Below are positions 1 to 64,000 of a stretch of 64,000 nucleotides of DNA, one piece after another; position 1 is the stretch's first letter, and each line of letters opens with the position of its first letter. The notes beneath the pieces are model-generated. The model saw only the letters and a program-made list of their open reading frames with translations. It made no database searches and had not been told where the DNA came from. Source of the stretch: a bacterium (GTDB lineage: Bacteria; Bacteroidota; Ignavibacteria; UBA10030); NCBI GenBank assembly GCA_043803945.1, contig JAZDJN010000061.1, forward strand, positions 83,182-147,181. Direction: 5' to 3'. Both the position numbers and the translations under genes were made by a program.

Positions 1-459
1 TTAGTATTTTGCCTCATTGTGAATCTGTTCTGAAATACGCTTGCCGCACCATTCAACAGCGCTCTTGATCATCTGCTCTGTGAACTCCGTGCAGGTTTCT
101 CCGAGCGCAAAATCCACTGCCGGGATTCCCACCTGCCATGCAATGCGGGGAGCTCTCTTGTACAGCAGTAAACATGTATTGAGAAGTTGTTGAGGAGACA
201 GGGTGTGCGAACTCAGACTGCCAACATCTTCAGATGGCTGTAATAGCTGAATCGCCGGCTCAGTGCCTTCACGAATAGCATCCAGAAAAAAAACCATGGA
301 GTATTCTGCAAGCGATTCGGCAATCTCTAAACTCAATTGATGGGAACAATAACAATCGACTGCTGGAAATTGTTTACTTAAAAGCTCCGCAGCACGAACA
401 CCCGCACCATCATCCCGACGAAGTGTATTCCCGTAGCCAATTATCAGACATGACTTCAT
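1..459 (-). CDS. hoxW: Hydrogenase maturation protease for HoxH
   Basis: IGYGNTLRRDDGAG, FLDA and SSH motifs. The ATG at 459 overlaps the hoxH stop (ATGA), so it is preferred over the ORF-track start at 564. Confidence 0.88.
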   Translation of the reverse strand: MKSCLIIGYGNTLRRDDGAGVRAAELLSKQFPAVDCYCSHQLSLEIAESLAEYSMVFFLDAIREGTEPAIQLLQPSEDVGSLSSHTLSPQQLLNTCLLLYKRAPRIAWQVGIPAVDFALGETCTEFTEQMIKSAVEWCGKRISEQIHNEAKY

Positions 460-1883
460 CGACGCAATTCTTGCACCAATCTCCCCTGAGCATCGAAGAC
501 CTGGAGTTCCATCGGCATTTGACCCAGTGCGTGGGTTGAGCAGGAGAGGCACGGATCGAAACACCGGATTCCTGCTTCGATACGATTGAAAATCCCTTCC
601 CGGATTTCTTTGCCGTCGATATATTGCATCGCGATCTGCCGTACTGTTCGGTTCATGGCCAGATTATTCTGTGCCGTTGCGATCAGCATGTTGACGTTCT
701 TCAGCACCCCATTTTCATCAACCCAATAATGGTGGAAGAGAGTTCCCCGCGGCGCTTCGCAGAAGCCAACACCCTCAAAGCGATTGACCACCGCTTTCGA
801 GCGTACATGCACATCGAGCAGAGCGGGATCATTCAGTAATATTTCTATTTTTTCTACGGCAAAGAGCATTTCAATCAACCGTGCGTAGTGGAAATAAAAC
901 GAATTGTTCACCGCTTCGGCTTTTCCTGCCATTGCTTTAAATATTTTTCGCTCCGCCTCAGCGAGCGGTGTCTCGATATAATCACAAATATTCACACGTG
1001 CCAGAGGGCCGACACGGTACATTCCCCGCTGGTACCCCAGTCCTTTGTAATACGGGAACTTGAGATACGACCAGCTCTCCGATTTTTCGGCAAAGTATTC
1101 ATAGTATTTCCGCGGATTCAGTTTTTCGGCGATGATATTACCGTCGCCATCCATGATGCGGAGGTACCCGTCGTAATATTCCAGGCCGCCATCTTCCGAT
1201 ACCAGGCCGACAAAGAGAGAGCGGAAGTTTCCGAAGTTCGGAATTTCCGTCTCGTACTGCTTATGCACTTTCTTTATCGTTGCAAGGGCAAGCAGCGCGG
1301 TTTCTTTCATCTCCGGAATTTTCCCGAGGAGATACTCCTTTTTACTTTTATCAAACGGCTCCCGTACCCCGCCTGCCACCGCCCAAGGTGTGTGGATTCT
1401 CCGGCCGCCCAGAGCTTCAATGATCTCCTGACCAAACTTTCGTAAGAGAATACCGCGTCGTGCAAACTCCTTGTCTGCAGCGATCAGTCCAAAGATATTC
1501 CTCTTCGCCGGATCAGAATCAAATCCTAGAAGGAAATCTGGAGAGGAGAGATGGAAGAAGCTGAGCGCATGCGATTGCGTCCACTGTGCCAATGTCAGGA
1601 GCCGGCGGAGCATCTGTGCCGTTTCCGGGATGGAGACAGCAAGAATTTCATCCCCCGCCTTGGCGGAGGCAATAAGATGGCTTGCCGGACAGATCCCGCA
1701 AATTCGGGATGTTAATCCGGGCATTTCCCACATCAATCGCCCCTGGCAGAATTTTTCGAATCCCCGGAACTCGTTGACATGAAAACGGGCATCTTCCACA
1801 ACATTCTTGTCATCCAAGTGAATTGTGATTTTGGCGTGCCCCTCAATGCGGGTCACCGGCTCAATGGTTATGATCTTCGGCAT
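456..1883 (-). CDS. hoxH: Group 3d bidirectional [NiFe]-hydrogenase large subunit
   Basis: RIEGHAK, RICGICP (L1) and DPCLSCSTH (L2) with a C-terminal extension; hoxEFUY context. Confidence 0.95.
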   Translation of the reverse strand: MPKIITIEPVTRIEGHAKITIHLDDKNVVEDARFHVNEFRGFEKFCQGRLMWEMPGLTSRICGICPASHLIASAKAGDEILAVSIPETAQMLRRLLTLAQWTQSHALSFFHLSSPDFLLGFDSDPAKRNIFGLIAADKEFARRGILLRKFGQEIIEALGGRRIHTPWAVAGGVREPFDKSKKEYLLGKIPEMKETALLALATIKKVHKQYETEIPNFGNFRSLFVGLVSEDGGLEYYDGYLRIMDGDGNIIAEKLNPRKYYEYFAEKSESWSYLKFPYYKGLGYQRGMYRVGPLARVNICDYIETPLAEAERKIFKAMAGKAEAVNNSFYFHYARLIEMLFAVEKIEILLNDPALLDVHVRSKAVVNRFEGVGFCEAPRGTLFHHYWVDENGVLKNVNMLIATAQNNLAMNRTVRQIAMQYIDGKEIREGIFNRIEAGIRCFDPCLSCSTHALGQMPMELQVFDAQGRLVQELRR

Positions 1884-1953
1884 AGGTCTCTTCTCAAATA
1901 GAATTCGTTCTCACACGTTCACAGGCTGCACAAGACCGCCTGCGTTCTTTTCG

Positions 1954-2490
1954 TTATCCAAAGCGGAGGTAGACAGTCGTCAATTCCGGAATTTTTCCCT
2001 GGAGCAGTTCACCCATCGCAAACCAGATTTGTTCCGGCGTCGGAGGGCATCCATGGAGAAAAGCATCCACCGTTATTATTTCATGGAGCGGCCGCGCCTG
2101 GGGGAGCAGTTTTGCAATCGTCAAGAAATCCGATGGAATACTTGGCTCGGCATCGGCCAGCGTCACATAAGAATGATGGATGATCTCATCGGGGCTGAAC
2201 TTGTTCCGCAGTGCCGTCACATTCCCTGTCGTGGCACAATCGCCAAAGGAGATCACAAATTTGGAATTCTTCCGGATGGTATGGGCAAGCTCTTCATTCT
2301 CCACATTGGAAACTGCTCCTTCCACCAGCGTAACATCGACATCCTTTGGGAAATGCTTCACATCTGCCAGGGGTGAGAAGACAATATCCATCTTATCGGC
2401 AAGTTCGATGAGCCGTTCGTCCATGTCGAGGAATGACATATGACATCCCGAACATCCTCCCAGCCATACAGTTGCTACTTTTGGTTTCAT
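1954..2490 (-). CDS. hoxY: Bidirectional hydrogenase small subunit
   Basis: GGCSGC, FGDCA and HGCPP motifs; short (178 aa) single-cluster form. Confidence 0.93.
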   Translation of the reverse strand: MKPKVATVWLGGCSGCHMSFLDMDERLIELADKMDIVFSPLADVKHFPKDVDVTLVEGAVSNVENEELAHTIRKNSKFVISFGDCATTGNVTALRNKFSPDEIIHHSYVTLADAEPSIPSDFLTIAKLLPQARPLHEIITVDAFLHGCPPTPEQIWFAMGELLQGKIPELTTVYLRFG

Positions 2491-2596
2491 GGTCTACTCT
2501 TCCATATTCTATAATGTTTGATTCCTTTGGAGAACAGCCACCGCTCTTTACTCTCGTATCGTGTTAACGATGGCATACGCCGACATCCAGGATCGC

Positions 2597-3331
2597 TTAT
2601 TCCTCTCCTGTTTCCACGCCAATCCATTCGTGCTTACTGCGGGCCGTGACGATATATTTCAGAAAATCACGCTGCTTCTGCATTTCGGCGATCGTCGCAC
2701 CTTTTTCCACCAGTGCTCCAACCGGACAAACCATCACGCATTTACCGCAGGAAGTGCACCGGTCTGATGTCCCCCACGGTTGATTCATATCGCAGATGAT
2801 CTCGCAGTTGATTCCACGGCCTGCAACATCCCACACATGCGCCCCCTCGACCTCATGGCACACACGCAGGCAGCGGGTGCAAAGCACACACCGGTTGCGG
2901 TCCATAATGAAATCCCTATGCGTCGCATCCAGATCCTTCTTGGGATAGAGGTACGGAAATCGCACATACTGCAGTCCGACATCATAGGCGAGATTCTGCA
3001 ATTCACAGTGACTGTTGACAACACAGACGGCACACTGGTGATTTCCTTCCGAGGCAAGCAACTCTATGATCATCCTCCGGTATCGCTTCAGTCGATCCGT
3101 ATTGGTGGAGACCACCATCCCCTCAATCGGACGCGTTGTACAGGCCGGAGCAAGCTTTGTCCAACCTTTCACTTCCAGGAGACAAAGACGGCACGCTCCG
3201 ACATCCGATAATCCATCAAGATTGCAGAGTGTCGGAATATGAATTTTATGTTGACGCGCAATTTCGAGCAGGGTTTCGCTGTCGTTTGCACTCAGTTGGT
3301 GTTCATCGATTGTTAATGTGACTATGGCCAT
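2597..3331 (-). CDS. hoxU: Diaphorase Fe-S subunit
   Basis: IPTLC..GACRLC (2Fe-2S), HQCAVC, CVLCTRC and CTSCGKC. Confidence 0.93.
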   Translation of the reverse strand: MAIVTLTIDEHQLSANDSETLLEIARQHKIHIPTLCNLDGLSDVGACRLCLLEVKGWTKLAPACTTRPIEGMVVSTNTDRLKRYRRMIIELLASEGNHQCAVCVVNSHCELQNLAYDVGLQYVRFPYLYPKKDLDATHRDFIMDRNRCVLCTRCLRVCHEVEGAHVWDVAGRGINCEIICDMNQPWGTSDRCTSCGKCVMVCPVGALVEKGATIAEMQKQRDFLKYIVTARSKHEWIGVETGEE

Positions 3332-3340
3332 ATCGAATTC

Positions 3341-4996
3341 CTACTTTGCAATGGTTTCAGGCTCGTGGGTCGCTTGCGAAGGAATGAATACCTCACGTTC
3401 CTTCAACAGCTCTTCATATTCATGCTTGAAGAATCGCAGTGTGGAAAGGACAGGATTTGGAGCCGATTGACCCAATCCGCAAAGACTCGTCTCCTTCACC
3501 ATCATACAGAGTTCCTCCAGCAGGGTGAGATCGTCAATCGTACCTTTCCCCTGAGATATTTTATCAAGAATATTATAAATTTGAACCGTTCCGACCCTGC
3601 ATGGGACACATTTCCCGCACGACTCATCCATGCAGAATTCCATAAAGTATTTTGCCACTTCGACCATCTTCGACGTTGAATCCATAACGATCATGCCACC
3701 GCTCCCCATGATCGAACCAACGGCTGGCAGCGAGTCGTAATCGACCGGCAGATCAAGATGTTCTTCCGGGATGCATCCTCCGGACGGTCCGCCAGTCTGT
3801 GCCGCTTTGAATTTCGTTCCTTCGGGTGTCCCACCTCCAATGTCGAAAATGATTTTTCTGAGCGGAACTCCCATGGGTACTTCGATGAGTCCCGTATTAT
3901 TGATTTTTCCGGCGAGGGCGAACACTTTTGTTCCCGCGCTTTTCGGCGTTCCGAAACCAGTAAACCATTCCGAACCATTGCGGATAATCGGGGCGATATT
4001 GGCGAAGGTCTCCACATTGTTGATCAATGTGGGCATACCCCAAAGGCCTTTCTCTGCCGGGTAGGGAGGTCGCGGGCGGGGACGGCCGCGTCGTCCTTCA
4101 ATCGATCGAAGTAATGCCGTCTCTTCGCCGCAAACGAATGCCCCCGCACCAATGCGGATGTCAATCCGGAAGTTAAACTGGGAATCGAAAATTCTATTCC
4201 CGAGAATTCCCAGCCGCTCCGCCTGCTTGATTGCAACTTTCAATCGATCGATAGCGAGCGGATATTCAGCGCGCACATAGATGAATCCCTGGTTCGCACC
4301 AACAGCATAGCCGCCGATTGCCATACCCTCCAAGACCCGGTGCGGATCACCTTCAAGAACACTGCGATCCATAAATGCACCCGGATCACCTTCATCGGCA
4401 TTACAGACAACATACTTCTGGTCATTCTTTACTTTGCGGACAATTCCCCACTTGAGACCGGTTGGGAATCCGGCGCCGCCGCGCCCTCGCAATCCGCTTC
4501 GGCGGATTATTTCGATGACCTCATCGGGCGACATTTCCGTCAAGGCACGGGATAGAGGTTCATAGCCATCGACAGCAATATATTCTTCAATGCTCTCGGC
4601 ATTGATCCTGCCGCTATTTTCCAGGACAATCTTTTGCTGGTAGATAAAGAAGGGATGGTCGGCGGGGATGAGGTTCGATTCAACAACTTTGCCTTCAACC
4701 AGGTGCTCTTCAACGATTCTCTTCGCTACCGTCTCATCCACTTTGGAGTAGGTGGTTTCATTCGGGAAGACTTTCACCATGGGGCCTTCACCGCACAATC
4801 CCATGCACCCCGACCCAATGAGCTCGCATTGTTTATCGAGATTCTTCTCTTTCAGTGCAGCGGCGAGTGCGTCCTTTACGCCATTGCTGCCGCAGGATAT
4901 ACAGCCGGCAGCGGCGCAGTACAACAAGCGGAATTTATATTTTTCCTGACGTGCGCGTTCTTTTTCAGTTAGTTCTTGTAGTTCTTCCAGTGTCAT
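3341..4996 (-). CDS. hoxF: Diaphorase FMN/NAD subunit (NuoF-like)
   Basis: [27 protein letters not shown] and ESCGKCVPC. The ATG at 4996 overlaps the hoxE stop. Confidence 0.95.
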
Positions 4997-5511
4997 GCTG
5001 CAGCCTCCTTCTCTTTCTGCCAAACCTTGACCCGTTCAAGAGATATCTCTGCGGTCATTTTCCCGGCAACCTCCGTATCGAGAACGCCAACCGGTGCAAT
5101 GCCGCATGAGCCGACACAGCGGGCAGAGATGAGAGAAATATTTTGATCGGGTGTCGTTTCACCGAACTTCACCCCGCAATGGCACTCCACCGCCTTCTGA
5201 ATGTCGGAGGCACCTTTGACATAACATGCGGTTCCGAGACAAAGAACGAACGTGTGCTTGCCCGTCGGTTTCATGCGGAAGAAGTGATAGAATGTTGCGA
5301 CGCCATAGACCTGGCTCAGCGGGCGCCTCAAGGCGCGGGCAACATAGATGAGCAGGTCATTTTCGAGATAGCCGAAGATGCCTTGCGCCACATGGAGGAT
5401 TTCGATGAGTGCATCGCCCTTGCCTTGATGTTTTGTGATCGCGCGATCCAGCAGCTTGAAGCGATTATCACCGCTGGGGTGGGCTGCAGTTTTTTTCGTT
5501 TCGGTTGCCAT
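4993..5511 (-). CDS. hoxE: Diaphorase 2Fe-2S subunit (NuoE-like)
   Basis: [14 protein letters not shown] and CVGSC motifs. Confidence 0.93.
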
Positions 5512-5529
5512 GGGATTTGTGTGAGTGTG

Positions 5530-6201
5530 CTAAGTTGAACGGTTTATGGATAAATCATGGACCTGTTGTTCCAGCCAGGTGCACCATTCGGGAATTCCCG
5601 CAAGCGACGTGCACGACGTCTCAAAGACTTTCAGGCGTGGATTAATCGAGAGTGCATTCTTTTTCAGAACAGCGACATTGGCATTCAGGTACGGGAGCAA
5701 ATCGATTTTATTGATTATGAGTACCGAAGCATTCATGAACATGGAGGGATACTTGAGCGGCTTGTCATCCCCTTCCGTGGTGCTTGCCACGACAATTTTC
5801 ATTGCTTCGCCGAGATCGTAGTTCGACGGGCAAACGAGATTACCGACATTTTCAATCACGAGCAGCTGGACATCCTGCATGGAAAGATTCGACAGTGCAT
5901 CTTGCACCAGTTTCGCATCGAGGTGGCAGCCGCCGTTGGTCACAATCTGAACGACCGGCACACCGAATGCAGCAACGCGCTGTGCATCCAGATCTGTCTG
6001 CACATCGCCTTCGATGACTGCTATGCAAAGTTTTCCCGCGCTCTGTTTCAATGTTTGCTCAAGGAGACTTGTTTTCCCTGAGCCGGGTGAACTCACAAGA
6101 TTAATTGCTAGAATATTCTTTTCTTGGAAGAGCGCGCGGTTTTGCTCTGCGAGCTGATCGTTCTTTTCCAGTACTTTTCGTTCGATCGTGATAATGCTCA
6201 C
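5530..6201 (-). CDS. hypB: Hydrogenase nickel incorporation GTPase
   Basis: SSPGSGKT, GCHLDA, ENVGNLVCP and NKIDL. Confidence 0.96.
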   Translation of the reverse strand: MSIITIERKVLEKNDQLAEQNRALFQEKNILAINLVSSPGSGKTSLLEQTLKQSAGKLCIAVIEGDVQTDLDAQRVAAFGVPVVQIVTNGGCHLDAKLVQDALSNLSMQDVQLLVIENVGNLVCPSNYDLGEAMKIVVASTTEGDDKPLKYPSMFMNASVLIINKIDLLPYLNANVAVLKKNALSINPRLKVFETSCTSLAGIPEWCTWLEQQVHDLSINRST

Positions 6202-6560
6202 CGGAGCACTCCCTGGGCATCCGCTAATTCAATGTCCATCACCTGGAGTTCTCTTCCGGAGAGAATTGTCGTGTCGGCACCGCCGCAATGTGAGCAAAGC
6301 TGGTGTCCGATATCGTTGCTGGAATCTTTTCCACAGATCTTACAATTCAGGATGAATGGAATATGATCGATCTCGAGATGAGCCGCGTGAAGAGAAGTTC
6401 GAGCTGTGAGAGCAGAAAAAGAAAAATCTAGTGAGTCGGGGACAATGCCGGCGAGTTTACCAAGTTTGATCCGTACCGCCCTGACGTATGGAACATCGGG
6501 TTCGGGAATGTATTGATGAACGATATCGACAATGCTTTGTGCTACTGATAATTCATGCAT
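6198..6560 (-). CDS. hypA: Hydrogenase nickel metallochaperone
   Basis: MHELS N-terminus (ATG at 6560), two CxxC motifs and GREL. Confidence 0.95.
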   Translation of the reverse strand: MHELSVAQSIVDIVHQYIPEPDVPYVRAVRIKLGKLAGIVPDSLDFSFSALTARTSLHAAHLEIDHIPFILNCKICGKDSSNDIGHQLCSHCGGADTTILSGRELQVMDIELADAQGVLR

Positions 6561-6838
6561 ACCATTCCGCTCCACTTAGAATCAAGAAATTCCAACGACG
6601 CTCATCACAAGTTTTGGAGCTACCGGGCGTTGGGATGAAGGTAGAATATTCTTATTTAAAAAACCACAAGAGAAAAAATAAGGGGTGCGAGAGGACGAGG
6701 GTAAGAGGGTAAGAGTTGGATGAGCGTAATATCAGGAAAATACCTTCTGTTGGTTCCGGTAATTTTCTGCGAAGATGACCGGCAACTGATCTTAGTTCTA
6801 TCTGAGAAAAGTGATAGTCTAGGAGTGTTATTCATTCA

Positions 6839-8212
6839 CTATGTCATCTCTTTGCTGATATATCGATCATCATAATAGGTAATCAGATCTATCGCGCTTT
6901 CCTTATGCTTATAAATTACTATCTGAGGCGCAGGTATGATTTGTCCTAAATCTCTATAATGAAAGCTTAATCCATAAGCAACGGCTAGTCGATGATAATC
7001 ATTCATAGGCAAATTTCTTGCAATCAACTCATCAGGCTTCTGGAGGGGCTCATAACGAAAAGGGCTACGATCTTTATAATTCCCATGTAAGTAATCATTC
7101 ACAACCTTTAATAATACGGTATGATAGAAATTCAACTGAGAACCACCGCCACAGAAGTGGCAGGGAATTCCTCTCTTCCAGTCCCTTGATTCTGAATTAA
7201 GCCTAACCATTCTATCGATTGAGCGAGTAAAAGAAAGGCGACATTCATTCAGGAATGTTTCATCACCTTTATCGCATAAATCTTCGACAATTTTATAAAT
7301 CTTCTCTTTCGGAAACATTTCCTCTATTCGATTATGAACCGGTGCCATTGGATCATTCCAATGAGCATCAGATTTAAGATTACTCACAAAGCAATCCAAC
7401 AATAGTTTCCTTCTATATTCCTGCAATCTCAGTGCTCCATTAAGGGTTACAATAGCTGTGAAAAATGGGAACTGGTCTTGGCCATCCTTCCTAAATAAAT
7501 TAAAAGCACATACATCCAGTGTATTTGCGCCAATATCAACTATGACATGCATTCCATCTTGCCTTTTATCAGAATTTGCATATCCTAAGAATTCAGCAAT
7601 AACTTCTGGGATGGTATTAATATTTTCTCGTAGAATCTCTGACTCAAAAGTGATATCACCTGCTTGGTTAAGTAAGGGCTCAATATCATTGATATTTACC
7701 GGCTGTTCTTTTTCTGATAGTTTCCAGGCTACAATCCCAATCTGCTTGAACAATGGATCAAGAACTTCATGCTTATAGATTTGAGATGGTACACCTATAT
7801 TCAGGCGCCACTGTATGTGTGAAGAAGAAAACTCTCTACCATGTTCCAATTCGAACCAGTTTCGTATATATGCAATTGTCAGTGCATTGTATGCTATTGC
7901 AAGTATCCGAGCTTCTAAACTTCGAAAATCTCCACTTGTTGGGTTTACAAATAGTTGAGGATCTTCGAGTAAACACTCTTTGCTCGATGAGAACCTTGAC
8001 CAACTATCGTTGACCTTCAGAGAACAATCACCCTCTTTTGATATCCATATACTTGCAGGTAATAGAAAACAATTTGTTTTGTGTCCATATTTGCCAAAAT
8101 AAACCGCCCATTTTTTTTGACCGACAACATATGGTGCTTGTACAACAGCTTTTGTACATGCTGTACCAAAATCTAGCCCAATTATTAATGGGATATTTCT
8201 CTTCTCAAGCAT
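6839..8212 (-). CDS. Actin/Hsp70/FtsA-superfamily ATPase-like protein of unknown function
   Basis: Actin-fold motifs in order: IGLDFGT (phosphate 1), IPEVIA (connect 1), VDIGANTLD (phosphate 2), CGGGS (adenosine), LAVAYGL (connect 2). AT-rich. Confidence 0.72.
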   Translation of the reverse strand: MLEKRNIPLIIGLDFGTACTKAVVQAPYVVGQKKWAVYFGKYGHKTNCFLLPASIWISKEGDCSLKVNDSWSRFSSSKECLLEDPQLFVNPTSGDFRSLEARILAIAYNALTIAYIRNWFELEHGREFSSSHIQWRLNIGVPSQIYKHEVLDPLFKQIGIVAWKLSEKEQPVNINDIEPLLNQAGDITFESEILRENINTIPEVIAEFLGYANSDKRQDGMHVIVDIGANTLDVCAFNLFRKDGQDQFPFFTAIVTLNGALRLQEYRRKLLLDCFVSNLKSDAHWNDPMAPVHNRIEEMFPKEKIYKIVEDLCDKGDETFLNECRLSFTRSIDRMVRLNSESRDWKRGIPCHFCGGGSQLNFYHTVLLKVVNDYLHGNYKDRSPFRYEPLQKPDELIARNLPMNDYHRLAVAYGLSFHYRDLGQIIPAPQIVIYKHKESAIDLITYYDDRYISKEMT

Positions 8213-11200
8213 TTTTAATAATTCCCAGACCTACCAGAGATGAGTGAGCCTTCACACTTTTCTTTGAGTTCAGGATAATTTTTCGTTGTGATACGTTACT
8301 TGTGATCAGTTCTATTTTTCTTTGTTCAGCTTTTGCCAACGGGATTCTTCCATTCCTCTGATGCTCTTTAATGATACTATTTCGCCGTTCTGTTTGCTTT
8401 TTCAGGTGTTCATCAAGCATCCGTTCTTGGATTTGAACTCGATCCCAATTTCTATTTTCTTCCTGTGAAACATATTCTTTATACTGATTTCTTAAATTTT
8501 CCACACATTTTTCGACCGCCCTTAGTCCAAGAAAAGCTAAATCGATCTGCTCTTCTGCTCCCAAAAAGTCTTCCCCTTCTTCAAGTGCCGTCCGAACTAA
8601 CCTTTCTGCAGTTTCACCCTCCATGATAGTAGACTGTTCATTAACATTTAGTGCGCAATACTGAATTTGCTCAACATCGCGCAGTCCTTCTATTGACCAC
8701 CTCTCAATTACATAAATAAATATTCCAGGTAAGAGATCTGCATGTTCATGCAGTTCGATGAACGCAATTGGGTGATCGAGTATGTTGGATTGATCAAGAG
8801 AAGAGCTTAGCCAATGAATTAATGGGTGAGTTTGGTTAATGATTTCTGCTTTCTCTTTATTTCCTACGCTGATTTTATTTTGAAATATACACCTCACAGG
8901 ACGAGGATCGCTGCTACTCATCTGAGTGGGTTTCTGGATCCCGTATTTACGTATGTATTCTTGAAAGGCAACTTTCGCGCGATCGGTCAGTGTGATTTCG
9001 TAAATCTCTTCCGTAAAGGGTGTCGGTTGAATTTGACATCCAGAGTAAAAACGTGAAAGGGTTAACTTAGTATAGAGTAGAAGGTCCCTTGAAGATATCT
9101 GTCTGTTTAACTCTCTTGCCGCATTAATTTCTTTAATAATATAATCACCGTAACGCACCAAAAAAGCAGACTGATTCTCCAGTTCAAGTTCAGACTTATA
9201 CCTATTTTCAAGCACCTTTTCTGTTTGTACTATTCGTTGCTCTTCTTGCTCTGAACTCAGGTTCTTACTGAGAAGTTCATATGTTAATTTTCGGATCTCA
9301 TTTCCTAAGACAGGCTCAATTCCTCCTAATGCTCCTCCGATCATTTGTAATCGTTGATAGAGTCGGCTATAGATCCTATCGTCAATGGTATCTTTATAGA
9401 ATAGATACCAAATCAGCAGCTTCTCTGCTTTTTGCCCTATTCTATCAATTCTCCCAATCCGCTGTTCAATTCTCATGGGATTCCAAGGCAAATCATAGTT
9501 TATGAGAAATGCACAAAACTGAAGGTCAATACCCTCGCTACCAATTTCTGATGAGAGAAGTATTTGGGGGCCTGTGGGATTTGAAAAGCTTTCAAGCACT
9601 TCGCTTTTTGATCTCGAAATCTTTCCATGCAAAACAATACAATTGAATTCATCCTCACTCAGTCGCTCATACAAATAGTCAAGGGTGGCAATGAAATATG
9701 AAAATATGATAATTTTATCATGTGGATAGCGTTTTATGAAATCCCTTATCATTTCTTGCAGCCGATTATATTTTGAATCGTATTCTCTGAGAGCCTTGAC
9801 CTCTCCGAAGTTTTCCAATTCTTGGAAGAGATTTGCCAACAATGGACCTGGCTCGATAACTTCAAGATCAGCATTTTCATTTTCCTCAATGCTTTTATCG
9901 AATAATTCTTTTCGTTCTTTCCAACAGCTTAACGATGCTGCCATACTGCTCGACATCTGACGCTGTGGAGTTGTAAGAAGAAAACCCTCTGCATAATCGT
10001 ATCTACTACAAAATTCACGAACAAAATTGGTCACTTTTTGATAGAATATTGATTCCTCGGGAGTCATTTCAATTGGTTCTGGTATAGGCTCTCGAATAGC
10101 GCACAACTCCTGAACATCCCGTCTCCGAGTTCTCGTTATTACATTCCCAAGCAAGTTTACTGAATCTACCGTTTTGACAATTCGGTCTTTAATTTTTGAA
10201 TCCAGCGATTCATCACTCTTATCGATCAAATTCATTAACAGCTGGAGCTGCTTACCATCTTTTAATAACGGATTCTTAAGCGCAGCATTAATTGCAGTTA
10301 TTAGTTCCGATTTCGATGGTGAATGTGATTCCACTATTCTACGAATGTTCATTAATGGCTCATTTGCCCTTAAAATGGAATCAAAGGATTGCAGGTTGTC
10401 AAAAGTGTCTTGGTCTACCAAGTTGAGAAGTTGAAACAAATCTTCATTGCGAAGATGTATCGGTGTTGCCGAGAGAAGTACGATATATTCTGATGCATCT
10501 CTTAAGAGCCTGCCTAATTGAGCTGTTTGAGATTCAGGATTCCTTAAATAGTGTGCTTCATCAATTATGAGAAGATCAATTAACGGCTCTTCCATTGAAT
10601 GCTCTCGAAGAAACCTGGCGAGTTTTGATACAATTTGTTGGTCCTGTTCTTCACCAGTACTCCACCAATATTTATGTGGACGAAGTCCCTGTAAACTCCC
10701 AACCATAGTAAATCGAGTCGTGTTTGGATTTGACAATGTAGTTTCCAAATTAGACAGAAGCTCAGCAGCATTGCATAGTTGGGGTTGAATACCAAATCTT
10801 TGAGTCAATTCAGGAATCCATTTATCTTTTTGAAGCATCGCTGGACACAGAACCAGGGCTCGCTTAATATCTACCCTGCTCTGGAATTCAGTCAAGATTA
10901 AACCTGCTTCAATTGTTTTGCCCAGACCAACTTCATCGGCAATTAGAATTCCTTTCCCTGGTGCATCAAGCATTTTTAATACCGGTTTGAATTGATAAGC
11001 ATAGAACTCGGTATTAGTTGTATTCATACTATAAAGAGTGTTCGCCAATCGACCCGTTAGCCGAATGTGGGTTAAAAGTCCTCTAAGGTCTTTAACACTT
11101 CCCGTTTTTTCTTTGGCAAATAAATGAAGGGGGTGCTCTTGGGTGGAAGGAACAAGTTCGAGTTGATCTTCTTGTATCCACTGATCTCGCTCTGAAAATC

Positions 11201-11306
11201 GCACTAGAAATTCTCTTCCAGTTCCAGAGAGGTAAGGGGGATTATCTAAAATAACTCCATTTCGGTTTGGATCAGAGATCAATCTTACCTGGTTGCCTGC
11301 TTGCAA
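8205..11306 (-). CDS. SNF2/RapA-like SF2 helicase
   Basis: ADEVGLGKT, IIDEAH, LSATP, SEGIDLQ, YDLPWNP and QRIGRIDRIGQ. TTG start; overlaps the downstream gene by 8 bp. Confidence 0.9.
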   Translation of the reverse strand: MQAGNQVRLISDPNRNGVILDNPPYLSGTGREFLVRFSERDQWIQEDQLELVPSTQEHPLHLFAKEKTGSVKDLRGLLTHIRLTGRLANTLYSMNTTNTEFYAYQFKPVLKMLDAPGKGILIADEVGLGKTIEAGLILTEFQSRVDIKRALVLCPAMLQKDKWIPELTQRFGIQPQLCNAAELLSNLETTLSNPNTTRFTMVGSLQGLRPHKYWWSTGEEQDQQIVSKLARFLREHSMEEPLIDLLIIDEAHYLRNPESQTAQLGRLLRDASEYIVLLSATPIHLRNEDLFQLLNLVDQDTFDNLQSFDSILRANEPLMNIRRIVESHSPSKSELITAINAALKNPLLKDGKQLQLLMNLIDKSDESLDSKIKDRIVKTVDSVNLLGNVITRTRRRDVQELCAIREPIPEPIEMTPEESIFYQKVTNFVREFCSRYDYAEGFLLTTPQRQMSSSMAASLSCWKERKELFDKSIEENENADLEVIEPGPLLANLFQELENFGEVKALREYDSKYNRLQEMIRDFIKRYPHDKIIIFSYFIATLDYLYERLSEDEFNCIVLHGKISRSKSEVLESFSNPTGPQILLSSEIGSEGIDLQFCAFLINYDLPWNPMRIEQRIGRIDRIGQKAEKLLIWYLFYKDTIDDRIYSRLYQRLQMIGGALGGIEPVLGNEIRKLTYELLSKNLSSEQEEQRIVQTEKVLENRYKSELELENQSAFLVRYGDYIIKEINAARELNRQISSRDLLLYTKLTLSRFYSGCQIQPTPFTEEIYEITLTDRAKVAFQEYIRKYGIQKPTQMSSSDPRPVRCIFQNKISVGNKEKAEIINQTHPLIHWLSSSLDQSNILDHPIAFIELHEHADLLPGIFIYVIERWSIEGLRDVEQIQYCALNVNEQSTIMEGETAERLVRTALEEGEDFLGAEEQIDLAFLGLRAVEKCVENLRNQYKEYVSQEENRNWDRVQIQERMLDEHLKKQTERRNSIIKEHQRNGRIPLAKAEQRKIELITSNVSQRKIILNSKKSVKAHSSLVGLGIIKNA

Positions 11307-11657
11307 AGGGGATCCCTTTCGAAACTTGAATCAAATTAGCATTGTATACGTTGCCTGCAGATTTACCTACACGATCTAATTGTCAACCTGATATTAACTA
11401 GTCGTTCACCAATTCTTTATAGTATGGTAAATATCCAATTATACCTTTTATCTTGGGATACATATCCTAAATATATTTCACATTTTTCAAACAAAAAACC
11501 CGCCTGACGTACGCTGATTTCACGCCCCACGGGTTCATTACTGCTGGTTTCACTCTCCTCTGTTCGGCAATGCGTTGGCAATGTAGCCGAATGTGAGAGG
11601 AAAATCAATATATATTGAGAATGCGTATTTGGTTTGAGTCTCTAGCACATGTGCGTC

Positions 11658-12155
11658 TTAGAGTGCACAACCCCACTGCTGCAGAATTTCTTTGATTTGT
11701 TCGATGAACTGAGGAAGCGCTGCTTCAATCTGTTCACTCAGCGATTCCGAGAGTACCGTTGAGTCCTCTATTTCGATGGCCAGTATCCGGATCTCCGAGG
11801 GGAGCTTCATCTCCAATCGTTTTGCCAGGAGCAGAAGATCTGGAAGCCCCGCATTTTGAGGAGAGTTGGATATCCGATAGGCGTACTCCTCATGAGAAAA
11901 CTGGACAACAGAACCCGGCTTATAGTCACCGATCTTGATTGCATCGAGAAGAAGAACCTTGTTGTATCCCTCTATCGATTCGAGGAGAGAAAAATTCAGA
12001 ACCGGCATCTCGTCAATTTCAAATCCGGTTCGATTATTTTGTTTGACAGCACGGGCAGCTTTCACTGTCACGCCTTCATCTCCCAACAGCTCGTTTCCTC
12101 GTGCGAGTATCAAAATTGAATAATTATTCGGGTTCATCAGATCTTCAGAGATCAC
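11658..12155 (-). CDS. Hydrogenase maturation protease, divergent, probably for MvhA
   Basis: GNELLGDEG, LLDAI and SLSEQIEAALP motifs; directly downstream of mvhA. Confidence 0.78.
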   Translation of the reverse strand: MISEDLMNPNNYSILILARGNELLGDEGVTVKAARAVKQNNRTGFEIDEMPVLNFSLLESIEGYNKVLLLDAIKIGDYKPGSVVQFSHEEYAYRISNSPQNAGLPDLLLLAKRLEMKLPSEIRILAIEIEDSTVLSESLSEQIEAALPQFIEQIKEILQQWGCAL

Positions 12156-12200
12156 AAACTAAGTGAACATGTAGTCAGTGAAACGATCGTGAATTATGGT

Positions 12201-12232
12201 AAATAAAACGGGGGCATTGGTGTGCCCCCGTT
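12201..12232 (-). terminator. Intrinsic terminator after mvhA
   Basis: AACGGGGGCA-TTGGTG-TGCCCCCGTT hairpin; the A-run on its left is the U-tract on the minus strand. Confidence 0.7.
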
Positions 12233-12264
12233 GAACTGCTGTGCCGGAAAAAATTCAAAATCTA

Positions 12265-13788
12265 TTACCGGCAAATTTCTTGCAGGACATTCCCTCGTTC
12301 ATCTCGCAGGGTTATCACAAGCGGCATTTCTCCGGGCAACGAGTGTGTTGCACATGCATTGCATGGATCGTATGCACGAAATGCCATCTCAATCATATTG
12401 AGCAAACCATCATTCACTATACCGCCATGAATAAGTCCCTTCGCCGCTTTCTCCACGCTCATGGCAATACGGGCTGAATTGTTTTGTGTTGCAACAATCA
12501 GGTTTGCTTTTGTGATGAGACCCTTTTCATCCGTCTCATAATGATGATACAGAGTGCCGCGCGGTGCTTCCACCACACCGACTCCCATACGCGGAGTTGC
12601 CGTTGGGATCGTTCGGATTTCTTTACTGGTGATCTCGGGATCGTTGGCAAGCTCGACCATCTTCTCCGCGGCCTGAATCATCTCCACAACGCGTGCCCAG
12701 TGATTTGCCAGCGTATGATGAACCGGTTTGCCTCCAAGCACTTTGAAGTATTCTTCATACGCTTTTTGCGCGATCGGAGTTGCCATGCCATCGGCAGCAT
12801 TCAGCCGGGCCAATGGTGCAACGGAATAGACTCCACTTTCCGCTCCTTCGATGAAACCTTTCCAGCCGACTTTTTTCAAGTAACAGAACTTCACATAGCT
12901 CCATGGTTCCACATGCTCCGCGATGTGTTCAAGGTACTCCTGCGGTTTGAATTTTGCGAACTTCTTCCCCGAAGGATCGACGACACGAATTTTTCCGTCG
13001 TAGAAGTCTACCTGGTTGTTATCATTCACCAATCCCATGTAGTATGTCTTGTGTGTGTATGTATCAGACGTAATCAACTTGACATACTCAGGATTTTTCA
13101 GAACGATATCGTTGAAGACCTGCAGCGTAAATTGTGCAAACTCCAAGCCATCTTTCGCCAGTTCCTTCAATTTTGGCAGTTCCTCAGGAGCGATCCCTTT
13201 TGCCACACCGCCGGGGAGGCCAAAGACCGGATGGATCACCTTCCCGCCGGCATAAGTAATAAAATCGCGGAGACGATGCCGCATGGAGATGACCTTCTTT
13301 CCTACTTCGATCCCTACTTTGTTGATGACACCGAGAACGTTGCGCATCTCCTTCGGAGCTGTCGGCCCAACGATGAAATCGGGGCCGCCGAGAATGTACA
13401 CGTGCAGTGCATGATCCTCCAGGTAGAATGTATTATAAATGAGGTCACGAATTTTTCTTCCCGCTGATGGCGGTTCAACCTTATAGAGATCGTCGAGTGC
13501 TTTCGTTCCCGCCATGTGATGCGCCGTAGGACATACACCGCAGATGCGGCTGGTGATTTGAGGCATATCTTCTGCAGGCCGACCAAGGGAAAATATTTCA
13601 AATCCACGGAGCTCAGGAATTTGGTAGAATGCCTTCTTCACCTCTCCCTGTTCATCCAGGATAATGTCGATCTTGCCATGCCCTTCCAGGCGTGTAATTG
13701 GATCGATGGTGACTCTTCTTGAATTCATATACGAAGCATTGGCTTTTGCCTGTGCTTCATTCCATGTGGTTTGTATGTTCTGTTCCAT
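12265..13788 (-). CDS. mvhA: Group 3c Hdr-linked [NiFe]-hydrogenase large subunit
   Basis: RLEGHGK, RICGVCPTAH and DPCNACATH; downstream of hdrCBA-mvhDG. Confidence 0.9.
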   Translation of the reverse strand: MEQNIQTTWNEAQAKANASYMNSRRVTIDPITRLEGHGKIDIILDEQGEVKKAFYQIPELRGFEIFSLGRPAEDMPQITSRICGVCPTAHHMAGTKALDDLYKVEPPSAGRKIRDLIYNTFYLEDHALHVYILGGPDFIVGPTAPKEMRNVLGVINKVGIEVGKKVISMRHRLRDFITYAGGKVIHPVFGLPGGVAKGIAPEELPKLKELAKDGLEFAQFTLQVFNDIVLKNPEYVKLITSDTYTHKTYYMGLVNDNNQVDFYDGKIRVVDPSGKKFAKFKPQEYLEHIAEHVEPWSYVKFCYLKKVGWKGFIEGAESGVYSVAPLARLNAADGMATPIAQKAYEEYFKVLGGKPVHHTLANHWARVVEMIQAAEKMVELANDPEITSKEIRTIPTATPRMGVGVVEAPRGTLYHHYETDEKGLITKANLIVATQNNSARIAMSVEKAAKGLIHGGIVNDGLLNMIEMAFRAYDPCNACATHSLPGEMPLVITLRDERGNVLQEICR

Positions 13789-13852
13789 TCAAAGGTACTC
13801 CGAAGTGCTTGTTCGATCTACTATTGTTCGCTTGAGAATCCTCAATCGCTTT

Positions 13853-13984
13853 ACCACTGATGACACACCGATTTACCCCGTTATTTGCGGTTGAATTAAA
13901 AAATGCGCCAAATCTTTTGGAGCTTGGACCCCCAAGGTCAATCTTTATTTTTTCATCGGTGCTCATCTGTGTGCCATCCGTGGT
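13853..13984. repeat. About 130-bp element with imperfect terminal inverted repeats (MITE/REP-like)
   Basis: Left end is ACCACTGATGACACACCGAT; the right end reads ACCACGGATGGCACACAGAT on the minus strand. The first 15 nt recur exactly at 63765-63779. Confidence 0.6.
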
Positions 13985-13999
13985 GAGAAAAGCGATTGA

Positions 14000-14635
14000 C
14001 TACTTTCTATCACTGGGCAGCAACGTTCGTCTCACGGGATGCCGGAGAATCGTTTTCAATTGTTCCGGTTTCGACCGGCGCGGGTCGCCGAGATAAATCT
14101 CATGATGCCTGCCATGCAATTCCAGATTTCGCTCCTCGACAGCATGGTGGAGTCGTACAATCGTTGCTGCTTCTGTCGAGTACGGGCCAATGTGAAGGAG
14201 TTGTGCCGAGAGCCCCTCGCTATAGCTCGCCATCCTGATGCTGCCCAGCGAGGGAAGATCTTTTTTCTCTTTCGCGGCCTTCATCGTTTTCTTCACATCG
14301 CTCTTCGTCACTACCGATGGCATGAGAGTCATCAGCGTCCAGCACCACTCGGACCTTCGGGCAATATCGAACGGTGAATCATCTTTCATCCACCATATTC
14401 CCTCCAGCGCCATTACCGGAAAATCGATTTGCTTCTCCCGCTTGAAGGAAAACTTCAAAGTATACGCAAGCGCATAGAGTGATTGTATGGCATTCTGAAA
14501 GAGGTGCGATTCCGGCTCACCCACACCATCGATCATTAGAAAGGGAAGTTTTGGGACTTCAATAAATTCGACTTCTTTTGCTGTTGACGAATAGAGTGCT
14601 TTGAATTCTTTCTTCATGTCAAGCTTTTTCATCAC
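14000..14635 (-). CDS. GyrI-like small-molecule-binding domain protein
   Basis: FLMIDGVGEP, LEGIWW, LHIGPY and HHEIYLGDPRR...LKTILRHP family motifs. Confidence 0.85.
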   Translation of the reverse strand: MMKKLDMKKEFKALYSSTAKEVEFIEVPKLPFLMIDGVGEPESHLFQNAIQSLYALAYTLKFSFKREKQIDFPVMALEGIWWMKDDSPFDIARRSEWCWTLMTLMPSVVTKSDVKKTMKAAKEKKDLPSLGSIRMASYSEGLSAQLLHIGPYSTEAATIVRLHHAVEERNLELHGRHHEIYLGDPRRSKPEQLKTILRHPVRRTLLPSDRK

Positions 14636-15084
14636 GTTGGGACCTTTCTGAAAAGTTTTGCAAACCAGCGATGCACAGCATGCCCTCCGGTGATCGGTTC
14701 AAGAAACATGAAGATGCAATGATGATGGATCACTTGAATCTTCTTCTCGCGGCAAAAGTTGAGAATGCTTTCAGATTCTGTCCCCTGTTGCAGCCAGATG
14801 TACGGGATGCCCAGTGTGGACGAATCCTGAACGACCTTCTCAGCTTCGTGCGGCGGCACGAGGACTACAACAGCATCGATTTGATGAGGGATGCTTTTAA
14901 GATCCGGGTAGCATGGATCTTGTTCAACTTTTTCAGCCCGTGAGTTCACCGGGTAAACTTCAAATCCTTTGGCTTTCATCTCACGATACACCGCGGAGCT
15001 GAATTTTTTCGGATTACGGGATACACCCACAACAGCATACCGTTTCTGTTTGAAGAAGTCATCGATGACCTGCTTTGTTATCAT
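14632..15084 (-). CDS. CoA-binding protein (YccU-like Rossmann fold)
   Basis: AVVGVSRNPKK, YPVN and IWLQQG. The start is placed at ATG 15084 because the upstream ORF extension runs through a palindromic element. Confidence 0.85.
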   Translation of the reverse strand: MITKQVIDDFFKQKRYAVVGVSRNPKKFSSAVYREMKAKGFEVYPVNSRAEKVEQDPCYPDLKSIPHQIDAVVVLVPPHEAEKVVQDSSTLGIPYIWLQQGTESESILNFCREKKIQVIHHHCIFMFLEPITGGHAVHRWFAKLFRKVPT

Positions 15085-15110
15085 GATTACTAAGGTTGAC
15101 CCTTTTATTA

Positions 15111-15268
15111 AGGGGTTGAAACCCCTGTTAATATTTACTTGATTTTGGTTGCCACGCCCTAAAGGACGTGGCACTTCCCCCGACCTTCCCGCCAGACCCA
15201 CAGCGTCTGTCGGGCTGGCAGGTCGGGGATAGATAGAATATAATAAAAACATCTATGGGCTTTAGCCC
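15111..15268. repeat. Cluster of four palindromes (REP/MITE-like)
   Basis: AGGGGTT-GA-AACCCCT (15111-15126), GCCACGCCCTAAAGGACGTGGC (15151-15172), nested hairpin CCCCGACCT...AGGTCGGGG (about 15177-15229) and GGGCTTTAGCCC (15257-15268). Confidence 0.7.
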
Positions 15269-15297
15269 TTGTTAAATTTGGCGTCAACTTAAAATGA

Positions 15298-16221
15298 TTA
15301 ATTATTCTTTAAGTCCACTTTTCTGCGGAGAAGGGATTTCGGCAATCCATAGCGATAGAATGTACCGACCGGGTCCGGTATGGTTGCCAGTGTCGCATCA
15401 GCACCTGCATCATCCTTCGCACTTATTTGGGAAGCGAGAGCAGAAAGGATCTTCGCTCCTTGATCTTTTACTCGGGATGTCGGTCCGAAACACCCGGTGC
15501 AAGGCATGTTACCAGCCGTGCATGATCCTCCGCAGCCTCCGCGTGTGGCAGGCCCCATGCAGACAATTCCTTGAGCCAGCAAACAGAGGTTCGGATCGAT
15601 TTGCGTCCAATGCGGACGTTTGAATTCTGTGAAAGCAAGATCCGAAGGCTTTGAATCTTTCTTGGAACACTCCTCGCACATCGCTATGTCAGGAGCGAGC
15701 ACTGTGCCTTTGGGCGGCAGCGTACCGGAAAGCAACGTCTCGAGTGCCGCCTTCAAGAGTTTTGGTACGGGCGGGCAGCCGGGCAGATAGTAATCGACAT
15801 CGATTACCTGATCGAGTGCCCGGACCAGATTGCGAAATTCAGGGAGTGTGACCGAAGTTCCATTCAGTTTCAGAGAAGTAGCCGGACGGATTCGATCATC
15901 GTTCACCGTCGAAGGCGATCCTTCATAGACATACTGAAGGATCTGTTCACGGGAGAATTGATTTGCCAATCCCGGAATACCGCCGAGATGAGCACACGAA
16001 CCAAACGCGACGATCACTTTACTCTTCTTCCGGAGCAGATGTGCCATCTCTTCCTGCTCGGAAGTCCGGACTGCACCATTAATCATCGTGCAGAGAATCT
16101 CGCCATCCTTCATTGCTTCAACGTCCGCTCGCTTGAAATCCATCGCAACCGGCCAGAGAACAATGTCGACCGCCGCGACAACCGCCAGGATATCTTCCGC
16201 CAGGTCGACGACCGATTCTTC
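15298..16221 (-). pseudogene. mvhG: Group 3c hydrogenase small subunit, 5'-truncated
   Basis: Homology begins abruptly at EESVVDL and the N-terminal CxxC..GC ligand segment and start codon are missing. GSCAH, PGCPP and the distal Cys clusters are present. Confidence 0.85.
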
Positions 16222-16462
16222 CAATGAGCACGCCATCGGCGCCGTTGGCAAACGCATCGAGGATAAATTGCGGGTCAATACGCCCCGAGCACATCACGCG
16301 AATGATGCGGAAGTAGGGGGCATGTTTCAACCGGGATACGCCAGCGAGATCTGCAGCCGTGTAGGTGCACCAATTACAAAAGAAGGCAACGATTCTCGGC
16401 TGCCAACCATTTGCTGGTCCATTCTGTTGTTCTGCTGTCTGTTGCATACTCTGACTCTCCAT
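16222..16462 (-). pseudogene. mvhD: MvhD/FlpD 2Fe-2S subunit, 3'-truncated
   Basis: [18 protein letters not shown] and GADGVLIG, after which the sequence switches to mvhG in another frame. GCHxGDCHY and the C-terminus are absent. Confidence 0.87.
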
Positions 16463-16507
16463 GTACGTCCTATTCACAATTGACTAATCTAATCACGATT
16501 TTGTGCA

Positions 16508-18541
16508 CTAGTTGCAGCACGCAGCTTCTAACTGCTCCATAGGCATTGTCGCATTCAAGAGACCATAGATCTCGCTGAAGATTTCTTCATCTTCAAACAG
16601 ATTTTGTTTGATCGCACTTGACGGACAGGTCGCCACACACGTTCCGCATCCTTTACACAGCGCCTCATTGATCATGGCTTTCTGTTTTACCTCATCACGG
16701 CTGATGGCATTGTAAGGGCAGATGGTGAGACACGTTTTGCATCCCGAGCATTCTTCCTCGACAACGAATGCCGTATTTGGCTCGAGTTCCACTTCGCCGC
16801 GATCGATGAGCGAGAGTACCTGTGCCGCAGCCGCACCTGCCTGTGCAACACTATCGGGAATATCCTTCGGGCCCTGACATGCCCCGGCGATAAAGACTCC
16901 ATCAGTGAAGGTATCGACTGGTGCAAGCTTTGGGTGACGTTCGAGGAAGAATCCCTCGGTCGAACATGAGATGTTGAAGAGCCGGCGGACATCCTGCGCA
17001 TCGTCATGCGGTTCCATACCGACTGCGAGGACCACCATATCGACCGGGATGCGGCGGACAACGCCGATCATTGTATCTTCCACACGGATTACCAGCTTGC
17101 CCTCTTCTTCCGGACGAGCCGCCCAATCCGTAACCTCCGCTACACGCCCGCGAATAAAGTGCACGTTTTCATCGAGCAGCTTGTCATAGAATTCTTCGTA
17201 CGCTTTCCCTGCTGCCCGAATATCGATATAGAAGTTGTACACCTCAGCATCCGTATGCTCTTTCAGCAAGTGGGCCAGTTTCAGTGAATACATACAGCAT
17301 GTGCGGGAGCACCATCGGTTGGTATTCTTATCCCGCGACCCAACGCAATGGATAATACCGATCGTCTTCGGATGGCGCCCATCGCGGAGAATAATATCGC
17401 CGCCGGTCGGACCGGAGGTATTAACAAGCCGTTCAACTTCGAGCGACTTGTAAACATTCGGGAAGCGGCCATAGCCATAGTACGGTGTTCTTACAGGATC
17501 GAAAGTTTTGAATCCGGTTGCCAGAATAATTGTGCCAACCCGGATTTCTTCAAACTTCGCTTCCTGTTTAAAATCAACCGCCTTCCGGTCACATTTCTCC
17601 GCACAGGTTTTCTTGCATCGTCCTGACTTAAACTCGATGGATGTTTCCGGATCGATGACCACCAATTGCGGTGTGGCCTGAGGAAAGGGAATATAGATTG
17701 GTTTCCGCTTTGCCAGGCCCTGATTGAATTCATCAGGATACTTCCCTTCTTTGTAGACACAAGCTTCGATACACTCCATGCAGCCAACGCATAACTCTTC
17801 ATTGATATAGCGCGGTTTTCGCTTCACGCCAATTGTGAAGTTACCAACATACACTTCTACTTTTACGACTTTGAAGTATGACCAGAGTGTAATGTTGGGG
17901 TAATTTTTTACGTGCGACATTTTTGGAGTGAGAATGCAGGCTGCGCAGTCCAGGGTCGGGAATGTCTTGTCGAACATAGCCATATGGCCGCCAATTGTCG
18001 CTTCGCGCTCCACGAGGAAGACCTTCTTACCGGCATTGGCAAGCGTGAGAGCAGCATGAATACCGGCAATACCGCCGCCCACGATAAGAACATCAGGATG
18101 AATCTTGACAGTCTTTGGCACCAGCGGCTTATGATGATAGACCCTCTGCACAGCCGCACGTGTAAGATCCATCACCTTCAGAGTTGCTTCCTGGGGATCT
18201 TCATGAACCCAGGAGACGTTTTCACGGATGTTCACCATCTGAAAGAAGAATGGATTCAATCCTCCTTTTTCTGTCGCCTTCCGGAACGTCTGTTCATGCA
18301 GTAACGGTGAGCAAGAGGCAACGACGTTACGATTCAGTCTTTGATCGCGGATGTCAGACTGGATCAACTCCTGACCGGGATCCGAACACATATATTTATA
18401 TTCGCGTGAAACAACCACTCCGGGAAGCTTTGCAACATATTCAGCAACCGCTTTTACATTGACCTTGCCGGCAATATTGTGTCCGCAATGGCACACGGAA
18501 AATCCGATTCGGATTGCTCCGTTTGATTTTATCTCAGACAT
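16508..18541 (-). CDS. hdrA: Heterodisulfide reductase FAD/Fe-S subunit A (open frame, possibly degenerate)
   Basis: CHCG, GGGIAG, KTFPTLDCAAC, CVGSRD..CSRTCC, GACQGPKDI and C-terminal ferredoxin motifs. Confidence 0.93.
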   Translation of the reverse strand: MSEIKSNGAIRIGFSVCHCGHNIAGKVNVKAVAEYVAKLPGVVVSREYKYMCSDPGQELIQSDIRDQRLNRNVVASCSPLLHEQTFRKATEKGGLNPFFFQMVNIRENVSWVHEDPQEATLKVMDLTRAAVQRVYHHKPLVPKTVKIHPDVLIVGGGIAGIHAALTLANAGKKVFLVEREATIGGHMAMFDKTFPTLDCAACILTPKMSHVKNYPNITLWSYFKVVKVEVYVGNFTIGVKRKPRYINEELCVGCMECIEACVYKEGKYPDEFNQGLAKRKPIYIPFPQATPQLVVIDPETSIEFKSGRCKKTCAEKCDRKAVDFKQEAKFEEIRVGTIILATGFKTFDPVRTPYYGYGRFPNVYKSLEVERLVNTSGPTGGDIILRDGRHPKTIGIIHCVGSRDKNTNRWCSRTCCMYSLKLAHLLKEHTDAEVYNFYIDIRAAGKAYEEFYDKLLDENVHFIRGRVAEVTDWAARPEEEGKLVIRVEDTMIGVVRRIPVDMVVLAVGMEPHDDAQDVRRLFNISCSTEGFFLERHPKLAPVDTFTDGVFIAGACQGPKDIPDSVAQAGAAAAQVLSLIDRGEVELEPNTAFVVEEECSGCKTCLTICPYNAISRDEVKQKAMINEALCKGCGTCVATCPSSAIKQNLFEDEEIFSEIYGLLNATMPMEQLEAACCN

Positions 18542-19433
18542 GGACGTTCTCTCCCTTCTTCACATCACTATGCTCATAGTGTGGCGGAATAAACAGGCGC
18601 TGCATACCAAGCTTTTTTTCTGATACGCCTAAAGCGATTCCGAGCAATTGAGTGAAATAGGCAATGGGGAGATTCAGATTCTCATCAAAGTTCCGATTGA
18701 TTCGAGGTTGATAGCATTCCAGATTATGCTGGCAGAGAGGGCAACAGGTGAGCATGATATCTGCACCGCGCTTCGTCGCCTCTCTCAGAAGCGATCGGTT
18801 CAATCGCAGTCCAGCTTCCTGGATTGTGCCTGTTAAGCTGCCTCCGCAGCTGCGGGTTTTCATCGGCCAATCAAGCGGTTCCGCACCGATGGCTTATACC
18901 AGAGAATCCATCGTGGTCGGAAAATATGGATCGTCGAATGTCTTAAATGGTCGCACAACCTGGCAGCCGTAGTAACAAGCTACCTTGAATCCTTTCAAGG
19001 GAAGTTTAACTTTTTTTGCTATGCGGTCAATACCGTAATCATTCATCAACACATCCAGAGGGTGGCGCACTTTTGTTTTCCCCTGATAATGCAGATCGGC
19101 TTTAGCCAGTGCGGCGGTAACCTCTTTATTCACTTCAGGGTATGATTCGAGATAACGCTGGGTTTTCGTGAGAACGAGGAAGCAGGCACTGCTTGGTGCA
19201 ACAAGATCAGTTTGACCATTTGTTTGTTGTTGTTCTGCCAGAACCAGGTTGCGCGCAGCAAGGGAAAATGCCTCCATTTCATCGATGGACACATAGGCTG
19301 TAGCGCCGCAGCAATTCCAGTCCTTTAATTCCGTAAGCTCAATTTCAAGTGCTTCAAAGACCGCGAGCATCGACTCTTCATAAGCTCGTCCGGTGCTTCT
19401 GAGTGAACATCCCGGGTAATAGAGGTATTTCAT
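18534..19433 (-). pseudogene. hdrB: Heterodisulfide reductase subunit B with an in-frame stop
   Basis: YYPGC, WNCCG, YYGCQ and CCPLCQ motifs. An in-frame TAA at 18894-18896 joins the two ORF-track pieces, and PSSAC and RSCG replace the expected PCSAC and RCCG. Confidence 0.9.
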
Positions 19434-20080
19434 TTTCCATTCCCTCCTTTCGCCGGTTCGAGGGAGGCCATTATTTTCTGCAGTTGATCTATTTTTTGAA
19501 TTCTTTCTCTCTTCAATGTCATCCGTCCGCGGAGGAAGAGCTTTATGCCGAGAATTGCTTCCTTGATCATGACAAATGGATTGGTGCGAAGATAAAGTCG
19601 AACGAGGAGCCAACTCTCAGTGTTTCGTCCGTTGCGCTTGATCATGCCATAGAATTCCTGTGCAAGCACCGGAATTGGTAATTGCCTCGGAAAAACCCCA
19701 TGACTGATGGCATCACGTTTTAACGTGTACATCACATCAGTAATGTGAATCTGCCGTGGACATTGCACGGAGCAGGAATAGCAAGAGGCGCAGAGCCAGA
19801 TGGTGAGACTATTGAGCACTTCTTCTTTAAAACCTTCGCGTATCATCGCGATGATTTTTCTTGGCGTATAATCCATATAGTGGCTGAGCGGGCATGTGGC
19901 ACTACACGTTCCACATTGGATACAACTGAGCAGCTTCTGGCCATACGCCTTGTCGGCAATTGCTTCGCCGAATCCAAGGTCTAATTCTGATTCGTACTTG
20001 ATCCGACGCACAACTTTTTTCATCGGCTCAATACGCATCGATCTTCTGGGTGTGACTGGTGGCGGGGATGGGAGACTCAT
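19430..20080 (-). CDS. hdrC: Heterodisulfide reductase subunit C
   Basis: CIQCGTCSATCP and CASCYSCSVQCP; AGGAGG ribosome-binding site upstream; stop overlaps the hdrB ATG. Confidence 0.92.
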   Translation of the reverse strand: MSLPSPPPVTPRRSMRIEPMKKVVRRIKYESELDLGFGEAIADKAYGQKLLSCIQCGTCSATCPLSHYMDYTPRKIIAMIREGFKEEVLNSLTIWLCASCYSCSVQCPRQIHITDVMYTLKRDAISHGVFPRQLPIPVLAQEFYGMIKRNGRNTESWLLVRLYLRTNPFVMIKEAILGIKLFLRGRMTLKRERIQKIDQLQKIMASLEPAKGGNGK

Positions 20081-20575
20081 CCTGTAATCCTCCTGATTAT
20101 CTGTTTTTCAAGGCCAGATCTTCCGCAAAAGTCGAGGAAAGTGAGAATCTCCAAAACAATGGAAAAATAGTATGAAAGTATATGTAGTAAGGAAAGGCAT
20201 TATGTCCAAGTTTGGGTGATTCAAAAAACTAACTCGTACAACTATTCTTGCGAAGCGTAATCTCGGGAGGTTGTCTGAAATCTTCCGCACGTGTTCGACT
20301 CTCTGCGATAAGGATTGGTCTTGAGTCTGTTTCAATTTGGAGAAAAGCAAATCGGTAAAATAACTTCAAGGATTGTACCATTACGCGAATGGTCAAATCA
20401 AAAAAATTGAAGCACTTAGCACAAAAAGATTTTGAAAAATCCCCAAATATGAAATGGAGCATTCCCAAGTATGAGGAGAGGATTAATCTTGAAGAATGAC
20501 CTTCTGTTGCGTGCAAGAGTGATACTGAAGTAAGGATATCGTATCGAAGAGTTCAACTGTCCAAGACGTACTTGT

Positions 20576-20896
20576 TTACTTTTGAAACAGTGAAAATGCT
20601 TGATGATCATTTCCATGGCTGATCTTGCCATGAAATGTCTCAACCATAACAGCCTGGAGTGATGGAGGAGTAAGATATCGGGCAGTAATTTCAACTGGAT
20701 CATCTTCGAAAATTCTTAGCTTTACGAAATTATAGACATGCCCATATTTTCGGTGGGAAATAAGGATGGTCTCTGAAGAAGTGACGAACGCCTTGGGATT
20801 CCGGATTGAATATCTTGCAAAGAATTCAAATGGCGTAAAGGACATACCGTCAATGGCTTCCTGCGACTGAACTACAAGGCTATTCTTTCTTTTCAC
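20576..20896 (-). CDS. Hypothetical protein
   Basis: 106-aa ORF overlapping the end of the upstream CMD gene; no motif recognised. Confidence 0.45.
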   Translation of the reverse strand: MKRKNSLVVQSQEAIDGMSFTPFEFFARYSIRNPKAFVTSSETILISHRKYGHVYNFVKLRIFEDDPVEITARYLTPPSLQAVMVETFHGKISHGNDHQAFSLFQK

Positions 20897-21245
20897 TTTG
20901 CTGTTCGTCTCTTAACGAATCAATGGTTTCCACTGCATGACGCATATGCGGGATGACGATACTCCCACCAACGATGAGTGCAACATTCAACGCATCGAAC
21001 AATTCTTCATCTTTCCAGCCAGCCTTGACACATTGTATCAAATGATAATCGATGCAATCATTGCAGCGAAGTACTGCTGAAGCAACAAGACCGAGCAGCT
21101 CTTTGGTTTTGCTATCCAATACACCATCCTTATAAGCCGCCATATCCAGATTGAAGAACCTTTTAATTCCCAGATGATCAATCTGCAGTACTCGATCGTC
21201 CATTTTCTCTCGATAGTTCCGAAACTCCTCCAGACGTGTTGCCAT
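20880..21245 (-). CDS. Carboxymuconolactone decarboxylase/AhpD-family protein
   Basis: LDSKTKELLGL...RCNDCIDYH. Confidence 0.88.
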   Translation of the reverse strand: MATRLEEFRNYREKMDDRVLQIDHLGIKRFFNLDMAAYKDGVLDSKTKELLGLVASAVLRCNDCIDYHLIQCVKAGWKDEELFDALNVALIVGGSIVIPHMRHAVETIDSLRDEQQSEKKE

Positions 21246-21367
21246 GTCTTCTTCTTCTCCGACTTATTCCATGATGATACACATATTAATTAACATTACA
21301 TCCATAATCGAAATGCCAACTGCATTGAATGATGCTTGTTTTGGTTCGATGTGAGCCGAGCGAATAC

Positions 21368-22180
21368 TCACATAAACCAGTGTTTTTCCCGATGTACTGC
21401 ATCGCCAAATTCGTATATGAACCGAAGCTCATTCGCATCGAGTGGACCCTCTCTGACGGCATTAAGATTTTCAAGAAATTCTCTCTCGCTCCTCGGGGCA
21501 GTCAGGCAGACATCAATTGCTGGATTGGTGAGGACGAAACGATATGCCATGCCGGGTGTCGGAATAGCTCTCTCCTTTGGCCACCCTTTCGGACGCCTCA
21601 TGAGATATCGCCATCGGGTTGCCGTGTAACTGATCACTCCGGGATCATGCGTTAGTAACTTCGGGAATATTTCATGTTCTGCGCCGCGATGGGCTGCATT
21701 GTACCGCAGCATGAAAACATCCAGGACTTCCTGTTGTGCCAATTTCCCAATGAGCTTTCGGTCATGACTTGAGATACCGATTGCCTTCACTTTCCCTTCT
21801 TCGCGAAATCGAATCATCGATTCAACAACATGATCCGGAAGCTCCTTCTCATTCATAACACCCATGAAGAGAAAAACATCGATTGTCTCGGTGCCGAATT
21901 GCCTTAGGCGCCGCTCCAGTGTGCGGCGCATATCCGAATGGCCAAAGATATAATTGTATGCACCGGTAACGAGAACCTTGCCTTCACGTGCGGACTTGAA
22001 CACATCCCTAAGTGCTCCGGTCAATTGAAAGTCGACACCAAATCCAAAGAAGAGATTCACTCCCTCATCGACGGCACGGAAGACCGTCTTCTTCCCAGGC
22101 CAGTACGATGCCGAGAGTCCAAGCCGAAACACCGGAATCCCGGTCCTTCCCAGAGTAGTATGAAGAAAGTTCTCATGCAT
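21368..22180 (-). CDS. Aldo/keto reductase family protein
   Basis: TLGRTG, EGKVKAIGISSH and RYNAAHRGAE. Confidence 0.85.
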   Translation of the reverse strand: MHENFLHTTLGRTGIPVFRLGLSASYWPGKKTVFRAVDEGVNLFFGFGVDFQLTGALRDVFKSAREGKVLVTGAYNYIFGHSDMRRTLERRLRQFGTETIDVFLFMGVMNEKELPDHVVESMIRFREEGKVKAIGISSHDRKLIGKLAQQEVLDVFMLRYNAAHRGAEHEIFPKLLTHDPGVISYTATRWRYLMRRPKGWPKERAIPTPGMAYRFVLTNPAIDVCLTAPRSEREFLENLNAVREGPLDANELRFIYEFGDAVHREKHWFM

Positions 22181-22478
22181 ATTGAACCCCCGAATCTCTC
22201 CAATGGTTTCTTACATTAAGATCTTGCAGACGGTTCTCCCTCTAGATCTAAGCTACCCGCGGCTCACCTTTCATTCCAGGCTGTTCTCTCATTCTTCAAT
22301 CTTCGTATGACGGCTATCAAGCCAGTCATGAACAATTCCCGGCGTCGCAGTCATATGACAATTCATACATTCCTGTGATTCATTGCTGATCTTGATTTGC
22401 TGGGCAGATAAGTACATTCCTGCACACGTACAGCAGAGGATTAGCAGGATGATTCTTCTCATGATTCACTCCGTGTTT

Positions 22479-22967
22479 CTATTGAACGGTTCTCAGAGAC
22501 TCAATGACAGAGTTAACAGCTTGCTCCAATTCCGGCAACGCCCGTTGAACTTCAACACTCATAGGACTTCCCATCTCAAAATTTTTTCCTTCAATGGCAA
22601 TGATATGGACAATGCGAGGGAGGTGGCCTAACGCTCGGGATAACTCTATTGCTTCTGCCGGGCCAATGGCATGGGTTGACGCATGAAGAAACATTGCAGG
22701 AAGCGGTTGCCGACTCACATCGAAGTGCCGGATTGTTCCCGGTCTCCCACCGCTTTGAGCAGCATCCACCACGATAACCGCATGCCAGCCTTTCAACAGT
22801 TCGACAAGCGTCGATGCTTCATACTGAATTTCGCGAACAGTAATCCGTTCGGAAACTGACTTCAGCAATGCACGGGCAATCAGAATCCCTGCTGCATCGT
22901 CCCCGCGGAATTCATTGCCAACTCCAAGCAGAAGTATATGTGACGACCTATTTTCTATGGACAACAA
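22479..22967 (-). CDS. Hydrogenase maturation protease, probably for the group 3b enzyme
   Basis: GVGNEFRGDDAAG, VDAA and STH motifs. Confidence 0.88.
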   Translation of the reverse strand: MLSIENRSSHILLLGVGNEFRGDDAAGILIARALLKSVSERITVREIQYEASTLVELLKGWHAVIVVDAAQSGGRPGTIRHFDVSRQPLPAMFLHASTHAIGPAEAIELSRALGHLPRIVHIIAIEGKNFEMGSPMSVEVQRALPELEQAVNSVIESLRTVQ

Positions 22968-22999
22968 TGTGCCTTTATCACAAATCGAACGTAGACCAC

Positions 23000-23902
23000 C
23001 TAGGAAAATCCCCGATGCAAACCTTGCTGCCGGGCAAAGCGAATGGCTTCATCATACTCCTGTTCTGTGATGCCTCTATTCAACTCCGGATGATGACCGG
23101 CATGGAACATGGGTCGGTATTGGTCCATGATATTCACATAGGCATCTCTGGAGATTTCCCGGGCAATAAACTCCAGCACTGCCTGTGAACCGGCAATGCG
23201 GTTCGGCAGTACTAAGTGACGTATTAATAATCCCTGTTCGGCAACCCCCCGCCCATTCATTTTCAAGTCACCAACCTGGCGCTGCATCTCACGAACTGCA
23301 GGGCGCACGAGGCTCCAGTAGTTCTTCACTCCCGAATACCTCTTTCCATACTCATCGCACCCGTATTTGATATCGGGCATGTAAATATCAATAATACCAT
23401 CGAGCAATGTGAGAACTTCCAATGACTCGTACCCGCCGCAATTGTACACCAGAGGAATCTTCAAACCTTTATTGATTGCATGAAGCAGTGCTTCAACGAT
23501 CGAAGCTATACAGTGGGTGGGTGTTACAAGATTGATGTTCTGACAATCCATTTGCTGCAGGTCAAGCATGATTCCGGCTAATCGTTCGATACTCACGACT
23601 CTTCCATAACGGAGCTGACTGATATCATAGTTCTGGCAAAATTGGCACTTGAGATTGCAGGATGAGAAAAAGATGGTTCCGCTTCCACCAAAACCGACCA
23701 GAGGCGCTTCCTCCCCATAATGCGGTCCATTACTGGCTATCACAATGGTATCTGTGAGGCGACAGACGCCGAACTTCCCTTCAAGACGTTTTGCTCCACA
23801 TGCCCGCGGACAAAGACGGCACTCACGCATTATTTCATGAAGTTGTTCTGAACGGACTCGAATATCATGGAAAGAAATGTTCTCTCGGTATGTCGGCAAC
23901 AC
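23000..23902 (-). CDS. PflX-like radical SAM protein
   Basis: CRLCPRAC, HYGEE, CNLKCQFCQN, YMPDIKY and RHLVLP. Confidence 0.88.
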   Translation of the reverse strand: MLPTYRENISFHDIRVRSEQLHEIMRECRLCPRACGAKRLEGKFGVCRLTDTIVIASNGPHYGEEAPLVGFGGSGTIFFSSCNLKCQFCQNYDISQLRYGRVVSIERLAGIMLDLQQMDCQNINLVTPTHCIASIVEALLHAINKGLKIPLVYNCGGYESLEVLTLLDGIIDIYMPDIKYGCDEYGKRYSGVKNYWSLVRPAVREMQRQVGDLKMNGRGVAEQGLLIRHLVLPNRIAGSQAVLEFIAREISRDAYVNIMDQYRPMFHAGHHPELNRGITEQEYDEAIRFARQQGLHRGFS

Positions 23903-24099
23903 TTCGAAGCTCCCTCATCGATCAAGATTGCGGGCAAGATACAATAATGGTTAGAGAAGTGCCACTCGCGGTGGAATGAGGGTTGCACATTCCTCTCTGA
24001 ATAGTTCTTATTGTTTGGAATCGACAGGTGCGTAATTCACTGTGCGGAAATACGCCTCAGACTATCATTTGAAAAGAGAACCATGCTTTGAAATTCCCA

Positions 24100-24135
24100 T
24101 AAACAGAACACCCCGACTATCACTGCCGGGGTGTT
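24100..24135 (-). terminator. Probable terminator after gltA-mdh
   Basis: AACACCCCG...CGGGGTGTT hairpin just downstream of the mdh stop. Confidence 0.6.
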
Positions 24136-24160
24136 GAAATTTCACAGCAACAACATCGAC

Positions 24161-25102
<942 letters not shown>

Positions 25103-25169
25103 TCATTAGCATGAAAGTTGCTGTGTGGAGAATTCCTTCCCCACACAGCAGATGTGAATTCGAATGTCG

Positions 25170-26462
25170 TTATCCTCGTTTTTCCATCGGTACGAAATCT
25201 CGCTCATCGTATCCAAGGAATACCTGGCGCGGACGGGCTATCTTCTGTTCCGGATCGGTAATTAACTCCAGCCATTGAGCAAGCCAGCCAACTGTGCGCG
25301 GGATAGCAAAGAGGACTGTGAAGAAGTCTGTGGGGAATCCCATCGCCTGATAAATTATACCGGAATAGAAGTCGACGTTCGGATAAAGTTTTCGTTTGAT
25401 GAAATATTCATCTTCAAGAGCGATCCGTTCAAGCTCAATCGCGATTTCGAGGAGAGGATTACGGCCAGTTACTTCGAACACCTGATCGGCAGCCTGCTTG
25501 ATGATTTTTGCGCGGGGGTCATAGTTTTTATAAACCCTGTGCCCGAATCCCATCAATCGCTTTTCACCATGGCCTTCTTTCACCTCTTTGATAAAGGCAG
25601 GAATTTTATCCTTCGAACCGATCTCCTTCAGCATCACCAGTACCTGTTCATTGGCGCCGCCATGCAATGGACCGAAGAGTGCTGCAATCGCACCGGCCAT
25701 CGAAACAAACGGATCGGCTTGCGAGCTACCGATTGCGCGCATCGCGTTTGCACTGCAATTCTGTTCATGATCGGCATGAAGAATGAAGAGTATATCGAGT
25801 GCCCTCTCAAGGATCGGATTTGGTGTGTACTTCATTTCACTCATCTTATACATCATATTCAGGAAGTTACCGACATAACTTAACTCGGGATCGGGTTGAA
25901 TCGGCAAAAGTCCTTTACGGTGGCGGAAGCACCATGCACCGAGGGTGGGCATCTTTGCGATCAGGCGATAGATTTGAAGTTTGCGGGATTCGGGATCGAG
26001 CACTTTCCGCGAGTCGGGATAGTACGTCGAAAGAGCGGCTACGAGGCTTGACAACATTCCCATCGGATGTGCATCGTAACGGAATCCTTCAAGGACTTTT
26101 TTCAACTGATCGAACACCATCGTGTGCTTCATGATGTTATCGGTCCAGTCTTTCAACTGTGCAGCGGTGGGTAGTTCACCATGCATCACAAGATAGGAGA
26201 CTTCGATGTGTGAACTCTTCTCTGCCAATTGTTCGATTGGATATCCGCGGTAACGAAGGATGCCAACGTCACCGTCGATAAAAGTAATCTTGCTCTGGCA
26301 AGAGGCGGTATTCATGAAGGCGGGATCGTAGGTCATCATCCCAAAATCGTTATCCTTCACCTTGATCTTCCGCAGATCCATCGCCTTGATGGTATCGTGC
26401 GTAATCGGTAGCGTGTATTCTTTATCTGTCCGATTATCCTTAATCGTCAAAGTATCTGCCAT
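25170..26462 (-). CDS. gltA: Citrate synthase
   Basis: HADHEQN, GPLHGGAN, GFGHRVYKNYDPR and PNVDFYSG. Confidence 0.97.
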   Translation of the reverse strand: MADTLTIKDNRTDKEYTLPITHDTIKAMDLRKIKVKDNDFGMMTYDPAFMNTASCQSKITFIDGDVGILRYRGYPIEQLAEKSSHIEVSYLVMHGELPTAAQLKDWTDNIMKHTMVFDQLKKVLEGFRYDAHPMGMLSSLVAALSTYYPDSRKVLDPESRKLQIYRLIAKMPTLGAWCFRHRKGLLPIQPDPELSYVGNFLNMMYKMSEMKYTPNPILERALDILFILHADHEQNCSANAMRAIGSSQADPFVSMAGAIAALFGPLHGGANEQVLVMLKEIGSKDKIPAFIKEVKEGHGEKRLMGFGHRVYKNYDPRAKIIKQAADQVFEVTGRNPLLEIAIELERIALEDEYFIKRKLYPNVDFYSGIIYQAMGFPTDFFTVLFAIPRTVGWLAQWLELITDPEQKIARPRQVFLGYDERDFVPMEKRG

Positions 26463-26745
26463 AGTGATCTCCTTAGAAGATAGTTGATGGTATGTTCGAG
26501 TGAAGCTTTCTGAATAGTTTCTCTATCGATTATTTCAGATGCGTTAAAGCATTGACAAATAGTCTTTTACCAAACAGTACAACAGGAAGACCTGGGATTC
26601 TGGAACTCTACCCAGAAAATTCGTTCTTCTAGGAATAAAATTCTTCTTTAAAGAAATAAACGGCCAGAAAAGGATAATATATTGACGAAAAATGAAACAA
26701 AGGAGCTTAAAAGTGTTTAATTTTCCCCTTGTATTTATTTTTTAT

Positions 26746-26760
26746 TCAATACCTATGCCA
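26746..26760 (-). promoter_or_regulatory. Putative sigma54 -24/-12 promoter for gltA-mdh
   Basis: TGGCATAGGTATTGA (GG-N10-GA); enhancer-like TTCCCA-AGTT-CGGAAA at 26854-26869. Confidence 0.55.
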
Positions 26761-27052
26761 AATATTGAAAAACAGCAAATAGAATGAAATTTCAGAGAAA
26801 ATGGAGAAAAATTACTGACGAATTCTTAGAAATAGATATTGATGGAATTTGAATTCCCAAGTTCGGAAATAGGCAAATTTAGTGTCGAATAATGACCGTC
26901 ACCGAGACTTAAAGAAAAGAGTCCGACGCAGAATTTTAAGAGACGCAGCAACTTCCTGCCTTTCGTTTGACCTTTCGACCGCCACACTCACCCTTCTGGA
27001 AGCAGTCATGCTTTAGCGGAGGGAGAGGACTATGGCTTGCACTGAGAAACAC

Positions 27053-27550
27053 TTATTCGAAATCTTTATCTTCTCTCCGATAAGGAGCTTCGGCAAACTG
27101 AGCGGTAACCGGTTTCACGAGCCTTCGAAAATCTTTGAAAGTTATTCGGATTGATTTGGTATGAGTGCACGCATTGAACACAATTTCTTCATCGCTCGCC
27201 AAGGCTTCGTCAACCATGATCGGTAAGCCATACAAGTTACCAAACGGGGGCATTGCGCCTAACTGGCAGTCGGGAAATAATTTTGTGAGATCATCTTCAT
27301 GAGCAAGCTGGATATGCTTTGCAGCAAATATCTGTTTGATGAGATGTTCGTTGATCCGCTGATCGGCGCGCAGTACCGCCATCCAATATTTTTCATCAAC
27401 CTGAATGACAATGGCTTTCGCGAGATCCTTATCGGCAACATGCGATGCGAGAGCGACTTCGTGGGCTGAGAAGGCGGGCTCGTGTTCGATAATTTCATAC
27501 TGAACACTGTTTGCAGTGAGGTATTTCAGGAGATCGGTCATCTTAGCCAT
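27053..27550 (-). CDS. YbaK/ProX aminoacyl-tRNA deacylase family protein
   Basis: LAKAI, GAMPPFG and FNACTH. Confidence 0.9.
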   Translation of the reverse strand: MAKMTDLLKYLTANSVQYEIIEHEPAFSAHEVALASHVADKDLAKAIVIQVDEKYWMAVLRADQRINEHLIKQIFAAKHIQLAHEDDLTKLFPDCQLGAMPPFGNLYGLPIMVDEALASDEEIVFNACTHTKSIRITFKDFRRLVKPVTAQFAEAPYRREDKDFE

Positions 27551-27660
27551 AGCATTACTCCTTCGTTGGTTCTCGATGGTTCATGAATGAACGACAATGT
27601 TATTTTCTCTTTCTTATTGTCTAACACTTCTCAGCTTCCACGATGGGAAGTTCTTTTCCA

Positions 27661-28209
27661 TTACTCATCAATAACAAGTACCTCAATATTATCAACGAGC
27701 ATGGAGGCGGCCTTGATTCCACCTGCCATCAGCGCAATCTGTGGATGGGCATTCTCCGGGCAGACAATTTTTTCAGTTGAATAGTGTTTCCATACAGAAT
27801 CGGCAATCACCAGATGTGCGGATGGAGCAGATGCAGGGCCAATAATCGATAACGTAACGGAGCCGCCATCTACGACTCTCCGTCCCCAGCATCGGAGGAT
27901 CAATGCACTGCGTTCACGCAAGGGAGGCAGATCGATCTGAGCGTGAGGAACTATGCAGCCGCCTGCAACATAGAGTGAAAATTTACCGCCATTCGGAGAT
28001 CCACCTGCATAACGATCATAACCTCCATGTCCGCGCCACTCCTTCAGGTCAGTGGAATCTTCAAATGAGGTGGAATAGATCAGATACCCGGCAGGCGAAG
28101 CACTCTGATCAGATATATTACAGGAGAGAAGGGTAAGGAACGCCCATAAATACAGAAGGGCGCCCAGTATCGCTGACGCCCTTCTGCGTTGTGAATTGTT
28201 CTGATCCAT
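27661..28209 (-). CDS. Hypothetical lipoprotein
   Basis: Basic stretch, hydrophobic segment and LLSC lipobox. The ATG at 28209 overlaps the hydA stop; STSFE...DN ends suggest a beta-sandwich. Confidence 0.55.
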   Translation of the reverse strand: MDQNNSQRRRASAILGALLYLWAFLTLLSCNISDQSASPAGYLIYSTSFEDSTDLKEWRGHGGYDRYAGGSPNGGKFSLYVAGGCIVPHAQIDLPPLRERSALILRCWGRRVVDGGSVTLSIIGPASAPSAHLVIADSVWKHYSTEKIVCPENAHPQIALMAGGIKAASMLVDNIEVLVIDE

Positions 28210-29498
28210 TATGCTCGATCGATCTCCAGTTTCAGAAAATGTGTTGCACAAGAGATGCAGGGATCGTAATTCCGAATCGCCTGTTCACATTGCCACGTCA
28301 ATCGTTCCTGGGAAAGATGGAGTCTGCCCGGAATGAACTCACGCAAATCCTGCTCGATTGATTTTTGATTCTGCGATGTGGGAGGCACAATCTTCGCATC
28401 GAGGATAATTCCCTTCTCATTCACCCGATAGCGATGATACAGAATGCCCCGCGGTGCCTCTGTACAGCCGTATCCGATTCCCGTACGGGGTGTGACATCA
28501 ACAAACGGCCGCTCCGGTGCTTCGTACTCCTTGATAATGCGCAGTGCTTCTTCGATTGCATATAGTGTCTCTACCCCTCGCACGATGATACTCTTGAAGG
28601 GATTGTTGCATGGTGGAGTGATACCGGCTGCCTTTGCTGCCTCCTGCGCAGTCGGTGTCAGCTTATCGAAGTTCAGGTTGAATCTGGCGAGCGGGCCGAC
28701 AAAATATTCACCGCGATTCTTCATGATAGAATGAAGTGCATTCGAATGCTTCACATGCTCTTCGATAAAATAGTTCTCATAGTCATTCACGGCGATGTTC
28801 AATCCCCGTGTGGAGACAAGCCGCCCCTGGTTAAAGGGATACTCATTCTCATGCCGGAGAGCGACGAACTCATAGTTCCGCTCGAATTCGGGAAAGATGA
28901 ACGTTGCCGTCAACTTCACAGTATCAATAGCTGCTTCAAGTGCCCACTGCAATTTATCAACGAGAGTGAGAAATTCTTTTTTCGTGGGAAGTTTATAGAA
29001 TCCGCCGACTTTCACATTGATAGGATGAATCTCCCTGCCGCCAAGAAGGTTTACGATATCGTTGCCGATCTTTTTAAGTTTCAATGCTTTTTCAACAGCA
29101 GGGCCATGATCCTTTGCCATTTGGATGGCATCTTCATAGCCAAGAAAATCTGGGGCATGGAGCAGATAGACATGGAGTGCATGGCTTTCGATCCACTCAC
29201 CACAGTACAACAGCCGGCGCAACGCTCGTAATTGGCCCTCTATTTTAATATTGAATGCATCCTCGATAGCATGGATGGAACTCATCTGGTATGCCACCGG
29301 GCAGATACCACAGATCCGGGCGGTGATATCCGGCACTTCAGCAAAATGGCGTCCCCGCATAAAGGCTTCAAAGAACCGGGGCGGCTCGAAGATGTGAAAC
29401 TTTAGATCAACGACTTGTTTATCTTTTATTTTGACCGATAATCCACCCTCTCCTTCGACACGGGCGAGATAATCGACCTTGATTGTTCTAGTTTTCAT
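28209..29498 (-). CDS. hydA: Group 3b (sulfhydrogenase-type) [NiFe] large subunit
   Basis: [17 protein letters not shown] and DPCISCATH with a short tail. Confidence 0.93.
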
Positions 29499-30267
29499 GG
29501 GATTCACTTTCTTTGCGGAATGCTTCTGCGTATGCATTAAATCCTCTGAACTGCCGCAGCAATTCTGCACCCGTTATGCCCTTCTCAGCCCAGTACGAGC
29601 TGAGCGATGCCGTGTTTGGGGTTTCCTTCGGGCCAAAGCATCCAAAGCAGCCGCGATGGTACGATGGGCATAAGGCATCGCACCCTGCCTGCGTCACCGG
29701 TCCGAGGCATGTTGGGCCATGCGTAACAAGCCCACAGACATTTCCCTTTAGCTTACACTCGACACAAACGCTGTAGGTTGGGATATTGGGTTTGCGGTGG
29801 TGGAGAAACGCGCTCACGACTTCAATCAACTGGGATTTGCTGATCGGGCATCCACGCAGTTGGAAATCGACAAAGACATGGTCGGCAATCGGTGTTGACT
29901 TGTTCAGGGTCTCGATGAAAGAGGGATTGGCGTAGACGATCGAGGTGAACTCTTTCACATCCTTGAAATTCCGAAGGGCCTGGATGCCACCGGCAGTGGC
30001 ACAGGCACCGATCGTAACGAGGAATTTGGATTGACGGCGAACCTGATGGATTCGTTCAGCATCATGCGGAGTGGTAATCGATCCTTCGACCGGAGAGAGG
30101 TCGTAAGGCCCTTTCGTGACAGCTCGGGACGCTTCTGGGAAATTGGCAATTTCAATCTTTCCTGTGATTGCCAGAAGCTCATCTTCACAATCGAGCAGGG
30201 AGAGTTGACAACCATCGCAGGATGAAAATTTCCAGACGGCGAGTTTGGGTTTTCGTTGGGCAGCCAT
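29488..30267 (-). CDS. hydD: Group 3b hydrogenase small (delta) subunit
   Basis: SSCDGCQ, GACA, RGCP, CVEC, CLGP and GCFGC. Confidence 0.92.
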
Positions 30268-30268
30268 G

Positions 30269-31138
30269 TTATATCTCCCATTTCACAAGCAGGTCCTTGA
30301 TTTGACTGTAGCGAAACACCGGGCCATCTTTGCAGACGAAGTATGCACCAAATTGGCAATGGCCGCAAAGCCCGATCGCACATTTCATGTTTCGCTCCAT
30401 GGAGACATAGATTGAATCGGTCAGTACGCCGCGCTTCATCAACTCCATTGCTGTGAAGCGCATCATCACCTCAGGGCCGCAGACCATCGCTACCGTATCG
30501 GAAGGATCGAACGGTGATTTCCCGATGAGGTTTGTCACAACACCAACATTCCCCTTCCAACCGCTCATACCGCGGTCGACCGTCACATACACTTCAAGGT
30601 CGAACCGTGCCCGCCATTGTTCCAGCTCATCGCGATAGAGAATGTCAGACGGCGTTCGTGTTCCGTAGAGGAGAACTACTTTGCCAAACTTATCGCGTTC
30701 GGAAAGAATTTTATAGAGCGATGGCCGCAAAGGAGCAAGCCCAATGCCTCCCGCAACAATTACTACATCTTTCCCAAGCGCCTCATTGACAGGCCATGCT
30801 GAACCGAACGGTCCGCGCACTCCGACGGTATCTCCCCGCCGCAGCTTGCTCATGACCTTGGTCACGGTTCCCACTGCTCGCGTCGTGTGGACAAGCACCG
30901 AGGGATCTATCGGATCGCCGCTGATGGAAATAGGAATCTCGCCAACACCGTGCATATACACCATGTTGAATTGACCCGGTTTAAACGAGAACCCGTACGG
31001 CTGCTGCCTGGTATCAAGTTCGATGGTAAAGGTATCTTCTGTATCGCGTTTGAACCGCCGAATCTGATAGAGCCGTGGCGTCATTGGATTCATGGCAGAA
31101 TCAACCGCGGGATGATTTTTTTCAAGGACGGTCGCCAT
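30269..31138 (-). CDS. hydG: Group 3b hydrogenase gamma subunit (FAD/NAD(P), 2Fe-2S)
   Basis: [21 protein letters not shown] and [14 protein letters not shown]. Confidence 0.92.
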
Positions 31139-31583
31139 ATAAATCGAGAAGTTGTATTCTTGTGGATTCGAGTCGCTGCTCCATAATGTGAGCAAAGCGT
31201 TTCATTAATTCATAACCGAGTTTTGTATCCTGTTCGCACTTTCCCCGGAGGCATTTTCCATCCAGCGCAATTGCGCGAACAACATCCTGTGCTTTGGCAT
31301 CGAAGTGCCATTGATACGGAGGCAGTAACCATGACCAGCCGAGGATATCGCCCTCTCCAATGGTCTCGATGGTAATGGCACCTTTTTGTGGCATCATGAT
31401 TTCCAGAGCAACCCTTCCCTGCCTGATCAAATAAAATTGATTGGCCTCTTCTCCCTCGTGAAAGATATGATGCCCGGCATCAAAACGAACATTCGATGAA
31501 CAACCTGTGATGAGCTCGATGTGAGCAGGATCCAGACCTTTAAAAAATGCATGCTCCTTCAGAATGCGTTCTAGCGTTTCCAT
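31122..31583 (-). CDS. Stand-alone cyclic-nucleotide-binding (Crp-like) domain protein
   Basis: IFHEGEEANQFYLI..GRV and GDILGWSWL; no HTH domain. Confidence 0.88.
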   Translation of the reverse strand: METLERILKEHAFFKGLDPAHIELITGCSSNVRFDAGHHIFHEGEEANQFYLIRQGRVALEIMMPQKGAITIETIGEGDILGWSWLLPPYQWHFDAKAQDVVRAIALDGKCLRGKCEQDTKLGYELMKRFAHIMEQRLESTRIQLLDLYGDRP

Positions 31584-31603
31584 CCAAATCCTCCTTTAGG
31601 TAA

Positions 31604-32770
31604 TTAAATAGTGACGCTGCTAGATTGGCTTTGACGAATAACGTTAACTTCTTCCGTGATATCAATCCCTACCGGACACCAGGTAATACAGCGTCCACAA
31701 CCAACGCATCCGAAGGTACCAAACTGATCGACCCAGCTTGAAAGCTTGTGGGTTAACCATTGACGATACCGTGCCCGTGCCGAAGGACGGACACTGCCGC
31801 CATGGATATAAGAGAAATCCATCGTAAAGCATGAATCCCATCTCCTGTTGCGCGAGGCCTCATCACCGGAGAGGTCCGTGACATCCTCGACTGTCATGCA
31901 GAAACAGGTAGGGCACACCATCGTGCAATTCGTACACGTGAGACACCGGGCTGCTGCTTTTCCCCATTCAGGGTGTTCGAAGTTCGACTGCAGGAGATCC
32001 TTCAAGCCCTCCGTTTGAATTGAACGCCCCATCTGGCTTGCTGCTGCGGCCACCAGGGACTGTGCTTTTGCATTCTCTGCATCCGAAGCTTGTGTTGCTG
32101 ATACAACATCAACAAGCTCCTTACCCATTTCACTGCCAGCCTCAATCGTGAAATAATGAGATCCATTCTCAAGAATTTCTGTCAGCGCAAGATCAAATCC
32201 ATCACGGGCTTTTGGACCGGTATTCATCGATGCGCAGAAGCATGTGTTTCCTGCTTTTGTGCAGTTCACCGTGATGATAACAAGCTTTTCCCTTAACGAT
32301 TGATAATAGGGATCCTTATATTCTCCGGAGTTGAAGACTTTATCCTGAATCCGGATCGCCTCGAGTTCACAAGGCCGCACACCGAAGAATGCATACTTCG
32401 TTTCATTTCCACCAGCACCACTGATTTCGCCAGAGAGGATTAATTCTTTTCCATTCTTCTTTGCCGTCAACAGCGTGAGCCTGGGTGGGAAGAGGAATTT
32501 CTTCCAGGCATAAGGGCCAACCGTATAATCAAACAGTGCTTTGCTTTCGCTCTTCTGCAGATGATACGTACCCGCTTCTTGTTCATCCGTCCATCCTTCG
32601 GGCAGGTCATTAACCGAAGCAATTTCATCATAGACGATGGAGCTATCCCTCACCATCGGACCGATGACCGTAAATTTCTGTTGCCGCAGCACCTGGATGA
32701 GCGTATCGAGTTTGGAATAATCGAGTCTAGAGACCATATGATCGTGTGAGATTTTGTTGTACAGATCCAT
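31604..32770 (-). CDS. hydB: Group 3b hydrogenase beta subunit (4Fe-4S, AsrA-like)
   Basis: [25 protein letters not shown] and [12 protein letters not shown]. Start uncertain. Confidence 0.9.
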
Positions 32771-32808
32771 GTTCCCATCGCCGTGAAATCGCGCGATGGA
32801 AGAATGAC

Positions 32809-33459
32809 TTAGATTGAAATAAATTGGTCCTTCTTCATTTTGCATACCGGACACTCAGGCGTTGTGCCGGAAGTGATAATGTATCCACAGTCGGGACAAA
32901 CCTTCACAGCATTTTTTGCGAAGCTAACCTGACCATCATGTTCCATCGGATATTGGAGCAATTCGACATGGCGCTTCTCAACCTCCAGCATTTGTGTAAA
33001 GAGAGCAATGCCTTTCTCAAATCCCTCTTCTTTTGCCTGACGAATCCAGTTGAGCTTGGTCGAGTTTCGCTCGAGGATTTCTGTGTTATATGCATTTTTT
33101 AAACACTGTTGAATGGTCCCAACCTTTACGGGGGAAATTGACGGAGGTTCAGGATGAACGCCGAGACTCTCGAGAAGGGCTGTAAGTTGTGTTGCGTGTA
33201 TTTGTTCTGAGCGAACTATTCCTTTAATCATTGCCGCAATTGCTGGTTTCTTCTCTTGTTCAGCATGGGCGGCAAATTGCTGGCACCACGAGGCACGTTT
33301 TAATGCGGCCTCATAGGCCACCGTAAGATTTTTGACTGATGCAGGGTAGAGTGGCTGTTTTTCTTCCTTCCCTTTGGTGCAACCCGGGAGTATCAACACT
33401 GCCACTGCTATACTCACAATGAGTGAGAAGGTTATTAACTCAAACGATTTTGGATTCAT
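32809..33459 (-). CDS. Rubrerythrin-like protein with a lipoprotein signal peptide
   Basis: LPGC lipobox, EQIH and EKRH, and a C-terminal rubredoxin-like CPDC...CPVC. Confidence 0.78.
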   Translation of the reverse strand: MNPKSFELITFSLIVSIAVAVLILPGCTKGKEEKQPLYPASVKNLTVAYEAALKRASWCQQFAAHAEQEKKPAIAAMIKGIVRSEQIHATQLTALLESLGVHPEPPSISPVKVGTIQQCLKNAYNTEILERNSTKLNWIRQAKEEGFEKGIALFTQMLEVEKRHVELLQYPMEHDGQVSFAKNAVKVCPDCGYIITSGTTPECPVCKMKKDQFISI

Positions 33460-33525
33460 AGCACTTTCCTCCAGACAGAAGTGGATGAAAGACTCCTGAT
33501 GACTTCGATCAGTTCGTGAGAATGT

Positions 33526-33540
33526 GCAAGAATCATTCCA
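33526..33540 (-). promoter_or_regulatory. Putative sigma54 promoter of the rubrerythrin-hydBGDA operon
   Basis: TGGAATGATTCTTGC (GG-N10-GC); TGCTCA-GGTG-TGAGAA at 33600-33615 and TTCTCA half-sites at 33580 and 33631. Confidence 0.65.
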
Positions 33541-33657
33541 CAGCGGAGTCTCTAAATCTGCTACGAATTGTAAATGCCATTCTCAGAAATGGCTCGTTTT
33601 GCTCAGGTGTGAGAAGTGAAAGAACGAAAATTCTCAAACAGGATAAAACAGTCAGGC

Positions 33658-34077
33658 CTATTTACCTTTACGAGATTTCTCATTTTTTGTAATCTTCTTT
33701 GCCGATGAAGCGCAGTGGGTACAAAGTTCAGTGACTGGATTTCTTTTAAGAGAGGAAGAGGTAATGGGCCGATCGCACGCCATGCACCGAATCACCGAGA
33801 GTTTTTTTCTCGCAATCAGGTTATTCAGCTCAGTGCCCTCGTGCAGTTTCGTTTTGCAGACAGCCTTTGGATGTGCTTTGCATAGTTTAACAGTCGAATT
33901 ACAGACAGCGCATACATACTCTTCCGCTTCAGCCAATGCTGTGCGAGGCGGGACTGACGCTAATCGATCCAATGTTTTTTGGACCTTTCCAACAATTACT
34001 GTTCTCGTACTGACTTTCCTTGCCCTGCGCATTTCCCCCTCTCCTCTTCTTCGATCTCTCTTCATCCGAACTTTCAA
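33658..34077 (-). CDS. Small basic protein with a DksA/TraR-type C4 zinc finger
   Basis: Exact CxxC-x17-CxxC (CMAC...CTHC). Start uncertain. Confidence 0.55.
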   Translation of the reverse strand: MKVRMKRDRRRGEGEMRRARKVSTRTVIVGKVQKTLDRLASVPPRTALAEAEEYVCAVCNSTVKLCKAHPKAVCKTKLHEGTELNNLIARKKLSVIRCMACDRPITSSSLKRNPVTELCTHCASSAKKITKNEKSRKGK

Positions 34078-34250
34078 TGCAGCGGGAGGCAGAGGATTCT
34101 CTTACTCCTCCGCTCCTCTCTCAGTTACTTGCTTATGTTACGATGGAACTAAGCAAGATCAGAACATGAGACAGATTTGCGGGCTGGGGCGCACTTGGCG
34201 GTCAGATTTTCTTTCAAAGAGTCTCATTTTATGTTTTTGCGTAACATGAG

Positions 34251-35240
34251 TCACTTATATTGATTCAACGCTTTCATATAATTTGCACGCTCAAACGCAG
34301 AAGGGTTCGGTACTGAAGCGGCACTCATGCTTCCCTTCATCTGTTCCACCGATTCGTACTCTTTCTCTTGCATCCATTTTTCCATCTCGAGCAGTACGGA
34401 GCGTAGATGTTTTGGTCCGTTTTTCAAAATTGCCGAACACATCATCGTGATATCCGCACCAGCCATCAACATCTTGATAACATCTTGGGCGGTATGAATT
34501 CCACTTGTGGCGGCCAGGCTCGCTTTTACCTGGCCTTTGAGTATCGCGATCCAGCGCAGCGGAAGGCGCATTGCATCCGAGGTACTCAGAACCACATTTG
34601 GTTCAACGGCAAGCGAATCAAGATTGATATCGGGCTGATAGAATCTGTTAAAGAGCACCAGTCCATTTGCCCCTGCCTTATCCAACCGGATCGCCATGTG
34701 CGCCATCGAGCTGAAGTAGGGACTGAGCTTGATTGCAACCGGAATATTCACAGACCGTTTCACTTCGTGCAATACGTTGACATAACGGTCCTCAACTTCC
34801 AGGCTTGAGAGTTTGGAATCGGCAGCGATATAGTACACATTCAATTCTATTGCATCCGCTCCCGCTTCTTCCATTTTCTTGGCATAGGATGTCCAACCGC
34901 CGGTAGAGATTCCATTCAAGCTTCCGATCACCGGAATCTCGACCGATCGCTTCGCATCTTGAAGATGCTCGAGGTACTCTTCCGGACCGAGGTTGTATTC
35001 TTCCGTCTTCGGAAAGTAATTGACCGCTTCCGCATAACTTTCTGTACCTTTGACAAGGTAGTGTTCGAGCTCAGCCGCTTCGTGCTCGATTTGTTCCTCA
35101 AAGAGTGAATACATGACAATTGCCGAAGCGCCGGCATCTTCCAGCGCTTTCATGCTATCGAGTGTTTTGGAAAATGGACCGGCTGAGGGCACTAATGGAT
35201 TCTTCAGCTTCAGTCCCAGGTATGTTGTGTTCAGATTCAT
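34251..35240 (-). CDS. Dihydroorotate dehydrogenase-like protein (PFOR-associated)
   Basis: LKNPLV, SLFEEQ, KLSPY, LVLFNRFYQPD and AFERANY; directly downstream of nifJ. Confidence 0.9.
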   Translation of the reverse strand: MNLNTTYLGLKLKNPLVPSAGPFSKTLDSMKALEDAGASAIVMYSLFEEQIEHEAAELEHYLVKGTESYAEAVNYFPKTEEYNLGPEEYLEHLQDAKRSVEIPVIGSLNGISTGGWTSYAKKMEEAGADAIELNVYYIAADSKLSSLEVEDRYVNVLHEVKRSVNIPVAIKLSPYFSSMAHMAIRLDKAGANGLVLFNRFYQPDINLDSLAVEPNVVLSTSDAMRLPLRWIAILKGQVKASLAATSGIHTAQDVIKMLMAGADITMMCSAILKNGPKHLRSVLLEMEKWMQEKEYESVEQMKGSMSAASVPNPSAFERANYMKALNQYK

Positions 35241-35292
35241 ATGGTCACTATCCTTTTATTAGATCGTCAAGACAATGGTTCATCGAACTCCG

Positions 35293-38200
35293 TTACACTG
35301 CTTCAGCTTTTTCTTCAGGCTTGGCACCGCCATCAGAGCCTTTCGCGAGCTGTTCATACATCTCCCACCGTACCTTCACATCATTCTGTGCCAGGACGAG
35401 GAGCTCTTTGGCACGCTCGGGATAGATCTTGGCGAGCATATTGAATCGTGTTTCGATTCCCATAAAGTCCTGCAGTGCTGCCTTTGGCGGTTTGCAATCG
35501 AGCTTGAATGGATTTTTCCCTTCCTTCAGTAATGCAGGATTGTAGCGGAAGATCGGGAAGTATCCGGTTTCCACGGCAAGTTTTTGATTCACCATACCGC
35601 GTCCCATATCGATACCATGGGCAATGCAATGGCTATAAGCGATGATGATGGAAGGACCGGGCCATGCTTCTGCCTCGAGAAATGCCTTGATGGTTTGGGC
35701 ATCATTGGCACCCATCGCGACCCGTGCAACATAGACGTTGCCGTACGCGACAGCCATCATCGAGAGATCTTTTTTCTGTGTCGACTTCCCTGCCGCAGCA
35801 AATTTTGCAATCGCAGCACGTGCAGTGGCTTTCGACATCTGACCGCCGGTATTAGAATACACTTCCGTATCGAGCACGAGAATATTGACATCGCGGCCCG
35901 ATGCGATCACATGATCCAATCCGCCGTAGCCAATGTCGTAAGCCCAGCCGTCACCGCCCATAATCCAGATACTTCGCTTCACAAGATTATCGGCCAGGCT
36001 GAGAAGGCTTTTTGCTTCCGGAGAATTCATCGCGCCAACCTTTTCCTTCAATTGCTGGACACGCAGACGCTGTTCATAGATACCAGCTTCATCGCTTTGT
36101 TTGGCCACAATGATCTGTTCGGCAAGTTCGGTACCGATCTCCGCTGAGAGTTTCGCAACCAGTTCGATTGCCATCTCAGTATGCTTGTCCACAGTAAGGC
36201 GCATGCCCAAACCGAACTCCGCGTTATCCTCAAAGAGTGAGTTCGACCATGCCGGTCCCCGTCCATCCTTATTCTTCGACCACGGCGTCGTTGGCAGGTT
36301 GCCACCATAGATGGAGGAACAACCCGTTGCATTAGCCACGATAGCGCGATCGCCAAATAATTGACTGACGAGTTTAACATACGGAGTCTCGCCGCAGCCG
36401 GAGCATGCACCGGAGAATTCAAACAGCGGTTGCAGGAACTGGCTGCCTTTCACGGTGTCGACTTTTACCTTACGCCGATCGACATCGGGGATATTGAGGA
36501 AGAAGTTAAAATTCTCTCGCTCCTGTTCGCGGATCGGAGGCTGCGGTGTCATGTTGATCGCTTTCACCTTGACTTCCTTCTTGCTCTTCGCCGGACAAAC
36601 ATCGACACAGAGTTCGCAGCCGGTACAATCTTCAGGCGCGACCTGGATCGTATACTTCATTCCCTTGTACTCATTTCCCTTGAAGTCCATTGACTTGAAT
36701 GCGGAGGGAGCAGAATTCAATGTCGCCAGCTCGTACACTTTGGCACGGATGGCAGCATGGGGACAGACCAGAACGCACTTATTGCATTGAATACAGATAT
36801 CGGGCACCCAGGACGGAATGTCCAGCGCAATATTTCGTTTCTCAAATGCTGTAGTTCCCGTCGGGAAGGTACCATCAACCGGGAATGCACTTACCGGTAA
36901 TGCATCGCCTGCACCGGAAATGATTGTTGCTATAACATGCTCGATAAATTCTGGAGCTTTTCCCCAGATTGCCGGTACCTTCTCAATAGTACCGGTTGCT
37001 TCCGCCGGAACCTTGACTTCAAACATGTTGGCAAGTGTAGCGTCGACCGCTGCGAAGTTCTTCTTCACAATCTCTTCGCCTTTTCGCCCATAGGTCTTCT
37101 TGATGGAACGTTTGATGGCTTCAATTGCCTCGTCACGGGGAAGCACACCGGAAATGGCAAAGAAGCAGGTCTGCATGATGGTATTGACCCTGCCGCCCAT
37201 ACCGGTTTGCTGTGCTACCTTATAGCCGTCGATGACATAAAATTTTAACTGCTTGCTGACAATTTCATTCTGAATGTGGCGCGGCAGTTTGTCCCACACT
37301 TCCTCCGGTCCAGACAAACTATTCAACAGGAATGTACCACCCTTCTTAATCGTCTCGAGAACATTCATCTTCTCGAGGAAAACCCATTGATGGCATGCGA
37401 CAAAACTTGCTTTCGAAATCAGGTAGGTGGAGTGAATGGGGCGCGGGCCGAAACGAAGATGCGAAGTTGTCATTGTGCCCGACTTCTTCGAGTCGTACAC
37501 AAAATATCCCTGTGCATAGTTCTCGGTATCCTCACCGATAATCTTGATGGAGTTTTTATTCGCTCCCACCGTTCCATCGGCACCAAGGCCGTAGAAGACG
37601 GCCCGGATCACATCGTCCGGTTCGACGGAGAAATCGGGATCAAACGGCAGACTCGAGTGGGTAACATCGTCTTCGATTCCGACAACAAAATGATTTTTAG
37701 GTTTCTCCTTCTTCATTTCATCGAACACCGCTTTGACCATTGCGGGAGTAAATTCCTTTGAGGAGAGTCCATAGCGGCCGCCAATCACCTTCGGGAATGA
37801 TTTTAACGGACACGATCCCGCACCGAATGATTCTGTTAGAGCGGTAATGATATCGAGGTAGAGCGGATCGCCTGCTGCTCCCGGTTCCTTTGTCCGATCG
37901 AGCACGGCGATATTTTTCACTGTTACAGGCAGAGCATTTACAAACGCTTCAATGGAGAATGGCCGGTACAAACGAACTTTGAGCAGGCCAATTTTCTCTC
38001 CCTGTTTCGAGAGATAGTCAACGGTTTCAATCGCTGCTTCAGCACCGGAACCCATGATGATGATAACGCGTTCAGCATCCGGAGCGCCATAGTAATCGAA
38101 TAAGTGATATTGGCGTCCGACAATCTTCGCGAACCTATTCATTGTCGCCTGGACAATACCTGGCGTGGCATCATAGAATGGATTCATGGTCTCGCGAGCT

Positions 38201-38913
38201 TGGAAGAAGACATCAGGATTTTGTGCCGTTCCGCGAAGCACGGGCCGCTCCGGTGTGAGCGCACGCTCACGGTGTTTCCGTACCAAATCATCGTCAATCA
38301 TTGCCCGCAGATCTTCATCGGCTAATTGCTCGATCTTCATCACTTCGTGCGATGAACGGAATCCATCAAAGAAATGGAGAAACGGGACGCGTGCTTCCAA
38401 TGTCGCTGCTGTCGATATCAAAGTAAAATCCATGACCTCCTGCACCGAACAGGAACTCAACATCGCCCAGCCTGTCGAACGGGTTGACATCACGTCACTG
38501 TGATCTCCAAAGATGGAGAGCGCGTGAGTGGCTACCGTCCGTGCTGCGATGTGGAAGACCGTCGAGGTGAGCTCACCGGCGATCTTGAACATGTTCGGGA
38601 TCATCAACAACAATCCCTGTGATGCCGTGAATGTGGTTGAGAGAGCACCGGTTTGCAGTGCACCATGCACGGCGCCCGCAGCACCTCCTTCACTCTGCAT
38701 CTCAACCACCAGCGGAATGGTGCCCCATAAATTCTTTCTTCCCTGGGCCGACCACTCATCTGCCCATTCTCCCATGTTTGATGAAGGAGTAATGGGGTAA
38801 ATTGCAATGACCTCACTAAGCTTATGTGCAACATAGGCAGCAGCTTCATTACCATCAATGGTAACATGCTTGCGCTGCACTGTTGTTTTGGTTGTGGATG
38901 GTAAATTTTCCAT
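35293..38913 (-). CDS. nifJ: Pyruvate:ferredoxin/flavodoxin oxidoreductase
   Basis: YPITPSS, GADGTVGANK, two ferredoxin motifs, GACSGCGE and GGDGWAYDIG. Confidence 0.97.
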   Translation of the reverse strand: MENLPSTTKTTVQRKHVTIDGNEAAAYVAHKLSEVIAIYPITPSSNMGEWADEWSAQGRKNLWGTIPLVVEMQSEGGAAGAVHGALQTGALSTTFTASQGLLLMIPNMFKIAGELTSTVFHIAARTVATHALSIFGDHSDVMSTRSTGWAMLSSCSVQEVMDFTLISTAATLEARVPFLHFFDGFRSSHEVMKIEQLADEDLRAMIDDDLVRKHRERALTPERPVLRGTAQNPDVFFQARETMNPFYDATPGIVQATMNRFAKIVGRQYHLFDYYGAPDAERVIIIMGSGAEAAIETVDYLSKQGEKIGLLKVRLYRPFSIEAFVNALPVTVKNIAVLDRTKEPGAAGDPLYLDIITALTESFGAGSCPLKSFPKVIGGRYGLSSKEFTPAMVKAVFDEMKKEKPKNHFVVGIEDDVTHSSLPFDPDFSVEPDDVIRAVFYGLGADGTVGANKNSIKIIGEDTENYAQGYFVYDSKKSGTMTTSHLRFGPRPIHSTYLISKASFVACHQWVFLEKMNVLETIKKGGTFLLNSLSGPEEVWDKLPRHIQNEIVSKQLKFYVIDGYKVAQQTGMGGRVNTIMQTCFFAISGVLPRDEAIEAIKRSIKKTYGRKGEEIVKKNFAAVDATLANMFEVKVPAEATGTIEKVPAIWGKAPEFIEHVIATIISGAGDALPVSAFPVDGTFPTGTTAFEKRNIALDIPSWVPDICIQCNKCVLVCPHAAIRAKVYELATLNSAPSAFKSMDFKGNEYKGMKYTIQVAPEDCTGCELCVDVCPAKSKKEVKVKAINMTPQPPIREQERENFNFFLNIPDVDRRKVKVDTVKGSQFLQPLFEFSGACSGCGETPYVKLVSQLFGDRAIVANATGCSSIYGGNLPTTPWSKNKDGRGPAWSNSLFEDNAEFGLGMRLTVDKHTEMAIELVAKLSAEIGTELAEQIIVAKQSDEAGIYEQRLRVQQLKEKVGAMNSPEAKSLLSLADNLVKRSIWIMGGDGWAYDIGYGGLDHVIASGRDVNILVLDTEVYSNTGGQMSKATARAAIAKFAAAGKSTQKKDLSMMAVAYGNVYVARVAMGANDAQTIKAFLEAEAWPGPSIIIAYSHCIAHGIDMGRGMVNQKLAVETGYFPIFRYNPALLKEGKNPFKLDCKPPKAALQDFMGIETRFNMLAKIYPERAKELLVLAQNDVKVRWEMYEQLAKGSDGGAKPEEKAEAV

Positions 38914-39079
38914 TGTCTGTTCTTACCTCTTGATATGTCTGACGTCGTTATTAGTATCGCACTATTCTAATCGAATGTTGCAAAGAAACGAACCAAGATT
39001 CAATGGTTTTTTCTTTGAATACGAAAATTATTTTCTCGTCGAAAATCCGGATGTTTCAGTAATGAGAATGAAGCCCTCC

Positions 39080-40039
39080 TTAAGCATAGATTTGCGAAGA
39101 GAGTTCCTTCGCCCGAAAGAATTGCTGCCCTTCAAACCAAAAGGCAATAATCTTTCCGCTGCTTTCCAATTCTTGAAGCAATCTCGCCAAGGTGCCCTGC
39201 GGTAAGTGGAGGGCTGATGCCATTCCCTCAACCGTCATGGCACGCATCTGAAGCAGCCGGATTGCGGCATCCTCACCAATATCGCTCTGCTGGGGATCAC
39301 ACTTTCTTGAATAATGCCCGATGATCTCACATCGCCCGCCGAGGAATGAGTTGATTTCCTGCAAGCGTTTCTCATCCACAGGTTCGGCGGAAGAATCGGC
39401 CGGAGGGCGCACGACAGTGTTCAATTGAATTTTGTGAGGATTCAGCCTCTCTATGACAGCCTTTAATTGTTGTATCTCGGTATCAGTGTCATTAATTCCT
39501 TTGGCAAAAAGAATTTCCAGCCACAATTGGCCTTTATACTGCTTGCGAAAGGCAACCATACCATCTATCATTTGAGAGAGTGAAAGCTTTGGGTGCGGTC
39601 GATTGATTTTTAAAAAAACCTCCTCGGTGGCAGCATCCAACGATGGAATAACAACATCCGCCTGTTTGAGATCTTCACGGACGTCTGGAAGATGGAGTAA
39701 CGTGCCATTCGTAATAACACAGACCGGTATACCTGTCTTCTTCTTAAGTGTGTCAATCATAACTCCGAGCCCCGAATGCAGCGTCGGTTCTCCCGAACCC
39801 GAAAAGGTGAGATAATCAATTGTTCCCAGAGTTTGCAGAGCATCGAACACTTCAGCCAGCACCTCGTCTGTCGGATAATATTCTTTCCTGAGAAGAGTTT
39901 TCTTGTCTGTCTCTCCAACCTCACAATAGATACAATCAAGCGTGCAAGTCTTGAATGGGATGATATCGACACCTAGCGAGAGCCCCAATCGGCGTGAAGG
40001 GACAGGACCAAAGATATGCTTAGAGTGTCGATTCATCAC
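39080..40039 (-). CDS. Radical SAM protein (Tyw1-like family)
   Basis: FGPVPSRRLGLSLG, CTLDCIYC and GSGEPTL. Confidence 0.88.
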   Translation of the reverse strand: MMNRHSKHIFGPVPSRRLGLSLGVDIIPFKTCTLDCIYCEVGETDKKTLLRKEYYPTDEVLAEVFDALQTLGTIDYLTFSGSGEPTLHSGLGVMIDTLKKKTGIPVCVITNGTLLHLPDVREDLKQADVVIPSLDAATEEVFLKINRPHPKLSLSQMIDGMVAFRKQYKGQLWLEILFAKGINDTDTEIQQLKAVIERLNPHKIQLNTVVRPPADSSAEPVDEKRLQEINSFLGGRCEIIGHYSRKCDPQQSDIGEDAAIRLLQMRAMTVEGMASALHLPQGTLARLLQELESSGKIIAFWFEGQQFFRAKELSSQIYA

Positions 40040-40113
40040 AATTCAATTTGCTGGTTACTGTTGGATGGGAAAGAAGGAGATTGGGTGGATAAGGAGAGAA
40101 GACCATACACTGC

Positions 40114-40563
40114 TTAAAGTCTTTCTCCACCCGATGATGGGTTAACGAGAACATTTTCGACGACCTGTCGGATAAGCTCTACATTAATCGGTTTATAAAA
40201 GACATACTTACTGAGTTTCTCGATTGCGAGTTCGACATCCGGCTTGGCTTGTGAATAGCCGCGAAGGATGACCATTGGAACCACGGAAAGAGATTCTTTC
40301 AGTACAGTCACCTGCCGGAGAATATCACTTGAAAATGAATAGAGGTCGATGAGAAGAAGCTGGGGATTTGCTTCATGGATGCGTGCAGAGAGTTTCTCTA
40401 ATTTTGTTTCGCATTCAACTTCGTAACGATCTTCGAGCAGCATTTGAAGGCTTTGTGCGAGCATAGGATCAGGGCTAAAGATCAGTACTTTCTTTCGTTC
40501 GATCTTCTGACTTATTTGCACCTGTTGGCCCATTATTTGAGTTTGATTGGCAGGTTGAATCAT
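40114..40563 (-). CDS. Atypical single-domain response-regulator receiver
   Basis: KVLIF, LLLIDL and YKP; AGGAG ribosome-binding site before ATG 40563. Confidence 0.65.
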   Translation of the reverse strand: MIQPANQTQIMGQQVQISQKIERKKVLIFSPDPMLAQSLQMLLEDRYEVECETKLEKLSARIHEANPQLLLIDLYSFSSDILRQVTVLKESLSVVPMVILRGYSQAKPDVELAIEKLSKYVFYKPINVELIRQVVENVLVNPSSGGERL

Positions 40564-40592
40564 AGCACTATGCTTCTCCTGCCTAAAAACCT

Positions 40593-40607
40593 TCAAGATT
40601 TATGCCA
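40593..40607 (-). promoter_or_regulatory. Putative sigma54 promoter for the receiver gene
   Basis: TGGCATAAATCTTGA (GG-N10-GA); TTCTCA and TTCCCA half-sites at 40680 and 40702. Confidence 0.6.
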
Positions 40608-40844
40608 AATGTGAATAGAGGCAAAAAAACCGCCGCAAGGGACTATTTCGACTTGTTGAGTTTGATTTTATAAGCTGAATTCTCAGTTTCCGATAACTGT
40701 TTTCCCATTTCTCAAAAAGCGTAATCACCTAAGCCAATGAAGGGCTCATTGCATTTTTCTTGGATATTCCTTCAACAATTGAGTTAATTTTCAACAGTTG
40801 GATTAGAGCGTTTGTTACAATGAGAGATTTGTATTTCAGGACTC

Positions 40845-40881
40845 AAAAAAAAGCGCGGAGCAGATATTCGCTCCACGCTTT
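40845..40881 (-). terminator. Intrinsic terminator after multiheme gene 1
   Basis: AAAGCGCGGAGC...GCTCCACGCTTT hairpin with an A8 run. Confidence 0.75.
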
Positions 40882-40905
40882 CTATTGAACAACAATCAGA
40901 AGATA

Positions 40906-43086
40906 TTATTTCATTAATGTCATCTTCTTTGCAGCAACAAAATCGCCAGCTTCAATGCGATAGATATACACACCGCTGGAGACTGTCTTGCCATCATCGG
41001 TCCTGCCATTCCACATTGCACGATGGTTACCGGCAGACATTTCCTGATTCACCAATGTCGCAACGACCCGGCCCATAATATCATAGACCACGAGCTTCAT
41101 CTTGGCTGCTTTTGGCAGAGCAAAGCGGATCTCGGTCGTTGGATTGAATGGATTTGGATAGTTCTGGCTTAACTCATAGACCTGAGGAATTGGCATTGGG
41201 TCCATTTGAGTATTTGTCACAACGCCGAATGAAGCACGAAGCAGAGCAACAGCATACTTCGGATTATGAACTCCCCCGCTCATATCATACTTCACGTAAT
41301 TGTAATTAAATACCGCAGCCAGCATCGTTGCATAATTGAGTTTCTTTGTACTGGCCCAATTTTTTGCTGCAATTGAATCGACAGCATTTGCTCCAATGAC
41401 CTCTCCTGCAGCGTCGACCGGTAAATTGGCTTTTAACTTTTTCATCAAGCCATTGATTTCAGTCATGGATCCATCGATCTTGCCATTTCCATCATAATCA
41501 TACATGGCTTTGATATCATCAAATTTTGTAATAGGACCATGGCATTCAACACATCCTTCAACCTTTTCAACACCGTTCTCGACCATTCCCATGGCGTGGT
41601 CACCCTGCAGCTTCGTATAGGTCGGAGTTACCTTTCGTTCCGACATATGACATGCCACACATCCATCCTTCACGTTGCCATGTGTTGATACGCCTTCCAA
41701 TCCCATACCAAAATCCCATCCCTGAGTTCCCATGATCATGTCAGCCTGAGAACTGTAGTGAGGATAAAATCGTGCACTGAATCGGCCGGCTTGATTTTTC
41801 ACAGTCGTAGCGTAGTTCGCCCTGCCACGATGACAGTTCATGCAGAGTTGACCCTTACCCCCTTTTCCAGAAGGAATTTTGAACCCATTTGCGAGTGTGT
41901 CAATCTTCATATATCGCAAGAGGTACGGATTTGAATTTCCGTGACCATCATGACAGACTGCGCATGAGATAGACTTGAAATTCGGATCTACTTTTGCAGA
42001 ATCAGCTGTCGTTGTTGCGCGTCCGGCTGACCAGGCAGACGTAAATGAGATAAATGCAGAGCCATTGTGACAAGGCCAGCATCCCGATCGATTCGATTCA
42101 CCAGCGCTCAGCCGCATATTCGAGTGAGCAGATTCTCTCCAATAATATCCTATGCTGTGTGAACGTGGCGAATCGTGACATTGATTGCACACACCAGCAT
42201 CCGCACTTACACTAATAGCCGATTTACTGCCATTCGTTGCATGGTTCGCAGCGGGGCCGTGGCAAGTCTCGCAACCGATTGATCCTGTTGCTATTAATGC
42301 AGGTGAGAGCATTTTATAAACTGTTGAATCCTTATATCCAATCAAGTAATCTCCACCCGCCAACGGCAGTCCCTTCCACCATGTAGAATCAAATGATGCG
42401 GGCTGACCCTGATTGGCGATCCAGCCAAAATTGCCATTATTGGTCTTTGACTCCCAGCCTGTTGTATGACATTTGAAGCAGCTCTTTGTATAGACACCCT
42501 TATATCCGGTGCCTTCGCTATTCTCTAATTGTCCTGTCATTCCACGCGCAAAGATGGTTGCATGCACAGAGGATTTCCATGTAGTGACATTTGCCTGAAA
42601 TGCTGGAACAGCGAAAGTGTGGCATCCGCACGAAGCTTGTGTGGAGGTAAAGCCAGCATAGGTACTGGCAAAAAGAGTATCGTTGTGGGTTTTTATTCCG
42701 TTTGCACTTACCTGGACGATATAGCGTCCTGCAAGATCAGGTTTGAATGTAACGGAGTCTTTGGTAGTGCTGCTGAAAGAAACGTTTGATCCAGGTGGTT
42801 TCTCTACAAATGTCCAGGCCAAAGTCGTTACCTTTGTGGCTCCGGAACCAACCGTATCAGCTTTCAGGTACATTAACATTCCAACAGGTATCGTTCGCAG
42901 GCCTGTAGAAACATAGTTTGGAGTACCGGCAGGCGGAGATGAAAAATTAGGATATCCTGAGCTTCTCATTCCAGGAGACATCGCCACCCTCTTCACTGCG
43001 ACAGCCTGTGCATATGCTTCTACCATCATTCCGGTAAGAAGCAATACGACAAGTAAAAAACTCAAAACTCGAATCGCTCGTTTCAT
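40906..43086 (-). CDS. Secreted multiheme cytochrome c with a T9SS-type C-terminal domain (paralog 1)
   Basis: Sec signal ending in AYA-Q, Ig/PKD-like segment, 8 CxxCH plus 1 CxCH, DMSGGVHNPKYA, and QNYPNPFNP...SSGVYIYRI...KKMTLMK. Confidence 0.9.
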   Translation of the reverse strand: MKRAIRVLSFLLVVLLLTGMMVEAYAQAVAVKRVAMSPGMRSSGYPNFSSPPAGTPNYVSTGLRTIPVGMLMYLKADTVGSGATKVTTLAWTFVEKPPGSNVSFSSTTKDSVTFKPDLAGRYIVQVSANGIKTHNDTLFASTYAGFTSTQASCGCHTFAVPAFQANVTTWKSSVHATIFARGMTGQLENSEGTGYKGVYTKSCFKCHTTGWESKTNNGNFGWIANQGQPASFDSTWWKGLPLAGGDYLIGYKDSTVYKMLSPALIATGSIGCETCHGPAANHATNGSKSAISVSADAGVCNQCHDSPRSHSIGYYWRESAHSNMRLSAGESNRSGCWPCHNGSAFISFTSAWSAGRATTTADSAKVDPNFKSISCAVCHDGHGNSNPYLLRYMKIDTLANGFKIPSGKGGKGQLCMNCHRGRANYATTVKNQAGRFSARFYPHYSSQADMIMGTQGWDFGMGLEGVSTHGNVKDGCVACHMSERKVTPTYTKLQGDHAMGMVENGVEKVEGCVECHGPITKFDDIKAMYDYDGNGKIDGSMTEINGLMKKLKANLPVDAAGEVIGANAVDSIAAKNWASTKKLNYATMLAAVFNYNYVKYDMSGGVHNPKYAVALLRASFGVVTNTQMDPMPIPQVYELSQNYPNPFNPTTEIRFALPKAAKMKLVVYDIMGRVVATLVNQEMSAGNHRAMWNGRTDDGKTVSSGVYIYRIEAGDFVAAKKMTLMK

Positions 43087-43200
43087 GAGCACCTCTTTGT
43101 TTGTGTTGATGGGAAAATATTTTTTTTGCAACCTCTCGAATCCGTCCAATCGAAGCGCTGATGTGATAGATTGAACGGTATCTGATAATCAACAAAAAAC

Positions 43201-43215
43201 TCAATAATTGTACCA
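43201..43215 (-). promoter_or_regulatory. Putative sigma54 promoter of multiheme gene 1
   Basis: TGGTACAATTATTGA (GG-N10-GA); ATACCA-ATAA-TGAGAA at 43332-43347. Confidence 0.6.
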
Positions 43216-43449
43216 ATTAAAGGATGGGAGAGAATGTTGAAATTGAGGTGAAAATCAAGGATTTATTGTTGAGTTAGTATTAAGAATTCTTATTTTTCGA
43301 GAAAACAGTTCACCTTTCTCTTACCTCTGCAATACCAATAATGAGAATATCCCATAATAGTGCGGATAATTAATGAATCATCATTTCTGAGTGAGTAGAT
43401 ATTCTATAGAAATGAAGAATAACTATTTCAACTACTGCCTATTGAAAAT

Positions 43450-43485
43450 AAAAAAGCGTGAAGCGAAAATCTCACTCCACGCTTT
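43450..43485 (-). terminator. Intrinsic terminator after multiheme gene 2
   Basis: AAAGCGTGAAG...CTCCACGCTTT hairpin with an A-run; resembles the terminator at 40845. Confidence 0.7.
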
Positions 43486-43506
43486 GAAAATACTAGACAG
43501 AACTGC

Positions 43507-46341
43507 TTATTTCATCAGCATCATCTTCTTCGATGCTGCGAAATCGCCAGCTTCGATGCGATAGAGATACACGCCGCTGCTGACGATGTTACCTCTGCTG
43601 TCTTTGCCATTCCATACGACATTCTTATAACCTGCTGTCATATGATCGTCAATGAGAGTGGCAATCTTATTACCATTGATGCTATAGATTGTCACCTTCA
43701 CCTGCGATTCCTTCGGCAATGCAAAGGAAATCTGCGTCGATGGATTGAATGGATTTGGATAGTTCTGATTGAGTGCAAACTCGGTTGGGATTCCCTGTTC
43801 GAGATCTGAGACTCCTGTCAGAACTGCACCTGATGTAGTATACGCACTCTGGTTGCCAGCATTGTCAACGGCTTTGATCTTGTAGACATAGCTGCCGGTT
43901 TGAACCAGCTTGTCGATATAGGTGAGGTCTTTGACGTTATCAGCGATTGGTGAGGAGGTCGCTGGGTCGAAATTCGCATTGGTACCACGATAGATAACAT
44001 ATTTTTCGATATCATCATCCACGGGTGATGGAGCATCCCAACGCAATGAGACCTGATTACGCAGCGATGCGGCAACAAATGCTGCCGGTGCGGTCGGTAC
44101 GATATTGTTAACGGAGTATCCGCTGTCGATTGGCGACATATAGGCAGTTGCATTATCTGCGCTGAGTCCGGCAACCATAAATTTCGTCCAGTACATTCCC
44201 TTGGTCTTTGTGGAATCGTAAATCGTCGGGACGATAACACCATATTGTGCCATTCCTATCGCACTGACTTCGGCAACTTGTGTCCAAACCATTCCAGCCA
44301 TAGTGAACTGATTTGAACCGGAGCCCGCTGATGCGAGCATATCGGAATAGTTCTTCACATTCTTCACAGTAGACGTTGAGAATGGGAATGGATCCTGACG
44401 ATAGACGACATACTTTATGACTTTACCGAAGGCAGCCTTTTCAGCCGGGAATTGATTCCATACAAGCTGTAAGCGCTTGCCATTGTCCGTTGGAACGTCG
44501 GCGATCGGAGATGCAATCTTCGCTGCACCGGCGCTAAGTTTCAATTGTTCGATGGAGGACTTTAACAATCCTTCGGCATATTTGAAGTTGTGCACACCAT
44601 AGCTAAGATCATAATCGACAAACTGATAATTGTACGCTGCGGCTTTTTCGGCAGTTGTCAATGGTCGTTTCAAAACACTTGGAACTCCGGTCCATCCCTG
44701 ATAGGTGTATGTATCAGTTGGATATATGTTTGTGATACCGGCAGAATCGCGTTTCGGCATCAATTTTCCCAGTTCTTCTAACATCTTCTTCGTCTTGTGC
44801 TGTGTTAACTCGACGAACTCCAGCGTCACAACACCATGACACTCTTTACAGCCAACATAATTCAGAACTGTATCACCCTTAGCCACTCCGCCTTTATACA
44901 CGACGTTGAAGGTATGGCCGCCAACTTTATTCAACAATGTATCCGGTTTTGCATATGTCGGATCGTAGGTAGGTGATGGTGCCATGTGGCATGCAACACA
45001 GCGCTCTTCGATTTTAGAATGCGAACTGTTTTCATATGTATAGCCGGGGAGTTCAAAACCAGAAACCAGACTAACGCTAGCTACAAGCTTGGATGTTGTC
45101 ATCTCAGGTGCATCTGCACCGAGAAGCATCGAGCCTTGATGAGCATGGTGTAAACCACGACTACTCATGCGAGTAATATGACATCCTGTGCATGCATCGG
45201 CAACGGTTTTTCGTCGCAGTTGATATTCATTTTTATTGTTATGAGGATCGTGACATGCCTGGCAAGTGATTCCTTCAGGATTCAGATAACTTACTTTTCC
45301 TGATGCCGGAACCGGCAGAGGATTGCCATTAATAATCACATCAACAAATCCCTGAGCAGTATGGCACTGGACGCATTCACCACGAGCTGTGTATTGGAAC
45401 TGAGCACCTTCAAATGTGGAAACTGCGTGGCCTGATGCTTCCCAGGAATATCCCTTAGGATGGCGATCTGAAGAATAATGGCAAGGAGCGCAGACATCTG
45501 ACGAGTAGGTAACATCAAGTTTAGTATTACCATGGACTGGAGATTTCACATGCTCGCTTGCAGGACCATGACAATTTTCGCACTGGATACCGCTCAATGC
45601 CATAACCTGTGGCTTAGCTGCAACCAATGAATCGTAAACTCCAGGATGATTGACCCCGGGAATTTTAAAATTGTTGAGCTTTACGAGATTGTTGTAGCTG
45701 CCATTAACCACTGTCGTGTCACTTGAGTAGCCTACTGAGTGGCAGGACATGCAGGATGCCGTGAAGTGGCCACCTGTTTCATCAAGCTTTCTGCGTACGG
45801 CAGTTGCATGGTTTGTCTTTTGCCAGTCAGTGAAAACTGATGGATTTAAATTATGGCAAGCACAATTCGGCGGAATGGTACCGATTGTAGCCGTACTGAG
45901 GCCAGCGCCAAGATAATTGGCAGCGACGACCTTCATTGTAGCTGCTGTCCCGATACCAGTCTTGGTGGTGGGAGTCATTGTAACAGTGTACTCTCCGGCT
46001 GCATTCGGTTTGAACCAGATAATAACTTTATTATTTCCAGCCACAAACTCGGTTGGTGTAACAGCGCCAAAAGGTCCTGAAATGGTCCATGTTGCACTGA
46101 CCATTTCTTCTAAGGTAGACGCATAAGCATCTAACAATCCTTTAGTAGCTTTTGCTTCCAGAACCACACGCTCAGAGACGCCTACTGTTCTTAAACTAGA
46201 TGTGCGTTCATTTGCGTTGGTTGATTTAAACCGGTCGGGAATACTTTTTACTTCGATCTTACCGGTAATTTGCGCGATAGCCATCCCGGTAAAAGCGACC
46301 AAAAGGATACATAAGACAGCAAATTTGTAACCCCGCATCAT
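43507..46341 (-). CDS. Secreted multiheme cytochrome c with extra Ig/FN3 domains and a T9SS-type C-terminal domain (paralog 2)
   Basis: GGAGG ribosome-binding site, signal ending in AIA-Q, 8 CxxCH plus 1 CxCH, DLSYGVHNFKYA, FN3-like LRW...YVIYRG...YKIKAVD, and a QNYPNPFNP C-terminal domain. Confidence 0.9.
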   Translation of the reverse strand: MMRGYKFAVLCILLVAFTGMAIAQITGKIEVKSIPDRFKSTNANERTSSLRTVGVSERVVLEAKATKGLLDAYASTLEEMVSATWTISGPFGAVTPTEFVAGNNKVIIWFKPNAAGEYTVTMTPTTKTGIGTAATMKVVAANYLGAGLSTATIGTIPPNCACHNLNPSVFTDWQKTNHATAVRRKLDETGGHFTASCMSCHSVGYSSDTTVVNGSYNNLVKLNNFKIPGVNHPGVYDSLVAAKPQVMALSGIQCENCHGPASEHVKSPVHGNTKLDVTYSSDVCAPCHYSSDRHPKGYSWEASGHAVSTFEGAQFQYTARGECVQCHTAQGFVDVIINGNPLPVPASGKVSYLNPEGITCQACHDPHNNKNEYQLRRKTVADACTGCHITRMSSRGLHHAHQGSMLLGADAPEMTTSKLVASVSLVSGFELPGYTYENSSHSKIEERCVACHMAPSPTYDPTYAKPDTLLNKVGGHTFNVVYKGGVAKGDTVLNYVGCKECHGVVTLEFVELTQHKTKKMLEELGKLMPKRDSAGITNIYPTDTYTYQGWTGVPSVLKRPLTTAEKAAAYNYQFVDYDLSYGVHNFKYAEGLLKSSIEQLKLSAGAAKIASPIADVPTDNGKRLQLVWNQFPAEKAAFGKVIKYVVYRQDPFPFSTSTVKNVKNYSDMLASAGSGSNQFTMAGMVWTQVAEVSAIGMAQYGVIVPTIYDSTKTKGMYWTKFMVAGLSADNATAYMSPIDSGYSVNNIVPTAPAAFVAASLRNQVSLRWDAPSPVDDDIEKYVIYRGTNANFDPATSSPIADNVKDLTYIDKLVQTGSYVYKIKAVDNAGNQSAYTTSGAVLTGVSDLEQGIPTEFALNQNYPNPFNPSTQISFALPKESQVKVTIYSINGNKIATLIDDHMTAGYKNVVWNGKDSRGNIVSSGVYLYRIEAGDFAASKKMMLMK

Positions 46342-46493
46342 AGTGCCTCCTTCAATTAGTAGGTTACTTATGTTAATGATATCCTGATCATTTTGGAGGG
46401 AAAGCTTTTGATCAGTGATGTTATTGTTAAAAAGTTCATTATCTTTATTTTCGTTGAGCAATTCTACACCTCACCCTAATCTCGATGAACATC

Positions 46494-46508
46494 TCAATAT
46501 TTATGCCG
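46494..46508 (-). promoter_or_regulatory. Putative sigma54 promoter of multiheme gene 2
   Basis: CGGCATAAATATTGA (GG-N10-GA); TTCTCA-AGAA-TTAGAA (46588-46603) and TTCTCA-CTTT-TTAGTA (46611-46626) upstream. Confidence 0.6.
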
Positions 46509-46784
46509 TTAAATAAATTGCCAAAATAGCTGAAAATGACACTCGTACTGCATTTAATCAATGGAATAGGCTATTATGAGATATCATTTCTCAAGAATTA
46601 GAAAGTGCTTTTCTCACTTTTTAGTATTTCGGAGTGCAATTCGGGGTTCATTTTGATCGCTAATAGAGGGACCGACAACAATCGATTAGGCTCAGAAAAT
46701 TACATCTTGGATGCAGAGAAATCTGATCAAGCCGCTTTATAGCACCTAGCCATCTATTAAAAATCCTTAATCAATTCCAAAAAG

Positions 46785-46840
46785 AAAAACCCATAAGGAA
46801 GCGATTATTCTTGGTTGAAATACCGCTTGACTTATGGGTT
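46785..46840 (-). terminator. Long hairpin/terminator after the HTH-small protein pair
   Basis: AACCCATAAG..AAGCG / CGCTT..CTTATGGGTT with an A-run. Confidence 0.6.
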
Positions 46841-46871
46841 CACTCACTGAAGGCTTCGGTACTTTCTGTTA

Positions 46872-47066
46872 TCAGAAGAGAAAGTTCACGCCATCAAATT
46901 CTGTCTCTGGCAGATCCGGAGGAAATGCTCCAAAATTTTTCAATGCAGATTCGTCATCTACGAAATGAAACGATTCTCCATTGATCTTCCGGATTTTATG
47001 CAAGAGAAGCAAAGACCCACCGACGGCTACAGCCATCGTTCCTAATATCCACCATCGTAACTTCAT
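46872..47066 (-). CDS. Small single-TM protein (64 aa)
   Basis: ATG with a purine-rich upstream region, an N-terminal hydrophobic helix, an acidic tail and a following terminator. Confidence 0.6.
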   Translation of the reverse strand: MKLRWWILGTMAVAVGGSLLLLHKIRKINGESFHFVDDESALKNFGAFPPDLPETEFDGVNFLF

Positions 47067-47160
47067 TGGTTTTTCTCTTTCTCTACAGCTCAGAATTTAC
47101 TATTCCATCACAGTGCTGTAGGTTCTTTGCTTTTTACTACGGACTGCAATCAATCGAGTT

Positions 47161-47418
47161 TCAGTTCAGCCTGCCGCTGACATCCAGGCCTTCCGTCTGT
47201 AATTCAGATTTTTCATCAACCTCTTCGATCGACAATTCACGCAATTTCCTGTATAACGACGACAAGCTGATGCCGAGCAGTTTGGCAACCTTGCGCTTAT
47301 CGTTTCCATTTACTTTTAAAGATTCAATAATGAGTGATCGTTCGTATACCCTGACTGAATCTTTAAGTGAACCTGCAACAAATATTTCATGTTCTGATTG
47401 TGTTCTTGGCCGCAGCAT
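47161..47418 (-). CDS. Stand-alone Fis-type HTH (HTH_8) protein
   Basis: AGGAG ribosome-binding site; SLKDSV..YERSLI..SL....[20 protein letters not shown]. Confidence 0.85.
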   Translation of the reverse strand: MLRPRTQSEHEIFVAGSLKDSVRVYERSLIIESLKVNGNDKRKVAKLLGISLSSLYRKLRELSIEEVDEKSELQTEGLDVSGRLN

Positions 47419-47487
47419 CGATTTCTCCTTAAGTGTTTTCTCGCATGGATTTTTGACTAAGGCCCAACTTCCTTGATGAAATCTAAG

Positions 47488-47502
47488 GCAAGTAATGTGC
47501 CA
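47488..47502 (-). promoter_or_regulatory. Near-consensus sigma54 promoter of the HTH gene
   Basis: TGGCACATTACTTGC; TTCTCT-AAGA-TTAGAA (47541-47556) and TTCCCG-GAAG-TGAGAA (47618-47633) upstream. Confidence 0.8.
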
Positions 47503-47828
47503 ATTAGGAAAAATTAATGTTGAGGGGATGAGGTGGGTTTTTCTCTAAGATTAGAAGACACGAAAAGAGGTGAACACCTCCTCAATGTTTATCTTTAAGA
47601 AGGCCTGCGCTCAGCCATTCCCGGAAGTGAGAATGAGCCCTTAAACTCAAACGAAAAGTCTAACCAAAGAGGGCACAAAGGACGGAAAGAACAGAAAGTG
47701 ACAGGGTGAAGGGAAAATTAAAATAATTCCACCGTTTTTCCTTTGCCGCCCGCAGCAGGTGTCCTTTGCGGTTGAAATTTAATCTCAACTCTTCAACCAA
47801 AGTCCAAGGATCTATCACACAGAGAAGT

Positions 47829-49196
47829 CTAGCGAGTCGGGATTTCGAGTTCTTCCATCTTCCGGTAGAGAGATGAAAGGCTGACACCGAGAGCATTTGC
47901 GGCACTCTCTTTATTCCTTTCATTCTCGGCGAGTACTCGCTCAATATAGGATTTCTCGAAATATTTGACCGCATCCCGCAGTGTTCGTTTGCCTATCTGT
48001 GGTCCGGTGGAAAACTTCGATGTATTCTGACGCAAAGAATCGGGCAAATGCTCCAGACCGATCATCGATGAATCGCAGAAGATCACTGCCCGCTCAATCA
48101 CATTTTCCAGCTCGCGAACCTCTCCCTTCCAATGATAGTTGATAAGAACGCTCATCGCTTCATTGGTAAAGCCGTGAATGGGACGGTTCATCTCTGCGCG
48201 GTAGATTTCAAGAAAATGCTGGCTGAGCAGCGGGACATCCTCGGGACGTTCCGTGAGCGAGGGTAGATTAATTTCTACAACATTCAATCGATAGTACAGG
48301 TCCTCACGGAATTTCTGGTTCTCCACTTCTTGATGAAGATTGCGATTGGTTGCTGCAATAATCCGTACATTCACATTAATCGGATCGGTCATACCAACCG
48401 GTGTAATTTCTTTCTGCTCGATTGCCCGCAGCAATTTTACCTGCAGGTGAAACGGAATCTCGCTGACTTCATCCAGAAAGACTGTCCCGCCATCGGCAAC
48501 TTTGAAGAGTCCTTCCTTATCGGTCGTAGCACCAGTAAACGATCCCTTCTTATGGCCGAAGAGTTCGCTCTCAAAGAGTGTCTCAACGATCGCTCCGCAG
48601 TTGATGGCTACGAATCGTTTATTCTGCCGGTTGCCATTATAGTGAATCGCGCGGGCGACAAGTTCTTTACCAGTTCCGCTTTTCCCGGTGATCAGGACAG
48701 TGCCTTCACTGGTGGCAACCCGGCGAATGATTTCAAATACACTGTTCATGCTCTGGCTTTGACCGATAATCTTGTCGAAGTCATACGTACGATTGAGTTC
48801 CTGCCGCAGCAAGCTGTTTTCCAGAACCAGTTCCTTGTGCTGAATGAGTTTCTTCACCCTGTGGATCAGGTCATCGAAATCGATCGGCTTTAAGACATAG
48901 TCGTATGCACCTTTACGCAATGCAGCGATGGCCGTCTCAATCGAGCCAAATGCTGTGATAATGATGACAAATGTCTGCGGTGTTCGCCTGGTAATTTGCT
49001 CCAGAAGCTCGACACCGCGGATCTCCGGCATCTCGATGTCTGTAATGACGACATCATAAGGCTCCCGCTCCTGCATCGTGATCGCCTCACGCCCATTCGC
49101 GGCCTCGGCCACGGTATATCCTTCTTTTCTCAGAATGAAGCTGAGCGATTCCCTGATAATCTGCTCGTCATCGACGACCATAATACGTGGTACCAT
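47829..49196 (-). CDS. NtrC/AtoC-family sigma54-dependent response regulator
   Basis: Receiver (VVDDE, TDIEMP, KP), [44 protein letters not shown] and a Fis HTH. Confidence 0.96.
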
Positions 49197-50606
49197 CTAT
49201 ACTCCTTTCACCGGAAAATATACTTCCATCGTTGTACCTGCTCCAGGTTGACTTTCAACGACGATATCACCGCCAAACTTTTTTACAATTCCATAGCTGA
49301 CCCAGAGTCCAAGCCCCGTGCCCTGCCCCACCTGTTTTGTGGTGAAGAAGGGTTCAAAGATTTTTTCCATATCCTCCTGCGAGATACCGCGGCCGCTGTC
49401 GCGCACCATCACTTCCACCCTGTCTGCAATATAACGGGTGTTGATCGTAATTGTGCCGGGCTTGCTTTCGAGAGCGTCAACGGCATTCATTAAAATGTTA
49501 ATGAACACCTGTGTGAGCTGGTCGGGAACGACGTTCAACAAGGGAAGGTTCTCTGCGAAGCTGAGGAGGAACTGGATGTTCTTCACTTTTTTCCCATACT
49601 GAACGATGTTTAACGCCTCGCGAACGATATGATTAATGTCCGTAGATTTAATCACATGAGTCGATGGCCGGGAAAAATCGACAAGGTCGCGGATAATGCG
49701 TGCGATGCGAGTGATCTGCTTTTTGATAAGCTCCAGTTTCTCTTTCGCCGCCTCGTCGTTCGTTGTGCGTTGAATGACCTGCACCAACGATGAGATGGAC
49801 GTCAGCGGATTGCCAACCTCGTGAGCAATGCCCGCGGCCAACGTTCCGATGCTCTCCATCCGCTGCGAACGCACCAACTGCTGCTCGAGCAGTTTCTGTT
49901 CGGTAATATCGCGGTGTGCACCTAAAAATCCTTTCACGACTCCGGCTGTATCGACGATGGGAGAGATGACCAACTCCGTGTGAAAAGGAGTTCCATCCCT
50001 CCTTAGGTTCTCAAGTTCTCCTACCCATACTTTTCCGGTCATGATATGTTCCCAAACAGATTTCCAGAATTCCCTGGAGTGCTTGCCGCTGCTCAGGATT
50101 CTTGGATTCTTCCCAATCAATTCCTCTTTTGAATAGCCGCTTGATTTTTCGAATGCCGGATTTACCATCACCATTCTGCCATTCGCGTCGGTGATCTGGA
50201 TGGGATTCACGGTATGCTGGACAACATTGGAAAAGCGGAGCAGATCCAACTCCTTCTTTTTCAGCTCAGTAATATCACGTGCAATGATTACCTGATATTT
50301 TTCCCCATGATCGTTCAAATGCCGGATATCAAGATCAACATCGAGAAACAGCTTATCCGTTTTTAGGAAGCGTGACTCGTACCCCTGGATCGTGCTGCCA
50401 TTCTGCAACACAGCCGAGAGTGCCTTCCAAGCGGTTTCTTCGACGATCTGCTCGAACGGGATCTGCCGTAAATCCTTATCCGAATAACCGGTTCCTTGGC
50501 ACGCTGCGAGATTCATATCGACTATTCTCAGTTGAGCGTCGAGAATGAAAATCATGTCGGGGAAGAGGTCAAACACCCGATCTATATTAATACTCGAAAT
50601 AGTCAC
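49197..50606 (-). CDS. Cytoplasmic PAS-PAS sensor histidine kinase
   Basis: Two PAS domains, AHEVGNPL, NAVDA, DSGRGI, FEPFFTTK and GTGLGL; no transmembrane segment visible. Confidence 0.93.
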   Translation of the reverse strand: MTISSINIDRVFDLFPDMIFILDAQLRIVDMNLAACQGTGYSDKDLRQIPFEQIVEETAWKALSAVLQNGSTIQGYESRFLKTDKLFLDVDLDIRHLNDHGEKYQVIIARDITELKKKELDLLRFSNVVQHTVNPIQITDANGRMVMVNPAFEKSSGYSKEELIGKNPRILSSGKHSREFWKSVWEHIMTGKVWVGELENLRRDGTPFHTELVISPIVDTAGVVKGFLGAHRDITEQKLLEQQLVRSQRMESIGTLAAGIAHEVGNPLTSISSLVQVIQRTTNDEAAKEKLELIKKQITRIARIIRDLVDFSRPSTHVIKSTDINHIVREALNIVQYGKKVKNIQFLLSFAENLPLLNVVPDQLTQVFINILMNAVDALESKPGTITINTRYIADRVEVMVRDSGRGISQEDMEKIFEPFFTTKQVGQGTGLGLWVSYGIVKKFGGDIVVESQPGAGTTMEVYFPVKGV

Positions 50607-50769
50607 AATTCGTCCTTTAGTGTTAAAAGGTACGGTAAGATTGCTCTATTGGCAAGCGTTTGACTCCGGAAGCTTTCAAGATTCAGCACGCATATTCTTT
50701 CTTGAAAAAACCGCAGGAGCCAGGAGAGAGTTCCGCAGGAAAGTGCGGTAGTGATCTATCAGTTAGTAC

Positions 50770-50813
50770 AAAACAAGGAAGTCCGGCCACACAACTTCAT
50801 GACCGGACTTCCT
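50770..50813 (-). terminator. Terminator after the PDZ gene
   Basis: AGGAAGTCCGG...CCGGACTTCCT 11-bp stem. Confidence 0.7.
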
Positions 50814-50833
50814 CTGGGTCAACATGAAGCAAC

Positions 50834-51835
50834 TTATATCTCTCGAATTACCTTAAGACGAACAGCTTTTTCAATCACTGGAGACAGATCCTTCTTCAAT
50901 CGGATGGTGGATTCCTGAATTCCATCCTTCATCTTTTCTATCTCAACTTTTAACTCATCAAGATCCGGCTCATTAATTTGAATGTGGCCGCTTGGAGCCA
51001 AACCTTGAAAACGTTTGGTTTGCGGAAACTTGAAGATTCTGATATTCGGGGCGGTTTTCTCATTGAAGTACATCAATCGATCTGCTGCAGATTCTTCTTC
51101 CTCAACCTCAAGCGTCAACACCTTCTTGACTCCTTTGCGAAGTACTTCAACATCTACTTTTTCACCGGGATCAAATGCACCCAGGGCCCGTGTGACATCG
51201 CGGATTTCATCAACGGTCTTTTTTCCTGCTTGCAGAATGACATCTCCTGCCTTGAAACCTGCCTTATCAGCAGCGCTCTCCTTTTCAACGTTTTCAACGA
51301 TGACTCCTTTGGAACCCTGCACACCAAAATATTCAGCAAGTTGTTCTTCAATTTCCCTCAACTGCATGCCTGAGATTGAGCTCGATGTAAAGATATTGAA
51401 ATGTGGCAAAGCAAAATTACCACCTTGCAAGACCACCGCCGCAGATTTTGGTTTTTTCCCAACGCTCACCGGCAATGTTTTCTTCTGTCCATCCCGGAGA
51501 ACAACGACATTGGTTTTTGTGCCAGGTGCAGTTTTGCCTACCTTCTCCTGAAGATCGTTGGAATCCTCAATCTTCTCGCCATTGAATTCAACGATGACAT
51601 CTTCTTCCTTGATTCCCGCTTCGGCCGCAGGACTTTTCTTCTCGACTTCGGCAACAAGAGCGCCATTCTCAGAATCCAATTTCATGGATTTCTTCAACTG
51701 CTTCGTGATATCCTGAATCGAAACACCAAGCCACCCTGATCCCGCTTTCTTTGTTACTTCAACTTTGGTTTGGGCAACCAAGCTGCCGCTGACAATCAGC
51801 AGCACCAAGAACAGTGTACCAATTTTCCATTTCAT
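50834..51835 (-). CDS. Exported tandem-PDZ protein lacking a protease domain
   Basis: Signal peptide; GWLGV..SPAAEAGIKEEDVI and SAADKAGFKAGDVI; no trypsin GNSGG. Confidence 0.85.
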   Translation of the reverse strand: MKWKIGTLFLVLLIVSGSLVAQTKVEVTKKAGSGWLGVSIQDITKQLKKSMKLDSENGALVAEVEKKSPAAEAGIKEEDVIVEFNGEKIEDSNDLQEKVGKTAPGTKTNVVVLRDGQKKTLPVSVGKKPKSAAVVLQGGNFALPHFNIFTSSSISGMQLREIEEQLAEYFGVQGSKGVIVENVEKESAADKAGFKAGDVILQAGKKTVDEIRDVTRALGAFDPGEKVDVEVLRKGVKKVLTLEVEEEESAADRLMYFNEKTAPNIRIFKFPQTKRFQGLAPSGHIQINEPDLDELKVEIEKMKDGIQESTIRLKKDLSPVIEKAVRLKVIREI

Positions 51836-51898
51836 TATAGTTTCCTCCTATCCTATAATAGTGTGATTCATTTTGGATTCTCTTTTGACCTTGACTTT

Positions 51899-51927
51899 TT
51901 AGACGACCGATGGATGCGGGATGTTCC
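51899..51927 (-). promoter_or_regulatory. Putative ECF-sigma promoter
   Basis: GGAAC-N17-CGTCTAA about 65 bp upstream of the PDZ gene. Confidence 0.55.
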
Positions 51928-52005
51928 TGGAAGGAAAATTAATTTATCACCCCGTTGGGACGAATGGGATAATTTGGGATAAGAGATACTATGCTAAAAA
52001 AGAGT

Positions 52006-55000
52006 CTATTTAAGAAGGAGCATCCGCACCGACCCGGAGAAGCCGGAAGATTCGAGTCTACAAAAATAGACACCTGAAGGAAGGATCCCGACATTCCAGG
52101 AAAATCTGTAATGTCCAGCTTGTAGGATACCTTCAACAACTGTCGCGACTCTCTTCCCATCTATTGAATAGATGGCGACGCGGGCATGCGTTTCTTGCGG
52201 GATATCGAATGAGATTGCCGTAGAGGGATTAAACGGATTTGGATAGTTCTGGAAAAGCTTGAGCGATCGCGGGATTCCCGGATATTCCTCAACTGATGTC
52301 ACTTGCGGTCGGATCGAGAAACTCCACACGATGCTCCAATCACTCCACTCCGCGCCATTGGTGGAGCGAACCTTCCAATAATACTTTGTTTTTTCCTGAA
52401 GCCCTGATATCGTCAATGAGGTTGCAAGCACACCCTGTTCATTGACAAGCAAAGGATTAAAATTCTTATCTGGGGAAACTTGAACTTCATAGCGCGTAGC
52501 ACCTGGGACAGATTTCCAGGTGAGCGTGGGATTTTTTCCGGCTTCCAAATCGGCTCCCTCCAAGGGTGTAAGAAGGTCAGGAACAGCGAGTCTATTCGAA
52601 CCAGTCGTGAAACTCCACCGCTGCGACCAGGAACTGACATGTGTTGTATCCAATGCATTCACACGCCAGTAGTATTTTGTTAACGGCAGTAATTCACTCA
52701 GGCTGTGGGTAGCCTTGGTTACTCCTTTTATTTCGACAAGGTTATCGCTAAAGTTTGCACTCGTCGAATACTGAATTGTATAAGTAAGCGCTCGTGGAGA
52801 AACAGTCCATGCCAATGTTGGCGTGATTGATTGTCCTGTTGCACCATCAGAAGGAGCGACAAGGCTGGGAGCAGCAAGTTGATCATCCCACGTTGTAAAT
52901 CTCCGCACGTCGGACCAGTCGCTTGTATCAGTACTGCTCAAAGCCAGGATCCGCCAGTAATATTGAGTTGTGGCCTTCAGACCAGACACGATGGTAAAAT
53001 TCCCCGAAACGATCTCTCGAGTAAATAGAAGTGTACTGAACGATTGAGTAAGTGATATCTGGAATACATAGGTGTTTGCACCTTCAACCGTTGTCCATTC
53101 GAACCGCGGTTCTGTCGAAATATCCGTCGCCCGATCCTCGGGAGAGAGCAATACTGGAATCGAGAGTTTACTCGACCCGGTAGTGAACTCATACTCCTTT
53201 GACCATTCACTCGACGATGCAGTTCCTGTTGCTCGTACTCTCCAGTAATAGGTTTGATTGAAGAGGAGCCCGGAGAGGCTGGCCGATGTTGAGAGAATCC
53301 CCTGTCGTTGTTCAACGTTTGTGTTAAAGGATTTATTGGTCGAGACCTGAAGCTCATAGCTCAATGCGCCATCGATTTTAGACCATTCAAGTTTGGGATT
53401 GATCGAAATTCCCTCTGCACTATTTGAAGGAGAGATCAGCGATGGCGTAGAAAGGAGACTCGAGCCGGTCGTGAAACTCCACTCACTACTCCATACTGTG
53501 TATCCCGTCGAATCGGAAGCACTGACTCTCCAGAAATAGTCTGTACCGGATATCAGTCCCGTTACCTGATGTGTGGTGGATGTTAAATCTTTCTTCTCAT
53601 AAATGATGGTTTTAAAATTTCTGTCTGTGGCGATCGCTACCCCGTACAGTTTTGCACGGAGAACGGCTGTCCAGTTCAGCGTGGGTGAGGTTGAGACTCC
53701 TTGCGCGCTGTTTGAGGGTTGGATAAGATTTGGGGCTGCAATTTTTCCGGAACCTGTTGTGAAACTTTGAGCGTCAGTCCATCCACTCAATGTTGCTGTG
53801 TCTTTTGCCTGGATCCTCCAGTAGTACTTTGTCTCGGGCAGAAGTCCGATGACTGAGTACTGTGCTTTCTCGATTCCCTGGACTTCGATTGTCGAACCGA
53901 TTTTAAAATCCCGATCGATAGAATACTGCAAGGCATACGATTTCGCTTTGAGAATCACTTCCCACTGGAATGTCACTTCCAATGGAACATCTCTCACATT
54001 ATTTTCCGGGAACAGAAGTTTTGGCTTTGCAAGAACTGCTGCACCAGTCTTGAAACTGTTTTCAGTCGACCAATTACTAATGCTGGTCAAGCTCGCAGCT
54101 AGAACCCGCCAATAATATTGTGTGTTTGGCTCTAGTCCTTTTAGTTGAAGCGATGTCGAGGCTTTTACTATGGTATCAATAACAACAAGTGAAAATTTTA
54201 AATCCTTCGTCAGTTGAACTCGATAGGAATCGGCATTAGGTACGAGAGCCCATTCAAGAGCCGGGCCTAACTCGAGATTATCAGATTTATCTGAGGGTTT
54301 AATTAATGCGGGGCTTGCGAGTTGTGCACTCTTGGTTTTAAAACTCCAATCGGTCGACCAATTACTGGCACCAACAGCGTTAAAACATCGGACACGCCAG
54401 TAGTACGTGACTTCCGGTAACAAACCTGGAATAGTGCATGAGGCATTTGTGAGTCCGGTTGAATCTTTTGCCAGCGTTGAAAAATTTCTGTCAGTACTAA
54501 TCTGAACCTGGTACCGGAGCGCCCCTGTGACAGGAGACCAGGAAAGCAAGACCGGTGTAGATGCATCTCTGCTATTATCAGTTGGCAGGAGTAATTGAGG
54601 AGAAGCGATTACTGCATCAACCGTTGTGAAACTCCACTCTGAAGAAACCGGCCCCTCTCCGTTCGGGCCAATTCCATACACGCGCCAATAGTATGTCGTA
54701 TTGTTGGAAAGTCCTGATAATGCAAAAGAAGTCCTAATTACTCCCGTGGTATCCATTATCAGCGGATTGAAATTTTCTTTAGTAGCTACCTGAACGCGGT
54801 ACGATAACGCTCCTTTGGCGCTTCCCCATTCAAGAGATACATTGATAGGAACCTTGGTTGCATTGCTGTCAGGTAACATCAAAGAAACACGCGCAGGTTT
54901 TCCTGTTTCCGTAGAAAAATTCCATGTTGTCGACCAATCACTCGTACCGCCATTTGTGGTTACGCGAACATGCCAGTAATACTTTTGATCATAAGAAAGC

Positions 55001-57303
55001 TTTACATCCCAGAATGATTTCGTGAGTGAAGAGTTCGATGCTACGATAGTATGAAATTTATCATCTGTGGCAACCTGAACCTCATAAACCGATGAAGGAT
55101 CGTTATTGGGACTCCAGGCTAACGTTACACTCACCGGAAGGCCGCTGACATCTGAGGATGGAATGGGTGATGTCGGAGCTGCAGGCTTTGTTGAGGCGGT
55201 CGTGAAATAATTAGCCGACGACCAACCGCTTGATCCTCCCTCGTTTTCAGCACTGACTCTCCAGTAATATGTTTTCTCCCCCTTTAAGCCCGTGACTGCA
55301 TGAGATTGAGATGTAGATATGAGAGACGTCTCATTGATGAACAACTGATCTTGGGGGAATTTTGAATCCTCCGCCATCTGAACAGAATAGGAAGTTGCAC
55401 CGTTCACCGAACTCCAAGAGAGTGTTGTGCCGGGGGGAACGATGACCGATTTATTCGTTGGAGAAACAAGATCAGGAGCTTTTGCCGGCGGAGCGATCTG
55501 AGTTGTGAAGGTCGCGCTTGTCCAGTTGCTTGAACCTGTTGCATTCACCGCTCGTACACGCCAATGGTATGATGTCCCTTCAGTCAGTCTGCTGAGACTT
55601 TCAGACGTGCTTCTCAAGCGAGGTTTATCTGTCACATCAATGGAAGAAAAATCTGATTTTGTCGAGACCTGAAGATCATAGGTGTCCGCACCAATCACCG
55701 CATTCCATTTCAGCGTCGGGCTAGTCGATATCCCCGTTGCACCATTGGATGGTTCTACAATTGTTGGTGTTGCGGGCAACGCAAGTTGAGTTTTGAAACT
55801 TGCGGTCGAAGACCAGTCGCTCGACCCAATTGTATTCGTCGCTCTGACCCGCCAATAGTAGGATGTGTTTTCAGTAAGCTGAGTCAAATTTTCGGAAGTA
55901 GTATTTAGTTTCTGCTTATCGGTCACATCGACAGAAGAAAAATTAGATTTTGTCGATACCTGGAGGTCATAGGTATCGGCGCCTACAGCAGAATTCCATT
56001 TCAACGTCGGGCTTGTCGATACTTCTGTCGCTCCATCGGCGGGTTCTAGGATTGTTGGTGTTGCCGGCAAGCTAAGTTGAGTTTTGAAACTTACCGTCGA
56101 AGACCAGTTGCTCGATCCAGCGCCATTTGTGGCTCTCACCCGCCAATAATATGTCGTGTTTTCTGTTAAGCGGCTAAGGTTATCCGATGTACTTTTCAGG
56201 CGCTGCTTATCGAGAACATCGACCGAAGAGAAATCTGATTTTGTGGAAACCTGAAGATCGTAGGTATCCGCACCGGTCACTTCACCCCATTTCAACGTCG
56301 GACTCGTTGACACACCTGTTGCACCATCTGATGGTTCTATAGGTGAAGGAATAGCAGGGAGTCCGAGTGCTGTGGTAAATTTCCATGCGGATGACCAGCC
56401 GCTCGTTGTGCTTCCATCGGTGGCATTCACCCGCCAGTAGTACATCGTATTGTTCTGTAAGGAGGTGAGTGTCAATGATGGCGTCGCTGAAGTATGCGTA
56501 CTGGCTCCGCTGAAATTGCTGCTCGTCGCCACTTCTATACTATAGCTTGTCGCTCCTGCAACTGAGTTCCATTGCAATGTGACGTTGACTGGTACGCTTG
56601 TAGAACCATCGGCCGGAGATGTATGTATCGGTGTGGCCATCGCCGGAGCTTGTGTCGTAAACGATCCTTCAACCCAGGCACTTTCCAGGTTTTCAGCAGA
56701 GACAGATTTTACTCGATAATAGTATTGCGTCGAGGGTGTAAGATTATCAACAGTAAACGATTGTGTTGCTGTAGAACCTCCACCAACACTTTTCGTGAAC
56801 TTATTATCACTCGCTATTTCAATGGTGTATGAAACTGCACCTTCTGCCGTGCTCCATTGAAGGGACGCAGATGATGCAGTTATAGTTGGAACTCCCAGGA
56901 CCGGGGGATCAGGAGGAAGAGGCGGAGATCCTAGAGTAATAAAATTATCTTGGCTTGGATTACTGGTTTTTCCTGCTACAGTGACATCAACCCGGTAGTA
57001 ATATGTTGTACCGCTCTGCAGGCCTGTAATCGTGACCGATGTATTTGTTGTTGAGCCGGAAGTGACTAGATCTTGGAAATTACTTTTCTTTGATACTTCG
57101 TATGAATATGATGTGGCACCAGTCACCACACTCCAGCTAATATCGGCTGAAGAACTGGTGATATTCGATGCATTGTTCAGAGTTGGAGGATTCGGTTTAT
57201 TCCCTTGACCATACAGTGTGCGAGTTTGCATCGACACACCGATGAGCATGCAGATAAGAAACAATGATGATCGTGGGATGCTAGTACCTCTCCAAAACTG
57301 CAT
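52006..57303 (-). CDS. Large fibronectin type III repeat protein with a T9SS-type C-terminal domain
   Basis: 17 repeats ending in Y[YHF][WY][RHK][VI], mostly followed by S.W..F.T; QNYPNPFNP...SGVYF..L C-terminal domain; N-terminal signal-like segment. Confidence 0.9.
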   Translation of the reverse strand: MQFWRGTSIPRSSLFLICMLIGVSMQTRTLYGQGNKPNPPTLNNASNITSSSADISWSVVTGATSYSYEVSKKSNFQDLVTSGSTTNTSVTITGLQSGTTYYYRVDVTVAGKTSNPSQDNFITLGSPPLPPDPPVLGVPTITASSASLQWSTAEGAVSYTIEIASDNKFTKSVGGGSTATQSFTVDNLTPSTQYYYRVKSVSAENLESAWVEGSFTTQAPAMATPIHTSPADGSTSVPVNVTLQWNSVAGATSYSIEVATSSNFSGASTHTSATPSLTLTSLQNNTMYYWRVNATDGSTTSGWSSAWKFTTALGLPAIPSPIEPSDGATGVSTSPTLKWGEVTGADTYDLQVSTKSDFSSVDVLDKQRLKSTSDNLSRLTENTTYYWRVRATNGAGSSNWSSTVSFKTQLSLPATPTILEPADGATEVSTSPTLKWNSAVGADTYDLQVSTKSNFSSVDVTDKQKLNTTSENLTQLTENTSYYWRVRATNTIGSSDWSSTASFKTQLALPATPTIVEPSNGATGISTSPTLKWNAVIGADTYDLQVSTKSDFSSIDVTDKPRLRSTSESLSRLTEGTSYHWRVRAVNATGSSNWTSATFTTQIAPPAKAPDLVSPTNKSVIVPPGTTLSWSSVNGATSYSVQMAEDSKFPQDQLFINETSLISTSQSHAVTGLKGEKTYYWRVSAENEGGSSGWSSANYFTTASTKPAAPTSPIPSSDVSGLPVSVTLAWSPNNDPSSVYEVQVATDDKFHTIVASNSSLTKSFWDVKLSYDQKYYWHVRVTTNGGTSDWSTTWNFSTETGKPARVSLMLPDSNATKVPINVSLEWGSAKGALSYRVQVATKENFNPLIMDTTGVIRTSFALSGLSNNTTYYWRVYGIGPNGEGPVSSEWSFTTVDAVIASPQLLLPTDNSRDASTPVLLSWSPVTGALRYQVQISTDRNFSTLAKDSTGLTNASCTIPGLLPEVTYYWRVRCFNAVGASNWSTDWSFKTKSAQLASPALIKPSDKSDNLELGPALEWALVPNADSYRVQLTKDLKFSLVVIDTIVKASTSLQLKGLEPNTQYYWRVLAASLTSISNWSTENSFKTGAAVLAKPKLLFPENNVRDVPLEVTFQWEVILKAKSYALQYSIDRDFKIGSTIEVQGIEKAQYSVIGLLPETKYYWRIQAKDTATLSGWTDAQSFTTGSGKIAAPNLIQPSNSAQGVSTSPTLNWTAVLRAKLYGVAIATDRNFKTIIYEKKDLTSTTHQVTGLISGTDYFWRVSASDSTGYTVWSSEWSFTTGSSLLSTPSLISPSNSAEGISINPKLEWSKIDGALSYELQVSTNKSFNTNVEQRQGILSTSASLSGLLFNQTYYWRVRATGTASSSEWSKEYEFTTGSSKLSIPVLLSPEDRATDISTEPRFEWTTVEGANTYVFQISLTQSFSTLLFTREIVSGNFTIVSGLKATTQYYWRILALSSTDTSDWSDVRRFTTWDDQLAAPSLVAPSDGATGQSITPTLAWTVSPRALTYTIQYSTSANFSDNLVEIKGVTKATHSLSELLPLTKYYWRVNALDTTHVSSWSQRWSFTTGSNRLAVPDLLTPLEGADLEAGKNPTLTWKSVPGATRYEVQVSPDKNFNPLLVNEQGVLATSLTISGLQEKTKYYWKVRSTNGAEWSDWSIVWSFSIRPQVTSVEEYPGIPRSLKLFQNYPNPFNPSTAISFDIPQETHARVAIYSIDGKRVATVVEGILQAGHYRFSWNVGILPSGVYFCRLESSGFSGSVRMLLLK
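55500..56360 (-). repeat. Three high-similarity FN3 units with a 291-bp period
   Basis: TTTTGAAACT occurs at 55791 and 56082; GADTYDLQVSTKS[DN]FSS occurs three times. Confidence 0.85.
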
Positions 57304-57633
57304 GATCGCTCTGCCGAATAATGAAGACGAGTGTTAGTTATCCCAACTTCACATGAAGTCTTCTTTGAGAAAGACTTCACATCTAGCACGATATGCATCA
57401 GAAAAAGAGTGGACGATCCGAAATGCCAGTGCCGCTACTGGCGTTCAAGGGTAGTTTTCATAGAGAAGAATCCAATTCGCCCGATTCAAAATACCACGAG
57501 CGCCTAATAAAGTCAAGGGATTTGGCAGAGCGAAAGGGCCTCTGTGACCGGTGGCACGAACTGCAATTGTGCGCACTTACTCTCGAATATCAAGCTTCAA
57601 CCTCAAATCAGGAATGTAAGTTCCTTCTCGGAA

Positions 57634-59964
57634 TCATTTCTGCCGAACTTCAAAAATCAATCCCTTATACCGTTGATAGAGATACGATGTCATGAGCAGA
57701 ATCACTCCAAGCCCGATGAACGAGAAGATACGATAGAGCGTCTCAAGGGATGAAAGGTCATAAATAAATATTTTTAGAATCGTTACACCGAAGAGAATAA
57801 TCGATGCAACCCGAATCATTTGATGACGCCGCCAAATGCCGACGACCATGAGAAGGATCGAATAGAACAGCCAGACCGATGAAAGGGCAAGCTGCTGCTG
57901 GTTCTGAAGGCTGAGCAACTGATCGGAGACATCTTTATTGGCTGATGATTGATGAAGGATAAATTTTTGCCACTCAAAGTAATCGCGTGCTTCTCCTGTC
58001 AAGAGTGAAAAAATCACCACCAGTATGGCCCCGCTGATGAACGGTTGTACATCATCGATCCAGTCAAACTTGCTGCTTCTGGATTTTGAAATAATGGTGA
58101 GAAGGGTCAATCCGCCAATGATTCCCAGACAGGCAAGCACTCGATAATTAAATAAAAATGTATACTGCTCAATCGGACTAAACAGCAATCCCCGGAAGAT
58201 GATGATGCTTGTTCCCAATCCGGCATACACCAATCCGGAAATCCCGATCGTCTGATTATCTTCTATCAATCCATTATATGTTATAAGAATACCGAAGACC
58301 ATCCAAAGAGAAGAGAGGGAAATAAAAAGCAGGAAATACAGATACTCCACCATAATCCTGCTCTGATCAAGCATAAGGAAACGAAAATAATCAACTCCCC
58401 AAACGGTAATTAAAATGAACAGAGTGAGGGACCATCCCGCGTGAAATATTGCGCGCCTGGAATTCAACCACTTGTCCTCAATACGATGTGCACAATACCC
58501 GATGACCCTCAAAGCGGCGGCAAGAGCAACGAAGGCAAGGATCCGATGGGGAATTATCTGAACATACTCCTGAATCTCCTCAATCCGGAATGCATTGTTC
58601 GTTGCGATCAGTTTCATCAGCCCCAATAGAATGATGAGCAGTGCTGCCTGCCCGAGGAAGATCAAACGTAATCGCATACCGAGCCAGAAGAGAATGGCGG
58701 CTTCGATACTCCACAACGCGATCGTTGTGAATCCGGTAAACTGAATTGCTGTCGCACACACGAGTGCAAACATCGAGCTGAGGATGTAACGCTCGAAGAG
58801 GAACGATTCACCCTTCCCCTGTCTCTTCAAGAGTACTCCAGAGGAGAAATAGATGAAACCGATCAGCAGCGCAACGGGAGCTGCCCAATCTGGAAATCGT
58901 TCATTGAGCAGAACGTAGATATCAATGAAATAGAAAAGAAAAAATCCTGAGGCTAACATACCACGCTGGACTGAATACGAGCGTTCTTTGTTGAGTGCAC
59001 GGACTATTTCCAAGCCGAAGACCATCAACCAGAGAATTGTGAGAAATGAAAATGCAATCCAGAATTTCGCGGTGTTGTATTCCTCTCCAAACCAGAGCAG
59101 ATACATGAAAAGAGCGGCAAGGACAGTCAATATCTCAAGGATGAACCACTTCTCCCTGAACATCACGACAGCCAGAAGACCAGCCGTAAGGACGAGGATG
59201 TAGCTCAAGAATCCAACATCATTCACAACACCGGTGCTCAAGAGAATCGGTGTCAGGTATCCGCCGGCCCAACCGAGAAGGCCGATGGCATTGGAATCGT
59301 ACCGCAACGCCTCAACGAATGCAATCACTGTAACAATCGCCATGAACAGAAATGCCACCGTTTGCGAAACCAGATGGTAGTAATTGAATGAAGCATAGAC
59401 GGAGAGGTAGAGGATGGCAATACCTGCTCCCTGCAATCCCTGGGCGAATATTTCAAATCCTTTTTTCTGTGCCCGCTCACCGCCAAGGAGAACCGCCAGT
59501 CCAATTCCAGCACCGATGAGTACACGAACTGTTTCGCTGATCCAGTTATTATCAAATGCATACTTCAGGAAGAATCCAATACCGATGACAAGAGCCAGCG
59601 CTCCGATACGATTCAGGAGCTTTCCCCCAATAAGTGCTTCCCATTCTTCTCGGGTACGTGACTTCGGTGCTTCTGAAGGAGGTTCAATATACACAGGTCG
59701 AATTGGTACAGACACGTCAGGCTGTATAGGTTGTTCGGCAATCGGCGGTGCCGCTGGTACTATAAGCGGTGTGGGTTGTTCCTCCCGGGAAGGAGCGGCC
59801 GCAAGATCCTGTTTCGCTTTCTCCAGATTCATGATCGAATCGATTTGGTGTTTCAGTTTATGAAGCTCCCACTCTAACCAGGCAAGCCGTTTATCGACAG
59901 CCATTATTTTGCTGATAAACACACCAAGGACGATGGAGAGAAGAATGATGAGGATAATTTCCAT
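57634..59964 (-). CDS. DUF2339-family integral membrane protein
   Basis: WEALIGGKLLNRIG..GIGFFLKYAF, many TM segments and KIFIYDLSSL..LYRIFSFIGLG. Confidence 0.88.
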   Translation of the reverse strand: MEIILIILLSIVLGVFISKIMAVDKRLAWLEWELHKLKHQIDSIMNLEKAKQDLAAAPSREEQPTPLIVPAAPPIAEQPIQPDVSVPIRPVYIEPPSEAPKSRTREEWEALIGGKLLNRIGALALVIGIGFFLKYAFDNNWISETVRVLIGAGIGLAVLLGGERAQKKGFEIFAQGLQGAGIAILYLSVYASFNYYHLVSQTVAFLFMAIVTVIAFVEALRYDSNAIGLLGWAGGYLTPILLSTGVVNDVGFLSYILVLTAGLLAVVMFREKWFILEILTVLAALFMYLLWFGEEYNTAKFWIAFSFLTILWLMVFGLEIVRALNKERSYSVQRGMLASGFFLFYFIDIYVLLNERFPDWAAPVALLIGFIYFSSGVLLKRQGKGESFLFERYILSSMFALVCATAIQFTGFTTIALWSIEAAILFWLGMRLRLIFLGQAALLIILLGLMKLIATNNAFRIEEIQEYVQIIPHRILAFVALAAALRVIGYCAHRIEDKWLNSRRAIFHAGWSLTLFILITVWGVDYFRFLMLDQSRIMVEYLYFLLFISLSSLWMVFGILITYNGLIEDNQTIGISGLVYAGLGTSIIIFRGLLFSPIEQYTFLFNYRVLACLGIIGGLTLLTIISKSRSSKFDWIDDVQPFISGAILVVIFSLLTGEARDYFEWQKFILHQSSANKDVSDQLLSLQNQQQLALSSVWLFYSILLMVVGIWRRHQMIRVASIILFGVTILKIFIYDLSSLETLYRIFSFIGLGVILLMTSYLYQRYKGLIFEVRQK

Positions 59965-60131
59965 ATGAACCTCCTCAAACGATCAGAAGGTGAACGTGTT
60001 GAACTGGATTTTTCTCTTTACAGTATGATAATGATGAGAACACGAAATTGAAATGAACGAGTCTTAAGTATAACGAGCGGCCCACTTTCCGCTTTTATGG
60101 TAGGGATTTCAGTTATGATATGCAAGGAGAG

Positions 60132-61370
60132 CTACTTGTTCGGCACTGCAGGCATCTGGTTGCTGATACGTTCCGGCAATCTATACCCTAAGCGCTTTCC
60201 TGCAATATTAATTACGATAGAGTCACGCTGAACAAACTCAGCACTGGCTGACCGCAACGCAGATTCCTCGAAGAGTGGATTCACAAGAAGGAGAACTATT
60301 AATGTCGAGTTCTTTATTGTGAAGTAAGCCGGAATTGTAGTTTGACCATCCGATCTCATAGCTGACAATAATGACGTTGACGAATACCTCTGGAGAATGG
60401 AAATCTCCTCAACAGTGTTCTTCTCAAATTGACGATCGGATTTCTGAAGAATCTGTGTTCTGCCCTCGATGATCGCCTGCATCTTTGGTTCTGCAGCCAG
60501 TTGTTGGAGCATTTGTCTCCGTTGTACTCCTTTTCCTTTCCCGCCTGCACCCTGCTCTGAGACAACCGATCCAATGGTAATAGTCGGCGGAATTTTATAA
60601 TCGGCCTCAACCTCTCTTAACTGCGCCGCAAGCATAACCTCATCCAATTCACTCTTGCCTTTCTGGCTGATGATTACCACTTCAGGTTTCTGAGCACCTG
60701 CTCCACCCTCTTCCTGCCGGCGCACAGATTTTTTTTCTTGCTGTGCCAGCAGTGACCTGGTTCCATCAACAGTGGTCTGTGTCTTCCCTGTCTTTTCACC
60801 TGCGGCAGTGATTCCCTTTGGTACCCCCTGCTTTCCGAGGCCATCGTCAGCACTCGATGGAGCATAGCGTTTATCTTTTCCCCGGGCATTGGACTCTACG
60901 CCCTGGAGAATTTCTTTGACGGCTCTCTTCTCTTCGTTTCGCTGCATTGCTTCATCGGCAACACCCTTACTCCCACTCTCCTTCGTTTTCCCCTCTTCTC
61001 CCGGAGTACTCTCTTCAGTCAGGACCGGACCCTGAAGTGCTTCACCGGCCTCTCTCATAAACCATTGGTTGTGAATACCGAGCGTGAGCAGCAAGAGAAT
61101 CACAGCAGCCGCACCGGCGACCTGGTACCAGGTCCACACCTGTCGCGGCAAATTATTGATGCGAGCACGCAATCGTGCTTGAAGCTCAATCCTTCCTGTA
61201 CGTTTAATACCTGCGGCAAGAATCTGTTCATCGCGGACAAGAGCATTGCACATATCACACTGATGCAGATGTTGCGCTAATAGACGTTGTTCTTCTTTGC
61301 TGACACGGCCAGCGACAAAACGTTCCCGGAGTTCTTCGTCTGTCGCCCAATGGCTTTTCTCAGTCGACAT
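60132..61370 (-). CDS. Putative zinc-binding anti-sigma factor
   Basis: HLHQCDMC (HxxxCxxC), one TM segment and an extracytoplasmic region; directly after the ECF sigma gene. Confidence 0.72.
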   Translation of the reverse strand: MSTEKSHWATDEELRERFVAGRVSKEEQRLLAQHLHQCDMCNALVRDEQILAAGIKRTGRIELQARLRARINNLPRQVWTWYQVAGAAAVILLLLTLGIHNQWFMREAGEALQGPVLTEESTPGEEGKTKESGSKGVADEAMQRNEEKRAVKEILQGVESNARGKDKRYAPSSADDGLGKQGVPKGITAAGEKTGKTQTTVDGTRSLLAQQEKKSVRRQEEGGAGAQKPEVVIISQKGKSELDEVMLAAQLREVEADYKIPPTITIGSVVSEQGAGGKGKGVQRRQMLQQLAAEPKMQAIIEGRTQILQKSDRQFEKNTVEEISILQRYSSTSLLSAMRSDGQTTIPAYFTIKNSTLIVLLLVNPLFEESALRSASAEFVQRDSIVINIAGKRLGYRLPERISNQMPAVPNK

Positions 61371-61371
61371 T

Positions 61372-61938
61372 TCAACTCCTTTCCCTGATCATTTTTTCTA
61401 GGGCTTTCTTACATTGATATTTTTTTGCTTTTGCAGTTTCGGCATTGGCGAATCCCATCGCCCCCGCAATTTCTTCCATGGAGAGTTCTTCCCAATAAAA
61501 CATCAGGAGCAGCTTCTTGCATTGTTCTCCAATCTTCTGCAGCGCCTGGTGTACCTGCAATGCCTCTTCCGAAGCGATCAGTAATTCCAACGCTGACGCA
61601 CTGTCATCCGTTTGATTCTCCGGATCAATCTCTCCCGGACTTTCTCTCCTCTTCCGGAGTAATCGTCTCGACCAGAGATTTTTCACCGTTGCATAGAGAA
61701 ACGTGCTTAACTTTGCCGCATATTCATACCGGCCGGAGCGCACCCGTTCCCAGAGAATGATCAGCGACTCCTGTAGCATGTCCTCCGCATCATCCGTCGA
61801 TCCGTTATTGCGTGTAACGAATGAAACGATCGCCCGACGATTCGACTCATACAGCATCACCAAACCCTCCTCATCTCCACTCCGCATGAGATCCAGAATC
61901 TTTGTATCTGTGTTAATAAAAAAGAGAGATGACTTCAT
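61372..61938 (-). CDS. ECF-family RNA polymerase sigma factor
   Basis: DAEDMLQE, TFLYATVKN and FYWEELSMEEIA...AKAKKYQC. Confidence 0.92.
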   Translation of the reverse strand: MKSSLFFINTDTKILDLMRSGDEEGLVMLYESNRRAIVSFVTRNNGSTDDAEDMLQESLIILWERVRSGRYEYAAKLSTFLYATVKNLWSRRLLRKRRESPGEIDPENQTDDSASALELLIASEEALQVHQALQKIGEQCKKLLLMFYWEELSMEEIAGAMGFANAETAKAKKYQCKKALEKMIRERS

Positions 61939-62035
61939 TTACCTTTTGAATGTTAATGTCATGAACAGAGTAAAGGTGAATGATTAACTTATGTTATGCA
62001 TTGAGTTGATTTATAACAGAAACAGAGAAATACTC

Positions 62036-62133
62036 GCCGCCAAGTGCGCCAAGAGAATTATTGTTTTTGGTATTTTAAAAAGAATGTTATATCAATTTAT
62101 AGAAAGATTTTGGTGCCTTGGCGTTTTGGCGGC
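62036..62133. repeat. Short inverted element built from CGCCAAG units
   Basis: GCCGCCAAGTGCGCCAAG ... CTTGGCGTTTTGGCGGC flanking an AT-rich core. Confidence 0.5.
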
Positions 62134-62246
62134 CATCTTTTATCTTAAAAAGTGTCGTTTTTTGTTTTTACGTACCATCAATGATTAAGTACATCAAGAA
62201 AATACAAATAACGCAATCTTATATCAAATACCATACGGGGGACACA

Positions 62247-63764
62247 ATGAAAACCATTTCAAGAGCGCTGTTTGGGGCCATTCTCTTAAGTTTGCTGAAG
62301 ATCTCGCTGTTTGCACAGTTCCATCAATCGACTGTTGCCGGTGAACGGATCTCCGTCGACCTGACAATCTACAATCAGGCAATGTCGCTGATCCGTGAGG
62401 AACGAGTCATAAAGCTTCCAAAAGGTCTCAGCACACTTCTTCTCCCCGAGATCCCAGCAACCATCGACGGAACCTCACTCCATTTTCTCAGCATCACGAA
62501 TCCAAAGGCTGTCCAAGTGCTGGAACAAAACTATCAATATGATCTCGTCCACCAGGCAAAACTACTCGAAAAATATGTGGGAAAGGAAGTAGAGTTTATC
62601 CGTATCGAACCGAGCACCGATAAGGAGTACACGGTGCGCGGCAGATTGCTTGCCACAGGATTTCTGCAGCAGCCACAACAGGGCGGATTCATTCCAAACT
62701 ACTATAGCATCGGTGGTATGATTGTCGAAATCAATGGAAAGGTCGAAGTCAATCCAGTTGGTCGGTTAATCCTCCCTGCCCTTCCCGAAGGATTGATTCT
62801 GAAACCTCAATTACAATGGCTTGTTAATAATTCGTTCGAGGGCCAGCAACGAACCGAAATCAGTTATCTGGCAGGACAGCTTTCCTGGAATTGCAACTAT
62901 GTCGTTCTCCTGAACGCCGCAGAAACAAAGATCGATCTCACAGGTTGGGTAACACTGACAAACAACTCAGGTACAAGCTTTACTAATGCCGGGCTCAAGC
63001 TGGTAGCCGGTGATGTGAACGTTGTCAAAGATGCATTCACAAATGAAAAGAAAATGCTCCGAATGGCTGAGGCGGATGCCGTCGGTGCGGCACAATTCAA
63101 ACAAACAGAACTGTTCGAGTACAAGCTGTACTCACTCCAGCGGCGAACCGATCTGAACAATAACGAAGTGAAACAGATTGAGCTTACCTCGGCAAAGAAT
63201 GTTACTGCAAAGAAGGTGTTCCTGTACGATGGGCTCGCCGATCAATGGAGATCCTGGTATAGAAATTACTCATATCGAAATCAAAGCAGCTTTGGCCAGC
63301 AGTCGAATCCGAAGATCGGTGTGTATCTGACATTTAAGAATGATGAAGCGTCCGGACTCGGACTGCCATTGCCGCTGGGAAAAGTACGTGTCTACAAGCG
63401 TGATGACGACGGCAAAGAGCAGTTTATTGGAGAAGATAAGATCGACCATACGCCAAAGGATGAAGAGTTGAAATTGTACCTCGGGAATGCGTTCGATCTC
63501 GTTGGAGAACGGTTACAGAAGGATTTTAAAAGCTATTCGAATGGGCATGTCGTAGAAGAAACAATTGAAATAAAAGTCCGGAACCATAAAGACCAAACCG
63601 CCGAGGTTCAAATCTATGAGCATCCCTGGCGATGGAGTCAATGGGAAATCATTCGCAGTAATATTGAATGGACAAAAGTCGATCAGACAACGCTGAAGTT
63701 CCCCGTGAAGATTGCAAAGGATGGCGAGAAGGTCATGACATACACAATTCGATATTCATGGTAG
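62247..63764 (+). CDS. DUF4139-domain exported protein
   Basis: Signal peptide, LTIYN, EQNYQYDL, SWNCNY, LVAGDVN and GLPLPLGKVRVY. ATG 62247 preferred. Confidence 0.87.
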   Translation: MKTISRALFGAILLSLLKISLFAQFHQSTVAGERISVDLTIYNQAMSLIREERVIKLPKGLSTLLLPEIPATIDGTSLHFLSITNPKAVQVLEQNYQYDLVHQAKLLEKYVGKEVEFIRIEPSTDKEYTVRGRLLATGFLQQPQQGGFIPNYYSIGGMIVEINGKVEVNPVGRLILPALPEGLILKPQLQWLVNNSFEGQQRTEISYLAGQLSWNCNYVVLLNAAETKIDLTGWVTLTNNSGTSFTNAGLKLVAGDVNVVKDAFTNEKKMLRMAEADAVGAAQFKQTELFEYKLYSLQRRTDLNNNEVKQIELTSAKNVTAKKVFLYDGLADQWRSWYRNYSYRNQSSFGQQSNPKIGVYLTFKNDEASGLGLPLPLGKVRVYKRDDDGKEQFIGEDKIDHTPKDEELKLYLGNAFDLVGERLQKDFKSYSNGHVVEETIEIKVRNHKDQTAEVQIYEHPWRWSQWEIIRSNIEWTKVDQTTLKFPVKIAKDGEKVMTYTIRYSW

Positions 63765-64000
63765 ACCACTGATGACACAGATGAGACTGATTCTTCTAGA
63801 GAGTTTGAGTAAAACACAGTTTCAATTGAATACTGAACTGGCGTATGTATGAGACGTAAATTTCCCCCTTTCGTAAAGCTTCTCATTACCCACAATTCGT
63901 GAGAAGGGTGAGAGGACTTGTACAAGACGTTTATTTTCAATATGTTATTGAGATAAGTATACGATAACATATTGAAAGGAACAATATCATGGAGCGATGG

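Follow-up and report, generated by a model that had tools for sequence, protein, structure and literature searches.

Two neighbouring cytochrome genes of an Ignavibacteria genome, here called A and B, join a nine-heme core to the C-terminal sorting domain (tail) used in type IX secretion (by the T9SS), which raises the question of whether respiratory heme proteins are sent to the cell surface by this route, and what they would reduce there. We analysed the 64,000-nucleotide stretch of DNA that carries them (the window), together with the host genome and relatives of the two genes. The parts described in the initial annotation, a Sec signal, an Ig-like segment, eight CxxCH motifs plus one CxCH and a T9SS tail, were indeed all found in both proteins.

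40906-43086, minus strand: gene A, 726 aa, with Sec signal, PKD-like domain, nine-heme core and T9SS type A tail
Residues 1-26 of A: Sec signal, Gln at +1 (judged by eye; modelled helix 2-25)
Residues 28-141 of A: PKD-like domain
Residues 142-626 of A: OcwA-like nine-heme core and three-helix bundle
41209..42663, minus strand: heme core of A (conserved-residue counts)
40909..41187, minus strand: T9SS type A tail of A, residues 634-726 (TIGR04183 and fold)
43507-46341, minus strand: gene B, 944 aa, with Sec signal, Ig/PKD-like domain, nine-heme core, spacer and T9SS type A tail
Residues 1-23 of B: Sec signal, Gln at +1 (judged by eye)
44542..45924, minus strand: OcwA-like nine-heme core of B, about residues 140-600
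43807..44529, minus strand: Ig/FN3-type spacer of B, about residues 605-845, two beta-sandwich-type domains (predicted models)
43510..43788, minus strand: T9SS sorting domain of B, about residues 852-944 (profile score; T-G site in the linker)

Counted on the translations, the heme motifs account for every one of A's 18 cysteines; in B a single cysteine, in the signal peptide, lies outside them. The TIGR04183 search suggested earlier placed both tails over the cut-off of 23 bits (A 42.6, B 32.7), and with the Pfam family PF18962 A passed (30.0 vs 27) while B fell just under (26.4). The fold of the A tail resembles the tails of PorU and PorZ (Z 10.7 and 9.8; rmsd 2.5 and 2.7; 89 and 85 residues aligned). 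A and B thus share with T9SS type A cargo (TIGR04183; PorU, PorZ and RemZ tails) the Sec signal, Gln at +1, the tail over the cut-off and the tail fold. The N-terminal segment was modelled as a beta-sandwich with a PKD match (Z 8.6, rmsd 2.2-4.5, 81-96 aligned). As for the Ig/FN3 spacers ascribed to B, the Atlas models of residues 600-850 resemble the Ig/FN3-type spacers of other T9SS-tailed proteins (TM 0.59-0.79), but Pfam named no FN3 family in this segment.

The likeness of the cores to the surface cytochromes OcwA and OmhA, noticed in the initial annotation, was upheld by profiles and structures alike. The HMM E-values were 1.4e-21 for OcwA and 3.9e-17 for OmhA, and the model of A (pLDDT 90.3) found OmhA and OcwA as its best solved-structure matches (Z 16.4 and 15.6; rmsd 4.4 and 4.2; 356 and 348 aligned). 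OcwA (TherJR of Thermincola potens JR, 6I5B) and OmhA (Carboxydothermus ferrireducens, 6QVM) carry nine hemes in the same order as A and B, and share with them a c554-like N-module and an NrfA-like C-module with three-helix bundle, with an identity of about 24-26% where they align. As in OcwA, hemes 2 and 5 have CxxCH motifs, and His residues fall on the OcwA motifs HH 281/282 and HH 380/381. The A core holds nine conserved His outside the heme motifs (175, 282, 310, 321, 382, 443, 469, 497 and 607), of which His310 (177/198 tailed relatives) and His443 (198/198) are distal to hemes 2 and 5 by an alignment that may be off by one residue in either HH pair. The full His-His pair of OcwA at heme 5 occurs only in B (398/399, at the site of HH 380/381), not in A. 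His469, present in 198/198 tailed relatives, lies at the offset of the heme 9 Met of OcwA, and the His/Met ligation of OcwA is therefore not reproduced. A near-invariant Arg422 (numbering of A; 193/198) also sets the family apart from OcwA and OmhA, as do the diderm host, the extra PKD-like domain, the optional spacer and the T9SS tail. The CxCH of A and B is a variant of heme 1, for which the 198 tailed relatives have CxxCH (112), CxCH (41), CxxxCH (24) or an uncalled motif (21). MccA, also of the OcwA clade, was absent among the profile and structure matches listed, and kinship with it is not thereby refuted.

NrfA and octaheme nitrite reductase share the C-terminal five-heme module and its helices with A and B (Z 12.9-15.1, rmsd 4.5-5.3, 262-271 aligned). 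However, CxxCK occurs in none of the 198 tailed relatives, the residues up to His443 read YGPH, FYPH, FGPH and alike instead of KxQH or KxRH, and Arg422 replaces the catalytic Tyr of NrfA, which together rule out an assignment of A and B to NrfA. The name "ammonia-forming cytochrome c nitrite reductase", given by NCBI to some relatives, is probably wrong; others are called only "T9SS domain protein".

The two genes had been taken for tandem paralogs. They are indeed related and lie side by side, but their cores are only 26% identical, and in an unrooted FastTree tree, which leaves out 97 close homologues as well as OcwA and OmhA and dates nothing, they fall on opposite sides of a split with 99/99 support. 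A and B are therefore distant members of the subfamily, and a recent tandem duplication is ruled out. Their tails are mutual best or tied-best matches at 57%, from which no homogenisation follows, since other tails reach 55-57%. Among loci found by the core alone, the tail was carried by 119 complete strong matches and missing in 10 (some genes being counted twice), the latter comprising seven short lipoprotein forms and three frameshift pieces; the T9SS tail is fixed in the family. Distant relatives bear other surface-type tails, such as choice-of-anchor D in P0140, and tandem 16-24-heme forms also occur. The tree implies 12 or more gains or losses of spacers, and the proposal that A and B work at two different reaches is unsupported. 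The cores of A and B themselves differ deeply.

We then asked where electrons for A and B could come from. As stated earlier, no porin or quinol-oxidase gene is adjacent, and Pfam found none within the 64-kb window; a conduit operon lies instead on another contig, C3, so that A and B are not inside a porin-cytochrome cluster in this genome. The C3 operon, which has the same sigma-54-like promoter as A and B, contains quinol-oxidase genes (cytochrome b-multiheme, NapC-like, NrfCD-like and Rieske/cytochrome b) and three genes whose order is putative porin, 14-heme cytochrome (410 aa) and lipoprotein cytochrome, the last with CX3-4CH motifs. The putative porin (467 aa) is indicated by a C-terminal Phe, its position in the operon and barrel-type Atlas neighbours at 0.92; Pfam assigned it no family, and its single-sequence model was unusable (pLDDT 28). 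By description, rather than by sequence comparison, this trio fits the Geobacter-type Pcc of Ignavibacterium album (IALB_1837-1839), whose cluster encodes a 400-aa 14-heme periplasmic cytochrome and an outer-membrane cytochrome with atypical motifs (PMC4245776). Known Pcc outer cytochromes are lipoproteins, whereas A and B are of the OcwA type, with a T9SS tail, and are encoded outside the operon in this host. A complex prediction for the A core with the C3 lipoprotein cytochrome, made without hemes, scored 0.00 and is evidence neither way.

The family and the conduit lipoprotein occurred together in 61 of 401 sampled genomes, with neither detected in 333 and a discordant result in 7, counts taken among kin that overstate independence. 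All of the 49 genomes with the full-length form also have the conduit lipoprotein, while six have the conduit without the family, which is therefore dispensable for the conduit. The putative porin was found in 58/61 family-positive vs 7/19 family-negative genomes. The short lipoprotein form of the module directly follows the conduit lipoprotein gene at 7/7 same-class loci fetched, and in the match tables each of the 19 same-class short-form matches falls no more than about 1 kb away from that gene. In the relatives L119, L130 and L138 the tailed gene stands immediately before the porin operon and counts, like the short form, as part of the porin-cytochrome cluster; in L062, L088 and L151 it precedes the 13/19-heme genes. 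A conduit-operon gene lies within 10 kb of the cytochrome gene at only 8 of the 78 named loci, a set that the closer alignment A3 used in the locus search biases towards A-like members and that derives from the best 80 of 316 confirmed relatives. The notion of T9SS-delivered cytochromes in extracellular electron transfer finds support in the tail, the export genes and the links to the conduit, but A and B probably complete the porin-cytochrome conduit encoded on C3 and do not replace one.

The machinery for such delivery was partly found. SprA (2275 aa, intact), PorU, PorZ and 18 PorV-family barrels all scored over their cut-offs in the host genome, SprA did so in 80/80 genomes tested, and 139 host ORFs carry the tail motif. 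System I heme maturation genes (CcmF/CcmE), which had also been expected, are present. However, no PorKLMN/GldKLMN motor or ring was recovered: the genome is 100% complete, yet GldK remained below the cut-off, and the profile search detected no GldL, GldM or GldN. GldM was found in 0/38 same-class genomes, while the control genome G219 scored; G219 served as positive control for GldM and GldN only, not for GldL or GldK, and very divergent homologues of any of the four may have escaped the searches. Canonical T9SS hosts possess GldKLMN, and both T9GPred and TXSScan treat GldK, GldL, GldM and GldN as mandatory, the former giving 5/5 Ignavibacteriota genomes as "T9SS is absent". A T-G site in the B linker fits the PorU cleavage pattern, T/E/D/N followed by G/A/S, which close relatives also have; the pattern is absent from the A linker and, in the version used here, present in 60/138 tailed ORFs. 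The T9SS cargo named in the reviews searched consists of hydrolases, proteases and adhesins, the word "cytochrome" occurs 0 times in the T9SS papers and supplement searched, and the literature searched yielded neither a structure nor a published example of a c-type cytochrome that passes through SprA. No paper on the A/B family was found, and PMC5492636 and PMC5596340 are silent on it.

On this evidence, we consider it rather probable that A and B, OcwA-like and displayed on the surface, form the outermost end of an Ignavibacteria porin-cytochrome conduit as its terminal reductases. Export and extracellular electron transfer, the core of the earlier proposal, are favoured by the co-occurrence with the conduit (61/401), the shared operons, the OcwA fold and the tail, and disfavoured by the missing GldKLMN motor. 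After Sec export, heme would be attached in the periplasm by CcmF/CcmE. The folded, heme-loaded protein would then cross the outer membrane via SprA/PorV, guided by its C-terminal tail, and would either be clipped and anchored by PorU/PorZ or be held on a barrel; the tail and the genes are seen, and the usual motor is missing. Following the Geobacter-type Pcc model, for which the genes are present, electrons may run from the quinone pool through the oxidases of the C3 operon, periplasmic multihemes and the 14-heme cytochrome in the porin to the outer-membrane lipoprotein cytochrome. By analogy with OcwA, A and B would hand them on to Fe(III) oxides, humics, flavins or electrodes, with hemes 2 and 5, both open and five-coordinate, as the exit sites. 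The chances are about even for the broader proposition that a reduced type IX system (SprA, PorV, PorU and PorZ, without GldKLMN) moves fully folded nine-heme cytochromes across the outer membrane, anchored in the manner of a sortase, to serve as terminal reductases of the conduit in Ignavibacteria and kindred lineages (loci labelled KSB1, Kryptonia and Marinimicrobia).

A and B might instead be exported redox enzymes for a dissolved compound, be it nitrite, hydroxylamine, some other oxyanion or an organic molecule, or might work in inward electron uptake, which we regard as unlikely. The two open heme sites are kept, and the conservation of His443 and of Arg422 at the place of the NrfA Tyr points to a conserved bound substrate; moreover, OcwA shows slow nitrite reduction (kcat 1 per min) and also converts hydroxylamine, and no CxxCK-type NrfA was seen in the host genome. 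Despite its pcc cluster, I. album failed to grow with Fe(III) or Mn(IV) oxides (PMC4245776), so the acceptor may not be iron. On the other hand, the NrfA signatures CxxCK and KxQH/KxRH are missing, export is unnecessary for nitrite, and the family is tied to a trans-membrane conduit and not to a neighbouring NrfH-type anchor.

It is more doubtful still that A and B stay in the periplasm, with the tail as a vestige or docking domain, and serve there as reductases or as an electron relay between the quinol oxidases and the porin complex. The missing motor and ring genes, the predictors' verdict on Ignavibacteriota and the lack of a published SprA-exported cytochrome in the literature searched would suit such a role, but the intact SprA, PorU, PorV and PorZ and the many tailed ORFs of the host speak against it; Melioribacter roseus, in whose genome paper the tail is drawn on carbohydrate-active enzymes, digests microcrystalline cellulose, and spacers, PKD domains and alternative surface-type tails fit poorly with a relay. 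Least probable, in our judgement, is that A and B leave the cell as an electron carrier or capacitor, dissolved or bound to a matrix, whose contact with the conduit is only transient or which serves partner cells. Part of the known T9SS cargo is indeed freed rather than anchored, A has neither the usual cleavage pattern nor a spacer, and the tandem 16-24-heme forms could be read in this sense; nine hemes would, however, be spent on each protein, and the lipoprotein form fixed beside the conduit genes suggests a tethered role.

If A and B are surface terminal reductases as we favour, cofactor-loaded respiratory proteins would join the T9SS cargo list, and surface cytochromes would have a third display mode in addition to filaments and lipoprotein export, a Gram-negative parallel to how OcwA is arranged in Gram-positive bacteria. 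The case would also be evidence for type IX export without the known motor. Delivery of OcwA-like cytochromes by the T9SS would be a route that we did not find in the literature searched. Anodes and Fe(III) conditions have repeatedly enriched Ignavibacteria (PMC7399161, PMC11495043), and the Fe(III) reductase of Melioribacter is called hypothetical in its genome paper; the A/B family offers a concrete candidate and marker gene for extracellular reduction by this class. It also makes SprA export without GldKLMN testable in a class to which current predictors deny a T9SS. Relatives mislabelled as nitrite reductase or "T9SS domain protein" may distort inventories of the nitrogen and iron cycles, and cytochrome display on engineered cells is a possible use.

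Finally, we examined the regulation of the two genes, for which the window holds the following features.

43201..43215, minus strand: sigma-54-like -24/-12 site of A (relaxed motif, 129 nt upstream)
46494..46508, minus strand: sigma-54-like -24/-12 site of B (relaxed motif, 167 nt upstream)
43453..43485, minus strand: intrinsic terminator after B (scanner and hairpin comparison)
40845..40881, minus strand: terminator-like hairpin and T run after A (related to that of B; not in the scanner list)
40114..40596, minus strand: receiver-like protein (own sigma-54-like site at 40607)
47829..50606, minus strand: PAS histidine kinase and NtrC-type sigma-54 activator (Pfam; same order upstream in L062 and L066)

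The sigma54-like promoter assigned to each gene held in a relaxed form (YGGYA-N6-TTG[C/A], chosen after seeing the window), but neither upstream region contains the strict consensus. The relaxed motif occurs in 36/80 upstream regions of homologues, against a mean of 0.7 (max 3) in shuffled sequences; the opposite strand has 0. For the strict motif the figures are 8/80 vs 0.03. Such sites precede A, B, the first gene of the C3 operon and the C3 ccmF, while genome-wide only 121/3929 ORFs have one, and RpoN is encoded in the host; sigma-54 may switch on A, B and the conduit together, and the PAS kinase and NtrC-type activator are likely their regulators. A scan for sigma-70 sites and terminators gave counts at chance level (14 vs 16.1 and 5 vs 6.2). 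The related hairpins with T runs after A and B agree with the initial annotation. Sigma-54-like sites also precede citrate synthase, hdrC and mvhA, which suggests co-regulation with A and B and nothing beyond it. The direct electron feeding from H2/TCA genes that had been proposed is unsupported: the neighbouring hydrogenases match cytoplasmic types in profile searches, the small subunit shows no export leader, and any link to A and B would therefore run through the quinone pool. In the relatives L062 and L151, the receiver-like protein is encoded between the cytochrome gene and the 13-heme/19-heme operon.

The two neighbouring minus-strand cytochromes of the window, A and B, are real and well conserved, and are probably coupled to a known porin-cytochrome conduit by an apparently motor-less type IX secretion (T9SS) route. 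As the initial annotation had described, both genes encode a signal peptide, an Ig-like domain, eight CxxCH motifs plus one CxCH, and a C-terminal domain; both signal peptides end before a Gln.

40906-43086, minus strand: gene A, 726 aa
43507-46341, minus strand: gene B, 944 aa

With the TIGR04183 profile of the type A sorting domain (cut-off 23 bits), A scored 42.6 bits and B 32.7 bits, in agreement with the secretion tail proposed there. The predicted structure of A (116-sequence alignment, pLDDT 90.3, modelled without hemes) consists of a PKD-like sandwich, a heme core with three long helices at its end, and the tail, which superposes on the tails of PorU and PorZ. The additional spacer reported for the second paralog was also recovered, as about 240 residues of B resembling the Ig/FN3-type stalks of other tailed proteins; A and B may possibly act at two reaches from the cell. 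A separate promoter and a related terminator for each gene were likewise borne out by a relaxed sigma-54-like site upstream of both and by terminator hairpins related to each other, and this site was enriched upstream of homologues (36/80 regions, versus 0.7 in shuffles). The cores of A and B share only 26% identity, and the tree places them on opposite sides of a 99/99-supported split. Nearby, a short ORF of the Fis helix-turn-helix type (47161-47418), which resembles the tail of the NtrC gene, follows a near-consensus sigma-54 site (47488-47502, at 47502). Two genes upstream of the regulators, a T9SS-tailed fibronectin-III repeat protein of 1765 aa (52006-57303) may be an adhesin or stalk.

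Sequence and structure searches agreed in matching the core first to OcwA (6I5B) and OmhA (6QVM) and then to NrfA and octaheme nitrite reductases. Of the hemes of OcwA, six are bis-His and one is His/Met ligated, and the remaining two (2 and 5) are open and lie beneath His-His pairs (PMC6703420). Nine non-motif His are conserved across the A/B family; judged by alignment, seven would be distal heme ligands, and His310 and His443 appear to fall on the two HH motifs of OcwA. Unlike OcwA, which has Met at heme 9, the family has His469, and it carries Arg422 (193/198) at the position of the catalytic Tyr of NrfA. It further differs from NrfA in that neither CxxCK nor KxQH/KxRH was found in the alignment of relatives.

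A query including the tail gave 430 matches at E <= 0.001 among 8000 candidates scored, and all 120 among the matches listed, the query included, were tailed. With a core-only query, 62/401 phylum genomes matched (60 in the host's class, 2 outside), and the complete strong matches comprised 119 tailed and 10 tail-less proteins (seven short lipoproteins, three frameshift pieces), some genes being counted twice. Most of the named loci come from MAGs of Ignavibacteria/Bacteroidota; Kryptonia, KSB1 and Marinimicrobia also appear among the labels, and NCBI protein names already flag the tail for some members. In more distant relatives the T9SS tail is replaced: some have a tail containing TSP3 (one member of a cluster is labelled Verrucomicrobiae), others one of 50 residues, a lipoprotein anchor or choice-of-anchor D repeats, and these endings may be surface-sorting signals. 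Eight relatives (P0222, P0233, P0239, P0223, P0241, P0244, P0258, P0140) share the nine-heme core but end differently: in TSP3 repeats with a final F/Y-R, in a 50-residue stretch that finishes near W..Y, or in choice-of-anchor D repeats. These may be unrecognised sorting signals of other phyla. Tandem or extended forms (P0121, P0137, P0138, P0141, L052) have 18-24 heme motifs, some retaining the T9SS tail at the end, and homologues at L044, L053, L098, L125, L126, L131, L136 and L139 are interrupted by frameshifts or stop codons, whether through decay or through errors of assembly.

SprA lets folded proteins through. For the export machinery, a profile search of the host genome found SprA, PorU, PorZ and 18 PorV-family barrels above cut-offs; CcmF and CcmE were also found, and 139 ORFs end in the tail motif. 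SprA occurred in 80/80 genomes tested, whether or not they carried the cytochrome, and thus does not discriminate. The motor part of the expected machinery was not recovered: in the host genome GldK stayed under its cut-off and no GldL, GldM or GldN turned up. GldM was likewise not found in 38 same-class genomes, nor GldN in four, while the control G219 scored for both.

Host genome-wide, and loci L001, L005, L013, L162: type IX system without recognisable GldK/L/M/N

T9GPred, which demands these four, scored 5/5 Ignavibacteriota genomes as T9SS-lacking (PMC10515386). Since motor and ring energise the translocon in model Bacteroidota (PMC10202324, PMC12635249), export here would use a reduced or unrecognised energiser. 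A second possible redox cargo, perhaps Tat-then-T9SS, is encoded on contig C80 (9514-10632; L029:5515-6633): it combines a Tat-like leader and a T9SS tail with two CxxCH and a C_GCAxxG_C_C domain (PF09719).

A and B are tied to the conduit on contig C3 by promoter motif, co-occurrence, short-form adjacency and synteny in relatives.

C3:32723-52190 (L024/L025): large respiratory operon with an upstream sigma-54-like site, 15 genes, eight multiheme cytochromes (4-19 hemes)

Its genes include 13-heme/cytochrome b, 19-heme, cytochrome b, NapC-like 6-heme, 8-heme, NrfC/NrfD-like, Rieske/cytochrome b, 11-heme, 4-heme, putative porin (no Pfam family), 14-heme, lipoprotein cytochrome and CcmF; the porin/14-heme/lipoprotein trio fits the published description of the I. 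album pcc cluster (PMC4245776). The same sigma-54-like site lies upstream of A, B, the operon and ccmF, and 121/3929 ORFs have one. Among 401 genomes, 61 had both the family and the conduit lipoprotein, 333 neither, six the conduit alone and one the family alone, the conduit accompanied the full-length form in 49/49, and the porin was found in 58/61 family-positive versus 7/19 family-negative genomes (19 of 20 listed negatives, out of 339), all counts inflated by kinship. The short tail-less lipoprotein form (L140-L146, L148; 360-430 aa, NrfA-like module only, 5-6 hemes) is one clade (support 96) closer to B than to A, and adjoins the conduit lipoprotein in 7/7 same-class loci fetched and, by coordinates, in all 19 same-class matches; the host genome is without it, A and B being its sole family members. 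A tailed cytochrome gene lies immediately upstream of the porin operon at L119, L130 and L138, and at L062 and L151 the window order (cytochrome, receiver protein) continues into 13/19-heme genes; an operon gene within 10 kb at only 8/78 named loci counts against the link. Left of the window (C61:57900-67400, L026) lie two NrfC/NrfD-like pairs, a 13-heme cytochrome, glycine-cleavage-H-like proteins and a kinase-like gene with one CxxCH.

The conduit is known; its proposed coupling, through type IX export, to an altered form of the OcwA-type surface cytochrome was not found in print as a system. Searches for T9SS, multiheme and extracellular electron transfer found nothing, those for T9SS, cytochrome c and Ignavibacteri gave no such fusion by titles and abstract openings, and listings held no description of a tail/cytochrome fusion, subscription journals lying outside their scope. 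The portions available of PMC9250108 and bioRxiv 2025.05.29.656830 do not mention such a tail, nor do those of PMC7399161, PMC3534657 and PMC11495043, which discuss Ignavibacteria multihemes; those of PMC11205867, bioRxiv 031039 and PMC5492636 hold nothing on a tailed cytochrome. PMC7829351 groups OcwA with nonahemes of Gram-negative bacteria and has a cluster of unassigned octahemes that takes in Bacteroidetes, suggesting that the sequence family was already glimpsed.

The observed genes, motifs, fold, co-occurrence and synteny make it reasonably probable that A and B form the surface end of a chain in which electrons would pass from quinol through inner-membrane oxidases to periplasmic multihemes, then through the porin/14-heme pair to the lipoprotein cytochrome, and from there, by way of A or B displayed on the surface, to an acceptor outside the cell. 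Export, anchoring, contact with the conduit, outward direction and the acceptor are presumed in this chain. A role as surface enzyme on a soluble substrate, or electron flow inward, appears unlikely; retention in the periplasm seems slightly less likely still, and a released carrier the least likely.

As for the surface-end reading's electron source, the annotation had looked to co-regulated H2/TCA genes. The window's hydrogenases, HdrABC, PFOR and TCA enzymes are cytoplasmic types. Sigma-54-like sites at 26760, 20380 and 13856 in the hydrogenase/Hdr/TCA region hint at the co-regulation, but not at direct supply. Within 33 kb the window has three NiFe hydrogenase clusters of cytoplasmic type, NuoEFG-linked, Hdr-linked and sulfhydrogenase-like (456-5511, 12265-20080, 28209-32854), and a gene for an SNF2/DrmD-like helicase (8205-11306) is inserted in the series.
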